Positions 1 through 64,000 are shown, numbered from the stretch's first letter. The stretch is 64,000 bases of DNA from an uncultured delta proteobacterium (GCA_963708295.1 CAVPSJ010000008.1:311432-375431); one strand, 5' to 3'. Notes: generated from the letters alone by a model not told the origin. Numbers and translations are program-made.

Positions 1-803
1 AAGTGGGCACGGGGAAGACAACCCTGATCCACTATCTTCTCGATAAAATGAATGGGGATCACACCAAGACAGCCCTGCTGTTTAACCCAAAGCTGACTGT
101 TGACGATTTTATTCAATACATATTGAAAGATCTTGGGGTAAGGGTTCAGGGGAAAACGAAGGGCGAATATCTTCATAGTCTGCATCGATATTTACTCCAC
201 GCATACCAGAGGGATGAAAGAGTGATTTTGATAGTCGATGAAGCCCAGGGTTTGAAACCGGAGCTGCTCGAAGAGATTAGGCTTCTCTCAAACCTCGAGA
301 CATCAAGATCGAAGTTGCTCCAAATCGTCTTGCTCGGGCAACCGGAATTAGATAAAACCCTTTCCCAACCGGGGTTTCGTCAGTTAAGGCAGCGCATTAA
401 TTTACGATACCATTTGCCACCTCTTTCCGAAAAAGAGACCAAGGAGTATATCGGGAAGAGGTTGAGAATTGCAGGCGCCAAGGAGCCCATTTTTACGGAG
501 AAGGCGATTAAGCAAATTTACTCAAAATCGGGAGGGATCCCCCGATTAATAAACATTCTGTGTGACAATGCATTATTAAATGGATATGCCCTAGACCAAA
601 AAATGGTTGGTGAAAGGTCAGTCAAGGAGGTGGCTAAAGATTTGTATCTGAAGAAGAAGTCTCTCCGAATTTGGATTTTGGTCCTGATCTCTATTTCTAT
701 TGCGCTAGGTATTCTATTTTTCATTTATTTTCAGAAAAGTGGTCATCTGTTGCCCCTGATGAGGATATTCTCAGAGGCTTTCAATACATTAAAGAAAGGT
801 TAA
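1..803 (+). CDS. ExeA-like AAA ATPase (type associated with EPS/PEP-CTERM loci), 5'-partial
   Basis: Window opens inside Walker A (VGTGKTT); Walker B IVDEAQ; LLGQPEL, QLRQRI and SGGIPRLINILCD motifs; C-terminal hydrophobic helix. Confidence 0.85.
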   Translation, partial: VGTGKTTLIHYLLDKMNGDHTKTALLFNPKLTVDDFIQYILKDLGVRVQGKTKGEYLHSLHRYLLHAYQRDERVILIVDEAQGLKPELLEEIRLLSNLETSRSKLLQIVLLGQPELDKTLSQPGFRQLRQRINLRYHLPPLSEKETKEYIGKRLRIAGAKEPIFTEKAIKQIYSKSGGIPRLINILCDNALLNGYALDQKMVGERSVKEVAKDLYLKKKSLRIWILVLISISIALGILFFIYFQKSGHLLPLMRIFSEAFNTLKKG

Positions 804-972
804 ATAAAGAAGGATCAGCATTTTCTCAATTTCTTTGGGTTAGAACTTTATGTGTTACACATGGTTAAGGATGACAGGCGTGAGGATGCTGAACTGGAAC
901 ACGGCGAAAGAGGCGAACTTTTCTACACCTTGCGTCTAACGCGTTCAGGAATATAAATGAAAGGATGAACAT

Positions 973-1815
973 ATGAGTCGAGTCTATCGTGCCCTTGAAA
1001 AAATAGAGGAAGAAAGAAAACAGAAGCTAGAAGAACCCTCTCTTAAAGTAGTTGAGGAGAAGACTGTTCCGAGGAAGGAAGGACCCGCTTTAGAATTTCG
1101 TGAAGAGAAGATAGAGAAGTTGGGGCTCCCTCCAAAAGAAGTCGCTCCTGTTTTAATTGTTCCGCCCCATTCTTTTGGTTCAGAAGCATTCCGGAAACTG
1201 AAGACTCAGATTTTCCTTCATCCGGGGAATTCTCCTCGTACGATTCTCGTTACGAGCGCAGCACCGCAAGAGGGGAAAACTCTGGTGGCTGTTAATTTAG
1301 CGGTGGCCATTTCAAAAGAAATTCATAGCAACGCCATCCTCGTTGATGGAGACCTCCGAAGGCCGGGGATTCATCTTGAGAAAACTCATAGCACCAGGGG
1401 CCTCTCAAATTATCTTTCGGATGGGGTTCCCTTATCAGAGATTTTGTTAAATTCTGAGATAGAAAAACTTCGAATCATTCTGGCAGGTGCTTCGACCCGT
1501 AAGTCCTCCGAGCTCATCAGATCAAGAAAAATGGGAGAGCTTCTACAAACCCTAAGAGAATATGGAGATAACACCTATATTGTGATCGATTCCCCGCCTA
1601 TTATGGCAACACCCGATCCAACCTTACTCTCTAAAATGGTAGATGGAATCGTCCTGGTGATAAGGGCCGGGTATACGTCCAGGGAATCCGTACAAAGCGC
1701 AATCAAGTCCATCGATCGCGAGAAGATTATCGGAGTGGTTTTTAACCAAATAAATATTAAGCCATCCACTTATTCTTCTGAGTATTATCGATATTATCAA
1801 TACTATAGGAAATAA
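973..1815 (+). CDS. CpsD/CapB-family tyrosine autokinase (BY-kinase)
   Basis: EAFRKL, Walker A TSAAPQEGKT, VDGDLRRP, VIDSPP, Tyr-rich tail YSSEYYRYYQYYRK. Confidence 0.92.
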   Translation: MSRVYRALEKIEEERKQKLEEPSLKVVEEKTVPRKEGPALEFREEKIEKLGLPPKEVAPVLIVPPHSFGSEAFRKLKTQIFLHPGNSPRTILVTSAAPQEGKTLVAVNLAVAISKEIHSNAILVDGDLRRPGIHLEKTHSTRGLSNYLSDGVPLSEILLNSEIEKLRIILAGASTRKSSELIRSRKMGELLQTLREYGDNTYIVIDSPPIMATPDPTLLSKMVDGIVLVIRAGYTSRESVQSAIKSIDREKIIGVVFNQINIKPSTYSSEYYRYYQYYRK

Positions 1816-1981
1816 AGTTTAATAGTATTGGAAAAGCATTATTTAGGAAAGCAGGAGTAAGAGCAATGGATCCATTAACGTAAAATTGGAGGTTTTGTCC
1901 GAAACTCGGGAATAATAAAATCAGCGCTGCAGCACAACATTAACTTGTCAACTCAATAGCATTATAAGGGGTGGTTTTAAT

Positions 1982-2481
1982 ATGAATCTCTGGTATGTCA
2001 TCCAAACAAAACCTAAGAAAGAAGAAGAGGCGAAGTCTTATCTCTCGACAAAGGGAGTAGAGAGTCTTTAACCCCCTGATGGAAACCTTTCTGTTGAAGA
2101 AACGGAAAGATGAACAGAGAATTGAAGCCCTTTTTCCCAGGTTACATTTTCGGAAAGTTCGATCTGGAGCAAAATTATCCTCTGGTCAGGTGGGCAAAAG
2201 GAGTTAAAAAAGTTTTGGGTTTTGGGGAGTATCCCACACCCATCTCTGATGAAGTGGTGGAGATCATTAGAGAGAGAACCGATACTCACGGGATTGTGAG
2301 ATTAAAGCATCATTTTCAAGCCAATGACGTGATCAGGATTAAGACAGGCCCATTAAAGGACCTTTTAGGTATCTTTGAAAGATGGATTTCCGATAGCGAG
2401 CGGGTAAGAATCCTTTTAAACCTGATGGGCTATCAGCCGGTTGTAGAGATTCATTATTCGATGATAGAAAAAGTGGCTTGA
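1982..2481 (+). CDS. NusG-paralog antiterminator (RfaH-like), with two apparent 1-nt insertions near 2065 and 2100
   Basis: ATG at 1982 reads MNLWYVIQTKPKKEEEAKSYL (NGN start) and joins the 2110 ORF (PFFPGYIF, KOW-like GPLKDLLGIF, RVRILLNLMG) after a net +2 shift. Confidence 0.85.
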
Positions 2482-2647
2482 CGAAGTGCTGCCGTGCCTG
2501 GCGGCCAGAGCAGCGCTGCCGTCACTGGCTATCCAGCGGCAGCGGTGCACCACAGCAGAACTTGTTTCTTTAACCCACATTGAGATTGATGTGGCACACA
2601 CTTATTTCAATAAAGCGATTTCAGCAGAATCTACCCAAATTCGAACC

Positions 2648-2659
2648 GGCGGTAGCCTA
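2648..2659 (+). promoter_or_regulatory. ops-like element 1 (GGCGGTAGCCTA)
   Basis: Exact GGCGGTAG core of the RfaH ops site, in the ~600-nt gap after the RfaH-like gene. Confidence 0.5.
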
Positions 2660-2751
2660 TCTTTCTCTCATCCCATACGCATAAAGTTGTACCGTGAATC
2701 GCCAGAATTGATTTCAAACCCTAGGAATGGCGGGGCTCCGACCGCCCATCA

Positions 2752-2763
2752 GGCGGTAGCAGG
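2752..2763 (+). promoter_or_regulatory. ops-like element 2 (GGCGGTAGCAGG) preceded by an imperfect hairpin
   Basis: Second GGCGGTAG core; ATGGCGG...CCGCCCAT stem at ~2727-2749 directly upstream. Confidence 0.5.
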
Positions 2764-3089
2764 TTCGTTTCGTCTGGAACAAGGCCATTCGGTCTGCGAC
2801 TTGGACTTCGATGTTATCTAGGAGGTGGGTCATCCCATGATTATCAAATCTTGTTTGCCCTGAGAGTTTCATGAGATAAAAAAGGATGGAAAAGAAGAGA
2901 CGAGTCACTGCCGGAGGGAAAATTGTTGGGCTCGATATTCCAAGTGTGTCCTTGTAAAGGCTCTCGAAAAGTTCTTGAAAGAAGAATCCTCCCGACAGGA
3001 TCGCCCCTTCTCCGCCTCGCATCTCTGATCGCCTAAACCCATCCATCCTTGATCCCACAGGTCTATTTTATTAAACGAAGGAGTGAACT

Positions 3090-4727
3090 ATGCCCCAGTA
3101 TTCTATCAGTCCAACCGGAGAAAAATTTGAATTACCAGGTCAAGAAGAAAATTCAAAGGAGCTCGAACGTTTGAGGGAGGTTGTAAACAACCAACGTGCC
3201 TTCGGGCGGGAGATTGTTTTGGTGATGGGATTGGGGTTTGTCGGGGTGGTCATGGCGGCAGTGATTGCGGACGCCACAGATGAAACAGGTCATCCTACAA
3301 AATTCGTTATTGGGATGCAGAGACCGAGCACTCGAAGTTTCTGGAAAATTCCGCTCCTCAATCGTGGGATTTCACCCGTAAGCTCAGAAGATCCTGAAGT
3401 TCCATTGTTGATCAACCGCTGTGTCAACGAGAAAAAGACGCTCATCGCTACCTTTACCTATGATGCGCTTAAGCTTGCAGATGTTGTCGTGGTGGATGTC
3501 CAGTGCGACTACTTTAAAGAATCACTTGGAAATGTGAGAGACGGCCGGGCTGACATGGATGCTTTAGAAGAATCTCTGGAGATCATAGGCCAACATATCG
3601 GTCCAGAGACATTGGTTTTAATCGAGACAACGGTGGCCCCGGGGACAACGGAACAGATAGCCTACCCGATCATAAAAAAAATGTTTCGGAAACGGGGTAT
3701 TCAAACGGACCCACTTCTGGCTCACAGTTTTGAAAGGGTCATGCCCGGCAGAAATTATGTGTCGAGTATCCGTGATTTCTGGAGGGTATGTAGCGGCGTT
3801 AATGAAGAAGCTACCTCAAAAGTTGTTAAGTTCTTGAAAGAAGTAATCAATACTGAAAAGTATCCGCTGACTGTACTTGATCGGCCTATTGAATCCGAGA
3901 CAACGAAAATCGTTGAAAACAGTTTCAGAGCTGCCATTCTCGCCTTTCTTGACGAATGGAGCATTTTTGCAGAGCAAAATGGGGTTGACCTCATCAAGGT
4001 CATCAATGCAATTAAGGTCCGGCCCACGCATAGCAATATCATATTTCCGGGGCCAGGTATTGGTGGCTACTGTCTTCCAAAAGATGGCGGTCTGGGTCTG
4101 TGGGCATATCGCCATATCCATGGTTTTGAGGATGATATTTTCAAAATTACACCGCTTGCAATAAATATTAATGATACCCGGTCGCTTCATGTGGCTCAAC
4201 TGACTCGGGATGCTTTACGGAATATGGGGCGACCGATTGCCTCTGCAGAGATTCTGGTTCTTGGAGCTTCGTACAGGGAGGATGTTGGAGATTCCCGATA
4301 TAGTGGCTCTGAATTGATCGTGCGACGGCTAACAGAAATGGGAGCAGAATTAAGGGTCCACGATCCTTACGTGCTTCACTGGTGGGAGTTTGAGAAACAG
4401 GATGAGTATCCGGCGTCTTCACATAGTTTGAAAAGATTTTTCCGCGGTCAGGAAAGACTGAAGGATCTCCGGGTTGAGCAAAGTCTTGAGAAAGCACTAC
4501 ATGGGACAGATGCGGTCATTCTTGCGGTAAGGCATAAACATTACTTGAACCTTGATCCGGACGAAGTCGTGAAAAGTGCCGGCGGGCCGATAGCCGTGAT
4601 TGACTGTTTCGGTATCCTCGACGACGCAAGGATAAAACGCTACTTCGAACTCGGGTGTGAGGTGAAGGGATTAGGGCGAGGCCACGTGAAAAGAATCAAG
4701 GATCAGGTGCGAGAAGCAAAAGCGTAA
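3090..4727 (+). CDS. Nucleotide-sugar dehydrogenase (UDP-glucose/GDP-mannose dehydrogenase family)
   Basis: GLGFVG Rossmann motif, IETTVAPGTTE, ERVMPG, KIVENSFR, catalytic GGYCLPKD; RBS AAGGAG. Confidence 0.93.
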   Translation: MPQYSISPTGEKFELPGQEENSKELERLREVVNNQRAFGREIVLVMGLGFVGVVMAAVIADATDETGHPTKFVIGMQRPSTRSFWKIPLLNRGISPVSSEDPEVPLLINRCVNEKKTLIATFTYDALKLADVVVVDVQCDYFKESLGNVRDGRADMDALEESLEIIGQHIGPETLVLIETTVAPGTTEQIAYPIIKKMFRKRGIQTDPLLAHSFERVMPGRNYVSSIRDFWRVCSGVNEEATSKVVKFLKEVINTEKYPLTVLDRPIESETTKIVENSFRAAILAFLDEWSIFAEQNGVDLIKVINAIKVRPTHSNIIFPGPGIGGYCLPKDGGLGLWAYRHIHGFEDDIFKITPLAININDTRSLHVAQLTRDALRNMGRPIASAEILVLGASYREDVGDSRYSGSELIVRRLTEMGAELRVHDPYVLHWWEFEKQDEYPASSHSLKRFFRGQERLKDLRVEQSLEKALHGTDAVILAVRHKHYLNLDPDEVVKSAGGPIAVIDCFGILDDARIKRYFELGCEVKGLGRGHVKRIKDQVREAKA

Positions 4728-4819
4728 CTTCTTCTCAACATACCCTTGCAATTTGCAGAAGATAAAATGTGAAGTTTTTTACTGTCAGGAGGGCTTTTGG
4801 TTCTTGGTCTGGAGGAGGC

Positions 4820-4945
4820 ATGGCAGTAAGGATAAGCGATATGGATGATACCTTGAAAAATGAGTGTGCACGATCGGATGGTCTCCCGCTCATAAGAAAA
4901 GCATACGATGAAGCCCTTGATGGGATTGTCGCTTCCTGTAATTAA
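4820..4945 (+). CDS. Small ORF, 41 aa, unknown function
   Basis: GGAGGAGG immediately upstream of ATG (spacing very short); MAVRISDMDDTLKNECARSDGLPLIRKAYDEALDGIVASCN*. Confidence 0.3.
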   Translation: MAVRISDMDDTLKNECARSDGLPLIRKAYDEALDGIVASCN

Positions 4946-4986
4946 CAGTGCGATTAACAGCAATCCAAAAAGATAGAGAAATATTG

Positions 4987-7064
4987 ATGAAAAGGCTCTT
5001 ACGGATATTTTTATGTGTCATCCTCCCTTGCAGCCTTTCCTATGCGAAGAATACAGTAAATATACAATCTTATATCCTTCGGAATAGGGTAGTCGTATTG
5101 GATCAGGTCTTAATGAAAAAAGCTCTCTATGTCTCTTTCTCATTCAGTGGGAGTATAAAACAACATGAAGATCTGAGTGTTCATGGACTTCTTCTAAACG
5201 GTGATAAGATCGTCTCTGAAACCTCTCTGAAGGCTTTTAGTGAAAATAACGGTAACCTCGTTTTTGACCTTCCTTATCAGATATCCGATGGTGAGTACAC
5301 GATAAAAATTGACGTTCTTACTAACAAGGGAAGTTTAGCGGGGACAGGATCTGTCGCTGTTAAAAGGTCTGCCTTAAAGAGTTACTTTTATCCGGAAAGT
5401 GAGGTTTCTGCTCGCGCTCTTGAAGAAATCCCCGTTAATGAAGGACTTGAAGAAGTCAGGCCGACGATCCATGATAAATCCGTAGGCTATATGATCTTTT
5501 CTCGATCTCCCCTCGAGTATGTTTTTCCTGGGAGGAAACCTAAAAAGTCCGAGATTATTGAGCATGTTATGATCAGAGTCGTTCGTAATGAATTTGAACC
5601 GTTTACCTTTTCGCTTTATCCTCTTCAAGACCTGGGGACGGTCAAAATATCGGTAACCGATTTAAAGAGTGCTAAAGAGATCATCTCTAAAAACAAAATA
5701 AGGGTTGCTTCCGTTGAAAGGGTACAGGAGACCATTGGATTGCCAGAAGGAAGATTCCTAGATTTGCCAACTCTAATCCGGCCGGGAAATCAGGTAAAAG
5801 TTGAGAGCGGTAAGTGCCAAAGATTTTGGCTGACCATCAGAATCGACGATAACGTTTTGCCCGGAGCTATATAAGGGTAGAATAACGATATTCCCTCAGC
5901 ATGGATTAGAAACATCGCTTCCTCTCGAAGTAACAGTGTTCGCCCATCTCTCTTGAGGACATTCCAGGGATCGATTATTTTATGTTAATGACGTACGAGT
6001 TTACAGAATTGACGATGCCTTGGAGTAGTGAAGAGAAAGAGAAAATCTATAGATCAGCTTGTCACATTCTCGAGGATTACAAAGAGCACGGGATGACCAC
6101 CCTTTGTTTGCATTCACCTTTTGTACTCATCACAAAGGAAGATGGCACGCCTAACCTTGAGGATATCTTTGCTGCTTTAAGAGCGGCAAAAGAAATTGGG
6201 TTTAAGGCACGGATTATATGGTATATGGGGCATCTTATTCAAACATCTAAGCCTAAACATCCGGGGAACATCATAAGTTTTGATAAGGGGGTTCATTTGT
6301 CGCGGCTAAAATATATCGTGGAAACCGTATCTCGGTATGCGAAGGAGCATGGTTGTCCTGAAGTTATTTTTTTGCCGATTGATGAACCGGGTGATTCGTA
6401 TCAGGACTTTCAGGATAAGCGCCGGGCCATCACAGCGGTTTTGCTCAAAGCAATAAAAGACTTAGGTGCCAAAACTATGCTTACGAGCGGTGACCATAAA
6501 CAATTTAGACCTGTTGATTATTTATGCTCTGGCAAAATGAATAAACAAGATTTAGATGAGGCACATAAAAGCGGTTCTGTTTACTGGTTATATAATAACG
6601 ACGTGACTACAAAATGCCTCAGTCCAGCTTATGCCAGATACATTTATGGCTATTACACCTGGATGAATCATGTGGATGGGATATCGTCCTGGACGTTCCA
6701 GAATACCCAGAATGCAAGGGGCCTGCCGGGACAGGCTGATGTTCATGGCAGCGATATCTATCTTGCGTACCCAGATCCGAACGGTCCCATCGCTACTCTT
6801 AGATGGGAAGCGATGAGGGAGGGGATAGATGATCATAAGCTTTTATATCAATTGGTGAAACGGATAAAAAAGCTGGAAGAAAAAGGAATCGATACATCCA
6901 AATATAAGGAATTTCTTTTGGGAATCGAGAACAAAGAGGGGACACCTGGCTGCCAAGAAAGAGACGATGACAAGTGGACTCCAACATTTTTCGAAGAAAG
7001 CAGGGATCATTTAATCTCAATGATTTTAGATGCAATGGCAAAATTAGACCGTTCCCAATCTTGA
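4987..7064 (+). CDS. Secreted GH123/DUF4091-like glycoside hydrolase, split by two apparent insertions (~5870, ~5941)
   Basis: Signal peptide MKRLLRIFLC..SLSYA; RNEFEPF, FWLTIRI..PG(AY)KG, IDEP, C-terminal LRWEAMREGIDD; the sequence between the two ORFs reads through in a shifted frame. Confidence 0.7.
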
Positions 7065-7111
7065 CCTGACAATCGTCATATTTTTGCGTATATGTCTTGA
7101 AGGAGATTTCT

Positions 7112-7384
7112 ATGGAACTTAATGAAATTAAAGAAATTACAAGAAAAATAGTTGTCGAAATCATTGCATCAAATAGCGAAACCGATGAGATACCAGCAAA
7201 ATTTGGTGATGATGATTCCTTAATTGATGGGGGTCTTATAGATTCTATTAGTTCAGTTCAATTGATCGAGGAATGCGTACTGAACTTCGGCGTCCTCATC
7301 CACCCCGCTGAACTTTCATTAGAAAATTTTGATACCATCAATAGAATTTGTGAGTTTATTCAATCAAAATTGGAAGAAAACTAA
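7112..7384 (+). CDS. Acyl/aminoacyl carrier protein (DltC-like)
   Basis: Acidic 90 aa; GLIDS phosphopantetheine site; FGV..ENFDTINRI tail; RBS AGGAG at 7101. Confidence 0.9.
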   Translation: MELNEIKEITRKIVVEIIASNSETDEIPAKFGDDDSLIDGGLIDSISSVQLIEECVLNFGVLIHPAELSLENFDTINRICEFIQSKLEEN

Positions 7385-7386
7385 CC

Positions 7387-9018
7387 ATGGAGCTAATTCG
7401 AGAGATCAGTCAAGTTTTTTCTCAACATAAGGGAAGAGCGGCAATTTCCCGTTACACTCCTCCGAATTCGTCGATGACTTTAACCTACGGTCAACTAGGG
7501 GAAAGAGTTGGAGAATTAGCCCAGTTCTTGCTGGAGCAGGGGATGCAGCCGGGTGACTTGGTTATGAGCTATATGACGAAGTCACTTGAACTGGTAGTAT
7601 CAATATTGGCTATCATGTTAAACGGGGGTGTGTGTAGTTCCTTTTACTCCAAACAAAATCCTCAGTATCCACTGAAGCTGCTTTCAATTGCGTATCCGAG
7701 ATTTCTTCTGTTGGATGAGAGCACATTAAGAAATATGAAGAAATCAATGAAAATAACTGGGTCAGAGAACCGGTATCCTGTATATATGAAATATTCTGAA
7801 TTCGAGGGGACAGCATTCGCGCAAGATCATCCTGGGAAGGCAATTTATATTTTGAGTGATCCAGCAAGCAAGAATGACGGCGGGAATGAAGTGCCAGCGA
7901 TTGATCATCGTTTGAACGAGGCCGCTTGGTGTCTGTTCACATCAGGTTCGACAGGTGTCCCGAAGGGTGTTCTTATATCGAGAGAAGATCTGTTGCGAAG
8001 GGCTATGACAGAGCGTGAGGATTATGAATTAACGGATCAAGACAATCTGTTAAGCTTGCTTCCCTTTTCATTCGATGTGGGCTTAAATCAACTCCTGTCG
8101 TGCATTTTATCCGGAGGCCATCTTGTGATTTTGAATTCATGGTTTCCAAAAGATATTTTAACAACGATTAGATCTCAAAGCATTACTGGAATTTCAGGCG
8201 TTCCATCCATATGGGCTGATGCAATCACCTATCCGAAAGAACCCGATTTTGAGCAAAACATTCGAACTTTAAAGTACATAACTGTTTCGGGAGGAGATCT
8301 TGCGAAAAATCAATTAGTGCGGCTAAGACAATACTTTGAAAATGTGAGGATATTTAAGACTTACGGACAGACCGAGACTTTTAGAAGCAGCATACTCAGG
8401 CCTTCCGATTTTGAAGGGAAGATGACCTCCGTTGGCCGTGCTGTCAAAGGAACGGAGGTGTTTATCCAAAACGACAAGGGCGAAGTCAATCCTCCAAACA
8501 TTGAGGGAGAGATTGTTCATCATGGCGTTGGGACAATGCTCGGGTATATTAATGATTTGGAAGGAACTAACGGAAAGCTGCGAGAGATTGTGAAACCAGT
8601 GAGGGGAACTGTGAAGGAGGGGAAATCGGTATTTACGGGTGACCGGGGGAGAATGGATGAAGAAGGGTATCTCTACGTGTTGGGCCGTGAAGATGGAATG
8701 ATAAAAACCTTAGGACACCGGGTTTATCCAAAGGAAATAGAAGGCTGTATACTGGAGCACAAGCATGTGAAGAATGCTGCCGTTGTCGGAATCATAGACG
8801 AACGGAAGGGACAAGCTATTATCGCAGAGGTTGTTGCCAATGAAGTCTTGGATAAGCCCAGCTTAATTGGGTTCTTAAGGGAACGATTACCATACTACAT
8901 GATTCCCAGCGAAATCAACTTCGTGGAACGCTTACCGATGACAGAAAATGGAAAGATAAAGTACACAACCATTAAGGAAAAATATGAGGAAAGAAGATTT
9001 CTACAAAGTCATTCCTAA
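7387..9018 (+). CDS. Stand-alone adenylate-forming enzyme (exosortase-A-associated acyl-CoA ligase / VinN-like)
   Basis: FTSGSTGVPKG, LPFSFDVGLNQ, TYGQTETFRS, FTGD, GREDGMIK, PYYMIP, NGKI. Confidence 0.85.
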   Translation: MELIREISQVFSQHKGRAAISRYTPPNSSMTLTYGQLGERVGELAQFLLEQGMQPGDLVMSYMTKSLELVVSILAIMLNGGVCSSFYSKQNPQYPLKLLSIAYPRFLLLDESTLRNMKKSMKITGSENRYPVYMKYSEFEGTAFAQDHPGKAIYILSDPASKNDGGNEVPAIDHRLNEAAWCLFTSGSTGVPKGVLISREDLLRRAMTEREDYELTDQDNLLSLLPFSFDVGLNQLLSCILSGGHLVILNSWFPKDILTTIRSQSITGISGVPSIWADAITYPKEPDFEQNIRTLKYITVSGGDLAKNQLVRLRQYFENVRIFKTYGQTETFRSSILRPSDFEGKMTSVGRAVKGTEVFIQNDKGEVNPPNIEGEIVHHGVGTMLGYINDLEGTNGKLREIVKPVRGTVKEGKSVFTGDRGRMDEEGYLYVLGREDGMIKTLGHRVYPKEIEGCILEHKHVKNAAVVGIIDERKGQAIIAEVVANEVLDKPSLIGFLRERLPYYMIPSEINFVERLPMTENGKIKYTTIKEKYEERRFLQSHS

Positions 9019-10196
9019 AGAAGAACTCAAGAATCTAGTCAATAAGATAGAGCTTCCTGCCTTTATATATTCTAAGGAGATTATCAGAAGAAAATATGAA
9101 GAATTATTGGATTGCCTTCCCAAGGGTTTTGAAATCCACTATGCCTTTAAGGCGAATCCGAACCAGGATGTTCTCGGATTCATTCGATCGCTTGGCGCGG
9201 GTGCTGATGTTGCATCCTTAGGGGAACTGCAGTTAGCAGTGGAGAAAGGGTATTCCATAGGGAAAATCGAATTCACTGGTCCTGGTAAAACCCTCGAGGA
9301 ATTATCATCGGCGATTGATCTTGGGATATCTTCCATAAACGCTGAGAGTGTTTCAGAAATCAAGAAAATTGTAGATATATCCAAGAGAAAAGGCAAGAAC
9401 GCCAATGTGGGAATACGAATTAATCCAATAATGAACGTCAAAAGGTTCGGCTATGAAAATGGCAGGGGATACTCAGTTTGGTATTATAGAAAATGAACTC
9501 GGGAATGCCTTTACTATCATTGAAAAAGAATCTAAGTATCTGAGATTCACAGGACTGCATATGCATTTGGGTTCTCAGTTCCTCGAGGCAGAGAAACTGA
9601 TTTCGAATTTCAGATTCATTCTTGAAAAAATATATGAGATCACAAACCAGTACAAAATAGAGCTGAAAAAGATTAATTTCGGTGGAGGATGGGGGATTGA
9701 CATATTTGGCAATAAACCGCCTCTCGATCTGCGGCTTGTCCATAGGAGCTTATCAGAACTATTTACAGATTCAAAATATAGGACGGTTTTTGAAAACACT
9801 CACTTTATCGTGGAGCCCGGCCGTTTCTTGGTAGCGGAATGTGGCATTTATGCCGTGAAAGTACTTTACAGAAAGAAAGGGTACAAAAAGGAATTTCTGG
9901 TTGTTAATGGAGGGATGCACCAAAACTATTTAGCAGCGGGTGGCATTGGTCAGGTGATTCGTAGAAACCTTGAAGCCGATGTCATGACAGATAATAATTA
10001 TTGTGAAGGGGTCGCCAAATACACCGTTGTGGGGTCTCTATGCATTCCGGATGATGTGCTCGGTTCTGAGCTTGAGTTACATTCAGAGATAAAGGAAGGA
10101 GATACTCTTCTTTTTCATAATTGCGGGGCATACGGTTATTCTGCAAGCCCTTTAAAGTTTTTGAGTCATGCTTTTCCAAGGGAAATCGCGATTTGA
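8984..10196 (+). CDS. PLP-dependent fold-III decarboxylase (BtrK/VinO-like, LysA superfamily), one apparent insertion at ~9440
   Basis: HYAFKANP (PLP Lys), HMHLGSQ, NFGGG, EPGRFLV, GGMHQNYLAAGGIGQVIRRN, VGSLC, GAYGYSASPLKFLSH; the frames join if one A is removed from AAAA at 9440-9443. Confidence 0.87.
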
Positions 10197-10234
10197 TGGC
10201 TGTATGAAGCTCGAGTTGGTTAGGAGGGGTTCGT

Positions 10235-11773
10235 ATGGAAACAATCATTGATCTTCTTGAAAGGAGTTTTTCTCTCCATAAGGCGAGGGTGGGGATAAGA
10301 ATTTACGATGACATGTGGACTTACGATGATCTGCAGAATCTGTCGAGTAAGGTATCAGGTTTTCTATTAAAAGCAGGGATCAAAAAGGGGGAAAGAGTCG
10401 TTGTCCTGATGAACAAGTCTATCTATTTGTACGCCGCGATTGTTGGAATTATGCGGGGCGGGGGAGTCTATGTGCCATTGGATGGAAGGACTCCATCTGC
10501 GAGAATAGCCAGGATATTAGAAGACGTTGAGCCGTTCTATGTTTTTATTGATCATCATTCTTTTAAAAACTATCAGGGAGCCCAACGCCTTGTGAAGAAT
10601 CAGTTTAAAGTGCTTTATTTAGATGATTGTGAAAACGAGCTTTATGAAAGAACAAGTTTTAGAGAGAAGTTGATAAAAGATAAGGAGAAATGTCCATCGG
10701 TCTCCTCAGAAGATTTAGCGTTAATATTACATACCTCCGGGTCGACGGGGGTGCCCAAGGGCGTCATGATATCACAGGGGAACTTATATAATATAGTAAA
10801 TTACACTATAAAAGCCTTTGAATATGGACCCGAAGAAGTAGGAAGCGCATTGAACGCAAGTTCTTTTGATATGTCAATGACGGACATGTTTTCAGTCTTA
10901 TGCTCAGGTGGAACGTTAGGTGTATATCCTGAAGAGTTGATATTTCCGAAGGATATATTGGACCTTACTTATAAGTACGGAATTACCAAAATGTGTTTGG
11001 TACCCTCCTCCCTGAGCTCGTTAGTTAATAGTAACCTAATTCAACCGGATTTACTGAATAGGCTTAAGGATGTCTTTTTAATTGGTGAGTTGATACCCGC
11101 CAATACGTTATTTACAATCATGGACATGTTACCTGGAACAAGGTTCCATAATTGGTATGGGCCGGCAGAAACAACCAATTATAATTCAAACCATACTTTT
11201 AGCAAGCGGTTAAACCGGCGGGCGAAAAATTTCCCCATTGGGTTTCCAATCGCAAGCAGTAAGTTCATTTTGGACAGAAAGGGTTTTGAAAATGAAAGGG
11301 GAAAAGGAGAGCTTCTCATTCTAGGGCCGCAGGTGGGATTGGGTTATTGGAATGATCCGGAAAAGACGAAAATTGTCTTCGGAGTCAATGAAAATGGAGA
11401 ACGATATTACAGAACAGGAGATATTGCTTCCTTTGACCCGAGAGTTGGGTACTTTATCCATGGTCGAAGGGATCATCAAATAAAGTTCAAGGGATATAGA
11501 ATTGAATTGAGTGAAATTGAACACATTGTGTCTCTGTTGCCTGTTGTTAAAGAGAACGTTGTTGCTCCCATTTATGAAAATGGCAGGGTCGAGGAACTGA
11601 GGCTCATTTACTCCGGTGAAGGGGATTGCGGAAAGGAGATTAAGAAGCACCTCATTAAACATCTGCCGAATTACATGATTCCAAAAACGATGATATCCGT
11701 TGAGGGCCTCCCCAAAAATCAGAATAATAAAATAGATAGGGTGTTAATCAAAAAACTGTATGGGGGGAAATAG
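10235..11773 (+). CDS. Stand-alone amino-acid adenylation enzyme (DltA/NRPS A-domain-like)
   Basis: GGVYVPLD, HTSGSTGVPKG, SFDMS, NWYGPAE, YRTGD, GRRDHQIKFKGYRIELSEIE, LPNYMIP, NKIDR. Confidence 0.9.
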   Translation: METIIDLLERSFSLHKARVGIRIYDDMWTYDDLQNLSSKVSGFLLKAGIKKGERVVVLMNKSIYLYAAIVGIMRGGGVYVPLDGRTPSARIARILEDVEPFYVFIDHHSFKNYQGAQRLVKNQFKVLYLDDCENELYERTSFREKLIKDKEKCPSVSSEDLALILHTSGSTGVPKGVMISQGNLYNIVNYTIKAFEYGPEEVGSALNASSFDMSMTDMFSVLCSGGTLGVYPEELIFPKDILDLTYKYGITKMCLVPSSLSSLVNSNLIQPDLLNRLKDVFLIGELIPANTLFTIMDMLPGTRFHNWYGPAETTNYNSNHTFSKRLNRRAKNFPIGFPIASSKFILDRKGFENERGKGELLILGPQVGLGYWNDPEKTKIVFGVNENGERYYRTGDIASFDPRVGYFIHGRRDHQIKFKGYRIELSEIEHIVSLLPVVKENVVAPIYENGRVEELRLIYSGEGDCGKEIKKHLIKHLPNYMIPKTMISVEGLPKNQNNKIDRVLIKKLYGGK

Positions 11774-11970
11774 TCTCTTTGTGCAGAAATGCATTTCTGT
11801 GAGGAAACAGCAACAGAGATTCTTCCAAGTTAACTGAAATCCCATTGTGATAGGGTGGTTCGTTTGATGCCGACCTCAAGAAAAATGGCAATGTCACCCA
11901 TTTCAAAAAATCGTCAAGTAGATTACTTTGAAAGAATTCAATCTGGTATCACATAGGCTGAGGTATCTAT

Positions 11971-12603
11971 ATGCGGATCATTATTAGGTTACTGAGATAT
12001 GTCTCAATAAAGCTGAAAGAAATAAATGAAGAGTATAAATACAACCCTTCTACAATTGCCGAAAAGTTTCGAAAACAAGGAGCTAAAATTGGAGAGAATT
12101 GTTCAATTCAGATTAACCGCTTAGGATCTGAGCCCTATCTTGTAGAAATTGGAAATAGCGTAGCGATAGCTATCGGCGTTAGATTTCTTACACATGATGG
12201 TGCAAGCTTCATCTTTAGGGATGAATTTCCTGCCCTTCGATATTTTGGGAAGATAGTCATTGAGGACAATTGTTTCATCGGGGCGCGTTCGATTATCTTA
12301 CCGGGCGTAAGGATTGGTAAGGGTTCTATAGTTGGGATGTCGTCAGTCGTTATCCGAGATGTTAAGCCGGGAAGTATCGTTTTTGGCAATCCTGCTATCC
12401 AGGTTTCCACAGTAGAGAAATACAGAGAACGATGTTTACAAGAATGGAAAAACCAAGGTTTAGATAAATTTAACCACCTTTTCGAAGGGAAAAATAAGTC
12501 CGAAGTGCAGGAGGTTATGGAATCGAAAGAATTCAGAGAGAAGTTAAAGGAACATTTGTTGTCAGTTGAACTTAAGAATGACGAGAGAAAGAAATATGCA
12601 TGA
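11971..12603 (+). CDS. Left-handed beta-helix (hexapeptide) O-acyltransferase
   Basis: GAKIGENC, FLTHDG, IVIEDNCFIGARSIILPGVRIGKGSIVG, GNPA. Confidence 0.9.
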   Translation: MRIIIRLLRYVSIKLKEINEEYKYNPSTIAEKFRKQGAKIGENCSIQINRLGSEPYLVEIGNSVAIAIGVRFLTHDGASFIFRDEFPALRYFGKIVIEDNCFIGARSIILPGVRIGKGSIVGMSSVVIRDVKPGSIVFGNPAIQVSTVEKYRERCLQEWKNQGLDKFNHLFEGKNKSEVQEVMESKEFREKLKEHLLSVELKNDERKKYA

Positions 12604-12648
12604 TCCCTGTGAGATAAATTTACGAACCTTTGATTCCGTTGAAAACTA

Positions 12649-13836
12649 TTGAATATGCAGTTCCGCGAAAAGATAAACATATTAATAATCACTGATGTCT
12701 TCAAGAAAATAGCCGGATCAGAACGGAATATTATGCAGCTTTTACACGGAATGGATCAAACAAGATTTCATGTTTATGTTGCATGCTTTTATTCTGGCGA
12801 AGTTGCTCAAGCTATGAGGGCGGAAGGATTCCAAGTCTATGGTCTAAGACGGGGCGGGATATATTCTATTAAAGGAATGAAAAATATCATCTTCCTGTAT
12901 AAATTGATTCGGGGGGAAAAAATAGATCTTATTTTAACCTATCACGAAGGATCCGATTTCCTAGGTTTGGTCCTCTCAACTCTGTGTGCCGTTCCCATCA
13001 TCTCCAACAGGAGAGATATGGGATTTAAGACGAGACTTCCTCATCGAGTGGCCTATAGATTCCTCGGTAGATATTTTGATGGCGTCATCACCGTGTCAAA
13101 TGCGGTTAAGAACGAGCTCATCAATAAAGGCTGGTTCAAGGCAGGAAAGGTGTGGTCAATTCATAATGGAATCAATGTTGAAGGATATGCCGATGATGTG
13201 GACAGGGAATCGATAAAACAGTCCATTGGCATCGCACCTGGCAAGAATGTCGTCGGCGTAATCGGTAATATAAAGAGGATTAAGGGAATAAGATATTTTC
13301 TTCATGCGGCGTCATTAATCTGCGCAAAAAAACCTGATGTAGAATTTGTCCTGATTGGGTATGACTTAAAGGAAGCAGGAAATTCGCTGGCGGATATGAA
13401 GTTGCTTGCGAAACAGATGAAAATTTCCGATAAAATTCATTTTCTTGGAGAAAGGAACGACATCGCAGATCTCATATCCGTTTTTGATGTTGGTGTTATT
13501 TCGTCATTAAGCGAAGGATTCTCAAATGTGCTCTTGGAATACATGGCTTCTGCAAAGCCGGTGGTGGCAACGGATGTTGGTGGAAATAGAGAAGCGGTCG
13601 TCCATGGAGAAACGGGTCTGTTAGTGCCCTCTGAAAACGCTCAAAAATTGGCAGATGGGATAGAAGTGCTCTTAGAAAATAGAGAGATTGCCTTGAGGTA
13701 TGGATTGGCTGGGCGGGGGCGAGTGGAGAAAGATTTCAGCCTCAAGGGGATGATCGGAAAATATGAAAGGATTTGTGAGCACATGACAATTAAGAACGGA
13801 CCCCACTCCCGGTCTCGCGTCGGTTTAGAAGATTGA
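12649..13836 (+). CDS. GT4 glycosyltransferase
   Basis: AGSERN, RRDMGF, IHNGI, SLSEGFSNVLLEYMA, ATDVGGNREAV. Confidence 0.92.
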   Translation: MNMQFREKINILIITDVFKKIAGSERNIMQLLHGMDQTRFHVYVACFYSGEVAQAMRAEGFQVYGLRRGGIYSIKGMKNIIFLYKLIRGEKIDLILTYHEGSDFLGLVLSTLCAVPIISNRRDMGFKTRLPHRVAYRFLGRYFDGVITVSNAVKNELINKGWFKAGKVWSIHNGINVEGYADDVDRESIKQSIGIAPGKNVVGVIGNIKRIKGIRYFLHAASLICAKKPDVEFVLIGYDLKEAGNSLADMKLLAKQMKISDKIHFLGERNDIADLISVFDVGVISSLSEGFSNVLLEYMASAKPVVATDVGGNREAVVHGETGLLVPSENAQKLADGIEVLLENREIALRYGLAGRGRVEKDFSLKGMIGKYERICEHMTIKNGPHSRSRVGLED

Positions 13837-14900
13837 TCGAACCTTTGGAGATGGCTTGGCCTGCTATGGCAAAAAGAATTAAATATCTTATTCGAATGCT
13901 TTTTGGGGGATTATTTTTTTATTCCGGAACATTTCACATGATTCGCCTTTTCTACAGCCTTTGGGGCAGGCGCATTACGATCGTCACATACCATCGCATC
14001 ACGGATCGAAAGATGAATGAGATAGAGGCTTCCTTGCCGTTTCTATTTACCTCCCAACAGGTGTTTGAAAAACAGCTACTATTTTTTAAAGAATGTTACA
14101 AGGTTATTCCTCTCAAAGAGCTAGTGGAACGTGGAAGAAATGGCAAAGCTCCTTGGAATTCATTGATCATTACATTTGACGATGGATATGAGGATAACTT
14201 CCGGAATGCTTATAAGAGCTTAAGTAAAATGCACTTACCGGCAACCTTCTTCATAACGGCAGATAGAATTGGCAAGGACAATGTCAAACCCTATTGGTGG
14301 GACAGATTGTACTACTACTTAAGAGAGATTCAAAAGCGGGAGGATAGGGAATTCGGTGACGGAGTGAAAGGAGAATTATCTCCTATTTATGAAGAGTTTA
14401 AGAATAATGCATCCCATTTGTTTGCGAGGATGAATAGGCAGGGAACGGATGAAATTGAGAGGCTACTGGATAGAATTCAGGAGAACTATCAAATAGACAA
14501 CGAAAAAGTATACCGGGAAAATAGAATGTTGAATTGGCAGCAGATTTCTGAAATGAGTCAAAATCATGATTTTGGCTCGCATACCTGCAGCCATCGAAAC
14601 CTGCTTCGATTGAGCGATGATCAGAAGTACCACGAGATAGTTGAATCTAAAATGATCATTGAAAAGTTCCTGGGGAGGGAAGTGAGTGCTTTTTCTTGCC
14701 CGGCAGGTCACATGGATGAGGGAATTGAAAGGTTTGTAAAAAAAGGTGGATATGAATTTGCCATGACGACAAAACCGGGGATCAATAGGATGAATCATAG
14801 ATATCGTTTGAAAAGAATCAACATTTGGGAAGGCACCAGTTTATCCTTAAATGGGACCTTTTCGAAGGGTTATTTGTCTTTGATAATGCTAGGTTTTTAG
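13833..14900 (+). CDS. Polysaccharide deacetylase (CE4/NodB)
   Basis: TYHRI, ITFDDGYEDN, GSHTCSH. Confidence 0.9.
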   Translation: MIEPLEMAWPAMAKRIKYLIRMLFGGLFFYSGTFHMIRLFYSLWGRRITIVTYHRITDRKMNEIEASLPFLFTSQQVFEKQLLFFKECYKVIPLKELVERGRNGKAPWNSLIITFDDGYEDNFRNAYKSLSKMHLPATFFITADRIGKDNVKPYWWDRLYYYLREIQKREDREFGDGVKGELSPIYEEFKNNASHLFARMNRQGTDEIERLLDRIQENYQIDNEKVYRENRMLNWQQISEMSQNHDFGSHTCSHRNLLRLSDDQKYHEIVESKMIIEKFLGREVSAFSCPAGHMDEGIERFVKKGGYEFAMTTKPGINRMNHRYRLKRINIWEGTSLSLNGTFSKGYLSLIMLGF

Positions 14901-15302
14901 ACCTTGGAGATGAATCACGGAATAAGGGATGATGAGTTTAGAGAACATGACGGAGGGTGCCTTCATTCAAATTCGAGCCCGTTCCTACGTAAGGTAATAG
15001 CGCGCGACGGGCAAACGCAGAAAGAAATGATCATAGTAATCCTGTGGGTCGCGCTTCTATTGGGCATTGAGCAAGTGGCAGGAAAGATAAACGCTCCGTG
15101 CAAATAGCCAAAGAACAAGAGATAATCCGAACCCTTCCAGAATACCAGGCCCGGTTTGCCTGTGTCTCGAACGACCACCCTTTCCACCCAGCCTAGCTGC
15201 AACAGGTCATCGTGGCGTTTTCCATCCTATTCGGATGGATATGAAACCAAGAGATGTCAGTTGCGACGCCCGGAAAATGATGAAGGGAATAGGAGGAGAA
15301 AG

Positions 15303-16364
15303 ATGAGTGAGCTGACAACGAATGCCCCCCAATCAAAGAAGAGCCAGAAGATTACCCCTGATCCGAGAAGAAGCTCGAATCAAAAGATGGCAATCATGGA
15401 TGTAACGTTCAGAGAGAGTGTCCTTTGCCGGAAGCAAATTGACTTGGAGGCTGTGCTTAGCACGATAAGGAAGCTCTCGGAGACGGGCATCACGTACATT
15501 GAAATTGGATACCTTAAGTTCGGCTCAGGATCCAATTCTCTTTTGAACTATTCGCCGGATTACATCAAGAAGTGCTACGAAATCTGTAAGGGGAAGGTAA
15601 AGATAGGAGCGATGATTCACCCGGACGATTTCTCTCCTGAAAGATACACTGAGGATGTAGTTAGGCAGCTATCATTAATTAGGGTCACAAGCACCCCCGG
15701 GAACATGCACAAGATCAAGGATATTTGCAGTTATTTTAAACCCCTCGGGGTAAGAGTCAGTATGAACTTGCTCCGGGCATCAAAGTTTTCCGACGAGCAA
15801 TCGCTCGATTATTGTGCAAGGGCGCAGGAATTTGGCGCTGATTTCTTTTACATCGCTGACTCGAATGGTCATTTTTTGCCCCATCAAGTGAGGAGTCGCA
15901 TCGTCGCGCTAAAAGAGCATTTTCCGGAAATGACAATAGGATTTCACCCGCATGATAACTTAGGATTGGCGGCAGTGAATGCGATAGAAGCAGTGCAAGG
16001 TGGAGCGGATATTGTTGACAGTTCCCTCCTGGGGTATGGGAAAGGGGCTGGAAATCTTCGAACAGAGCTATTCCCCTTGGTCTTAGGGAGACTGACGGGA
16101 GAGTACAAGATAGAAGAAATTTATACGCTATTCAAAGTCGCACGACACTTTTACCATAATGTCGTATCGCCTAATACCTTTGAGGAGGAGTACAAATTTT
16201 CATTGTATGGCCTTTTCGATATCGATCTCGATGTAGACAAGAAGATATGTGAAGTGAGCGATGTGAAAGGGCTCGAAGACCATGAACTTGCCTTTGACTT
16301 GATCAGGCAATCGAATGGAAACATCGGCAACCTGGACAGCCTGCTTAAGAAATTAACATCGTAG
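15303..16364 (+). CDS. DRE-TIM metallolyase, 4-hydroxy-2-oxovalerate aldolase-like
   Basis: RBS AGGAGG; DVTFRES (variant of DxTLRDG), IEIGY, YIADSNG, GFHPHDNLGLA, GYGKGAGNLRTE. Confidence 0.78.
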   Translation: MSELTTNAPQSKKSQKITPDPRRSSNQKMAIMDVTFRESVLCRKQIDLEAVLSTIRKLSETGITYIEIGYLKFGSGSNSLLNYSPDYIKKCYEICKGKVKIGAMIHPDDFSPERYTEDVVRQLSLIRVTSTPGNMHKIKDICSYFKPLGVRVSMNLLRASKFSDEQSLDYCARAQEFGADFFYIADSNGHFLPHQVRSRIVALKEHFPEMTIGFHPHDNLGLAAVNAIEAVQGGADIVDSSLLGYGKGAGNLRTELFPLVLGRLTGEYKIEEIYTLFKVARHFYHNVVSPNTFEEEYKFSLYGLFDIDLDVDKKICEVSDVKGLEDHELAFDLIRQSNGNIGNLDSLLKKLTS

Positions 16365-16440
16365 ACCGCCAGGATCATTACCCAGCAATCGAGCGACGTC
16401 ATGTCGTAATCTTGGGGGGCCTAAGAACTTAAAGGGAGGT

Positions 16441-17160
16441 ATGAAGATGGAGAAACGACCAAGTTTTGCAAAGATGCATCCTGGCCCTGGGTTTAGGATC
16501 AAGGAGAGCTTTGAGAGGATAGACCCCGAACGGATAGCGAAACTTCTTGACTATTCAACACCCGATATTTCCGATCAATTAAATCGACTCTATGCTGTTA
16601 ATCCAGAAATTAGATGTTTAAGCGGGAAACACCATAAGCTGTGCGGTCAGAGTTGTACGGTTAAAGTGTTCCCGGCGGATAACCTGATGGTTCATAAGGC
16701 TTTAGACATCGCTAAACCGGGAGATGTAATCGTGGTTGATGCTGGAGCGTCACCCATGAACGCTGTGATCGGGGATGTCATCTGTATGAAAGCTAAGCAC
16801 AGAGGGATTGCTGGATTTGTTATAGACGGGTTTATCAGGGACTTACCCGCAGTCTCGGACCTTGATTTTCCTGTTTTCGCAAGGGGCACCACTGCGATTG
16901 GGCCGCTCCATAATGGACCCGGCGAAGTGAACTATCCCGTATGCTGCGGGGGTGTCGTTGTCAACCCCGGGGATATTGTTGTTGCCGATGGAGGTGGCGT
17001 TATCATTATCCCGAGTGACATTCTCCTGGCATTGTCGGAGAGGTTAGAGACGGATAAGAAAAGAAAACGGGATTACTTGGATTCGGTGCAAAGAGGAGAG
17101 TTTTCGAATGAATGGGTAGAAGATATTTTACGAAACGGAAAGTGTGAAATTGTGAAATAA
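16441..17160 (+). CDS. RraA / HMG-aldolase family protein
   Basis: TPDISD, TVKVFPADNLMVHKALD, GDVIVVDAG, IRD, VNPGDIVVAD. Confidence 0.88.
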   Translation: MKMEKRPSFAKMHPGPGFRIKESFERIDPERIAKLLDYSTPDISDQLNRLYAVNPEIRCLSGKHHKLCGQSCTVKVFPADNLMVHKALDIAKPGDVIVVDAGASPMNAVIGDVICMKAKHRGIAGFVIDGFIRDLPAVSDLDFPVFARGTTAIGPLHNGPGEVNYPVCCGGVVVNPGDIVVADGGGVIIIPSDILLALSERLETDKKRKRDYLDSVQRGEFSNEWVEDILRNGKCEIVK

Positions 17161-18427
17161 ATGGCTGCGGGCGATTTCAAAAACAAAAATATTAATTTAC
17201 CTCCTGTCATCATATTGGGGGGTAGTACAAATGCGATATCTATAGCGAGGAGTCTAGGAAGACAGGGGATAAAGGTCTATGCATTGAATTCTCACGAATC
17301 ATACATACGATTATCAAGATTCAGCGAGTGGATAAAGACGGATTCGGATAATGGAACTGACGAAGCGTGGGCACGGTTTCTTCTGAGTTCAGAATCCGAT
17401 CATCTTAAAGACGCAGTCTTACTCACGGGTTCTGATTTGGGAATTGAGTTTATAGCAAAAAACAGGGAGAAATTATTGAAGAAGTTTATTCTTGATATAT
17501 CGAAAAAAGAGGTTCAACTATGTTTACTCAATAAACTGTGTACGTATGAAAAAGCTTTGGAGGCCGGGGTACCCATCCCGAAATTCTGGAGAGTGGAAAA
17601 GCTGGAACAGATCTTAATGCATGAAAAGGAATATATGTATCCATTGATCTTAAAGCCCATTTACTCACATAAATTTGTAGAGGTGTTTAACAGCAAGTTC
17701 TTTGTGGTTAATAGTTTTGACGAGCTTTTGAATGCCTATTCGAAAATCGATCGATTCGGTATTGAAGTCATGCTTGTGGAAAAAATCCTCGGGCCTGATG
17801 ATAGATATTGCAGTTATTATACGTATTTAGACGAAAACGGCGAAGCGCTTTTCGATTTTACGAAGAGGATTATCCGGAGATACCCCTGTAATCAAGGCGG
17901 TGCCTGTTATCACATCACCGACTGGAATCCCGAGGTACGAGATTTGGGTTTAAAATATTTCACTCACGTGGGGCTGATCGGGCTTGCAAATATTGAGTTC
18001 AAAAGAGATGATAGGGATGGAAAATTGAAACTCATTGAATGCAATGCAAGATTCACGGCAGCAAACTGCCTTGTCGCAGAAAGCGGATTTGACCTTGCCC
18101 TGTTTGTCTATAATCGCCTCGTCGGACGGATTCAGCCAACGTTAAAAGGGAAGACGTTATAAGGAAGGGTTAAGACTTTGGTATCCTGTAGAGGATTTCT
18201 TGTCATTCAAAGAACTCAGAGGAAGAGGCGAGCTTAGTTTCATGGGATGGATAAAGAGCATCATGCATCCTCAGGTATTGCCGTATTTCCGGTGGTATGA
18301 CCCCATACCCACGATTGTTTTTGGATCGAAAAGAATATTCCGGTTCATTAAGAAAGGAATACCTCGTTTCCAATTTATTCAGAAAAATCATCGGAGAAAT
18401 AGATTTGAAGGTGAGGCAAGGAAGTAA
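17161..18427 (+). CDS. ATP-grasp carboxylate-amine ligase (D-aspartate-ligase-like), one apparent insertion at ~18157
   Basis: IARSLGRQGI, YPLILKP, EKILG, IEFKRDDRDGKLKLIECNARF; removing one T in ACGTTAT continues to ...DPIP and a stop at 18427. Confidence 0.83.
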
Positions 18428-18633
18428 AAGGGTCAAGTCTTGTTTTATCTTCATGAACTGTTCCGGTGGCGATCTCATGGCAAAGCGGAAGATCAAGCGT
18501 GTGCTTTTCCGAGGGGCTGCGGGAGCGCCCCGGGATCGAAGCTAAATGCCCGGCAGCCGTAGCCCGGGCCGAGTTTTCAGAGGCCTAGATGGAAACACTG
18601 ATGACCGAGGGCGACCATGGGAGGAGGGCTTAG

Positions 18634-19751
18634 ATGAGATTTTTGTTTCGCTCACGACCGGTGCTGACTGGGCTTCGCGTCCTGTCGTACGGCCAGAGGC
18701 TGAGGCGGGTACTGTTGCGACGAGGCGACGGATTCGACGCCGAGAGCAGCCGCGGCTTCCACCGTGAAGTTTGGCGGACTGCTGCGGCCCGGCTTGGTGG
18801 CGGAGATTCGTGAGCTGCCCGGGGACTTCTTGGAGGTGCGTTACGGGCAGCGGTTCACCCGTATTAAGAAGTGGTGGGTCATGCTCGACGACCCGGTGAC
18901 ACTGAGCTTGGCTGGGAACAAGGCTGCCGTTCATGCGCTGTTGATGGAGGAAGGACTACCAGTGCCAGCCCACCTAACCTATACGCTCGACCAGATCGGG
19001 AGGGCGTGGGACTTTCTGCGCGGCCAGGGCACGCCTTGCGTGGTAAAGCCTGCGTCCGACACGGGCGGGGGACACGGCGTCACGACCGGAGTTGAGACAC
19101 GCTGGCAGTTAGCCCAGGCCTCAGCCGTCGCTGCGACCTTGGGGCATGAGCTGTTGATAGAGCGCCAGATCGAGGGGGACAACTACCGTCTGTTGTATCT
19201 GGACGGCGTGCTGATCGACGCCTTACGCCGGGGCGGACCCACTGTGATCGGCGATGGCCGTTCCAGCATCGGCGAACTGATCCGCCGCGAGAACCTGGAG
19301 CGGGCCCGGGGCAGGCGCGCTGTGCTCGGTCCGATCACGATTGACCTTGACTGCCGGTCCACTCTGCGACGGGCTGGCCTCTCGTTGCGGTCCGTTCCTG
19401 CTGCTGACCAGACGGTGAGAGTGAAGATGGCGATCAATGAGGGCTCCGAGCGCGATAATCAAACAGTCCTCGGGCAGATCGGCGCATCACTGGCCCAGCA
19501 GGGAGCACGAGCTGCTGCAATCGTTGGAGCGCAGGCTGGCTGGCGTGGACGTGATAACGAAAGACCCAACTTTGCCTCTCGAGGCCTCGGGGGCGATCAT
19601 CGAGGTCAATACAACGCCCGGGATAAGATTCCACTACATGGTCTGGAATCAAGAACAGCGGGTGGAGGTGGCGGTCCCGATCATGCGCTACCTGCTGGGC
19701 TTGGGCACGTTCGAAGAGCCTCAGGGGGACTTGAATATGGAGGTACGGTGA
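18634..19751 (+). CDS. Cyanophycin-synthetase/GshF-like ATP-grasp ligase, two apparent insertions (~18798, ~19535)
   Basis: RBS GGAGGAGG and ATG at 18634; GNK..H.LL..GLPVP, VVKP..GGGHGVT, IERQIEGDNYRLL, VIGDG, AGVDVIT, IIEVNTTPG across three frames. Confidence 0.78.
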
Positions 19752-20825
19752 GCACGGAGCTAGACGAGACGACGCCCCTTCGTTACTCCGGATGCGCATA
19801 CCCGCTTCGTCTTAGACGTGATGCGAGCAACGGGTGCGAGCAGTGAAGACAGCGAGGTGGTGGCGGAAGGCCTTTTGTGGGCGGATCTGCGGGGGCGCCA
19901 CACCCAGGGCTTGACTCGGCTGCCAAACTTTGTCGAGCGTCTCTCGAAGGGATTGATTCGCTCACCCGCAGCCATGGTCTGGCAGGAGGTCGGGCCAGCC
20001 GCCGCTCTGCTCGACGCCGGACACGGACTCGGCCACGTGGCCAGTCGGCTGGCCATTCTGAGGGCTGTCGAGCTGGCGCGTGCCCAGGGTGTGGGGCTGG
20101 TCGCGGTTCGCCACAGCAACCACTTCGGGGCGGCGGGCTACTACTGCGCGATGGCAGCTGCGGCGGGCTGCCTGAGCTTCAACTACACGAATGCATTCCC
20201 AAAGGTAGCACCCCACGGCGGCAGAAAGCCAGTGCTGGGCACTAATCCAATCGCCTTCGGCTGCCCGACACGCGGCGCCGGCCCGCTACTTGTAGACCTG
20301 TCCACCGGCGCACTCTCCGGAGGGGAAGCGCGCTCGACGGGCGACAAAGGAGGACGACTGCCTCCAGGCGTAGCTCTCGATGCGGAGGGACGTCCTACCC
20401 AGGATCCGGCTGCGCTCAAGATGGGTTGCCTGCTACCGGTTGGCGGTGCGCGCGGTTTCGCGCTTGGTCTGATGGTCGAAGTCTTGAGCGGTATACTGAC
20501 CGGATCAGCAGTTGGCAAGGAGGTCGGATCGCTGTTCTCCACGTGGGATCGACCTGTTGACGTTGGCCACCTCTTCATCGCGGTTGACATCGAGCGCTTC
20601 CTCCCGCTATCGGAATTCCTGGATCGACTCGACAGACTCCTGGCCTGGATCGCCGCCACACCGCCGATGGAAGGGTTTGAGGCGGTTCGCATCCCCGGCG
20701 AGATCAGAGCGCAGCTTGCCGAGAAGTATGCCCGGGAAGGCATCCCTGTTGCACAGGAATCAGTGGCGCCGCTCATGCAGCTTGCGCAGCGTTTTAATCT
20801 CCCTTTGCCCTGGAACCATGAATGA
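19748..20825 (+). CDS. Ldh_2 family (ComC/AllD/DpkA-type) NAD(P)H oxidoreductase; start uncertain (19748 with a shift, or 19818)
   Basis: ADLRGRHTQG, DAGHGLG, HSNHFGAAGYY, GTNPIAFG, GFALGLMVEVL, RIPGE. Confidence 0.88.
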
Positions 20826-21044
20826 GGGACATAGGGATCAGGACAGAAGCGTTAAATCTCGAGGGCCTGGTGGCCGTTCTGTTTCCGTGTGTTTTTGCAT
20901 GCTGCTCTATCGGAGAAGGTAGCGGATGAACTTCCCTCGCTCGTCCACGAGTATGGCCGGTGGCGAAATGATAGATCCTCCCAGGAGCATCGGCCGGTTT
21001 TGGGACCTCAAAAATGGGTTAGGATCAGTACGGAGAGAGGCCTG

Positions 21045-21944
21045 ATGGATAAAACGGGAGTCTTTTATCCAGGAGAAATGGGAACTGCACTGTCCCGGAA
21101 ACTTGTGCGTGCTGGGTTTGAAGTTTTGTCGTGCGTTTCCGGCAGAAGCGAGAGGACGCGGATAAACGCTGAAAACAGCGGGATTACTCTTAAAAAAAAT
21201 ATCGAGGAAGTCATTGCGGAGAGCGGAATAATATTTTGCCTTGTACCGCCAATTCATGCCGTAGATGTTGCTGAGCAGGTGTCGGACACGATGCGCAAAA
21301 CGAGGAAGTACCCTTTGTATGTTGACTGCAATTCGGTGGGACCGAGTACCATGCGGAAGATAGAATTGGTGATAAGAGGATGTGGTGGTCAGATAATAGA
21401 CGGTGTGTTTATTGGGAGTGCTTCATTGCTTGAATCCAAGACGACCCTTTACTTAAGCGGGGAAAGGGCAGGGGAGCTTGCGCGATTATTGGAGCCTGCG
21501 CTTAAAGTGATTTCCTTGGGAGGAAAGGTGGGTGACGCCGCTGCATTCAAGATGTGTTTTTCAAGTTTCAACAAAGGTCTGGTCGCTCTGTTTCTTGAAA
21601 TTATAAGTGCGGCTGAAAGGGTTGGGAGGAGAGAAATGCTGCTCCATAGCTTGGAGGATTTCTATCCAGGCACTGTCGAAACCATATGCCGTCTTCTTCC
21701 CAGCTATCCGATGCATTGTGAAAGAAGAATCCAAGAAATGGAAGAATTAGTATCATTCTTGCGCGGGTTGGGGCAGGTACCAGCCATGTCAGTTGGCATT
21801 TGTTCCGTTCTTGAATCCCTCAGAGAAATATTTGTGGATCCCATTGAGAAAAAGGGCAAAGGTAGACGCTGGACATTTAATGAAATGCTCGAAATATGTT
21901 CAGCGAGAGGCTTGCTAAGAGACGGTGGGCCAAAGCGATTGTAA
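21045..21944 (+). CDS. NAD(P)-dependent oxidoreductase (6PGD/HIBADH-like with DUF1932-type C-terminus)
   Basis: PGEMG, GRSERT, SLVPP-like CLVPP, YVDCNSV, AAFKMC..FNKG, RRIQEMEE. Confidence 0.8.
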   Translation: MDKTGVFYPGEMGTALSRKLVRAGFEVLSCVSGRSERTRINAENSGITLKKNIEEVIAESGIIFCLVPPIHAVDVAEQVSDTMRKTRKYPLYVDCNSVGPSTMRKIELVIRGCGGQIIDGVFIGSASLLESKTTLYLSGERAGELARLLEPALKVISLGGKVGDAAAFKMCFSSFNKGLVALFLEIISAAERVGRREMLLHSLEDFYPGTVETICRLLPSYPMHCERRIQEMEELVSFLRGLGQVPAMSVGICSVLESLREIFVDPIEKKGKGRRWTFNEMLEICSARGLLRDGGPKRL

Positions 21945-22053
21945 GTTTTAAAAAGTTTGTAATGACCTTAAGGGAAAAACAACTAGCATCGCTATCGCAT
22001 GTAGAATAATTAAATGTCCGCGATTTCACGGAGGCAGAGTCTAAATAGCTAAA

Positions 22054-23520
22054 ATGTCACCTTTCAGGAAATTTATAAAACAGTTTAGTCATTTTTTTAC
22101 TGGAAGCATTTTATCACAATTGTTTTCTTTTGTCACCTTTCCAATTCTCACCCGGGTCTTAACAAAGGAACAGTACGGAATCATGGGATTGGTGACAACC
22201 ACCATGCTTTTTGCGGTTGCTATCGCAAAAGTAGGATTGTCGGATGGGATTATCAGATTCTATAAAGAGTATAGTGGCGCCAATGAGAAGCTCGAAGTAT
22301 TTTCTTCAACAGTTCTGACAAGAACCATTGCTTTATCCGGCCTCACAACTCTGCTCTACGTCATCCTTTTATTGATGGGTCGAGGATACTTAAAGCTGAA
22401 CGGGATATATACTGCGTGCTTTTTGATCATGGCTTTTGACCTATTTATCACACCTCTCAATATTACCGTTATATACTTTTTAAGAGTCACTGACAAAACG
22501 ATATTTATCAACGTTATTAACCTTATAGGAAGAGTCATTACCGCCGGTCTCTCTCTATTCTTCTTATTGTATGTTTTTAAGGCCTTTTATGGATATTTTG
22601 TCGGTATTGTTATAGCCGACGTCATCCTTTCCGCAGTTCTTTTCCTTTGGTTCTTCAAACATTACCGGTGCAATCCAACGAAGGTATCAAAGGAACTGAA
22701 CATCAATTTCATGAAATTCGGGGTTCCGTTACTTCTATCGGAATTATGTTTCTTATTGATGTCGTATGCGGATAGATATCTTATCGTTGGCTATCTGGGA
22801 AAAGAGGCCTTGGGATTGTACTCGGTCGGATACAATGTAGCGATGTACATTGGTAATATTATTATGTTCTCAATATCGTATGCGATCGTCCCAATTTATG
22901 TTGAGATTTATGGGAGAGAGGGAAGGGAAAAAACAGAAGCATTTCTAAAGAAGAGTCTACAGTATATATTCGTAGCTATCATTCCAATATGGTTTGGGTA
23001 TGCGGCCATCTCAAAGGAACTTTTTATCGTTTTCGCCTCGGAAAAATACGCCATGGCGGCGAAGTTTTCTCCACTTATTCTTTTTGCCTACCTTTGTTTG
23101 TGTGTGAATACGATTTTCAACGCGGGTTTATATTTGAAAAAGAGGACGATGGTATCTTTCGGGATAACTTTCTCTGCGATCATTTTAAATATAGGGCTGA
23201 ATTTAATGCTGTTGCGTCGATTCGGAATCACCGCAGCCGCGGTAGTTGCTGTCGCTTCATGCATGATGTCCTTGATTCTAACGATATGGATATCGAATAA
23301 ATTCGTCACCGTGAGGGTCGAACTGAAGAGCTTCATTTACTACTTAGGTGTCTCTGGGTTGATGTATCTGGTTATAAGCGAGATTGGAACCCCCCGAGTT
23401 TGGATGAATTTAGTGCTGAAAATTATTATCGGGGCATTTATTGTTATACTGGCAGTCATTTACAAAGAGTACGAAAATCTAAAAAGCATCATGCATGGGT
23501 ACAAATTAAAAGCAGCGTAA
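22054..23520 (+). CDS. Wzx-type polysaccharide flippase
   Basis: Many hydrophobic segments; PILTRVL..QYG, FGVPL, DRYLI, LGLYSVGY. Confidence 0.9.
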   Translation: MSPFRKFIKQFSHFFTGSILSQLFSFVTFPILTRVLTKEQYGIMGLVTTTMLFAVAIAKVGLSDGIIRFYKEYSGANEKLEVFSSTVLTRTIALSGLTTLLYVILLLMGRGYLKLNGIYTACFLIMAFDLFITPLNITVIYFLRVTDKTIFINVINLIGRVITAGLSLFFLLYVFKAFYGYFVGIVIADVILSAVLFLWFFKHYRCNPTKVSKELNINFMKFGVPLLLSELCFLLMSYADRYLIVGYLGKEALGLYSVGYNVAMYIGNIIMFSISYAIVPIYVEIYGREGREKTEAFLKKSLQYIFVAIIPIWFGYAAISKELFIVFASEKYAMAAKFSPLILFAYLCLCVNTIFNAGLYLKKRTMVSFGITFSAIILNIGLNLMLLRRFGITAAAVVAVASCMMSLILTIWISNKFVTVRVELKSFIYYLGVSGLMYLVISEIGTPRVWMNLVLKIIIGAFIVILAVIYKEYENLKSIMHGYKLKAA

Positions 23521-23636
23521 GATGGGGTTTGTATTTCGGTTGGAAGGATGAAGGGAAGGCGGAAGAGGGAATAGATTATGGGTAAAAGCGAGATTACTCT
23601 CGGATTGATTATTTAGGTCAACGGAGATTAACAAAA

Positions 23637-24959
23637 ATGGGTCTCGGTATATTACAGTTTATTCGACTCATATCCATACCAATACTATATTTTGGCGGGA
23701 TGATAACGGCGATTGTTAGCATTTTTAGGAGGGCTGAATGGGGTCTTCTCCTGATGGTTGCTTTGATTCCACAGCCTAATATCTTTTATAAGCTTTATCC
23801 TTTTCCCTTGGGAAAGGATTTCTTAGATATTTTGTTTATTGCTGTCGGGATCGGTATATTTGTTAACAAAGGGGGTTTTGAAAGAAAGGGAAATTCAGTA
23901 CTGATCGTCATCATCATTTTGATGAGCTATTTTGCACTCTGGAATAGCAGTAGGAATTTTTCTCTCCCCCTACCCATTTCTTATAGCAATCCGATGATCA
24001 GGGCATGGAAGGGTTACGCTTTTATGGCGGGCATGTATCTGTTGACTTTCAACGCAGTGAAGGAGGGCGAGAATCATCGCAAAATCCTGGCTGTTCTCAT
24101 GGCCCTGGTGATTTTATTTATTTCAGTCAGAAGCTTCCGGAGTTATACAGCGGGTGCGTCCTTTATCGAAGATAGTCGCGATGTAGGTCCTTTCTGGATC
24201 GTTGGTTTAGGATCGAATCACTTTGGTGCTTTCATTGCCCATTGTTCGGCGTTTCTTTTGGGCATGTTCCTGTTGGATGACAATCGATGGCGTAAGATCT
24301 TATTTGTGCTGGCGGTCTTATTCAGTCTCCATTCACTTTTCTTTTCCTATTCAAGGGGCGCATACGCAGCTGCGCTCGGTGTTTTAGTCTTCTTTGGGTT
24401 GGTGAAAAAGAGGAGCCTATTGATTTTGGTTTTTGCCCTGGCCATCACATGGCAGACCCTCTTGCCGTCATCGGTTGTCGAGCGGATTAGTATGACGAAA
24501 GGTGAGGGGGGACAGATAGAGGAATCGGCTGCTATCAGATTGGACTTGTGGGATCATGCGTTAAAGCTGTTTAAGGAACACCCGGTTATAGGGATTGGGT
24601 TTGGTGGGTTTGAATATACCATGCCGGAGGGAGTGCGTTGGAAAGATACGCACAACTATTATTTGAAGATGTTGTCTGAGCAGGGGATTGTCGGATTTGG
24701 GTTGCTCCTCATTACTTTGTTTATGGCTTTCCGGAGCGGTTGGAAACTGTCGAAGGGGGGTAAAAACGGGTTTGAGAAAGGGCTGGGCCTTGGGTTTATG
24801 GGGTGTGTCGTCGCATGCGTAATCACGAACTTGTTTGGGGATCGCTGGTCGTATTACGAGATGGGAAGCTATTTCTGGGTTTTTTGGGGTTTAGTAGATA
24901 GGTCGATTTTGACCTGTGATCTTCCGGCGAATGCTCGCGAGAAGGACACTGAACACTAA
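23637..24959 (+). CDS. O-antigen ligase / Wzy polymerase family membrane protein
   Basis: Multi-TM; SYSRGA, RLDLW, PVIGIGFGGF, THNYYL..EQGIVG. Confidence 0.88.
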   Translation: MGLGILQFIRLISIPILYFGGMITAIVSIFRRAEWGLLLMVALIPQPNIFYKLYPFPLGKDFLDILFIAVGIGIFVNKGGFERKGNSVLIVIIILMSYFALWNSSRNFSLPLPISYSNPMIRAWKGYAFMAGMYLLTFNAVKEGENHRKILAVLMALVILFISVRSFRSYTAGASFIEDSRDVGPFWIVGLGSNHFGAFIAHCSAFLLGMFLLDDNRWRKILFVLAVLFSLHSLFFSYSRGAYAAALGVLVFFGLVKKRSLLILVFALAITWQTLLPSSVVERISMTKGEGGQIEESAAIRLDLWDHALKLFKEHPVIGIGFGGFEYTMPEGVRWKDTHNYYLKMLSEQGIVGFGLLLITLFMAFRSGWKLSKGGKNGFEKGLGLGFMGCVVACVITNLFGDRWSYYEMGSYFWVFWGLVDRSILTCDLPANAREKDTEH

Positions 24960-25295
24960 GGGACTCGGCTTGTCGAAATGAGGGGATCTCATTCAAGTTA
25001 CAGGATCAACTGTCCGATGGACCCAAGAGTGATCGTGTTGTATTGGACCTCTGTCGATGGGTCGGAGGTAGTCTCTCGGGTGATATTATACGCCTGGCTT
25101 CCGCAGATGCCGGCAGTGCAGGCCTCCGGGGAGGGAAAGCCTTCCTTTGCTTACGGTCAATTGCTCGACATTTCGGATGGAGTTTACGGCACTGTAAGAG
25201 AAAAGCAGTAAATAGACAATGGGGAGTGCCTTTTTAATTTAAGCCCACCCCGCTCTTTTTGATGTCCGGCACGCCATTGGATTTATCAGAAAAAA

Positions 25296-26099
25296 GTGAA
25301 AACACAATTTCCTAATATCGCCATCCTCTTATACCACGAAGTTACTGATCTTCCTGAAAGGGCAAAGAAAATAAGAATAATGGGTCCTGCCGACTCCCTC
25401 ATCGCTGAGCAATTTGAAGAGCAAATGGCATTGCTATCTGAAAGAGCAAATACGAGAGTAGTGACAGCCGACGATATTTTAAATAGGGCAGAGAACAACG
25501 TGAGGAAAATAGTCCTTACTTTTGACGATGGATTCATCGGTAACTATTTGTTTGCTTTCGACATCCTGGAAAGATATGGATTCAAAGCAACGTTTTTCAT
25601 TATGGTCGATAATATTTCGAAAGAGAGATTCATGAGTTGGGAGCAGCTATCCATCCTGAATAAGAATGGCCATTCGATCCAGTCGCATACGATGACCCAT
25701 CCGATGCTTGGGGAATGCGAGGAAAAGCGGATTACCTACGAACTTGAGACGTCAAAAAAGATCATTGAAGACAAAATAGGATCCCCGGTAAAATATTTAA
25801 GTCTCCCTTATGGCAGTTTGAATGAAAGGGTGATCAAAATTGCGAAAGAGGTGGGTTACAAAGCCATGTTTACTTCTTCCAGCATTATTAGAGATTGGAA
25901 CGGGGAATTCTACCAATTGGGCAGAGCACAGGTTAAGGACACGTATACGCTGAAGAAATTTGTGCGATTAATCGATCCAAATCCAGTAGACGTTTTACTT
26001 AGCCGGACGAAGGAGGCCTTAAAGAGACGGATCAAGGAAATCATCGGCCTAGATAACTATCGAAAACTATACCGATTGGTGTATCGGATTGAACTCTGA
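25296..26099 (+). CDS. Polysaccharide deacetylase (CE4)
   Basis: LLYHEV, LTFDDG, QSHTMTH, SLPYG. Confidence 0.9.
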   Translation: MKTQFPNIAILLYHEVTDLPERAKKIRIMGPADSLIAEQFEEQMALLSERANTRVVTADDILNRAENNVRKIVLTFDDGFIGNYLFAFDILERYGFKATFFIMVDNISKERFMSWEQLSILNKNGHSIQSHTMTHPMLGECEEKRITYELETSKKIIEDKIGSPVKYLSLPYGSLNERVIKIAKEVGYKAMFTSSSIIRDWNGEFYQLGRAQVKDTYTLKKFVRLIDPNPVDVLLSRTKEALKRRIKEIIGLDNYRKLYRLVYRIEL

Positions 26100-26109
26100 T
26101 TGATGAATC

Positions 26110-27310
26110 ATGAACATATTATTTTTATCGACTGAAAACCCATATCCTCCGGATGGGGGCCATCATTTACGGACCTATAACATCCTGAAGATTCTTGCAA
26201 ACCGACACAAAATCTATTTTGTGGGCTTCGCGCAGGATGAAAGCGAATTTAAATATATCCCGGAGATCAAAAAGTTCTGCGAGACGGTCGATATTTATAA
26301 AGTGAGTAAGACAGGGTACAGCAAGAGCTTTTTCCGCCTTGCCTGTAAAAATCTATTTTTAAGATACCCATTAGTGGCGCAAAGATATTTTATTGAGGAG
26401 GCTCGGGAGAGAATTGATCAGATATTAGTCCGTCATTCGATCGACTTGGTCCATATGGATATGTTGGCGTTGGGGTTGTATAGGGGACTTTTGAAAGATA
26501 CCCCTGTGGTCCTAACAAATCACAATGTTGAATCTCTGAGGCTTTATCGATGGATAGAGATAGAGAAAAACCTCCTGCTCAAAAGTTTCTTATTCACCCA
26601 ATACTTAAAACTCAAAGCGTTTGAGAAAAGAATGTGTCGAGTATTTAATCTGTGTATCGTCGTTTCCGATTATGATAAAAGTTATTTGAATCATCTTTGC
26701 GGCATGGACAATTTTACAGTGGTTCCTAATGGAGTGGATATACATTATTTTAAGCCTGAATCTGGTGAGGTGAGGAGAAATCATCTGGTATGGGTCGGTG
26801 GAATGACGGGTCCATACAACTCCGATGCTGTTGACTTTTTTATAGAAAAAATATGGCCTGTGATTAAATACGAGGTTCCAGAGGCGACGATCGATTTTGC
26901 GGGCGGCGGGCCAACCCAGAAGCTCAGAAGCAAGGCTTCGGAGGATAAAAGCGTACAAGTGTTAGGTTTTGTGCCTGACATCAGGCCGATTGTGCAGCGG
27001 GGTTCGGTTTTCGTTGCTCCTATCAGAACCGGCAGCGGAACGAAAATAAAAGTATTAAATGCTATGGCTCAAGCGAAACCCGTCGTTGCAACCACGGTTG
27101 CAGCGGAAGGGATTGATGTGGCTCCGGGAGAGAATATTCTAATTGCAGATGCTCCGGAGGAGTTTGCAAAGAAAGTAGTTGTACCTTTTAAGGAATGAGG
27201 AGATTGCAAAGAAAATGGGGGAGAAGGCAAGAGAGCTGATCGAAAGAAAATACAGCTGGGACTTAATCGCCGAGAATATCCATCGAGTATACGAGGATTG
27301 TAAGAAATAA
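26110..27310 (+). CDS. GT4 glycosyltransferase, one apparent insertion at ~27180
   Basis: PYPPDGG, HNVES, VPNGVD, GSGTKIKVLNAMA; the shifted frame supplies the typical tail ARELIERKYSWD and a stop at 27310. Confidence 0.88.
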
Positions 27311-27326
27311 ACGTGGAGGGTAAATA

Positions 27327-28595
27327 ATGGTATTCCGGCAAATGTTTCTTTTCGTGACTATGCTCATTTGTTTTGTAAATTTAGCCGCGGCAAGACAGAT
27401 CTACGTTACACCGAGCGGGGGCCGGTCGAACGGGAGCGGAACCATCGACGATCCTCTCGATACCTTGGGACATGCGCTGGAGCAAGGGCGACCCGGAGAC
27501 ACGATTGTCCTGCGGGGAGGAGTCCATCAAGCAGGGGACATCTGGTATACCGGGCAGGGGGGACAGGCGGGCGCATTTCTCGCCATCGATCGATACCAAG
27601 ATGAACAGGCTATTGTCAGGGGCAGAAGACTCGTTGTCGAATCGCAATATCTGCGGATCCAGAACATAGAATTCCACGATTTTGTAATCACCGTTCGCCA
27701 TCAAGAAAAAAATAATTGGAGGTATAGCCATCATATAGAAATACTGAACAATAAATTCTCGACTTCACGTGTGGCTATTTACTTTTGTTGTAATGACGGG
27801 ATCATCCAGGGAAATACCTTCGACCCAGCCTCCTATGCCATTTATCTTATGCATGGCAACGGCAATGTCATTCGTGGAAATGATATCAGGAATACCTCCA
27901 AGTATTCGGTTCATATCTATGACGAAGACAAATATAGCTCAACAGGAGAACCCCATCCCAAAATAACAAATTTGTTGGTTGAGAACAATGTCATCGATGC
28001 CTCACAAAGTCGATCTGGAATTGTCATCTCTGGAGGGGACTATTCTAAACCACCGATAGAGATAAACGGTGTGTTGATTAGAAACAATGTAATTTCGGGA
28101 AATGCAACGGGTGGAATTACTCTCCAGGGCGATGGCTGGATCAAGAATATCGAGATTTATAATAATACGCTTTACGGAAACCCGGGAGGGGGGATTTGGA
28201 TTAGCCCGGATAAACAAGCCCAAAACGTTGCGATTATTAATAATATATTATCGGATAATGGATCGTCTCACCTATCTGCCAATGGTAAAGTGACTCATCT
28301 TGTTGTCAGAAGAAATTTGTACTGGGGTCCAGCATCTGTCGGATCGGGTGTCAATGATTCGTCTCCTGTGGTGGGTAACCCACTTTTTGAAAATGCGGTT
28401 GCTGGCGACTTTCGCTTGACAGACGGCAGTGTCGCAATTGACAAGGGTGAGTCTCTGGCGAAAGTGACTAACGACAGAGACGGAAAAAAAAGACCCATTG
28501 GATCAGCGTACGATATTGGAGCTTATGAGTATGGGCTGGGGAATACGACTGCTCTGACACTGCCAAAGAGCTTCGTATTCTGGAATAAAATGTGA
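27327..28595 (+). CDS. Secreted right-handed beta-helix protein (pectate-lyase-like)
   Basis: Signal peptide; YVTPSG..GT..DPL, PGDTIVLRGG, Asn-rich parallel beta repeats, DFRL..GS.AIDKG..DIGAYE tail. Confidence 0.8.
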   Translation: MVFRQMFLFVTMLICFVNLAAARQIYVTPSGGRSNGSGTIDDPLDTLGHALEQGRPGDTIVLRGGVHQAGDIWYTGQGGQAGAFLAIDRYQDEQAIVRGRRLVVESQYLRIQNIEFHDFVITVRHQEKNNWRYSHHIEILNNKFSTSRVAIYFCCNDGIIQGNTFDPASYAIYLMHGNGNVIRGNDIRNTSKYSVHIYDEDKYSSTGEPHPKITNLLVENNVIDASQSRSGIVISGGDYSKPPIEINGVLIRNNVISGNATGGITLQGDGWIKNIEIYNNTLYGNPGGGIWISPDKQAQNVAIINNILSDNGSSHLSANGKVTHLVVRRNLYWGPASVGSGVNDSSPVVGNPLFENAVAGDFRLTDGSVAIDKGESLAKVTNDRDGKKRPIGSAYDIGAYEYGLGNTTALTLPKSFVFWNKM

Positions 28596-28634
28596 AGAAA
28601 TATCAGGACTTAGAATAGAAAGAATTTAGGGGCT

Positions 28635-30801
28635 ATGAACAGGGGGGGGTCTTTTCTCATATCAATAATGGTGCTGAGTCTATTTTCAGCCTCATTTGAA
28701 CCTAAAGTCACTGCAGCCCGGGAATTTTCGTCCACAGGAGATTACTCATCCGAAATAGAAAAGCAGATTCGCTCCGGAAAGACGACGACGGCAAATCTAA
28801 TTGTCAACGGGCATCCTCGAATCTGGTTACGCGGCTGCTCGGGATTTGGATAAAAACAATGTAGGCTCTTTTGCGTGGAGAATTGTCCATGGCCACGGTT
28901 GTGCCAAAAGGGATGCATCCTGTGATGAAATGAAACACCCATTCTATGGTATATCAAATGCTGCTGACACTTATATGTACGGCGAAGTACAAAATGCTAC
29001 GTACGGTAGAAGGTATTTATGGTCCATTTTGGCGGCAGAAGGGATTGCCCGCAGGAGTGTATGGAACCTGCCGTTCCACCTCCCCGATACAACCGGGACT
29101 TATGACCCAAGGCACACCCAAGACCAGCTGCTGGCTGATGCAAGGGCTAAACTATTGAGATGGGTTGATGAGTGGGACGGGTATGTTGGGGCACATACTG
29201 CCTTACATGGGGCGGCGGGATATGACTGGCTTGTAGACAGGAAGTATTCAGACGGTATGACCCCGGTTCTGTCGGACAGTGACAGAGTGAATATACAGAA
29301 CAGGCTAATCACCTTGGCGGAAAAGATGAAAGCGGATTGCAAAGGTCAAGGACAATTACTCGGCAGAGCGGACCAAATTTATAAGTACTTTTATCCGGTG
29401 ATAGGAATGGCACTTTATGAGCCCGATGGAAAAGGGATAAGTCCTGAAAATAATTCTAAGGCTAAGGAATATCTGAATGATTTTGATTTTTACTGGGTTG
29501 GCAAGATACTTCCTGCAATAAACGAACAGGGGGGGACAGGAGGCTGGCACGGCGGGCTTTGTTCTATTTACGGAGAGTATCCAGCATGGGGGTATTATGG
29601 TGAAGCAACGCAGAAAGATACACTTCCTTACAGGGTGGCGCCATTTCTCTATGCTCACTATACCGCTACCGGACAAAGCTTTGCAGATTCAGTCTATGAT
29701 ACGGGTTTCCTAAAATATGCAGGGGAATTCTGGAATTATATGATATATCCCGACGGTCACTATGTTCCTATTGGACCTCAAAGGAGCGAGGAGAGCAGAT
29801 ATACCTGGATCGGTCCTCTTTTTTTCCATGCCCGCAGAAGATTTTCGTCGGAAAATTACGATAAATGGGTAGGGGAGCTGATTGGTTGGGTAAGGAATGA
29901 GAAGGCTCCGAGTGCTTTTGTAAACGGGGGCTCTTATGACCTGTTTGATCAGCTCATGTTTGCAGAAAGATATCCAAGTCCAAAAACACCGGAACAATTG
30001 GGATGCGGTACACGTCATTTTGCAAAGCTTGGGTGGGTAGCAATGCGTTCAGGTTTCACCTCTGGAAATGATTTGGCAGCACTTTTCATTTGTCAACGGT
30101 ATCACTGGAGCGACCTGAATCCTTATGCCCAGAACTCCTTCCATATTATGCGTAGGGGATGGTTAATCAAAGGAAACAATAATACGATTTACATAGACGG
30201 GCAATACCAGCGATCCATGAGTGGTTACCCAACAGTGGCACAGGGTGCAGATGCCTACTCCCCTGAATCAAAGTACGACGTTGGTCCAGGCATTCAGGCC
30301 TTTGAAAGTAATAGGACTTATGACTATATAAAAGGGGATGCCACCAAAGCGTATGATTATGCTAAACTGAAAAAATATACCAGACAATTAGTTTATCTTA
30401 AACCAAACATCTTTATTATCTTTGATAATGTCATCACCACCAACCCTGATATTGAAAAAAAGTGGGTTATTGTTCCTGCTGCTGCACCTACTGACTTGGG
30501 CAACAACGTCCTTAAAATTACAAATGGCGATGGAGCCCTGTGGATCAAAAGATTTCTTCCACTCAGCGTCTCTGTCGATTTATCTGCCAGCCAGATTGCA
30601 GTCATCCCCACCCAAAAGGCCGCGCAGACTTTTTTTCTCCACGTCATGCAAGCGGTTGATTCAAATAAGGGCGGCAAACAGGTGATAGCAAATGATGCGA
30701 CAGTGGTTGCGGAAGGCGATGGGTTTCTCGTCAATGTAGGCAGTTACAAAATGCGTTTCGGTAAGGATGGAGGATTTGAATGGATGGGTGGCCATCCTTA
30801 A
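28635..30801 (+). CDS. Secreted heparinase II/III-like lyase, apparent insertion at ~28840
   Basis: Signal peptide and HPRIWL in the first frame; AAGYDWL, GWVAMRSG, QNSFHI, GDATKAY, YTRQLVYL..FIIFD in the second. Confidence 0.7.
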
Positions 30802-31020
30802 TCGCCCCCTGATCCATCCATTGGCTGGACAACCATCCCTCCGATATTGTCCTTCAAAAGCTACCCATTCTTGAAAAAAGCCAGGTTGGAGATAATCCGA
30901 TAAGATTTGGGGAGGACGGTTCAACCCGCAGAATGTGATAGGTGACGGGAGCGATCCGGAAGATTCACAATGTCTTCGGCTGAACGTTTATTCTCTTAAT
31001 GAAAATTGATTCTTTAATAT

Positions 31021-32346
31021 ATGAATGAGTGGTTCGCAAAAAATATTATCTATCGTTCGATACAATCCATCCGACGTGAAAACGTCCTAAAATACCTGTC
31101 GAATATCCGTGACATTCCACGAAATTCGCAGGCTGAGATTTGCAATACTCAAATGGGGAAATTAGTCAAAACATTAGGAAATGCTTATGCAAACATACCG
31201 TACTATCGAGAGTTATTCGACCACTGCGGTATCGTTGTAGATGAACTAAAGCTGCCTAAGGATTTCTCGAAGATACCCGTACTAACCAAGGAAGTGTTTA
31301 GGCAAGATCCCGCTCTCTTCATCAATAAAAATTATAATGGACCCGTAAGCAATGAGGTCACCAGCGGAACGGTAGGGAAACCGCTGGTCATCCCGATTGA
31401 CAGATCTAAAAGCGCTTTCATAAGGGCGGTGATGTACAGGAACTACGGATGGTACGATATCGACGTTGGAGATAAACAAGCAAGATTTTGGGGAATTCCT
31501 TCAGCACCCAAATTACATTTAAGAGAGTCACTGAAGGATCTTTGTGCAAATCGGATCAGATTGTCGGCATTTAACATTAGTGATAATGCCTTTAGCCAGT
31601 TTGTCAATAAATTACGAAAATTCAAGCCGAAATACTTCTATGGTTATCCTTCTTTGTTGTACAAATTTTCTCAATGGCTTTCGGATAACCAAATGACGAT
31701 GAAGGGCTTGAACTTATCTACTATCATTTGCACCGGAGAAGTACTCTATGATTTTCAAAGGAAAGGAATGGAAAGTACTTTTCAGTGCAACGTCGTGAAT
31801 GAATATGGTACAACCGAAACTGGGATCATTGCTTTTGAGTGCCAGGATGGAAATCTTCACATTAACAGCGATCATGTTTATTTGGAAAGCATCAAGTCAG
31901 AAGAGTTTGCCGACGCGGGTTCATTAGTCGTTACAGAGTTGAATAATTTTTATAATCCCCTGATTCGCTATCAGCTGGGTGATCTCGGAAGCATTTCAGA
32001 GGATTCATGCAAGTGCGGGATCGGATTCCCTATTTTGAAGAATCTGACTGGGAGGGAAGGCAACTTTATTGTTACGCCGACGAATCAATATATTTTTTCT
32101 GCTATTCTCTCTTACACTTTTAAGGATGGAATAAAACAGTTTCAAGGAATTCAAAATAAAAAGGACGAGCTCATCATCAAAATCGTCAGGGATAAAAAGG
32201 TGACTGAAGAGATGCTCATGAATTACAAAAAGACATTATCTAACGCTCTTGGAGAGCAGATGAGGATTATTTTTGATTATGTGCCCCACATCGAAGCTGA
32301 AAGGTCGGGTAAATTAAGATATTTTATTTCGAATTTAAAGGCATAA
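31021..32346 (+). CDS. CapK / phenylacetate-CoA-ligase-like adenylate-forming enzyme
   Basis: IPYYR, IPVLTK, TSGTVG, YGYPS, EYGTTE, PLIRYQLGD, SGKLRY. Confidence 0.85.
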   Translation: MNEWFAKNIIYRSIQSIRRENVLKYLSNIRDIPRNSQAEICNTQMGKLVKTLGNAYANIPYYRELFDHCGIVVDELKLPKDFSKIPVLTKEVFRQDPALFINKNYNGPVSNEVTSGTVGKPLVIPIDRSKSAFIRAVMYRNYGWYDIDVGDKQARFWGIPSAPKLHLRESLKDLCANRIRLSAFNISDNAFSQFVNKLRKFKPKYFYGYPSLLYKFSQWLSDNQMTMKGLNLSTIICTGEVLYDFQRKGMESTFQCNVVNEYGTTETGIIAFECQDGNLHINSDHVYLESIKSEEFADAGSLVVTELNNFYNPLIRYQLGDLGSISEDSCKCGIGFPILKNLTGREGNFIVTPTNQYIFSAILSYTFKDGIKQFQGIQNKKDELIIKIVRDKKVTEEMLMNYKKTLSNALGEQMRIIFDYVPHIEAERSGKLRYFISNLKA

Positions 32347-32509
32347 GCGACAGATGGGGATGATTAAGAGAAGTATAAAAGGGAAGAATTGGAGCGAACC
32401 ATTCTAGAAGAATGTATCGCCTTGTAGAAAACGTGGCGGCGTGAGGGCTTAAAAGCTAAATATTTTTCCTGACTCCCCGGCTCTGTCATTTAGGGGAAGA
32501 GGTGAACTG

Positions 32510-34364
32510 ATGAAGCTTGCTGTATATTTTAACCGGAATGGAATAGGGTGTCGCGAGGTCGTTGAAAAAATGTGCCGCGCGCAAAGCTTGCACTCAAGTC
32601 ATTCCTACGAAGTGCTGGACGTTAATAATGGCGCAATAGGGTATGTCCGTACATCCGACCAGTTTTCCTCGATTCCACATTTTCATCAGAGTCCTGAAGG
32701 CAACATTCTTGCGATCAGTGGAGTCCCGTTGGATATGCACGGCTCGTTAAGGCGAAGCTTGCCTTCCATTGCTTCCCAGGATTATCAGAAGGCGGCAAAA
32801 TCACTGTCGGATTTGGATGGGGCGTTTGCGGCGGTTTTCTGGGATAATGTGCAGCGCAAACTTGTTATCGTGACGGATTTCTTGGGGAGCCAACCGTTGT
32901 ACAAATTTGCTGATCATCAATCAGTCCTTTGGGCAACGGATCTTAAGGGGATAACCTCAAGCGGCCTCCTCGGTCCTGAAATTGATCCCATCGGCTGGGG
33001 GACTTTCCTTTCTTTGGGGTATTATGTTGGCAATCGTACGGCTCTAAGAGAGGGTTGAGATTATGGAGCCAGGGAGCATCACCATTTACGATCCGACAAA
33101 GAAAACAACGTCGATCCAAAACTATTGGATGTGGGACGAGCCAAAACGTGATATTAAGCTCGGAGATGTGGATACTGGGCGACTCATCGACCAGCTTGAT
33201 CAGCATGTAAAAGCTAGTCTTGAGCACAATAAACAGAGCACACTTTTATTGAGCGGAGGTTTTGATTCACGCCTTATCCTTTGCGTTCTTCGTCGTGCGG
33301 GAATAGAGCCCAAAATTGCGATTTGTGAACACCCGGATGAAGATCAAAATGCAGATGGGCGATATGCTCTACAAACAGCTCAACAATTCAAATTAAAGGC
33401 AGAAGTAGTGAAACCTGAAGAGTCCTTTTATTCATCGGATGATTATGTAAATTATCTAATCATGAACGAAGTCACAACGCCTAGCCTCAACCTTTTCATA
33501 GCCCGATTGGCGGCACAGTTTAAGCCGGAGATGCAGGCGATATGGGAAGGCGTAGGCCCAGGTAATAGTATGTACGCAGATAATCAGATGCCTGGCGGAT
33601 TTAGGAAGCATTTTCAATTCATATTCCCTAAACCTGACAGCATCATCTGGCGTGCAGCCGCTAGCGTTTTTGCGCCTTCACTCGTGGAGCAAATGTATAA
33701 GGGAGTTAAGGAATGCCTGGATCAAGAAGGCTTGAAGTACCCGGACGACGAATATGGATTACGGTATTTTTTAATGTTGAGCCGCGTTCGGAACCGTCTA
33801 GCTGCGAATCCATTCAAGGTCTATGCGAATATTGTTTTGCCTTTCACTCCTGGCCTGAGCAAGGATTTCCAAAATTATGCCATTCATATTCCCAGGCATG
33901 TGAAATACAACTATGCCCTTTATTTTAAGATTTTCAGAGATCATTTTCCGGAAGCTCTGAAAGTCCCCTGGTGCTCTATGGGCGTGTTGTTTGATCCAAA
34001 TGGCAAAATAAATCCGATTCACAAAGTGTACATGTATATCGAAAAACTTGGGTTATTAGAATCCATAAAAAGATATCCCCTTGCTGAGTCGATCGCGCGA
34101 AAACTGGGTAAACAACCGCGGATCAGCAAAGAAAACTCCCTTGTTAGGCAGACCATAGGGCTCGTCAATCCGGACCATTCAGACCTTAATGCCGATGGTA
34201 TTCGGATGCTTCAAAGTGATTTCTCTGCTTCCGATCCGGTTAATCGTAGTGCTCGGGCATTGCTTTTTTACTGGCAAATTTGGAGGTGGATTATGAACGG
34301 TCAGTTAACGATGCCACGACAGTATAAAACTACAGCATGGCCTTCGATTTTTGGTGCAGGATGA
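32510..34364 (+). CDS. Asparagine-synthase-like amide synthetase, apparent insertion at ~33051
   Basis: LDGAFA..WD, TDFLGSQPLY, then LLSGGFDSR (PP-loop); no N-terminal MCG. Confidence 0.75.
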
Positions 34365-34629
34365 AACGATCATCAGCGGATTCTATTAGAGGAGGGTAGC
34401 ACTTCTAAAATGTCGCGCTTCCGAGGGACGGTGGGGGACGAATTGTATGGGGTGCCATGCGTAGGAGAGTGGCAGCTTATTCAAGAGGCATCAGATTCAT
34501 TTACTATGTGGGTTGTTTCTGCCAAAGGATTATGGCCCGGCAGAGAGCGAACAAATGATCAGAGACCTAAGGCATGACCTGCCGGGAGTGGGAATTAATA
34601 CAAACGCATTTATTTCTTTGACATAAGTT

Positions 34630-34680
34630 CCCCCTCACCCTTCCCCTCTCCCCACTGGGGAGAGGGTGGGGTGAGGGGGG
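34630..34680. repeat. REP-like GC-rich palindrome
   Basis: CCCCTCACCC-TT-CCCCTCTCCCCA-C-TGGGGAGAGGG-TG-GGGTGAGGGG. Confidence 0.8.
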
Positions 34681-34844
34681 ATTGACCCAAATGTAAGAAT
34701 TATTTCTGCGTTTGTATTAGTATTAAAATCGTGCCCGCTATTGAGTAAGGGCCTATAGGAAAACGGGCATTATATGTATCAAGGAGTCCATGATGAAGGA
34801 AGTATTCACCCTGGTCGTCATTGACAAAGGATGATTGGGTAGAA

Positions 34845-35912
34845 ATGAAGAATCGGGTTATTGAGTTTGATATCGTTAGAGCTTTAGCCATTTTTCTCAT
34901 ACTCTTTCATCACCTCTCCCAACATAGTTTCAATTTTTACGTTTTTCATTTTAGAGGACAGCTTTTAGATCTAACCTTCATATATTGGTGGGAGTCCTAC
35001 TTCGGTCTCGGAGTCTTTGTATTTATATCTGGATACTTATTAAGTAAGGAGAATCCTTCTTTTGAAAGGGGAAGAGACATAAAACAATTTATCCTGAAAA
35101 GGTATATACGTATATTCCCTCTATATACCCTCGCTCTGATCTTGTTTATTGCTCTAGATGACCACATTCGGGGCTCGTTAAATGTCTGTACATTTATTTT
35201 AAACCTTCTTGGCCTTCAAATCATCTTTGGTTCAAATGATTGTCCTCCCTTACTGACATTGTGGTTTGTCGGGTTAATCCTATCCTACTATTATGTGTTC
35301 ATCATGCTTGCAAAATTTGGTCGGAGTCTCATCAGATTCATCACTTTAGTCTTCACTATCTTATTATTTGGCGTGCTTTTGAGGAAAATAATGGGCTTGA
35401 TGGATGAAAGATTTCTGTTTTTTTTCGGAATATTTGTTGCTGGCATGCTGGGGGCAAAGTATAAATTGATTGAAAAAATGAAATTCAGGCACGTCACTTT
35501 TTTTTCACCACTGTTTGTAATTCTTGTTTACTTCTATGTTGCTTTTATTCACCCTAGAGAAATTCGGAGTTTTTTTTCTTTTATGGGTATGAGTGAGTTT
35601 ATTGTCAAGAATTTGATCATCCTATGGCTGGTTTTCATTGTTTTTGCCCTTGCAAGGGTGATTATTCGGGCTGACCGTTACGTTTTTCTTCAAAAAATAG
35701 CATATGCTTCCTATGGCATGTATCTATTCCACAGGCCGGTTTGGTGGATCATGGAGGACATATACAACCCAGCAAACGTGAAAATCAAAGCCCTCTATTT
35801 GGCACTTCTGGGAATTCCCCTGACCATATTTGTTTCCTATTATCTGCAGAAATTCTATTACAGGTACCTTGAATGGAGATTCATCAAAGGATTGACTTCA
35901 AAAACTATTTGA
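34845..35912 (+). CDS. Acyltransferase-3 family membrane O-acyltransferase
   Basis: FDIVRALAI..H, FVFISGYLL, KRYIRIFP, LWFV, SYGMYLFH. Confidence 0.9.
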   Translation: MKNRVIEFDIVRALAIFLILFHHLSQHSFNFYVFHFRGQLLDLTFIYWWESYFGLGVFVFISGYLLSKENPSFERGRDIKQFILKRYIRIFPLYTLALILFIALDDHIRGSLNVCTFILNLLGLQIIFGSNDCPPLLTLWFVGLILSYYYVFIMLAKFGRSLIRFITLVFTILLFGVLLRKIMGLMDERFLFFFGIFVAGMLGAKYKLIEKMKFRHVTFFSPLFVILVYFYVAFIHPREIRSFFSFMGMSEFIVKNLIILWLVFIVFALARVIIRADRYVFLQKIAYASYGMYLFHRPVWWIMEDIYNPANVKIKALYLALLGIPLTIFVSYYLQKFYYRYLEWRFIKGLTSKTI

Positions 35913-36157
35913 GACTTCTACCCTTGAGATATTGACTGAAAGATCACCTTAAGCCTGTTTGCTAATTTGGCGCTCGACATCGTCTCCCGATATTTGGGAA
36001 TTATACAATATGACACTTCGGATGATAGACGGCGTGGTTTGCTGTTTTTATTCTACCCCCGCCGAACCTGTACCATGTCTTATCCTCATAAGGGAGCCCG
36101 TTTTCATCCGTTTGGATGAGCTATACAGTGTTCAACAGGTGTTTCGCTAAATATTTT

Positions 36158-37181
36158 ATGGAAAAAGAAACAAAAGTGTCCGTATTGATCCCTTGTCGAA
36201 ACGAAGTTCGGTATGTGGAGGGCTGTATAAATAATGTATATGGTTTTTATCAACCTGATGGAGGTTTTGAAGTCATTGTGATTGACGGGATGAGCACTGA
36301 TGGAACGCGTGAGATTCTGTCCCATCTCGAGCGTCAATTCTCTGATCTTGTTGTGATTGATAATCCGGGCAAAATCGTCCCTCGTGCGATGAACTTGGGG
36401 ATTCAATGTGCAAAAGGAGAATATATTGTCAGAGCAGACGTGAGATGCATTCACCCGAAGACCTACTTGCGCGATTTAATTGAGCTGAGTGAAAGGACGG
36501 GAGCAGACAATGTGGGGGGTGTCCTGATTCCTCAATTTGGTAACGGGTATGCACAAAATGCGATTGCCTTGGCTTACCAAAGTCGCATCGCCATGGGCGG
36601 AGCATTGCGTGATCGCGGCGATTTCGTCGGGGAAACAGATACCGTGTACGGAGGGTGTTTTAAGCGAAAGCGTCTCTTAGAAGCGGGGATGTATGATGAG
36701 TCCATGGTAAGAAATCAGGATGATGAGCTATCCTTCCGGTTGCGTGAAACGGGAGGGAAAAGTTGTCCAAGACGGCAGGATTAAAGTTCAGTACTATCCG
36801 AGAAACTCCTTCTGGCATCTTTTCAAACAATTCATGCAGTATGGCTACTGGAAGGTCAGTGTGATCAGGAAGCATCCCCGGCAGGCCTCCCTGAGGCACT
36901 TTCTCCCGGCCGTCCTTGTGTTGGGTTTCGTAGCTTTAGGTACGCTCGCGCCTCTCATTGCTCGTGGCTACCTGGGATTGGGGGCCTATGCGGGCATGTA
37001 TTTTCTGGCGACTGGATCGGTCTCTTTCAAATCTGCCTGTAAGCTAAATTTGAAACTCTTGCCCGGAGTGGTTTTCGCGATTTTTCTTATCCATGTCAGC
37101 TTTGGAATAGGTTTTATCATTGGGTCAATATGTAGGCCCTTTCGACTCAAATTGAGATGGTTCGAAACATTGAGCAGGTGA
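36158..37181 (+). CDS. GT2 glycosyltransferase (ExoA-like), apparent insertion at ~36760
   Basis: IPCRNE, DGMSTDGT, RADVR, RNQDDEL, YYPR..LFKQFMQYGYWK; the frames join by removing one A from GGGAAAAG. Confidence 0.88.
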
Positions 37182-37185
37182 AAAT

Positions 37186-38394
37186 ATGGAAAAAAAAGCT
37201 TCCTCAGATGGTTTTCTTCCCTTTGCACTTCCTGTCATCGAAGAGGAAGAAATAAGTGAAGTGTTGGATGTCCTCAAGTCGGCATGGATCACGACAGGAC
37301 CTAAGGCGAAATTATTTGAGAAAGAATTCGCTCGATATATCGGATGTAAACATGCCATTGCCGTCAATTCTTGCACCGCCGCGTTGCACCTGGCTCTCGA
37401 AGCCATTGGGATCCGAGAGGGAGATGAAATTGTCACTTCCCCGATGACCTTTGCAGCGACCGCCGAAGTGATTCGGTACTTCAAGGCAAAGCCTCTCTTT
37501 GCCGATATCGATTCCAAAACAATGAATCTGGACGCGGGATTGCTTGAAAACATTGTGAAAAGGAGGTGCGAATCCGGAAATGGAAGAAAACTGAAAGCGA
37601 TCATCCCTGTCCATTACGGCGGCTATCCGTGTGACATGGATTCCCTGATCGCGCTGGCGTCGAAATACGACCTCAAAATCATCGAGGATGCCGCCCATGC
37701 CTTTCCGACCTCCTACAAACGAAAGATGATTGGGACCCTTGGAGATATCACCTGCTTTAGTTTTTATGCCACGAAGAACATCACCACAGGGGAAGGAGGA
37801 ATGATTACTACCGAAAACGAAGAATATGCAGACCGGATGAGAATCATGAGTCTGCATGGAATCAGCAAAGACGCTTGGAAGAGATACACGGCGGAGGGAA
37901 GCTGGTACTATGAGATTATCGCTCCAGGATACAAGTACAACCTTACCGATATCGCTGCGGCCTTGGGGATTGCCCAGCTTAAAAAGGCGGACGCCTTCTT
38001 AGAAAGAAGGAAGCGCATTGCCGAAAGGTATCATGAAGCGTTTCAAGAGTTGAACGAACTCGATTTGCCTGGGGCGAACGAAGGGGAAGAAGGGACGACG
38101 CATAGCTGGCACCTCTACGTCATTCGGTTAAACCTTCAGCGGCTCCAAATCGACAGGAACAAGTTTATTGAGGAACTCAGGCGGAAAGGGATCGGCACTT
38201 CGGTTCATTTTATCCCCCTCCATATTCATCCTTACTATCGGGAGACCTATGGATACCAGCCCGATGACTTTCCCGTGGCTTATGAAGCTTATAAGAAAAT
38301 CATCTCTCTTCCGATCTACGCAAAAATGACGGATCAGGATGTTGATCGTGTCATCGAAGCGGTTACAGAGATCGTAAAATCTAACAGAAGATGA
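37186..38394 (+). CDS. DegT/DnrJ/EryC1/StrS sugar aminotransferase
   Basis: WITTGP, NSCTAALHLAL, IEDAAHA, FSFYATKNITTGEGG, SLP. Confidence 0.95.
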   Translation: MEKKASSDGFLPFALPVIEEEEISEVLDVLKSAWITTGPKAKLFEKEFARYIGCKHAIAVNSCTAALHLALEAIGIREGDEIVTSPMTFAATAEVIRYFKAKPLFADIDSKTMNLDAGLLENIVKRRCESGNGRKLKAIIPVHYGGYPCDMDSLIALASKYDLKIIEDAAHAFPTSYKRKMIGTLGDITCFSFYATKNITTGEGGMITTENEEYADRMRIMSLHGISKDAWKRYTAEGSWYYEIIAPGYKYNLTDIAAALGIAQLKKADAFLERRKRIAERYHEAFQELNELDLPGANEGEEGTTHSWHLYVIRLNLQRLQIDRNKFIEELRRKGIGTSVHFIPLHIHPYYRETYGYQPDDFPVAYEAYKKIISLPIYAKMTDQDVDRVIEAVTEIVKSNRR

Positions 38395-38397
38395 AGC

Positions 38398-39048
38398 ATG
38401 AAACGCCTGTTTGATATCTTTTTTTCATTCATCGGTCTTTTATTGTTGCAACCCCTTTTCGTCTGCATCGCCATCATGATCAAAGTCGATAGTGAGGGGC
38501 CGGTCCTGTTTAGGCAAAGGAGGGTGGGAAAGAACTTCAGACGATTTGTTATTTATAAGTTCAGGACAATGGTCGTTGATGCAGAAAGAAAAGGGTTGCG
38601 GATTACCTCAGGCGGAGATCATCGCGTGACAAGATCGGGAAGAATCTTGAGAAAATTTAAGATGGACGAACTACCACAACTTATCAATGTCTTGAGAGGG
38701 GATATGAGTTTCGTCGGCCCGAGGCCCGAGGTAGAGGAGTATGTCAAGTTATACGAAGAGGATTATAGGGAGATCCTGAAGAGGAGACCGGGGATCACCG
38801 ATGTCTCTTCCATCATCTATCGGGAGGAAGAGGCAGTTCTTAAGAATCAAGTCGATCCCGAAGGGTTTTACAAAAAGGTACTCCTCCCCGAGAAAATCAG
38901 ACTGGCAAAGGAATACCTGGAAAATGCGTCTTTCTTGTACGACTTAAAACTGATTCTAAATACTATTTATAAAATTGTTTACCCGTCTGCGGTTGCCCGA
39001 GAAAATGTTGGCCAAAAGATCATCCGAGAATCCTCTAAGGAAAGCTGA
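38398..39048 (+). CDS. Priming phosphoglycosyl transferase (bacterial sugar transferase)
   Basis: MKRLFD, KFRTM, DELPQL.NVL.GDMS.VGPRPE, RPGIT. Confidence 0.95.
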   Translation: MKRLFDIFFSFIGLLLLQPLFVCIAIMIKVDSEGPVLFRQRRVGKNFRRFVIYKFRTMVVDAERKGLRITSGGDHRVTRSGRILRKFKMDELPQLINVLRGDMSFVGPRPEVEEYVKLYEEDYREILKRRPGITDVSSIIYREEEAVLKNQVDPEGFYKKVLLPEKIRLAKEYLENASFLYDLKLILNTIYKIVYPSAVARENVGQKIIRESSKES

Positions 39049-39100
39049 CTGGCAAGTGCCTAGCAAGACCCGCCTTAAAGGCGGAGTCAGGGGGCACAAT
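39047..39100 (-). repeat. Dispersed hairpin repeat family A, copy 1
   Basis: Reverse complement ATTGTGCCCCCTGACTCCGCCTTTAAGGCGGGTCTTGCTAGGCACTTGCCAGTC resembles 52647-52696 and 51435-51480. Confidence 0.65.
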
Positions 39101-39212
39101 GAAAGCAATATTTCCTTTTCCCGTCCTGACGGCGTGACCATGAAGGTTCACAAGTTTGAAAACTTTTAAAAGTGCTTCAAGGCCTTGATATAGGGTCCTC
39201 CCGTAATTATCC

Positions 39213-40328
39213 ATGCGCATTCTACATTTAATCAGCAGTGTTGGTTTATTTGGAGCCGAAAGAGTAGCTATCGAGCTGTCTAAGAGTCTGAAAAAAACAT
39301 ATCATTGTGAGCCTATTCTCGGTGTCATAAGAAACGATTACAACCCCCATGAGGAAATTTCGGAGGAAGCCAAGAGTAACGATATGCTCTATACTGTTTT
39401 CTCATGTCGGAGTCAATTCGATTTGAAACTTGTTTTTTCCATTAAGGAGTTCATAAAGAAAAATAGAATAAATATCATACACTGTCATGGTTATAAATCA
39501 AATTTTTATGGGTTACTGGCGTCCAAAGGTCAAATACCCTCGGTGACGACAAATCACAACTGGTTGACATCACACTGGAAGCTCAAAATTTATTGCCTTC
39601 TTGACAGCATGTGGATTCGATTCTTCGATCGGATTGTAGCTGTCTCAAATGAAGTAAAAAAGGATATGTTGAGGTATAAAATTCCTGAAAAAAAGATAAG
39701 AGTGATTGATAATGGAATTGCCTTAGAGAGATTCGAGAAACTGGCTGAAACAAAGAATATGAAGAACCAACTTGGCTTCGAGGAGAAGATTAGGATTATT
39801 GGCACAATAGGCAACCTGGGAACTGAAAAAGGACATATCTATTTATTGGAGGCTGCAAAACAAATCCTGGATGTTGTCAAAGACTTAAAGTTTCTTATTA
39901 TAGGGGATGGACGATTGAGGAAGCAACTCGAGGAGAAATCGGAGAGATTAGGTATCGAGAAGCATGTCATCTTTATGGGACAAAGGAGAGACATCCCGGA
40001 ATTACTTACGGCAATGGATATCTTCGTCTTGCCTTCTATAAAGGAAGGGCTCCCAATAGCTCTGCTTGAAGCCATGGCAGCGAAAAGACCGGTGATCGCT
40101 ACAAGGGTTGGAGCTATCCCAATGGTTATAGAGAATAACGAAACAGGGGTATTAGTTGAGCCGAAAGATGTGACAGGGTTACGAGACGCAATCGTGAGTC
40201 TTGTAAATGACCCAGGGAGAATGGACCTTTTAGCCAGAAAGGGTTTCGATAGAGTGTGTGGGAATTTCTCCTCTGATGAAATGGGTAAAAAATATCTAGA
40301 ATTATACATGGAAATAACCAACCAATAA
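39213..40328 (+). CDS. GT4 glycosyltransferase
   Basis: FGAERV, HCHGYKS, IDNGI, EKG, EGLPIALLEAMA. Confidence 0.92.
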   Translation: MRILHLISSVGLFGAERVAIELSKSLKKTYHCEPILGVIRNDYNPHEEISEEAKSNDMLYTVFSCRSQFDLKLVFSIKEFIKKNRINIIHCHGYKSNFYGLLASKGQIPSVTTNHNWLTSHWKLKIYCLLDSMWIRFFDRIVAVSNEVKKDMLRYKIPEKKIRVIDNGIALERFEKLAETKNMKNQLGFEEKIRIIGTIGNLGTEKGHIYLLEAAKQILDVVKDLKFLIIGDGRLRKQLEEKSERLGIEKHVIFMGQRRDIPELLTAMDIFVLPSIKEGLPIALLEAMAAKRPVIATRVGAIPMVIENNETGVLVEPKDVTGLRDAIVSLVNDPGRMDLLARKGFDRVCGNFSSDEMGKKYLELYMEITNQ

Positions 40329-40604
40329 GATTAGGAATTCTTTTTCCACTTTAAGGAAGCAATTTTCCAAAGAATGGTAATTTGTTTTCTCTTCTACGTG
40401 GTCCTTTCACTCTTGATTTCTAACCCACATTGGAACTATTTGAAATGATTGGAACAATTTTGTCTTCTCCTGGATGGGTCTTATTGGCATAATTTGTGAA
40501 CTATTTATAAGGAATTTGCTTGAAAAAGGGAAGGCTTCAATTGGTAATTGTTCTGTTTTTCATATCACTATGAAGCGACTCACCTCGGAAGGAAGTCAAA
40601 TTAG

Positions 40605-42518
40605 ATGCTGTTAGATTTCATTGGTGCCTATACCGGCAAGTTATCTGAAGAAAATCTTGTTTGGAGGATCGGAACGCGTTACCGGCGATTAGGGGTTGCC
40701 ATCCTTCAATTAATGCTAACAGTCTTTGGATACATAGCTGCTTTCTTAATTCGTTTTGAATTTGTGATTCCTGCTGGCGATTTCCAGGTTTTGATGAATA
40801 CCCTTCCGCTCTTAATTCTTGTTCGCTTGGCGGCCTATTACTATTTCAATCTTTACTCCGGCGGGTGGCGATTCGTCAGTATGCGGGATTTAATTATCAT
40901 CTCCAAATCGATATTTTGGGGATCGGTTATTTTTTTAGTTGCGATGGTTTTCATCAATCGTCTTCAGGGTTATCCGCGTTCCATTCTCCTGGTAGAACCG
41001 ATCTTTAACCTTGCCTTGACGAGCGGCATTCGGTTTTTAGCCCGATTCTTCAATGAATACAAGCTCGGGACTTCGTCAAAGGTCTTAAAACATGCTCTCA
41101 TTGTCGGAGCTGGCAGGGCGGGTGTTTTAGTCCTCAATGAGATTAGGACCAATAGAAGAATGGGGATTGGGGTCATCGGATTTGTCGACGACAATCCACA
41201 TAAGATAGGAACAGATATTCAAGGATTGCGTGTCATTGGGAGCACGGAAGATATTCCAAAACTTGTAGATCAATACGACATTGATGAAGTGATTATTGCT
41301 ATTTCGTCGGCAGGTTATAAGGACATTGCAAGAATTGTAAATATCGCTCGCAGTGCTCAGGTGAATACGAAAGTCTTACCCAGCTTGGGAAAGCTTATTC
41401 AAGAGGATGGCATTGTAGGACAGCTGAAAGACGTTTCCTTTGATGCTTTGCTAGGGCGTCAGACCATCAAATTTAAGCGAGAGGCAGACCTCAATCTAAT
41501 GAAAAAGGAGATCGAAGGAAAGGGAGTGCTTGTAACAGGCGCAGGAGGTTCGATCGGATCGGAATTATGCAGACAGGTGGCTACCTTCAATCCGCGCCTC
41601 TTAATATTATTGGATCGGTATGAGAATACTCTTTACGAACTCGAGATCGATCTTAAGAGAAGATTTCCAAATCAGCCCATTCTGGGAGTCGCGGGGGATA
41701 TCCTCGACTCTGTCAGGGTAAACGAAATATTGTCTGAAAATAGGGTCAACCTTGTTTATCATGCAGCGGCCTTTAAGCACGTTCCGCTGATGGAGAGAGA
41801 ACCCGTAGGAGCCGTCCGCAATAACGTGTTTGGGACATTGAACCTTGCCAAACTGGCCGTCGCGAACCATGTGGATAAATTTGTGCTCATTTCCACAGAT
41901 AAGGCCGTAAATCCGGCCAATATCATGGGAACGACCAAACGTGTGGCTGAATTGATTATTCAAGGGCTCTCTGGCAATGAGAGTGGCACGAGGCTTATCG
42001 CAGTTCGATTTGGAAATGTGATCGGAAGCAATGGAAGCGTCATTCCCATCTTCCAACACCAGATCATGGAAGGGGGCCCTGTCACGATTACCCACGCAGA
42101 AGCAACCCGGTACTTTATGTCGATTTCCGAGGCGGTTCAGCTTGTGATGACTGCCGGGGCGATGGGAAAGGGTGGAGAAATATTCCTGCTGGATATGGGA
42201 GAACCTATCAAAATTATAGATATTGCAACAAAATTGATCAATTTCTCTGGACTCAAGCCCGGAAAGGATGTTGAAATAGTTTTTACTGGATTGCGCCCGG
42301 GAGAAAAGCTTCACGAAGAGCTATACTGGCAAGGTGAAGGTATTGTTCCTACTGAGAATAAGAAAATTACGATGCTAAAACCAAACGGTTTATATCCGGA
42401 TAGATTATACGCTCAACTTAAGGAACTCGAAGAATCGAGTCACTTTAACAATATCGAAGGCGTCTATACATCGCTCAAAGAAATTGTTCCAGAGGCAAAA
42501 ATAGGCAATAGAGTCTAG
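40605..42518 (+). CDS. CapD/PglF-like membrane-bound NDP-sugar 4,6-dehydratase
   Basis: N-terminal TM helices, VGAGRAG, TGAGGSIGSEL, HAAAFKHVP, STDKAVNP, RFGNV.GS.GSV, GLRPGEKLHEEL. Confidence 0.95.
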   Translation: MLLDFIGAYTGKLSEENLVWRIGTRYRRLGVAILQLMLTVFGYIAAFLIRFEFVIPAGDFQVLMNTLPLLILVRLAAYYYFNLYSGGWRFVSMRDLIIISKSIFWGSVIFLVAMVFINRLQGYPRSILLVEPIFNLALTSGIRFLARFFNEYKLGTSSKVLKHALIVGAGRAGVLVLNEIRTNRRMGIGVIGFVDDNPHKIGTDIQGLRVIGSTEDIPKLVDQYDIDEVIIAISSAGYKDIARIVNIARSAQVNTKVLPSLGKLIQEDGIVGQLKDVSFDALLGRQTIKFKREADLNLMKKEIEGKGVLVTGAGGSIGSELCRQVATFNPRLLILLDRYENTLYELEIDLKRRFPNQPILGVAGDILDSVRVNEILSENRVNLVYHAAAFKHVPLMEREPVGAVRNNVFGTLNLAKLAVANHVDKFVLISTDKAVNPANIMGTTKRVAELIIQGLSGNESGTRLIAVRFGNVIGSNGSVIPIFQHQIMEGGPVTITHAEATRYFMSISEAVQLVMTAGAMGKGGEIFLLDMGEPIKIIDIATKLINFSGLKPGKDVEIVFTGLRPGEKLHEELYWQGEGIVPTENKKITMLKPNGLYPDRLYAQLKELEESSHFNNIEGVYTSLKEIVPEAKIGNRV

Positions 42519-42708
42519 TTCTTTAACCTAAGTCTCCTTTCAGTTTTCCCGAGAGTTTCTTGGCAATCGCCCAAACCAATAGCGACACACCTTCGATTCA
42601 AAGTGAACTAATGACAACAGCAAAGGTCGAGGGAGGTAAGCTTTTTACAGAAAAGAATGAATTTTCTCTCCTAACCGCATTCAAATATTTGCCTCATGGA
42701 GGGAAAAT

Positions 42709-43647
42709 ATGAGAGCTTCATTTTTTTGTATCCTTTTGGTTTGTCTTCAATTGATTTTTGGCTGTACCGCACAGAGGGTAGAAAAAAATACCCCTAAGAG
42801 TGATTTGTCTTATCCCCTCCCTCAGCCAGAATCAAAAATACAAGTGAAAACATGGGAGGGTAGCCCCAATCTGGAGCCAGGATTAAATCCAAAGGATATC
42901 CTTCTTTTTGAAGATTTCGAGGACAACCATTACCAACAAAGATGGAGGACTCATTGGGGTGGTGCTGTGGGTGCTGGAACTGTTGAAATTCCTTCGAAGT
43001 ATGTATTTGCTGGAAATCGGTCGGCTTATCTTGAGAATAAGAAGGGAAAACATGACGCAGTGGGAGCGGGGCAATATGTTCCTGAAATCCCAATTGATGA
43101 TGTAGCCTATTTTCGTCTTTATTTGCGCCTCCAGGATGGCTTCTCAACTGGAACCACAAACCAAGTTAAACTTATTGCCATGCGTGGAGCCGTTGATCTG
43201 GAAAAAACGTATGGAGGAGCCGCCAGAAAACCAACTGAAAAATTTTCAGTTGACCTATGCCTCGATAACGCACGGGGTCTACACTTTTACTACTATCATC
43301 CCGATCAACTGGGAGGATGGGGTGACGTCGCTTACTGCAAAACCTCTTTCTTCCGGAGCGCCAAAATTTCTCCGGGGAAGTGGTACTGTTTAGAATTAAT
43401 GCTTAGAAATAACATCCCGCATCAGAAAAATGGACAACTATCGGCGTGGCTTGATGGTAAATTGATAGGGAATGTAGAAAGGCTCCGTTTTCGGGTTACG
43501 GAGGAAGCCAAGATACGCCGTTTTGCTATATATAATTACTTTGGCGGTGATAACGCCTGGCAGACCTCGCCTAAAGATCAGAGAATCTACGTCGATAATT
43601 TAGTCATCAGCCGTAAGCCAATCGGTTGTTTGGGGGCAAGTTACTGA
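42709..43647 (+). CDS. Lipoprotein with polysaccharide-lyase (PL14-like) domain
   Basis: Lipobox-like LIFGC; FEDFE, YYYHPDQ..WGD, GKWYCLE..N.P..NG..WLDG, YFGG, YVDNLVIS. Confidence 0.65.
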   Translation: MRASFFCILLVCLQLIFGCTAQRVEKNTPKSDLSYPLPQPESKIQVKTWEGSPNLEPGLNPKDILLFEDFEDNHYQQRWRTHWGGAVGAGTVEIPSKYVFAGNRSAYLENKKGKHDAVGAGQYVPEIPIDDVAYFRLYLRLQDGFSTGTTNQVKLIAMRGAVDLEKTYGGAARKPTEKFSVDLCLDNARGLHFYYYHPDQLGGWGDVAYCKTSFFRSAKISPGKWYCLELMLRNNIPHQKNGQLSAWLDGKLIGNVERLRFRVTEEAKIRRFAIYNYFGGDNAWQTSPKDQRIYVDNLVISRKPIGCLGASY

Positions 43648-44000
43648 CACCTGCCTAATCCAAATTCTTTATTTTTTTCACGCCTTTTGATTACAGCTCC
43701 TGAACAAAATGACAAAATCAATGAAATAATAATTGTTTAGGACGTCCAAAAGAAGGGTGCATGTTACGATATAGTACTTAAGGCAGACCAGGATAAGATG
43801 GAGAAGCAAGAAGATTCGACCCCTGGGTGGAGGTGGCAAGAAAAGAGAAGGCTATATTCTGATAGCAGTGCTTGATGCAAGCGTCCTCTGAAATGGCAGT
43901 TTGAAGACGAAGCCATGTCCGTTTTCCAATCGAGTAAGCCTAAAATTGAAACAATAGTTTTCTTAAAGAATTGAAATCTAAGAAATACTAGAAGGAATCC

Positions 44001-44387
44001 GTGAGAACGGAAGAAGAAGGAATCAAATCTCGTTACGGAACCGTGAATTTTGAAAAAAGAAGGCATCCCAGGTTTAATCTTGACCTGCCCGTTGAGTACA
44101 GTCGGGCTGACTTGCCCGCTGACCATGGGCGTGCAGTGAGTGCCATTGAGGGAGGACTGCTTCTCTATCTTCCGGAACTCATGAGGATGGGGAACCATCT
44201 GAGATTAAAGCTTTTTCTTACGACGGGTTCAGAATTGAATGCTTTTGAGACGCTGGTTGAGGTGGTCTGGGTGGAGATCCATCTGGAAAAAGATTGGGGA
44301 GATTATCGGACCGGTGTCAGGTTTGTCGAAATTTCCGCGGAAGGTCTGAGCAAGCTAAAGAGTTTCTTGAAATGCCTTTCGGGATGA
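44001..44387 (+). CDS. Stand-alone PilZ-domain protein
   Basis: EKRRHPRF, VEVVWV, YRTGVRF. Confidence 0.85.
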   Translation: MRTEEEGIKSRYGTVNFEKRRHPRFNLDLPVEYSRADLPADHGRAVSAIEGGLLLYLPELMRMGNHLRLKLFLTTGSELNAFETLVEVVWVEIHLEKDWGDYRTGVRFVEISAEGLSKLKSFLKCLSG

Positions 44388-44486
44388 TTCATCTGAGAAA
44401 AATAGCAAAAGCTGAAAGAGGCACTTTTTAGAGCGTATGATCCCGTAGATCCTTAAGATTTCTCATTCTTTTTCCAAATGAAAATA

Positions 44487-44520
44487 GGGGCGAGTCCGGC
44501 TGGACAGCCCCCTTTTTTTT
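44487..44520 (+). terminator. Rho-independent terminator
   Basis: GGGGCGAGTCC-GGCT-GGACAGCCCCC followed by T8. Confidence 0.75.
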
Positions 44521-44624
44521 GTTAGAGCCCCCGACGAATTTTATGGGTCAATCCGCTGATCCAAGTCGCAAAAGCCCGTTTGTCTTGATACTTCGACGGC
44601 GCCAAATCTCATCCCTCAGAACGG

Positions 44625-44780
44625 GGTCAAAAGCGCCGCTTCCATCAACAGGCCTTTCGGCAAGCTCAAGGCCCTGAGTCCATCGAAGGGCAGCATCAAC
44701 CCTGAGAGGCCCGCCCTTCTGTGTCCATAACCATTCTGTGGACAGTAGAAAAACTGGGGGCAAGGAGTCGAAGGGTTGAT
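44625..44780. repeat. Nested palindromic repeat cluster
   Basis: CCTTTCGGCAAGCTCAAGGCCCTGAGTCCATCGAAGGG hairpin (44653-44690) and a 45-nt unit (44712-44756) that is 40/45 identical to 52541-52585 in reverse orientation. Confidence 0.7.
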
Positions 44781-44875
44781 TTTTTGATCCTTATTTGATA
44801 TTCTTATTACCGATTTCACATGATGAGCGGTAGCAGTGTATTCCTTCACTCCTTCTCTTTTCGTAGATTCCAAGG

Positions 44876-45630
44876 ATGGCTGAACGATTGATAATCCTGG
44901 CGACCAACGATGATGGGATTCATTCGAAAGGCATGATCGTGTTGGCGAAGGCTCTCCAAGGCCTGGGGGATGTTTTTGTCGTTGCCCCGGACAGGGAGAA
45001 GAGTGCCGTTGCCCATTCTCTCACCCTTCACCGCCCCCTACGGGTGGAAAAGATTAAAAAGAATTTTTATGCCGTGGATGGTACCCCGGCCGACTGTGTC
45101 CATCTGGGGGTCAATGCCATCCTTCCCGAACGGCCTCGATTGATCGTCTCGGGTATTAACAAGGGCGGGAACCTGGGAGATGACATTACCTATTCCGGGA
45201 CTGTTTCAGCCGCTTTTGAGGGTACACTGCTGGGGATTCCTTCGTTCGCCATCTCCTTGGTCTCAAGGAGTCATTTCAAGTTTGATGGGGCGGCCCGCTT
45301 CGCCGCGAAAGTCGCACGCCAGATTCTTGAAAAAGGGCTTTTGAAAGATACGCTCCTCAATATCAACGTCCCGAATCTGGACGAAGAAAAAATCAAAACC
45401 TATAAGATCACCCAGCAGGGGAGATGGGTCCACAATGGAAGTGCGGTCATAGAGAAGGTAGATCCAAGAGGGAAAAAGTACTACTGGATCGGCGGGGGGA
45501 GCTTGTCTTTGACAAGAGGCGGGGCACGGATTTTGAGGCCGTGTCCCGTGGTTGTATCTCCATTACCCCCCTCCACCTTGACTTAACCCACTATCCATCG
45601 ATTGGGCCACTGAGAAAGTGGAGGCTTTAG
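44876..45630 (+). CDS. surE: 5'/3'-nucleotidase SurE, frameshift in the G-run at ~45497
   Basis: TNDDG, VAP..EKSA, GTPADCV, SGINKGGN, YSGTV; the shifted frame gives GTDFEAV..ISITPL.LDLT. Confidence 0.95.
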
Positions 45631-45723
45631 GCTCTCCCCAATCCTTCCATCCCACTCCCTTGGACGCGGGAGGATAAAAGGGGAGAGAGAGTCATCACGA
45701 TCTTCCCGAAGCATAAGGTTCTC

Positions 45724-47088
45724 ATGGGAAAACGGGTCTATATCGAGACTTATGGCTGTCAGATGAACGAGCATGACACGGAGCGGATCCTCCGGCTCTT
45801 AGAGGGTTCGCATTACTTCGAAACCAAAGACGCCCGAGAAGCCGATTTTATCCTGATTAACACCTGCAGCGTCAGGGAGAAGCCTGAGCATAAAGTCTAC
45901 AGCGCACTGGGGAGATTTAAATCGCTGAAGGAGGAGAAGGGGGCGATGATTGGGGTGACCGGGTGCGTCGCCCAACAGGAGGGGAACCGACTTTTGGAAA
46001 GAATTCCTTATCTGGACATGGTCGTTGGAACCCATGCCATTCCCATGCTTCCGTGGCTCTTACAGAGAATAGAATTTTCAGGAGAAAGAGTTTGCGAAAC
46101 GGGTGTTGACCCCGGGGGGAGCTATCTCGATGCCATCCTTCCTCGAGCGCCTCTGGATCACGTAAAGTCCTATGTGACCATCATGCAGGGGTGTGATCAC
46201 TTCTGCTCCTTCTGCATTGTTCCGTATGTCAGGGGAAGGGAACAAAGCCGACCCAGTCGAGACATTATCGAAGAGGTGGAGCACCTGGCGGAGATGGGTG
46301 TGAAGGAGGTTTGCCTCCTCGGGCAGAATGTAAACGGGTACGGGAAAGGGTTAAAAGAAGAAATTCGTTTTCCAGAACTCCTTCGCCGGATCGACGAAAT
46401 AAACGGAATCGACCGGATTCGGTTTACCACTTCCCATCCAAGGGATTTGTCCGAAGAGTTGATCCAAGCCTATTCGAACCTTGCCAAACTCTGCGAACAT
46501 ATCCATCTTCCTTTCCAATCCGGTTCGGATAACATCTTAAAAGCCATGCGCCGCGGATATACGAGAGAGCCCTATCTCGAGAAAATAGACCGTCTGAAAA
46601 AGGCCTGTCCTTCCATGGCGGTGACAGCGGATGTGATCGTAGGATTTCCGGGTGAGGAGGAAAAGGATTTTGAAGAAACGTTAGACCTGATTCGGAAGGT
46701 TCGATTCGACGACCTCTTCTCTTTTAAGTACTCACCGAGGAAGGGGACCCGGGCAGCCCAATTTACGGATAAAGTGGAAGAGAAAGTGAAGCAGGATCGG
46801 CTCGCTGTCCTTCAGGAGATACAGAAAGAAATTACTCTGCAAAAAAATCAGGAGTTGGAACGGGGTGTGAAGGAAGTATTGGTGGAAGGCCGAAGCAAAC
46901 AGAGTCCTCAAGACGTGACCGGAAGAACCCGATCCAACAAGATCGTCAATTTTAAAGGCGATTTAAGTCTGGTGGGGAAATTGGTTTCTGTCCGAATTAC
47001 CCAAGCCTATCCCCACTCACTCCGTGGGGCCATCTTGGATTCCGAGTTCGCCTGTTCCCCACAGTGCTTGTTTTGCCGGAGCAGCTAA
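45724..47088 (+). CDS. miaB: tRNA methylthiotransferase MiaB
   Basis: TYGCQMN, NTCSVRE, GCVAQ, CxxxCxxC (GCDHFCSFC), RFTTSHP, YSPRKGT, TRAM tail. Confidence 0.96.
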   Translation: MGKRVYIETYGCQMNEHDTERILRLLEGSHYFETKDAREADFILINTCSVREKPEHKVYSALGRFKSLKEEKGAMIGVTGCVAQQEGNRLLERIPYLDMVVGTHAIPMLPWLLQRIEFSGERVCETGVDPGGSYLDAILPRAPLDHVKSYVTIMQGCDHFCSFCIVPYVRGREQSRPSRDIIEEVEHLAEMGVKEVCLLGQNVNGYGKGLKEEIRFPELLRRIDEINGIDRIRFTTSHPRDLSEELIQAYSNLAKLCEHIHLPFQSGSDNILKAMRRGYTREPYLEKIDRLKKACPSMAVTADVIVGFPGEEEKDFEETLDLIRKVRFDDLFSFKYSPRKGTRAAQFTDKVEEKVKQDRLAVLQEIQKEITLQKNQELERGVKEVLVEGRSKQSPQDVTGRTRSNKIVNFKGDLSLVGKLVSVRITQAYPHSLRGAILDSEFACSPQCLFCRSS

Positions 47089-47127
47089 GCGACGCGGGCC
47101 AGAGGCGCTGCCCTGAAAGGAGACATC

Positions 47128-48117
47128 ATGATCCGATTCGAACAAACCTTTATGAATTTCCTTCTCCAGCACCAGGAGAAACATAACCGCACCTATCATT
47201 TCCTCATCCTCATGGATGCGATGATCAGTGCGGCGAAGCATATCCAGCATTACTATCTGACGGGTGCGTTAAAAGGAAACCTGGGCTTAGCAGGGGACGT
47301 AAACGTCCAGGGGGAGGATGTGATGCGTATGGATCAGATCGCCCAGGAGATCACGATTCATTACTTGAAGGCCTCGGGTCGGGTCATTCAAGCGATCAGC
47401 GAGGAGTCGGAAGAGATCATTTCGATCGATCCTGAGGGAGGGCGCTATTTTGTCTATTTTGACCCCCTGGATGGCTCATCGAATATCCCCCATGGGTTGC
47501 CGGTCGGTTTTCTCTTTGGGATTGCGAAGCGCAATCTGGAAGGCCCCGAGGATGGCCACTTGAGGGCCGGAAAAGATTACATCGCCGCGGGCATGTTTGT
47601 GATCCCCACCGGAACGTTTACCCTTGGGCTGAAGGATTCAGGAACCTGGCGGTTTCACATCGATGAGACAATGACTTTTGTCAGGCCGACCCGGATGATA
47701 CTTCCTGAAGATACTAAAAGCTGGGAATTATCGTTTAACGCCTCCAACCGGAACACTTATGCGGAGTGGGTTCAGAAATGGATCTCGGACAATGAAAGCA
47801 AATATGCTTTCAGGTACCTCGGAGCATTAGCCGGAGACTTTCACAGGGTTTTGGCCAATGGCGGCATGTTTATGTACCCGGCCATCGTCAATCATCCGAA
47901 TCCCAAAAAAAACCGTCCAGAGGGAAAACTGCGCCTCATGTACGAGGGAGCGGTCGTGGCCTTCATGTGCCGCGAAGCGGGTGGAACAGCAGTCAATGAA
48001 GCGGGAATTCCCATCCTTGAGATCGAGCCGAAGAAACATCATCAACGGACCGCGCTCTACGTAGGTTCCAAGAAATTGGTAGAAGACATCGCCCGGGTGT
48101 TAAAAGCAAAAGGTTAG
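47128..48117 (+). CDS. fbp: Class I fructose-1,6-bisphosphatase
   Basis: NVQGE, SEE, FDPLDGSSN, RYLG..GDFHR, GKLRLMYE. Confidence 0.92.
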   Translation: MIRFEQTFMNFLLQHQEKHNRTYHFLILMDAMISAAKHIQHYYLTGALKGNLGLAGDVNVQGEDVMRMDQIAQEITIHYLKASGRVIQAISEESEEIISIDPEGGRYFVYFDPLDGSSNIPHGLPVGFLFGIAKRNLEGPEDGHLRAGKDYIAAGMFVIPTGTFTLGLKDSGTWRFHIDETMTFVRPTRMILPEDTKSWELSFNASNRNTYAEWVQKWISDNESKYAFRYLGALAGDFHRVLANGGMFMYPAIVNHPNPKKNRPEGKLRLMYEGAVVAFMCREAGGTAVNEAGIPILEIEPKKHHQRTALYVGSKKLVEDIARVLKAKG

Positions 48118-48207
48118 AACCAAGGGGAAGGTTGAGATTCCTGATTGAAGAGTTGAAGAGTCGAATGATGAATCACCCACACCAGTCACGACGGAAGGAG
48201 AGAGGCC

Positions 48208-49500
48208 ATGGCGAAGAGAAAAGTTTCAAAAGCCGATTTTAAGAAAGCCATTGAGATAGGACGGCCGCCGAATATCAAGAAGCTTTTTCCCAACTCAAAA
48301 GCCTTGATCGTGAGCGGTAAAGTGGTCGATCGAGCCATGATTGCCAAGGGGAAAGCAATCGCTATGGCAGCAAACGGCAGGAATCAATTTGTCATCCGGG
48401 GAGCCCTAAAAGCCGCCCAGCGTGCCAACGCTCCTGTGATTATCGAGATCGCTAAATCGGAAGGAGGCGCAAAGGCTTATTGTGCGGTGAGCTACTGGAA
48501 TATGGCCATGCTTGTCGATACCATCTGCAACGAGCTTGGAATTACCATTCCGGTGGCGATTCATGCCGACCATTATGGGATCAAGAGTGATAAGGATCTT
48601 GAGGCAGCCAAGGTGGAAATCCCGAGCTTCTTTGAGGCGGGCATGACCTCCGTTGCCGTCGATGCCTCCCATCTTCCGGACGACAAAAACCTCTTGGCCA
48701 ATATTGCCATCAACCCCTTCATCCCGAGATGGGCGGGCCTTGAAACAGAAGTGGGTGAGATCAAAGGGGAGGAAGGACTTTCTACAGTGGAAGAGGCCCT
48801 GTTTCTCATCCAGGGGCTCAATGCCCATGACATCCTCCCGGACTGGATCGCATTGAACAACGGGACGACCCATGGGATCGAGGAGAAAGATTCCGGGATC
48901 CAGGTGCAACTGACCGCGGATATCCATAAGGCATTAGAAAAATATAAGGTCTCTGGTGCCCAGCATGGAACCTCAGGGAACAGCTCCGAAAGACTTCGCC
49001 AAATTGTTGCCAAGACTCATACGACAAAAGCCAATGTTGCCACAGCCCTCCAGATGATCTCATGGGGTGTTCAGGTGAATGATTACGGAAATGCCATTCT
49101 GGATTCGAATGGAAATTTCAGCAAAGTGAAAGGAGAAGGCGTTTCTGAAGAAATGTGGACAGAGATGGCGGCTTATGCCCAGTCGAAGAGCTGGAAGAAG
49201 GGAGACTATAAAAACCTTAACCTCCCGTTCGAAAATAAACTGCTTGCCCAGCCCGGAGAGATCAGAGACCGGATGGTGAAAGAGGTAGAAGACTTTGCTT
49301 ACAAGATGATGACGGAAGTCTTCAACTCCGAGGATACCGCTCCTCTGGCCATCGAGGCGATTTTAAAGGCAGGTTCCTGTGATCTCGGTCCTAAAGTGAC
49401 CAGGATAGAAAACCCTTCGGAATGGACAGAAATCAAGATCGCAGAACGAGCTTCCCGTCTTGGGGCCGATAAAGGACCCGCCGGCAAATTCGATGATTAA
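48208..49500 (+). CDS. fba: Class II fructose-bisphosphate aldolase
   Basis: HADH, DASH, ETEVGEI, NGTTHG, AQHGTSG, KANVAT; follows fbp. Confidence 0.85.
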   Translation: MAKRKVSKADFKKAIEIGRPPNIKKLFPNSKALIVSGKVVDRAMIAKGKAIAMAANGRNQFVIRGALKAAQRANAPVIIEIAKSEGGAKAYCAVSYWNMAMLVDTICNELGITIPVAIHADHYGIKSDKDLEAAKVEIPSFFEAGMTSVAVDASHLPDDKNLLANIAINPFIPRWAGLETEVGEIKGEEGLSTVEEALFLIQGLNAHDILPDWIALNNGTTHGIEEKDSGIQVQLTADIHKALEKYKVSGAQHGTSGNSSERLRQIVAKTHTTKANVATALQMISWGVQVNDYGNAILDSNGNFSKVKGEGVSEEMWTEMAAYAQSKSWKKGDYKNLNLPFENKLLAQPGEIRDRMVKEVEDFAYKMMTEVFNSEDTAPLAIEAILKAGSCDLGPKVTRIENPSEWTEIKIAERASRLGADKGPAGKFDD

Positions 49501-49595
49501 AAAACGGCATTGCGGATTGCAGAATGGCTGAATTCAGGAGTTTTCGGTCTGGCGATTGAGGTTCGAGGCTCTGAACTCCGAACCCAAGACTTCCA

Positions 49596-50222
49596 TCAGG
49601 TATGTTTCATCACGATACTCGAAATAATGTCGGCGGCCTCGTCTCCTCGGTCGGCGGCGTTGCTGAGATGGCGATAAATCTCCCGCATCTTCAGCATGTA
49701 GACCGTATCCGTCCCCTTGAAGAGGTGAGCCAGCGCTAAATGATACGCCTTTTCCATCTGGTTCTCATAAGATTTTGCTTTGACGGCATGTTCCAGAGAG
49801 ATCTTAGGATAGTCTTTTAGGATTTTGACTGCGTCGTTTAACTCTCTGGCCACATGGCGGAGGATGTTGACCATCTCTTTGATGTGTTCGTCTCCCCTGA
49901 CCTCGTAAATCTCCATTTCGTCCACCGTCGTGTTTGCATAGTCTACGACATCGTCGACGGTCCGTGAGAGAGCATAGATGTCCTCCCGGTCCAGTGGAGT
50001 CACGAAAGTTTGATCCAGCTCTTCGACGAGGATTCGCCTCAGTTCATCGGCCTCCCGTTCGATATTTCGGACAAGGTTAGCATTTTCCTTCGATTCGTTT
50101 TCCACAAAGTTCCAAAGGGCCTCGAGACCCTCCAGGGTTTTGGAAGCCTGACGAGAAAGGATATCGAAGAAGCGGCTTTGACTGCTTTGAAATGGCTTTC
50201 GCCTTTTGAAACCAAATACCAT
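49596..50222 (-). CDS. DUF47 (PhoU-like) phosphate transport regulator
   Basis: EREAD, TFVTPLDREDI..L...DDVVD, REIY..L..AADR. Confidence 0.88.
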   Translation of the reverse strand: MVFGFKRRKPFQSSQSRFFDILSRQASKTLEGLEALWNFVENESKENANLVRNIEREADELRRILVEELDQTFVTPLDREDIYALSRTVDDVVDYANTTVDEMEIYEVRGDEHIKEMVNILRHVARELNDAVKILKDYPKISLEHAVKAKSYENQMEKAYHLALAHLFKGTDTVYMLKMREIYRHLSNAADRGDEAADIISSIVMKHT

Positions 50223-50289
50223 CTTCCTCTCCTTCACTAAGTGAGCTTTGAGCGATTATTAATGATATCACATTTTTAACTACTTTCGT

Positions 50290-51321
50290 TCAGGAAACCA
50301 GGGAGAGAAGTTCCTTCAGATCTTCGATCACCAGATCCGCACCGGCGTTGATCAAAGAATCCTTCATTGCCCGCCGGTTGGTATACCCCCGGATAAAACC
50401 CACGGCAAGTATGGGCAGGTTCCTTTTGGCTGCTTGGGCGGCCTCCATGTCGTCGACCACATCTCCCACATATCCACACCGGGGGTTGGAGACGCCTATT
50501 TCTTCAATAGCCCTCAAGATGGGGTAAGCGCTGGGTTTTGAGCATTTTCTCCTCTTTCCTGTTGAACGAAAGATATGATTTTCCTCTTCCGTACACTCGT
50601 CGAGAGTCACCACGCTATCGAAATAGGGGCGGAGACGAAAACGTTTCAGGGCCAGCTCGGCTTCATCCCTGGGCCGGCCGCTGGCAATGCCCATCCGGAC
50701 TTTCCGGCGAAGAGAGGAGAGGATCTTTTTGGGAATCAAAAGTCGCTCCTGCTCGAACAACCCCTTTCCCTTGTAGAAAATGGGGCGAAGGTGGTAATAA
50801 GAGGCGAACTTTTTTCCCAGATAGAGTTCCTGAAAAATCCTTTTGACGAGATTTTCCTTCTCAAGATCTCCTATCCCGTAGACCCAGCCTTGCCAGGAAG
50901 TTCCTAATATCCGGCGAATCCCTCTCAACCCTCCCCCTGAAGTTTTGAGCTTTTCTAAGAAAGAAAGGAGGGGCTTCCGTCCCGTTCGGAAGGCATGATT
51001 CGGACGAGACAGGGAGGATCTTGTCTTGAGATAAGAGAGCGTCTCTTGAATGGAAGAGAACCTTTTCAGATTTCGAAGAGAAGAGATACCCGAAAGGGAG
51101 AGGACATAAAGGAGGAGCCCGGAGGTCAAATCCCAGTCGTTATTGAAGCCGCCGGCTGATTTGAACAGTGATATTTCTTCATGGGTAATCCAATCTTCTC
51201 TTGTTCTTTTGAATCCCAGGCAGGTTTCCATATAGATTTGGACGGTTTTCTGGATGGTTTTGCGGTAAGACTTTGAAACGTCTATCAGAACTCCGTCCAT
51301 ATCGAAAATCAAGATATCCAT
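50290..51321 (-). CDS. HAD-superfamily hydrolase (TIGR01548-like)
   Basis: FDMDGVLIDVSKSYR, GGFNNDWD, SGRP, KP, YVGDVVDD. Confidence 0.85.
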   Translation of the reverse strand: MDILIFDMDGVLIDVSKSYRKTIQKTVQIYMETCLGFKRTREDWITHEEISLFKSAGGFNNDWDLTSGLLLYVLSLSGISSLRNLKRFSSIQETLSYLKTRSSLSRPNHAFRTGRKPLLSFLEKLKTSGGGLRGIRRILGTSWQGWVYGIGDLEKENLVKRIFQELYLGKKFASYYHLRPIFYKGKGLFEQERLLIPKKILSSLRRKVRMGIASGRPRDEAELALKRFRLRPYFDSVVTLDECTEEENHIFRSTGKRRKCSKPSAYPILRAIEEIGVSNPRCGYVGDVVDDMEAAQAAKRNLPILAVGFIRGYTNRRAMKDSLINAGADLVIEDLKELLSLVS

Positions 51322-51327
51322 GGGAAA

Positions 51328-51540
51328 ACAAAATTTCAAATTTCAAGATCTCCCGCCAAAGCGGGATCAAATGAACGTCAAAATTCAAATGTTAAATTCC
51401 AAAAAAAGAGGTTTTGATATTGGACCTTTGAATTTGACCGGCACGTGTCCCGCAAGCCCCGCCCTGCGGGCGGGAGCTTCATTTTTAAATTGATTCACCT
51501 GCGGTTCATCACTTCGTGCGGGCTTTGGCATTTGAAATGC
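51328..51540. repeat. Degenerate heptamer inverted-repeat region containing family A copy 2 (51435-51480)
   Basis: AAATTTC/AAATTC runs on the left, TTTGA/TTTGG runs on the right; embedded TCCCGC-CAAA-GCGGGA and GCCCCGCCC-TGC-GGGCGGG hairpins. Confidence 0.6.
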
Positions 51541-51570
51541 CTTCACTCAAATTGAATGATTAGCCTCAAC

Positions 51571-52271
51571 CTATCCCCTTCCAATCTCATCCATGACCGC
51601 CTGCACTAGACTACCCACATCTAATCCCTGCATCCGGTAAAGCTCATCCGGTTTCCCGGAACTTCCTGGGCCATAATTTCTTGATCCACTCCGCTGATTT
51701 GTCTGCAGTTGAAGTCGACGATCACGGTCAGGTTGCTAAGGCCGTATTTTATGGCAAACCGACGGGCCTCAGAAATCTGGCCTTTCTGCTGCTCTCCACA
51801 GCCCATGGTGACAAAGACGTGCAAATCTTTTTTTAGCATCTTGGCCCCCAGGGCAAAACCACATCCCGCCGACAATCCCTGTCCCAAATTGCCGGTATTC
51901 CACTCCACCCCGGGAATTCCTTTCTCCACATGTCCCTCAAACGGGCTCCCTGCCTTGCGAAAGGTGGTCAGCCCCGCATCCAAAGGAAAGAAGCCTAGCC
52001 GGCCGAGAGCTGCATAAACTCCGGGGGAGGTATGGCCATGGCTGATGACGATCCGGTCTCTGTTTGGATCTGAGGAAGATTGCGGATGAACATTGGCATA
52101 CGAATAGAGAACGAGATAGAAATCAATGGATGACATGGACCCTCCGGGATGTCCTGACGCGGCAAGGGTGGTCATTTTCAATATATCACCTCTCGATCGT
52201 CTCGCCAGTTCGGATAGTTTATCGAGGGATTCTTGATCCAACCTTTCAGCCTCAAATCTTTTCCCGGCCAT
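51571..52271 (-). pseudogene. tkt: Transketolase with a large internal deletion
   Basis: N-terminal SGHPGGS, DRIVISHGH, EGH, GNLGQG, GEQQKGQ; after ~200 codons it joins, out of frame, a C-terminus-like GSSGKPDELYRMQGLDVGSLVQAVMDEIGRG*. Confidence 0.8.
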
Positions 52272-52499
52272 TCTTGTCCTCCATCATTAGAGTGAAAATT
52301 ACGTAAGGCATGGGGGCCTTCCTTCAGAAGCCCTGAAGGGAACGGGCATCCCTTAGACAGAAAGCCTCATTCGCCCCCCAACGCTAATCGCAGAATACTC
52401 ATAGCATATCCAATCCCTTTTTGGGAAGGGGCGTGATTGGCTATCGCTCGCTTTCTCGACCATCTGCTCGTCCCGTTGTTAGAATTTCTGCCCCCTTTC

Positions 52500-52700
52500 T
52501 CCATTGTGACACGGTTTCCGTTCGGCGGAGTGCCCACCGGCAGTTTTTCTTCTGTACACAGAATGGTTATCGACACAGAGAGGCGAGTTTGAAGCTTGCC
52601 CCCTCGGGGCGGCGTCCTGCAGCAGGGGCAATGTATTCTCACCCGTATTGTGCCCCTTGACTCCTCCTGAAGGTGGAGTCAAGGCACGTTCCAGCCAGAA
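52500..52700. repeat. Nested repeat cluster (45-nt unit 52541-52585; family A copy 3 at 52647-52696)
   Basis: Direct comparison with 44712-44756 and 39047-39100; hairpin TTGACTCC-TCCTGAAGGT-GGAGTCAA. Confidence 0.65.
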
Positions 52701-52815
52701 CCTTCAGGAAGAGTAGGATTGAATTTCATTGAGGGTCCTGATCCCGATTACCTCAACGCGGGCCTGATGAAGCCTCGGAGGGATTTACCCTTGGGCGGGC
52801 AAGGAGCCGGCGGTG

Positions 52816-52842
52816 TTGACAATTCTTGAATTTGGATATAAT
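52816..52842 (+). promoter_or_regulatory. Possible sigma70 promoter for ald
   Basis: TTGACA-N15-TATAAT; consensus hexamers but a short spacer. Confidence 0.45.
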
Positions 52843-52927
52843 AGGCTATTTGGAAAGCAATCGCTGTGAGAGAGAAAAGGGGCGATACGACCCGACGTTG
52901 GTCGAGATATCTGGCAAGGGGGGGACG

Positions 52928-54061
52928 ATGAATATCGGAGTTCCAAAAGAGATTAAGGAAGTTGAAAAAAGGGTAGGCATGACTCCGCAAGGGGTGGATG
53001 CTTTGGTGGCGCACGGTCATCGTGTGCTCGTTGAAAGAGGTGCAGGGGAGGGCAGTGGTTTCTCCGACCAGGAATACCGGAAAGCCGGGGCAACACTCGT
53101 TGAAGGGGCAAAGGATGTCTGGGGGGGAGCCGACATGGTGGTAAAGGTTAAGGAACCCCTGGGGCCGGAAATTTCTTTCATGAAGCCTGGTCAGGTCCTT
53201 TTTACGTATCTCCATCTCGCGGCAAATCGGGAGCTGACGCTCAAATTGATGGAACGGCGGATTGTCGGCATCGGTTACGAAACGGTCCAGGGGCGGGATG
53301 GCTCCCTTCCTCTTCTTCGGCCCATGAGCGAGATTGCAGGAAGGGCCTCGGTCCTTGCAGGAGGGATGTGTTTAGAAGCGAGGCATGGGGGGAGGGGAGT
53401 TCTCCTATGCGGGGCGTCGGGTGTTCCCCCGGCGAAGGTGGTCATCCTCGGAGCAGGGGTGGTGGGCGCCAACGCCTGCAAAGTTGCTCTGGGGATTGGC
53501 GCTCGCGTCAGCATTCTCGATGTTCACCCGGAAAGACTGAGTTATCTCCATGACATTACCCAAGGCCATATTGCCACGTTTATATCCAATCGAATGACGA
53601 TCGGAGAGGAAATCGCAAATGCTGATCTTGTCATTGGAGCAGTCCTTATTCCGGGTGCCCACGCACCCAAGCTGGTGACCCGTCCGATGTTGAAAAGGAT
53701 GCGACCTGGTTCTGCCGTGGTGGATGTCTCTGTGGACCAAGGGGGGTGTTTTGAGACAACACGCCCCACTACTCACGAGAGCCCGACCTACATCGAAGAA
53801 GGGATCGTCCACTATTGCGTGGCCAATATTCCGGGGGCCTTTCCAAGAACCTCCACGATTGCACTCACCAATGCGACCTTTCCTTACGTTCTTCAGATTG
53901 CAGACAAAGGTTATGAGAAAGCAATGGGAGAAAACGAAGCTTTGAGGAAGGGCCTCAATCTGATGGGTGGACAGATTGTTTATCAGGCTGTCGCCGAGGG
54001 CTTTGGACTGGCTTTTACGCGAAACCCCTTTAGCCCTGCTTCCTTGAAAAATCCGTCTTGA
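52928..54061 (+). CDS. ald: Alanine dehydrogenase
   Basis: MNIGVPKEIK, VKVKEP, FTYLHLA, PMSEIAGR, GAGVVG, VDQGGCFET, HYCVANIPGA. Confidence 0.96.
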   Translation: MNIGVPKEIKEVEKRVGMTPQGVDALVAHGHRVLVERGAGEGSGFSDQEYRKAGATLVEGAKDVWGGADMVVKVKEPLGPEISFMKPGQVLFTYLHLAANRELTLKLMERRIVGIGYETVQGRDGSLPLLRPMSEIAGRASVLAGGMCLEARHGGRGVLLCGASGVPPAKVVILGAGVVGANACKVALGIGARVSILDVHPERLSYLHDITQGHIATFISNRMTIGEEIANADLVIGAVLIPGAHAPKLVTRPMLKRMRPGSAVVDVSVDQGGCFETTRPTTHESPTYIEEGIVHYCVANIPGAFPRTSTIALTNATFPYVLQIADKGYEKAMGENEALRKGLNLMGGQIVYQAVAEGFGLAFTRNPFSPASLKNPS

Positions 54062-54062
54062 T

Positions 54063-54947
54063 GTGGTAAACCCCGTTAGAAAAGGCAGGGGTGGTGTTGG
54101 AACAGTGAAGACATCCGAAAGAAAAAAATCGACCCGTTCGGCTAAACCCGGCTCGAGAGATAAAGGCCAGGGGAAGAAACCCCGCTTCCGTCGACAGGCT
54201 CGGGACACAGAGCCTGTCGAGGCGCAGGGTCAACCTTTGCCCGGGCCCCGACCTTCAAGTCGCAAGGCCGAAAGGCTGACCATCGCGATCGATGGCCCGT
54301 CGGGGGCCGGGAAGAGCACTGTCGCGAGATCTTTGGCCAAGCGGTTGGATTACATTTATATTGATACCGGAGCCATGTATCGTTCCCTGGCTCTCCGTGT
54401 TAAAGAGAAAGGCATCTCTCCAGAGAATGATCGGGCACTCAAGCGATTGGCTTTATCCCTTTGCATCCGCTTCGCTACGGAGGGAGAACAAACCCGTGTT
54501 TTTTGTGAGGACGAGGATATTACGGAATCCATCCGTACTCCTGAAATCAGCCGTCTCGCCTCGTCTATTTCGAAGCAAAAGGGTGTCAGAGAAGCCTTGG
54601 TCCAGATGCAAAGGGAAATGGGAAAGGAAGGTGGCGTCGTCCTGGAGGGACGGGACATCGGGACGGTTGTTTTTCCAGACGCCGATGTTAAATTCTACCT
54701 GGATGCCGAGAGCAATGAAAGGATAAGAAGAAGATATGATGAAATGATTGAAAAAGGAGCGAAGGTAGGCCTGGAAGAGACAAGGGAAGAATTGTTACAG
54801 AGGGACTATAATGATACGCATCGAGTTTATTCTCCTCTCAAAAAGGCAATGGATGCGATGTTCATTGACTCCACCCATCGGTCTGTGGAAGAGGTCGTGG
54901 AGGAGATGGTCCGGGTCATCGAACAAAAAATGAGGGATGATAGATGA
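54063..54947 (+). CDS. cmk: Cytidylate kinase with a basic N-terminal extension (start uncertain)
   Basis: IAIDGPSGAGKST, DTGAMYR, EGRDIGTVVFPDA, RD..D. Confidence 0.93.
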   Translation: MVNPVRKGRGGVGTVKTSERKKSTRSAKPGSRDKGQGKKPRFRRQARDTEPVEAQGQPLPGPRPSSRKAERLTIAIDGPSGAGKSTVARSLAKRLDYIYIDTGAMYRSLALRVKEKGISPENDRALKRLALSLCIRFATEGEQTRVFCEDEDITESIRTPEISRLASSISKQKGVREALVQMQREMGKEGGVVLEGRDIGTVVFPDADVKFYLDAESNERIRRRYDEMIEKGAKVGLEETREELLQRDYNDTHRVYSPLKKAMDAMFIDSTHRSVEEVVEEMVRVIEQKMRDDR

Positions 54948-55142
54948 TGCGTATTGAGAGTTAAGGGATTGAAATAAAAAGAGAAAACTGTCCTCCCCGT
55001 TGCTACTTCGACTTCCGTTTGGGCCGTGCAGAAGACACGGACCGCTGGTTTGGCAGCTGAGCGACTCAAGGAGCTAAAAAATTTGTTTTTTGTTGCCTGG
55101 TATGGTATATAGTCTTGAATTATCGGAAGAAGGGAGTTTTGA

Positions 55143-56942
55143 ATGGTGAAGGAAGAATTGGATTCCTCTGAGGAAGAGGAAAAGCAGACCTCTCGTGGAG
55201 AAGAACCGGAAAAGAGAGAGAAGAGAGAACTTCCTCGCAGGGATGAACCCGAAGATTTTCAAACACTTTACGAAGAGAGCCTAAAGACCCTGGAAGAAGG
55301 TCAGATCCTCAGTGGGATTGTCATGGACATTACTCCGGATCACGTGACCGTGGATGTGGGATATAAGTCTGAAGGGCAGATCCCCATGCAGGAATTTTTG
55401 AAAAGGGATAAGAAGGTCGATGTGAAGATCGGAGACCGGATCGATGTGCTCTTGGAGAAGAAGGAGAGCGAGGAAGGGTTACTGACCCTCTCGAAAGAGA
55501 AGGCGGATCGAATCAATGTATGGAGGGATATCAGCAGATCCTGCCGGGAGGGGGAGGTTCTCGAGGGGGAGATTGTTGGAAAAGTGAAGGGAGGGCTCTC
55601 GGTCGATATTGGCCGAATTCTCGCTTTTTTGCCGGGCTCGCAAATTGACTTGAAACCCATTCGGAATCTGGATGCCTTGATCGGGCAACGAATGAAATTC
55701 AAGGTGATCAAATTCAATCGGAAACGAAACAATATCGTCCTTTCCCGGCGAGTTCTCCTGGATGAAGAGCGAAAACAGCTGAGAGAGGAAACTTTAAAAA
55801 GTATCAAAGAGGGGGACGTTGTCGAGGGGACGGTGAAGAATCTAACCGAATACGGCGCGTTCATCGATTTGGGTGGGATGGACGGGCTGCTCCACATTAC
55901 GGATATCTCCTGGGGCAGAATCGGGCATCCTTCGGAGAAGCTCTCCGTCGGAGATCGGATCAAGGTAAAAGTCCTTCACTTTGACCACGAGAAAGAAAAA
56001 GTCTCATTGGGGTTAAAGCAAGCCCTCCCCGATCCCTGGGAGTCCGTGCCCCAGCGATATGGGGTGGGTTCTCGCACCAAGGGGAAAGTCGTCAATGTGA
56101 CCGACTATGGAGTTTTCGTGGAGTTAGAAGAGGGGGTTGAAGGGCTTGCCCACATCTCAGAGCTGACCTGGAGCAAGAAGACGAAACACCCCTCCAAGAT
56201 CGTTCACATCGGTGATACGATCGAGGTCATGGTCCTCGACTGCGACCCGGCCAAACGCCGAATCTCCTTGGGGATGAAACAGGTCGAGCCCAACCCATGG
56301 GCTCTCATCGAGGAGAAATATCCGGTAGGGACCAAGGTGGTCGGGAGGGTGAAAACCGTCACGGATTTTGGAATCTTCATCGGGTTTGACGAAGGGGTTG
56401 ATGGGCTCGTCCATGTCTCCGAGATGTCATGGACGAAAAAAATCAAACACCCCGGCGAGCTGTATAAGAAGGGGCAGGAAGTCGAAGCGGTGGTCTTGAA
56501 TATTGACCGGAAGAATGAACGCTTCTCTTTAGGGGTTAAACAGCTGACTCCTGACCCATGGAAAGATGTTGCGCGGAGATACCGAAAAGGAGAGGTCGTC
56601 GTTGGAAAGGTTACCAATGTGACTGATTTCGGCGCCTTTGTGGAATTGGAAGAAGGGATTGAAGGACTTGTCCATGTTTCTGAGATCAGCCGGGAAAAAG
56701 TGGAGAAACCCTCCGACGTCCTGAAGGTCGGGGATACCCTCTCCGCGGTGGTTCTTCACATCGACCCCCATGATCGAAGGATCGGCCTCAGCATCAAACT
56801 GCTCAAAGACAAGGCCGAGAAGGCGGAAATCGAAAAATATATCTCGGGCCAAGGCTCCACGTCTCCCAGTCTGGGAGAATTGATTCAGGAAGAGATGGAA
56901 AAGCGAGGCGGAGGCTTGCCTTCCAACAAGGACGACGCCTGA
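55143..56942 (+). CDS. rpsA: 30S ribosomal protein S1
   Basis: Six S1 repeats (GYKSEG, FLPGSQ, YGAFIDLG, GLLHITD, RISLG); follows cmk. Confidence 0.98.
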   Translation: MVKEELDSSEEEEKQTSRGEEPEKREKRELPRRDEPEDFQTLYEESLKTLEEGQILSGIVMDITPDHVTVDVGYKSEGQIPMQEFLKRDKKVDVKIGDRIDVLLEKKESEEGLLTLSKEKADRINVWRDISRSCREGEVLEGEIVGKVKGGLSVDIGRILAFLPGSQIDLKPIRNLDALIGQRMKFKVIKFNRKRNNIVLSRRVLLDEERKQLREETLKSIKEGDVVEGTVKNLTEYGAFIDLGGMDGLLHITDISWGRIGHPSEKLSVGDRIKVKVLHFDHEKEKVSLGLKQALPDPWESVPQRYGVGSRTKGKVVNVTDYGVFVELEEGVEGLAHISELTWSKKTKHPSKIVHIGDTIEVMVLDCDPAKRRISLGMKQVEPNPWALIEEKYPVGTKVVGRVKTVTDFGIFIGFDEGVDGLVHVSEMSWTKKIKHPGELYKKGQEVEAVVLNIDRKNERFSLGVKQLTPDPWKDVARRYRKGEVVVGKVTNVTDFGAFVELEEGIEGLVHVSEISREKVEKPSDVLKVGDTLSAVVLHIDPHDRRIGLSIKLLKDKAEKAEIEKYISGQGSTSPSLGELIQEEMEKRGGGLPSNKDDA

Positions 56943-56948
56943 AACCGC

Positions 56949-57066
56949 CAATGATCAATAAGCAATGATCAATGGCCAATGATTATTGAGCAAGACTAGG
57001 TTGGCAATATCGGATAATTCTTGAGCACTGAACATTGGTAATTGGTAATTGGTAATTGGTATTGGA
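56949..57066. repeat. Inverted heptamer tandem arrays
   Basis: Five CAATRRN units at 56949-56983 and CATTGGT(AATTGGT)3ATTGG at 57033-57065, complementary through CAAT/ATTG. Confidence 0.8.
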
Positions 57067-57074
57067 TTCCTGCC

Positions 57075-57785
57075 TTAAGCCCTCTTAACATAAATATTTC
57101 TTACGATATCCCTGTCCAGCGCGAGAGTCGTTTCTCCCATCTGCACCACGTAAGAAGGGTTTTTCTGGTGCATTCTCAGAGTGCTTCCCGGAACGATCCC
57201 CAGAGTGCTCAACCGGTCGAGCCTTTGGTGTGATTTGGGTGCGATAAAGACGATCCGGCCTTCCTCTCCCAATCCCAATTCCTCCAATGGGATGACGAGA
57301 GGCTTCATCTCCTTTTTGAACTTTGCACAGCATTCTCCCCTGGGAATCGGTTTTCCGTGGATGCAAGTCGGTGGATGACCGAGAAAGGTGCAGACGCTTT
57401 CCGTTACCCCGGGACTCAAGATGTGCTCGAGTTTACAGGCCTCCTCTTCGACTTCCTCTTCGGACATTTCAAAGATTTCATGGAGGAGCCTTTCGGTCAG
57501 ACGGTGACGTCGAACGATCTCTCTCGCTTTCTCCTCTCCGCGTTCCTTGAGGATCATTCGATTGCCTTCAATCTGAAAGAGATCGTCCTTGATCATCTTG
57601 CGAAGAATGGATCTCGCTTCAACGTCCTGGGTCATCTCAAAAAGGTGATCCATGTCAGAGACCCCTTCTTCTCTTAACGTCCAGACGAGTTCGAGGAGTT
57701 CGTCGATCCGGTCCTCTTCGACTCCATCCACGGATGCGCCCATCCTCTGATGGAGGCCCCGTTTGGATTCGGATTCTTTCGTCAT
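57075..57785 (-). CDS. DtxR/MntR-family metal-binding protein with C-terminal FeoA domain
   Basis: RRHRLTERLL, EACKLEH, LGHPPTCIHGKPIP, RLSTLGIVPG..LALD. Confidence 0.88.
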   Translation of the reverse strand: MTKESESKRGLHQRMGASVDGVEEDRIDELLELVWTLREEGVSDMDHLFEMTQDVEARSILRKMIKDDLFQIEGNRMILKERGEEKAREIVRRHRLTERLLHEIFEMSEEEVEEEACKLEHILSPGVTESVCTFLGHPPTCIHGKPIPRGECCAKFKKEMKPLVIPLEELGLGEEGRIVFIAPKSHQRLDRLSTLGIVPGSTLRMHQKNPSYVVQMGETTLALDRDIVRNIYVKRA

Positions 57786-57979
57786 GGTTTTACCTTTCTT
57801 TTCCAGAAGGATTTAAAAAAATCGACGATGGCCGATTGTTCCTTGTAGCTATATCCGCATTGAGGACAACAAAGGAGATTGCAGTTCTTTGAAAGCAGGC
57901 ATCCGGAGTGGCATTTCATCTCCTGCGGAGAGAATTGCTTTCCGCAAAGCGGACACTTTTGCAGATTAGATGTTGACAT
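57782..57979 (-). CDS. Small Cys-rich protein (65 aa) in the feo operon
   Basis: CPLC..CHSGC..C..CCPQCGY; stop overlaps the next start (ATGA). Confidence 0.8.
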   Translation of the reverse strand: MSTSNLQKCPLCGKQFSPQEMKCHSGCLLSKNCNLLCCPQCGYSYKEQSAIVDFFKSFWKRKVKP

Positions 57980-57997
57980 ATCACAGGGCCTTTCCGG

Positions 57998-58130
57998 AAA
58001 TCCAAATATCAAATTTCGCACGAAGTGACGAACTGAAAGTGAGTCAATGTCAAATTATTAACAAATGACCGATGTTGCCGGTCATCGGAATTTTGGATTT
58101 GATTTGAGCTTTGACATTTGACATTCCATT
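57998..58130. repeat. Degenerate heptamer inverted repeat
   Basis: AAATCC AAATATC AAATTTC ... TTTGGATTTGATTTGAGCTTTGACATTTGACATT, with inner ATGACCG..CGGTCAT stem. Confidence 0.6.
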
Positions 58131-58140
58131 CTTCATGTGC

Positions 58141-60114
58141 CTAAATCCCAAAAATGCTCAGCAGAAAATTTACTATCCCTCCCATCGCAAAAGCAATGGG
58201 GATGACCGCCGCCGATATCCAGAGCGCCTTTCTTACCCCTCTTTCTTTAATCATCATAAAAAACTGGGCGATGCAGGGGAGGAACAGGGTAATCGTGACT
58301 AAACTGACCAGGATTTGATGGGCGTCGAGTTGTCCTCCCTTGGCCAGTACGAATAGACCCGCTGCTCCGTAATCCCTTCTCAGGAACCCGATGATGAAGG
58401 CCTCGGTCACTTTGGCGGGGAGGCCCAGCCAATGGACAACCAATGGAGTGGCAGCCTTTTCCAAGAGGGCGAGTAAGTTTGTCTTATGCAGGCCGAAAAG
58501 AATAAGAGTCCCCAAGATGAAAAGGGGAACGGCTTCCTTTAAGTACCATTCCATGCGAGCCAGGGTTTTGACGACGACATTGGAGAGCAACGGAATCCTC
58601 AACGGCGGGATCTCTAAGATGAAATCGGAACTTTCGCCAGGAATCACCCGGGATGCCAAATAACCCACCAGGATGAGAATGCCGGCGATCATGAAGATCC
58701 ATGCCAAGAAGTAAAGGGCAGGAAGGCTTGCAAACATTCCAAGAATGATTCCCAGTTGAGCAGAACAAGGAACGGCAAGCGCCAAAAGCAGCGTCACGAT
58801 GGTCCGATCTTTTTCGGTATCCAGGATCCGCGTGGTCATGGTGGCCATGGTGTCACATCCCAACCCCAGAACCATGGGCAAAACCGCCTTACCATTAAGA
58901 CCCATCTTTTTGAAAACCTGATTGGTCATCACGGCCAGCCGGGGTAAATATCCGGAGTCTTCCATCAGTCCAAAAACCAGAAAAAAACACCCGACGATGG
59001 GAAGAACGATGGCAATGGCATAAGTAAGAGCCATCGTGATGACTCCGTAAGGGCCGATAAAAAGCTCTTGGAAAAAGGGAATAGGGATAAAACGTTCAAA
59101 GAGGCGGGTGAGGGGAGGAAGGAGCCATTTTCCAAAAACGGTTTCCTCTAAAAATTTGACACTGGTCTGGGCTCCGAAGACACCGACAAATTCATAGGTC
59201 ATCCAGAGGATGAGCAGAAGGACAGGGACCCCCCAGAAGGGGTGAATGGAGAGATTTCCGAGAAAGGAGGCGACCGATTTAGGTGCCTCTCCCCGGAGGC
59301 CCATGACCTGTGGCAGCAATTCATCTGCCTTTCGGAGCCTGGCCTGATTGATCAAGTAGCCGATTGGGTCGGCAAAATGGGCCTGGGTCTCCTGCCGGAT
59401 TTTTTCGATTTGGAGAATGTCCTCTTCTGAAAGGTTGCGGTGGAGCCAATCCGCCAGGCTCTCGTCCCCGGAGAGCAGCATCAGTGCCAGAGAACGCCTG
59501 GAGAGAGAGACCTCCGGAAGGAAAGGGATGATTTGTGAGATACCCCGTTCAACGGCCTCCGGATAGTTGATCGGGATTGAAGAAAGAGGGTGACTCGTCA
59601 GGTTTTCTTTGATCTTCTCCAGACCTTTCTTTCTTGTGGCCACGGTTTTCAGGATGGGAGTGCCCAAGATCTCCGATAAGGTCTGAGTTTTAATTTCGAT
59701 ACCTCTGCTCTTCGCCTCGTCCCACATGTTCAAGAGGACGAGGAAAGGAAGCCCCATCTCTAACAGTTGAAGCGAGATGAGGAGGCCTCGACGAATATTT
59801 TTGGTGTCCATGACCTGGATCAGATAGCTCTTGGGCTCTTTGAGAAGAATGTCGCGAGTGACCTTCTCATCCTCTGACATCGGAATGAGGGAGTTGACCC
59901 CCGGGGTGTCCAATACTTGTAGTTTCTTTCCGTGAGCGACCAGGGTTCCGATGGAAACCTCCACGGTGGTTCCCGGATAGTTCGAGACGGTCACATATTT
60001 TCCCGTGAGGTAATTGAAGATGACCGATTTTCCGACATTCGGATTCCCGATGAGAATCACTTTCTCTTTAGGAGCTTCAGTCTGTTGGGTTTGGCTAATG
60101 CTGCAAGACTCCAT
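58141..60114 (-). CDS. feoB: Ferrous iron transporter FeoB
   Basis: GNPNVGKS, NYPGTTV, DTPG, NMWD, EDSGYLPR, GLGC, PCSAQ, LEIP, PCIA. Confidence 0.96.
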   Translation of the reverse strand: MESCSISQTQQTEAPKEKVILIGNPNVGKSVIFNYLTGKYVTVSNYPGTTVEVSIGTLVAHGKKLQVLDTPGVNSLIPMSEDEKVTRDILLKEPKSYLIQVMDTKNIRRGLLISLQLLEMGLPFLVLLNMWDEAKSRGIEIKTQTLSEILGTPILKTVATRKKGLEKIKENLTSHPLSSIPINYPEAVERGISQIIPFLPEVSLSRRSLALMLLSGDESLADWLHRNLSEEDILQIEKIRQETQAHFADPIGYLINQARLRKADELLPQVMGLRGEAPKSVASFLGNLSIHPFWGVPVLLLILWMTYEFVGVFGAQTSVKFLEETVFGKWLLPPLTRLFERFIPIPFFQELFIGPYGVITMALTYAIAIVLPIVGCFFLVFGLMEDSGYLPRLAVMTNQVFKKMGLNGKAVLPMVLGLGCDTMATMTTRILDTEKDRTIVTLLLALAVPCSAQLGIILGMFASLPALYFLAWIFMIAGILILVGYLASRVIPGESSDFILEIPPLRIPLLSNVVVKTLARMEWYLKEAVPLFILGTLILFGLHKTNLLALLEKAATPLVVHWLGLPAKVTEAFIIGFLRRDYGAAGLFVLAKGGQLDAHQILVSLVTITLFLPCIAQFFMMIKERGVRKALWISAAVIPIAFAMGGIVNFLLSIFGI

Positions 60115-60117
60115 ACT

Positions 60118-60574
60118 TTAACTTTTTCTCCTGCCCGCTTTTTCCTTCCGGCGACATTCCTCACATCGACCGTAGAGTTCCATGAGGTGATGGGAGATCT
60201 TAAAACGGTAACGCTGGGCAATCCCCTTCTGAAGGGCTTCCAGAGTGGGGTCCTCGAACTCAATAATGTTTCCGCAATCAAGACAGATGAGGTGATCGTG
60301 GTGGCTTCCCTGTGAAGCAGGCTCATATCGCGTCTCCCCGTCCTCAAATTTTCGTCGGGTGGCCAAACCGAGCCGGGTCAAAAGCTTGAGGGTGCGGTAA
60401 ACGGTGACGTAGCCGATCTTAGGGTTGGTCTTGGCAACCTGGGCATAAATTTGTGCGAGACTCCTGTGCCCGGAGGAACCCAGAAAGATGTTGAGAATCT
60501 CTTCCCGCTGCTTCGTTGCCTTCAGCCCTTCTTCGGAGATCCGTGCTTTAAAGAGGTCGGGTTTGATATGCCAT
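60118..60574 (-). CDS. fur: Fur-family regulator; no in-frame ATG (ATC at 60567, or ATG at 60574 with a 1-nt insertion)
   Basis: Open frame GLKATKQREEIL..H, IGYVTVYRTLKLL, HHDHLICLDCG, LYGRCEEC. Confidence 0.9.
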
Positions 60575-60582
60575 CCTCGTTT

Positions 60583-60603
60583 TGAAATTGAATTTCAATT
60601 TCA
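60583..60603. promoter_or_regulatory. Putative Fur operator, perfect 10-1-10 palindrome
   Basis: TGAAATTGAA-T-TTCAATTTCA between the -10 box and the fur start. Confidence 0.8.
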
Positions 60604-60631
60604 TGTTAACCCATCCTCCTTGGCCTGTCAA
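60603..60631 (-). promoter_or_regulatory. Sigma70 promoter of the fur-feoB operon
   Basis: Minus strand TTGACA-N17-TAACAT. Confidence 0.75.
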
Positions 60632-60639
60632 CGGCAAAA

Positions 60640-60668
60640 TTGACCTGTCCTCTCTTCTCTGTTAATAT
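60640..60668 (+). promoter_or_regulatory. Divergent sigma70 promoter for the DHH gene
   Basis: TTGACC-N17-TAATAT. Confidence 0.65.
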
Positions 60669-60692
60669 TTTAAATAGGACGAGTATCCCACG

Positions 60693-61700
60693 ATGGCCCC
60701 TTCTGCCAGCCCGGACTTAGCTCGTTACGAAAAAATCGTTACCCACAATGACTTCGATGGCATTGTCAGTGCCTCTCTCTGTTCAAGGGTCTTAGGAATT
60801 CAGAAGGTGATGTTCACGGGTCCGATGACCGTCGCGCGCGCTCAAATCACGATCACCGAGAAAGATGTCGTCTGCGATCTGCCCTATCCCCTCGAATGCG
60901 GACTCTGGTTCGATCATCATGAGGGGAATCTCCAGGAGCTGACACTCCGCAAGATCGATGTCAAATCGATCCCCGGCCGATTCGATTTGAAGCCGAGCTG
61001 CAGCCGGGTGGTTTATGAGTATTTTTCCGAAAGAGAAGAACTCCCCTCTTATTTCATGAAAGCGGTGGAGGAGGCGGATGTGATTGACAGTTTTTCTTAT
61101 GCTTCAATCGAGGATTGGAGAAGAGAGACCCCGGGGAAGGTGATCGATTCAACCTTGAAGGTCCTTTTCCGTTCGACCGAGGATCAGGCCAGCTATATGA
61201 GAAACGTGGTTCAACAACTTCGCGACCGTTCGATCGAAGAGGTATCCCGTCTTGACTTTGTTCAGAAGCAGTTAAGGCAGTATCGAGACGAAGAGGGAAG
61301 GATGCTTCGAATCATTCAGGATGCCTCGCATTTCAACGAGGAGGACAAGGAGAAAGAAGTGGTCGTGATCGATCTGACTTCTTATCAGCGAAGGCCTCAC
61401 CTCATCAAAAACCTCGCCTTTCTGGTGTATCCCGAAGCGTTGGGGGTTTTGGAGGTTTACAGCTTGACGGACCATCAAGGGGTGAAAAGTAATCATTTCG
61501 GTCTCTCCATGGCCCTTTCCATCCAAGGAAACAAGAAAGACCAGAGTAAGAATATCGGCGAAATCATGCGAACACTCAACATCGGGGATGGCCATCCGGG
61601 GGCAGCTGCCGGCACGGTCCGCTGTCAATCCAAGCAGGAGATGCTGAAAAAGAAAAAGGAGTACCTGAGCCAGATCTTTAGACTTTGGTCATCTCAATAA
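60693..61700 (+). CDS. DHH-family phosphoesterase (nanoRNase/exopolyphosphatase-like)
   Basis: THNDFDG, CDLP, FDHH, PSCSRV, GDGHPGAA. Confidence 0.82.
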   Translation: MAPSASPDLARYEKIVTHNDFDGIVSASLCSRVLGIQKVMFTGPMTVARAQITITEKDVVCDLPYPLECGLWFDHHEGNLQELTLRKIDVKSIPGRFDLKPSCSRVVYEYFSEREELPSYFMKAVEEADVIDSFSYASIEDWRRETPGKVIDSTLKVLFRSTEDQASYMRNVVQQLRDRSIEEVSRLDFVQKQLRQYRDEEGRMLRIIQDASHFNEEDKEKEVVVIDLTSYQRRPHLIKNLAFLVYPEALGVLEVYSLTDHQGVKSNHFGLSMALSIQGNKKDQSKNIGEIMRTLNIGDGHPGAAAGTVRCQSKQEMLKKKKEYLSQIFRLWSSQ

Positions 61701-61724
61701 GGTTTGCCGAAATCAAAGAGGTCA

Positions 61725-61759
61725 AAAAGGGAAACGGGAGGGCCCTTGGAGCCCTCCCG
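61725..61759 (-). terminator. Terminator hairpin between convergent genes
   Basis: CGGGAGGGC-7nt-GCCCTCCCG; minus strand continues TTTCCCTTTTT. Confidence 0.7.
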
Positions 61760-61765
61760 AAGAGA

Positions 61766-63088
61766 TTACATTCCGAAGAGAGATTCGTAGGCTTTTACGC
61801 CAGCCTTGTAACCTGCCTCATCTTTTACCCATTCTTTGTGGCACCCATTGCATGAATTTGGGACGACGTTTTTCGGGTCCTTCTCGAACATCTCCAGACT
61901 CAACCGGGGCCGGATGATCCTAAAGTCGTGGTTGTGGATATCTCCAGCTTCTGCTGAAGCAGCCGTTTTCACCATGTGACAGGAGGAGCAGCGGCTGGTT
62001 CCCCTGGTCTCCGGGGCATAGTTGTGCTTGGTATGGATCCGAATAGCCCAAGGATTGGCAAATTTTTTGTCTTTACCATGGCACGAGAGGCAGAGGTTGT
62101 CGTTGTAATCGGCCTTGGTCAGTTGGGATGGACTGGGCCCTCCATGAGGATTGTGACAATCAAAGCAGAGGACCCGGGCATAAAAGTGACTACTCTTCTG
62201 AAAGTCGAGCCACTGCTGGTGGTGGGATTTAGAATGCGCTTGTGGATCTCCCCAGCTTCCAGGTTTAAACTGGTAATAATTGGATAGGGGGTCTCCTACT
62301 TTATAGGGTTTGTTCTCTTTGTCATTCCAGGGGTATTCAAAGATCCCGTTCGGACCACTGATCCCTCTCGAATGACATTGACCGCATACCTCCAGACTTC
62401 GTTCATAAGGCAATTTCCGGGGATGGATGATCTTTCCCTTGACCTTTGGAAATTTGACATGTTGAGAGCCCGGGCCATGACATCTTTCGCATCCATTATT
62501 AAGTTCAACGTATTTGGACTCGTACCCTCCTCCAACCTTCTTCAATTCGAGGCCGGTATTATGGCAGCCTGCACAGCTCATTTCGAAAGATTTCTCGATA
62601 GGAGGTTGTTTGAGACTTCCCTCCTCATTGTACCAACTCTGCAAGTTATAGGGAACCCACCGGGAGGTCGCCTGGTTCCACTGAAAGGGGAGGATGTAAT
62701 GGTTATTTCCGATCTTGACTTGATAGAGTTGTCTCCAGCCCCATCCTCCTAAAGTCCTCGCGACTGCATAAGTGGCCTCCCTGAAAGGTTCTTTTCCTTC
62801 CATTAAGACGGCTTGATGGACGTCTCCGGGACCATCTTCTAATCTGGCAATGACTTCGGGAAGATTTCCGGTTTTCAGCTTAATCATCCCTTTCCAATCG
62901 ACGACGAGTGTATCGTTGGTACGACTTTGGATCTGTTGAGATTTATTATGGAGCGTATCCTTCCACATATCGTAAATCGAAGCGTGGCAGGACATGCATT
63001 TTTTGGAGCCGACATAAGTGGTCTGACCCATTGCCAACGTCGGGATCAGGACCGAAAGAATAAAGGAAAATCCCAATAATTTTCGCAT
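61766..63088 (-). CDS. Periplasmic octaheme c-type cytochrome
   Basis: Signal peptide; eight CxxCH motifs (CMSCH, CAGCH, CERCH, CGQCH, CFDCH, CLSCH, CSSCH, CNGCH). Confidence 0.92.
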   Translation of the reverse strand: MRKLLGFSFILSVLIPTLAMGQTTYVGSKKCMSCHASIYDMWKDTLHNKSQQIQSRTNDTLVVDWKGMIKLKTGNLPEVIARLEDGPGDVHQAVLMEGKEPFREATYAVARTLGGWGWRQLYQVKIGNNHYILPFQWNQATSRWVPYNLQSWYNEEGSLKQPPIEKSFEMSCAGCHNTGLELKKVGGGYESKYVELNNGCERCHGPGSQHVKFPKVKGKIIHPRKLPYERSLEVCGQCHSRGISGPNGIFEYPWNDKENKPYKVGDPLSNYYQFKPGSWGDPQAHSKSHHQQWLDFQKSSHFYARVLCFDCHNPHGGPSPSQLTKADYNDNLCLSCHGKDKKFANPWAIRIHTKHNYAPETRGTSRCSSCHMVKTAASAEAGDIHNHDFRIIRPRLSLEMFEKDPKNVVPNSCNGCHKEWVKDEAGYKAGVKAYESLFGM

Positions 63089-63238
63089 TGACTCTTTCCT
63101 CCCTTCTTTAACCTTTTCTTATAAACCGAAACCACTCTTGATCTTGTCGACAACAAAAAGGAGAAACAAACGATCCATGCCCCCTCCTTCCAAAATAACG
63201 GCTGCCGCAAAGGGGGATGGTCAATCAAACGCTTTTGA

Positions 63239-63717
63239 TCAGAGGAAGATCTGGTTCTTGGATTTCAGCGTTTTCAGAAGATTAGAAACCCCTGAGCGTA
63301 ATGCATTGAGCCGGTTAAAATAGATGGAAGCCAGCTTTTTCATCACTTCCATCCCCATTCGGGTTTTCCTCCATCTTTTTCAATAAATGATCTGCTTCGA
63401 TCGCTAATACCCTTGTCGGGCTTAAACAGGTTGCTGTGACATTATACCGGAAAGGTTCAATCAGAGACGGGATTCCGAAAGTAGCCCCCTCCTTCTCAAT
63501 TTTGGAAGCCATGAAATCAGTTTGTTCCTGTGCTTTCAGTCAGATTGACCGCTCCTTCGATCAGGATATACAGACGAAGCGCTTCCTCCCCCTGGCGAAA
63601 GATGATCTTCTCCCCCGGGAAAGATTCGACAGAAGATCGGGATAATACGGTATTCAGGTGAGATTCATTGAGACTTGCGAACAACTCGGTCTTTCTAAGC
63701 CATTCTGCGGAGACCAT
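63239..63717 (-). CDS. Stand-alone cyclic-nucleotide-binding domain protein, two apparent frameshifts (~63536, ~63360)
   Basis: LFASL, IFRQGEEA..LYILIEGAV, FGIPSLIEP..Y..TA, then MGMEVMKKLASIYFNRL across three frames. Confidence 0.78.
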
Positions 63718-63749
63718 CTTATCCTCCCGGCTTTTCCAGAAGGGCCCAG

Positions 63750-63885
63750 AAAGCAAACACGAAACTCGAATATCGAAAAACGAAACAAATCCAAAATTCG
63801 AATTTTCCAAACCAAAGACTTTTTTTATATCTTGGCCTTTTGAATTTCTTTCGGATTTCGCATTTCGTGTTTCGAATTTCAGGTT
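63750..63885. repeat. Degenerate heptamer inverted repeat
   Basis: CACGAAA CTCGAAT ATCGAAA AACGAAA ... TTTCGGA TTTCGCA TTTCGTG TTTCGAA TTTC. Confidence 0.75.
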
Positions 63886-63890
63886 TTTCG

Positions 63891-64000
63891 CTAGGGCATT
63901 CCTCGGTTAAGATACTCCATGAGGTCCACCATCTCTTTCCCGTCTACTTTCCTCCACGGGACCTTGGCCTTTCTCATCTTTTCCAACATCCCCGGCCCAT
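63891..64000 (-). CDS. 3' end of a gene, probably a c-type cytochrome domain (partial)
   Basis: (H)GPGMLEKMRKAKVPWRKVDGKEMVDLMEYLNRGMP* resembles a class I cytochrome c terminal helix; no CxxCH inside the window. Confidence 0.45.
   Translation of the reverse strand, partial: GPGMLEKMRKAKVPWRKVDGKEMVDLMEYLNRGMP

Follow-up and report, generated by a model that had tools for sequence, protein, structure and literature searches.

A predicted carrier-dependent route to a decarboxylated aminoacyl group in a polysaccharide-export locus of an uncultured delta proteobacterium

A cassette of four same-strand, tightly packed ORFs, mapped at positions 7112-11773 of a 64,000-nucleotide stretch of DNA from an uncultured delta proteobacterium (the whole stretch being referred to here as the window), encodes a small carrier protein, two adenylating enzymes (A1 and A2) and, between them, a PLP-dependent decarboxylase, all within a polysaccharide-export locus. 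Judged from sequence, and with somewhat better than even confidence, we propose that the cassette provides a carrier-dependent route to a decarboxylated aminoacyl group that would decorate the polysaccharide of the locus. On-carrier decarboxylation for glycan decoration is the best reading because of the kinship of the decarboxylase with BtrK, the motifs of A1, the carrier proteins that accompany these enzymes, and the DltB-like neighbours found in related loci. The sequence shows which genes are present, how their families are related and which motifs and neighbourhoods are conserved; from this we infer each chemical step, the substrate and the acceptor.

How might such a route operate? A1 would activate the side-chain carboxyl of an acidic, Asp- or Glu-like alpha-amino acid by adenylation and join the amino acid as a thioester to the phosphopantetheine arm on the small, DltC-like carrier, where the BtrK-like PLP decarboxylase would strip the free alpha-carboxyl to leave a beta-alanyl- or gamma-aminobutyryl-carrier. 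A2 would supply a second amino acid, either by loading the same carrier or, like VinM, by acylating the newly formed amine. The resulting acyl group would then pass to a sugar, most likely via the adjacent hexapeptide-repeat acyltransferase, with an amine freed by a GT4/CE4-deacetylase pair as the putative acceptor. Chemistry of this kind had been put forward in an initial annotation of the same DNA, and it fits BtrK as the nearest solved relative, the invariant Asp and Arg of A1-type sequences, the carrier genes of the related loci and their polysaccharide contexts.

Layout of the cassette and of related loci

The four ORFs lie where the initial annotation had placed them, on the same strand and closely packed, with 2 nt between the carrier gene and A1, an overlap of 35 nt between A1 and the decarboxylase, and 38 nt between the decarboxylase and A2. 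The two motifs it had quoted, 'GGLIDSISS' in the carrier and 'SFDVGLNQ' in A1, are both present, and its remark that no PKS or NRPS was in view agrees with the domain scan, in which no KS (ketoacyl-synt), AT (including VinK-type Acyl_transf_1) or condensation domain was found among the 53 window ORFs scanned.

The carrier protein (7112..7384, plus strand; PF00550, 23.6 bits) is stand-alone and DltC-like, comprising 90 aa when read from its ATG, with an alternative TTG start at 7097. Its phosphopantetheine-site Ser lies in GLIDSISS, and its top NCBIfam matches are the OlsHI ACP and DltC, every one of them below cut-off. The Ser motif is kept in 9/9 aligned carrier proteins of related loci, and a carrier-protein HMM matches all 23 loci that combine the ligase with the decarboxylase (15/15 among the loci left out of its construction). 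In 23 of 80 loci the decarboxylase is accompanied, within the locus, by an A1-like gene, which is situated upstream of it on the same strand wherever ORFs were mapped. The contexts of these trio loci (carrier, ligase and decarboxylase) are those of glycan loci, with GT2/GT4, Wzx, Wzy, DegT and AsnB-like genes and deacetylases. In one canonical-clade locus (L045), the trio adjoins an ORF for a hybrid A-PCP-KS-AT-aminotransferase.

The decarboxylase and its split reading frame

The decarboxylase spans 8984-10196 (plus strand) in two frames. Its earlier assignment to the PLP fold-III decarboxylases stands, given matches to Orn_Arg_deC_N and Orn_DAP_Arg_deC; the single ORF that had been assumed does not, the gene being split by an extra T. 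The best solved relative of its intact homologue P0005 (403 aa, 98% identical) is BtrK (7ru7/2j66; 227 bits, E 3e-66, residues 12-402 aligned), and the next best PDB match, a diaminopimelate decarboxylase with 142 bits, scores 85 bits lower. BtrK is the L-glutamyl-[BtrI ACP] decarboxylase, and by its sequence the window's enzyme classes as a putative decarboxylase of the BtrK type. The N-terminal piece (8984..9496, plus strand; 170 aa, comprising the PLP-binding barrel) matches positions 10-160 of TIGR03099 with 126.1 bits and the C-terminal piece (9453..10196, plus strand; 247 aa) positions 157-396 with 204.3 bits, against a cut-off of 478.45, and two intact enzymes from its clade, those of L025 and L026, reach 346 and 350 bits. 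In a quick tree, 24/24 A1-linked decarboxylases (those of 23 loci plus P0005, whose label derives from synteny in the window) fall into one 26-row group (SH-aLRT 83), and the window's decarboxylase is placed in a 7-row clade (SH-aLRT 100) that is separate from, and sister to, the canonical TIGR03099 family. Contig C14 carries a separate, full-length LysA-like gene (TIGR03099, 227 bits), which in that tree clusters with the 49 LysA-like rows lacking an A1 neighbour. Against the proposed reading, a sample of 40 relatives, of which 14 belong to the same genus, yielded LysA-like matches only and no second copy.

The two pieces are in different frames, the N-terminal frame being lost past 9438 and the true continuation of the C-terminal frame starting near 9439. 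Around this point the window reads AACGTCAAAAGG and P0005 reads NPIMNAKGSAMKMAGDTQFG, with N-A-K-G-S at the break point, a comparison that puts one extra T, causing a +1 frameshift, at 9438 (plus strand). Two options follow: a pathway that does not function in this strain, or a base introduced in error during assembly. The first option, according to which the frameshift is real and the cassette a dead remnant in a polysaccharide locus decaying in the population, we regard as a serious possibility that falls a little short of an even chance; it would bear on activity in the source strain, not on the identity of the cassette. The sequence context of the frameshift is non-homopolymer, and the GH123-like (4948-7064) and AsnB-like (32510-34364) genes of the same locus are likewise split, as is the only MBOAT gene of the genome (AlgI-like, beside an AlgX-like gene on contig C13). 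Since four long housekeeping genes (rpoB, rpoC, dnaE and secA; ~15 kb of coding sequence) are free of breaks, real decay of the locus is possible. Against this, the sole Logan contig that spans the site (run X1, 355 nt, 9170-9525, depth 2.24) is near-identical to the window and does not have the base at 9438, and the two halves, at 98% identity to the intact homologue, carry no further lesions. Moreover, the source genome is a 20-contig assembly of 91% completeness and 5.6% contamination, which makes consensus errors plausible in strain-variable loci.

The two adenylating enzymes

A1 (7387..9018, plus strand; AMP-binding, 195 bits) is a stand-alone adenylate-forming enzyme and a divergent relative of TIGR03098 (362.1 bits, below the NCBIfam cut-off of 592.35) that matches the amino-acid adenylation model TIGR01733 with 220 bits; its predicted role is to charge the carrier protein with an acidic amino acid. 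Two motifs, SFD(A/V)G..NQ and TE(T/A)FRS, are kept in 18/18 A1-type sequences and read SFDVGLNQ and TETFRS in the window. The Asp of the former is the equivalent of Asp235, which binds the substrate amine, and the latter has an invariant Arg in the GrsA 330/331 region (the specificity loop), these positions having been set by motif anchors and an alignment with LgrA and not by direct alignment with VinN. As described in section 2.3 of PMC11253843, VinN contacts 3-methylaspartate through D230 and K330/R331.

Does A1 then belong with the macrolactam enzymes, as the initial annotation had it? Its score against VinN (3wvn) is 107.5 bits, and those against the other beta-amino-acid enzymes HitB, IdnL1 and CmiS6 are about 113-118 bits, the matches in this range being 7dq5 and relatives ('b-aminoacyl-ACP synthetase'; HitB according to a table in the review PMC11253843) plus 5jjp/5jjq. 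Ordinary NRPS A domains (single-module chains) reach up to 151 bits, more than any beta-amino-acid enzyme. With A1 closer to NRPS A domains than to VinN, and with neither VinK nor PKS present, a macrolactam-type membership is not upheld; the results do not support membership of the Vin/Flv family, neither A1 nor A2 being particularly close in sequence to VinN or the other solved beta-amino-acid enzymes.

A2 (10235..11773, plus strand; AMP-binding, 208 bits) is a stand-alone, DltA/NRPS-like adenylation enzyme with an FDMS motif (containing the Asp235-equivalent) and the A10 lysine. It scores 300 bits against TIGR01733 and 265 bits against its best named family, DltA (TIGR01734; cut-off 560), and 155-179 bits against DltA structures in the PDB versus 115 bits against 7dq5, so that its earlier description as DltA-like is confirmed by both the nearest family and the nearest structures. 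It is confined to the window's sublineage, canonical TIGR03098/TIGR03099 loci having no A2. Conceivably, A2 acts in a VinM-like manner, acylating the amine of the decarboxylated aminoacyl-carrier, in which case a dipeptidyl group, e.g. Ala-beta-Ala, would reach the polysaccharide. This logic draws on the presence of one carrier and two A enzymes per operon, as reported for VinL/VinN/VinM in PMC11284099, on the FD Asp kept in A2, and on the A2 orthologues (at least 56% identity) that come after the decarboxylase in 6/7 informative loci. We nonetheless consider it unlikely, given that the best solved relatives of A2 are the carrier-loading DltA enzymes, that a carrier gene lies no further than 1.2 kb away in 29 of the 71 more distant A2-like loci, as in the DltA/DltC arrangement, that one locus (L110) contains two A2-like genes and no decarboxylase within 1.39 kb upstream, and that, absent a PKS, a protecting group would have no obvious use.

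The least probable reading takes the database names at face value: A1 would be an acyl-CoA or fatty-acyl ligase, a free amino acid such as diaminopimelate or ornithine would be the substrate of the decarboxylase, and the outcome would be a lipid or polyamine substituent, unless the genes are chemically unrelated. Many acyl-CoA ligase models do match A1 (the long-chain-fatty-acid-CoA ligase PRK06187 with 254 bits), the NCBIfam lysA model matches the decarboxylase halves (113 and 130 bits) and JGI labels many homologues 'diaminopimelate decarboxylase', but BtrK outscores every DAP decarboxylase, the genome has its separate LysA-like gene, A1 combines the family-invariant, NRPS-type FD motif with its TIGR01733 match, and the constant carrier and the overlap of the A1 and decarboxylase ORFs also speak against it.

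Downstream genes and candidate transfer enzymes

If on-carrier decarboxylation serves glycan decoration, which enzyme would transfer the group? The only candidate in the window is a hexapeptide-repeat (left-handed beta-helix) acyltransferase (11971..12603, plus strand; PF00132), homologues of which (64-89% identical) adjoin A2 in L023/L109, L028, L105 and L106 and occur near A2 in L024 and L110. It resembles CoA-dependent acetyltransferases, namely QdtC (50.7 bits), CatB and maltose/galactoside acetyltransferases, so that an ACP donor is not favoured. It is followed by a GT4 glycosyltransferase (12649-13836) and a CE4 polysaccharide deacetylase (13833-14900), both on the plus strand and recognised by Pfam and NCBIfam, a pair that may free a sugar amine for acylation. 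The glycosyltransferase (GT4a, 51-75%) and the deacetylase (46-73%) are syntenic in L024 and L106, and GT4a also occurs in L023, L028 and L110. Further on, 5-7 kb downstream, two ATP-grasp genes occur (17161-18162 and 18764-19846) that show no synteny with the cassette in any of L023, L024 and L106.

The window contains no MBOAT, GNAT or BtrH-like transferase. In three loci of its decarboxylase clade (L025, L026 and L027), a DltB-like MBOAT (TIGR04091, 175-180 bits) lies directly beside the trio, and in L029 a single ORF just upstream of A1 fuses an Acetyltransf_6 GNAT to a PP-binding domain.

Comparison with known systems

The link to exosortase-A-associated families named in the initial annotation holds: the best NCBIfam match of A1 is TIGR03098 (acyl-CoA ligase, exosortase A system-associated), and that of either decarboxylase piece is TIGR03099 (pyridoxal-dependent decarboxylase, exosortase A system-associated). 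The window shares with TIGR03098/TIGR03099 loci the order carrier-ligase-decarboxylase, the polysaccharide context and the A1 motifs, and differs from them in scores far below both cut-offs, a separate decarboxylase clade and the extra A2. Further XrtA-associated markers in the window likewise remain below cut-off (bits/cut-off: TIGR03015, 227/324; TIGR03018, 170/231; stp1, 208/317; stp2, 160/409; PEP_O_lig_1, 76/188), and XrtA itself (236.6 bits, cut-off 208) is encoded on contig C15, away from the locus. A full-text literature search found no defined function for the two families or the cassette, nor a biochemical datum on any member in the literature searched.

Type III PLP decarboxylation of side-chain-tethered Asp or Glu on a carrier is established for BtrK, FlvO, CtaF and VinO, according to passages of PMC11350588 and PMC11284099, the former also describing the butirosin pathway product as decorating a sugar-based molecule. 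The cassette resembles butirosin BtrI/BtrJ/BtrK in combining a BtrK-type decarboxylase (full-length match) with a stand-alone carrier. Its loader, however, is an AMP-binding (ANL) enzyme, whereas BtrJ is an ATP-grasp ligase; transfer enzymes of the BtrH/BtrG type were not identified here, and the acceptor would be a polysaccharide instead of an aminoglycoside. The Vin/Flv systems match it in parts, with an ANL loader that has the amine-binding Asp and a basic beta13-beta14-loop residue, a stand-alone carrier, a PLP decarboxylase for a carrier-bound acid and a second A enzyme. They are nevertheless set apart by the lack of close sequence kinship (seen in the VinN score of A1 and in DltA as the nearest relative of A2) and by the VinK acyltransferase, VinJ peptidase and PKS that are absent from the window. 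From the Dlt system the cassette differs in scores that all lie below the equivalog cut-offs, in the added decarboxylase and second loader, and in having no MBOAT in the window, yet A2 is DltA-like, the carrier is DltC-like, the sister loci L025, L026 and L027 place their DltB-like MBOAT beside the trio, and the proposed passage from an aminoacyl-carrier to a surface polymer would follow the same logic.

The cassette and its polysaccharide locus

Four closely packed genes on the + strand of the window, present where the initial annotation had placed them, encode a carrier protein (ACP), a first adenylating enzyme (A1), a decarboxylase (DC) and a second adenylating enzyme (A2). The carrier gene runs from an ATG at 7112 to 7384 (+ strand; the longest ORF begins with a TTG at 7097), and its product gives a weak but clear PP-binding match (PF00550, 23.6 bits). 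When eight carrier proteins of related loci are aligned with it, its motif GGLIDSISSVQLIEE falls on their serine site. A1 (7387-9018, + strand), which does contain the SFDVGLNQ motif previously quoted, and A2 (10235-11773, + strand) are both full-length AMP-binding enzymes. The best match of A1 is the ligase family TIGR03098 (362 bits against a cut-off of 592), and the decarboxylase is matched by TIGR03099 in two pieces, over positions 10-160 and 157-396 (126 and 204 bits; cut-off 478), so that the initial annotation was right to compare the two with a ligase/decarboxylase pair linked to exosortase A (XrtA). Both scores lie below cut-off, which by this measure places the window copy outside the two curated families.

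The surroundings are those of a Wzx/Wzy-type polysaccharide locus, as had been proposed, and include several GT4 and GT2 enzymes, two CE4 deacetylases, DegT, PglF-like sugar-modifying enzymes and a priming transferase. XrtA-associated markers are matched in this locus, every one below cut-off, and XrtA itself is encoded on another contig of the genome, away from it. The earlier remark that no PKS or NRPS is in view holds for the 53 window ORFs scanned, in which neither domain type was found. A carrier HMM matches only 7070-7381 in the window, and six small ORFs considered as a second carrier (24978-25211, 18200-18427, 18297-18545, 18546-18767, 2486-2821 and 14963-15202) gave no Pfam match.

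A third adenylate-forming enzyme of the locus, PaaK/coenzyme-F390-synthetase-like, is encoded at 31021-32346 (NCBIfam 102-107 bits, all below cut-off). Downstream of the deacetylase, genes for an HMGL-like aldolase, an RraA-like aldolase/decarboxylase and an ATP-grasp protein (15156-18162) might supply or modify the loaded acid; an HMGL-like gene also follows the cassette on the metagenome contig L106, with 86% identity. At the operon head stands a NusG/RfaH/LoaP-like antiterminator paralogue (2110-2481), whose ORF covers no more than positions 45-155 of the RfaH model (159 positions) and seems to lack the N-terminal part. Finally, the G+C content is 0.54-0.58 between 18000 and 22000, versus about 0.41-0.44 on either side; this segment, which encodes a cyanophycin-synthetase-like ATP-grasp protein (18764-19846), an Ldh_2 dehydrogenase (19818-20825) and a DUF1932/NAD-binding protein (20889-21944), may be a foreign insert within the polysaccharide operon.

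Broken genes: error or decay?

The decarboxylase, read as one intact gene in the initial annotation, carries an overlooked frameshift and is split over two frames (8984-9496 and 9453-10196). The best database homologue of its C-terminal piece, P0005, is an intact 403-aa protein with 98% identity that reads NPIMNAKGSAMKMAGDTQFG around the break, and this shows one extra T at window position 9438, within AACGTCAAAAGG. Is this T an error or a very recent mutation, or does it belong to real decay? In no public sequencing run does the share of the sampled words of the stretch reach one half (best 0.44). Logan contigs of four runs from related populations were compared, their cover of most of a 5-kb stretch being patchy or nil, and the single contig across 9438 (from the public run X1; 355 nt, depth 2.24, four other differences) is without exactly that T.

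The decarboxylase is not the only broken gene. Directly upstream of the cassette, a GH123-like gene is read as two ORFs (4948-5874 and 5982-7064) that differ in frame and match positions 2-295 and 334-684 of one 696-aa open frame in L024, a related Nitrospirota locus; in L023 as in L024, this gene keeps its synteny with the cassette. An AsnB-like amidotransferase likewise occupies two frames, with a GATase piece at 32510-33058 (182 aa) and an Asn_synthase piece at 33063-34364 (433 aa), and the only MBOAT gene of the genome (G000:C13; L185:7277-9704, minus strand) consists of three frame pieces that overlap. When the genome was checked for indel load, rpoB, rpoC, dnaE and secA proved to be unbroken; the assembly comprises 20 contigs, with 91% completeness and 5.6% contamination. 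Either consensus errors in strain-variable glycan loci or real decay may lie behind the breaks. Because the bridging contig is without the extra base and the intact homologue is otherwise 98% identical, we lean slightly towards an error or a very recent mutation at 9438. With its decarboxylase frameshifted and its organism apparently uncultured, the window copy is in any case a poor exemplar.

Relatives, neighbourhoods and tree

An alignment built from 19 decarboxylase homologues served to scan species-representative genomes; this yielded 80 loci, on which the window's proteins were mapped. In 23 of the 80, the decarboxylase shares its locus with an A1-like gene, which lies upstream of it and on the same strand wherever ORFs were mapped; the other 57 are LysA-like genes together with two short or odd contigs. 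All 23 A1-plus-decarboxylase loci are matched by the carrier-protein HMM, including the 15 that were not used in building it (15/15), and across these 23 the ligase-carrier-decarboxylase trio spans at least 11 phyla.

In a quick maximum-likelihood tree of the decarboxylases, all 24 A1-linked rows (the 23 loci and P0005, labelled by the window's own synteny) fall inside one 26-row group (SH-aLRT 83), and the genome's own LysA-like gene is placed among 49 rows without A1. The A1-linked group comprises two clades. The larger has 18 rows (SH-aLRT 99); L040 and L046, the two of them that were checked, both exceed the TIGR03098 cut-off and narrowly miss that of TIGR03099; the smaller has seven (SH-aLRT 100), namely the window's homologue and L023, L024, L025, L026, L027 and L029. 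Two loci of Nitrospirota MAGs (L023 and L024) and one of a Syntrophales MAG (L028) repeat the order ACP-A1-DC-A2-hexapeptide acyltransferase-GT4(-CE4 deacetylase), and metagenome contigs show it in full (L106) or in part (L105 and L108); it is also found on the metagenome contig L109, which appears to be the same record as L023. The named homologues belong to MAGs of Thermodesulfobacteriota, Syntrophales, Nitrospirota and Smithellaceae. Closer to home, no counterpart of the cassette was found among 40 relatives searched with TIGR03099 (14 of them of the same genus): each genome gave one LysA-like match of about 190-240 bits, and one of them, G027, an additional weaker match of 141 bits.

In a betaproteobacterial MAG (L045:11306-18589), a canonical carrier-ligase-decarboxylase trio adjoins the XrtA priming transferase; after the trio comes an ORF of 2427 aa that combines AMP-binding, PP-binding, KS and AT domains, a second PP-binding stretch and a class-III aminotransferase.

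Evidence for the proposed decarboxylation on the carrier

The proposed mechanism has three steps: an acidic amino acid would be loaded on the carrier, it would be decarboxylated while attached there, and the amine-bearing acyl group would then be handed to a glycan. Two reviews describe the type III PLP decarboxylases BtrK, FlvO, CtaF and VinO as acting on carrier-bound Asp or Glu linked through the side-chain carboxyl (PMC11350588, PMC11284099). Of these, BtrK, which decarboxylates L-glutamyl-[BtrI carrier], aligns with the whole of P0005 at 227 bits, against 142 bits for the best diaminopimelate decarboxylase.

The ligase contributes a second line of evidence. The NRPS-style SFD motif, with the Asp235-equivalent that holds the substrate amine, is kept in all 18 aligned A1-type sequences, and so is TE(T/A)FRS (18/18), which puts an invariant Arg three residues past the A5 Glu, in the GrsA 330/331 region; these positions were set by motif anchors rather than by alignment to VinN, and an LgrA alignment is consistent with them. 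VinN itself, according to the review PMC11253843, binds 3-methylaspartate as a beta-amino acid via D230, K330 and R331. The invariant Arg of A1 would thus fit a substrate with a free carboxylate, such as side-chain-tethered Asp or Glu. The cassette is real, and the chemistry proposed for it is plausible.

The second ligase

A2 is confined to the window's sublineage. In a ranking by PDB bit score, DltA enzymes come first among its solved relatives (155-179 bits); of 71 metagenomic loci with A2-like genes that are more distant (27-34% identity), 29 have a carrier gene within 1.2 kb and 60 have at least 400 nt of downstream flank; and the FD Asp is kept in A2, the L024 orthologue having FS at the same position. 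The DltA relatives, the carriers near distant A2-like genes and the FD Asp lead us to favour a putative role for A2 in carrier loading over one in VinM-like amide formation. Two tandem A2-like genes, with no decarboxylase in view, occur on the metagenomic contig L110 (4-2933).

Proposed transfer to the glycan

How would the acyl group leave the carrier? In three loci of the window's own clade (L025, L026 and L027), a DltB-like MBOAT directly adjoins the trio. In an Actinoplanes isolate, the ORF immediately before A1 and the decarboxylase (L029:6685-8322) is uninterrupted and encodes an Acetyltransf_6 domain (FemAB-like GNAT) with a PP-binding domain fused at its C-terminal end; since this genome is high in G+C, an internal carrier start in the fused ORF is possible. 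Canonical loci carry Acetyltransf_6 or Acetyltransf_9 GNATs among GT, Wzy, Wzx, DegT and AsnB genes. By gene content, the delivery enzymes of sister and canonical loci link the carrier to surface glycans.

Around A2, an acyltransferase-type gene is found in all nine loci with enough flank and lies directly after A2 in eight: a hexapeptide acyltransferase in the window, L105, L106, L023/L109 and L028, and a weak NMT_C-like GNAT-fold protein in L024, L111 and L113. In L110, the A2-like genes are followed by a DUF2334 protein, a 73-aa ORF and then two hexapeptide acyltransferases and a GT4. Might the window's hexapeptide enzyme be an LpxA/LpxD-like user of acyl-ACP? This reading is weakened by its nearest solved relatives, which are CoA-dependent sugar acetyltransferases such as QdtC and not LpxA/LpxD; its Atlas matches are generic hexapeptide acyltransferase clusters only. 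Owing to this resemblance, transfer is the weakest link in the window. The MBOAT gene on C13 was considered as a DltB-like partner and rejected: it is AlgI-like, stands beside an AlgX-like SGNH gene and is itself in three frame pieces. As for the acceptor, the conserved downstream GT4/CE4-deacetylase pair suggests a de-N-acetylated sugar as a candidate.

Wider significance

TIGR03098 and TIGR03099 are named solely by their association with exosortase A. Full-text literature searches found no published work on the function of the two families, and in Haft 2006 (PMC1569441) the words decarboxylase, ligase, acyl carrier and acyl-CoA are all absent. Chemistry of the load-decarboxylate-transfer kind, if true, would explain these markers. 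We regard it as possible, if rather unlikely, that the trio puts beta-alanyl or gamma-aminobutyryl groups (in the window's sublineage possibly dipeptidyl ones) on exopolysaccharides, in which case Gram-negative and other environmental surface glycans would undergo a cationic charge modification of the Dlt type, by chemistry otherwise known only from antibiotic starter units, with the DltB-like MBOAT, the carrier-fused GNAT and the hexapeptide acyltransferase as interchangeable means of delivery. If true, environmental biofilm polysaccharides should carry a new class of substituents with a positive charge, and these would influence floc formation, metal binding and resistance to cationic agents, much as D-alanylation does in Firmicutes. 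To the trio the window variant adds a second amino-acid ligase, and the sister loci, in which the partner is DltB-like or a GNAT fused to a carrier, hint at the route by which the acyl group is delivered.

Comparison with known systems

What is new here is a second ligase, added in a sister clade of an already catalogued system: the cassette is nearest to the TIGR03098/TIGR03099 families, yet falls short of both cut-offs. With the Btr system it would share on-carrier decarboxylation, but a BtrJ-type ligase is missing from it. The same decarboxylation likens it to the Vin and Flv systems, although both VinK and a PKS are missing, and the kinship with macrolactam pathways put forward in the initial annotation was overstated. 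The Dlt system resembles it in the logic of aminoacylation, whereas DltB is missing from the window. As predicted from its enzymes, the cassette would work like Btr/Vin/Flv decarboxylation and also like Dlt aminoacylation, and it belongs to none of these systems.
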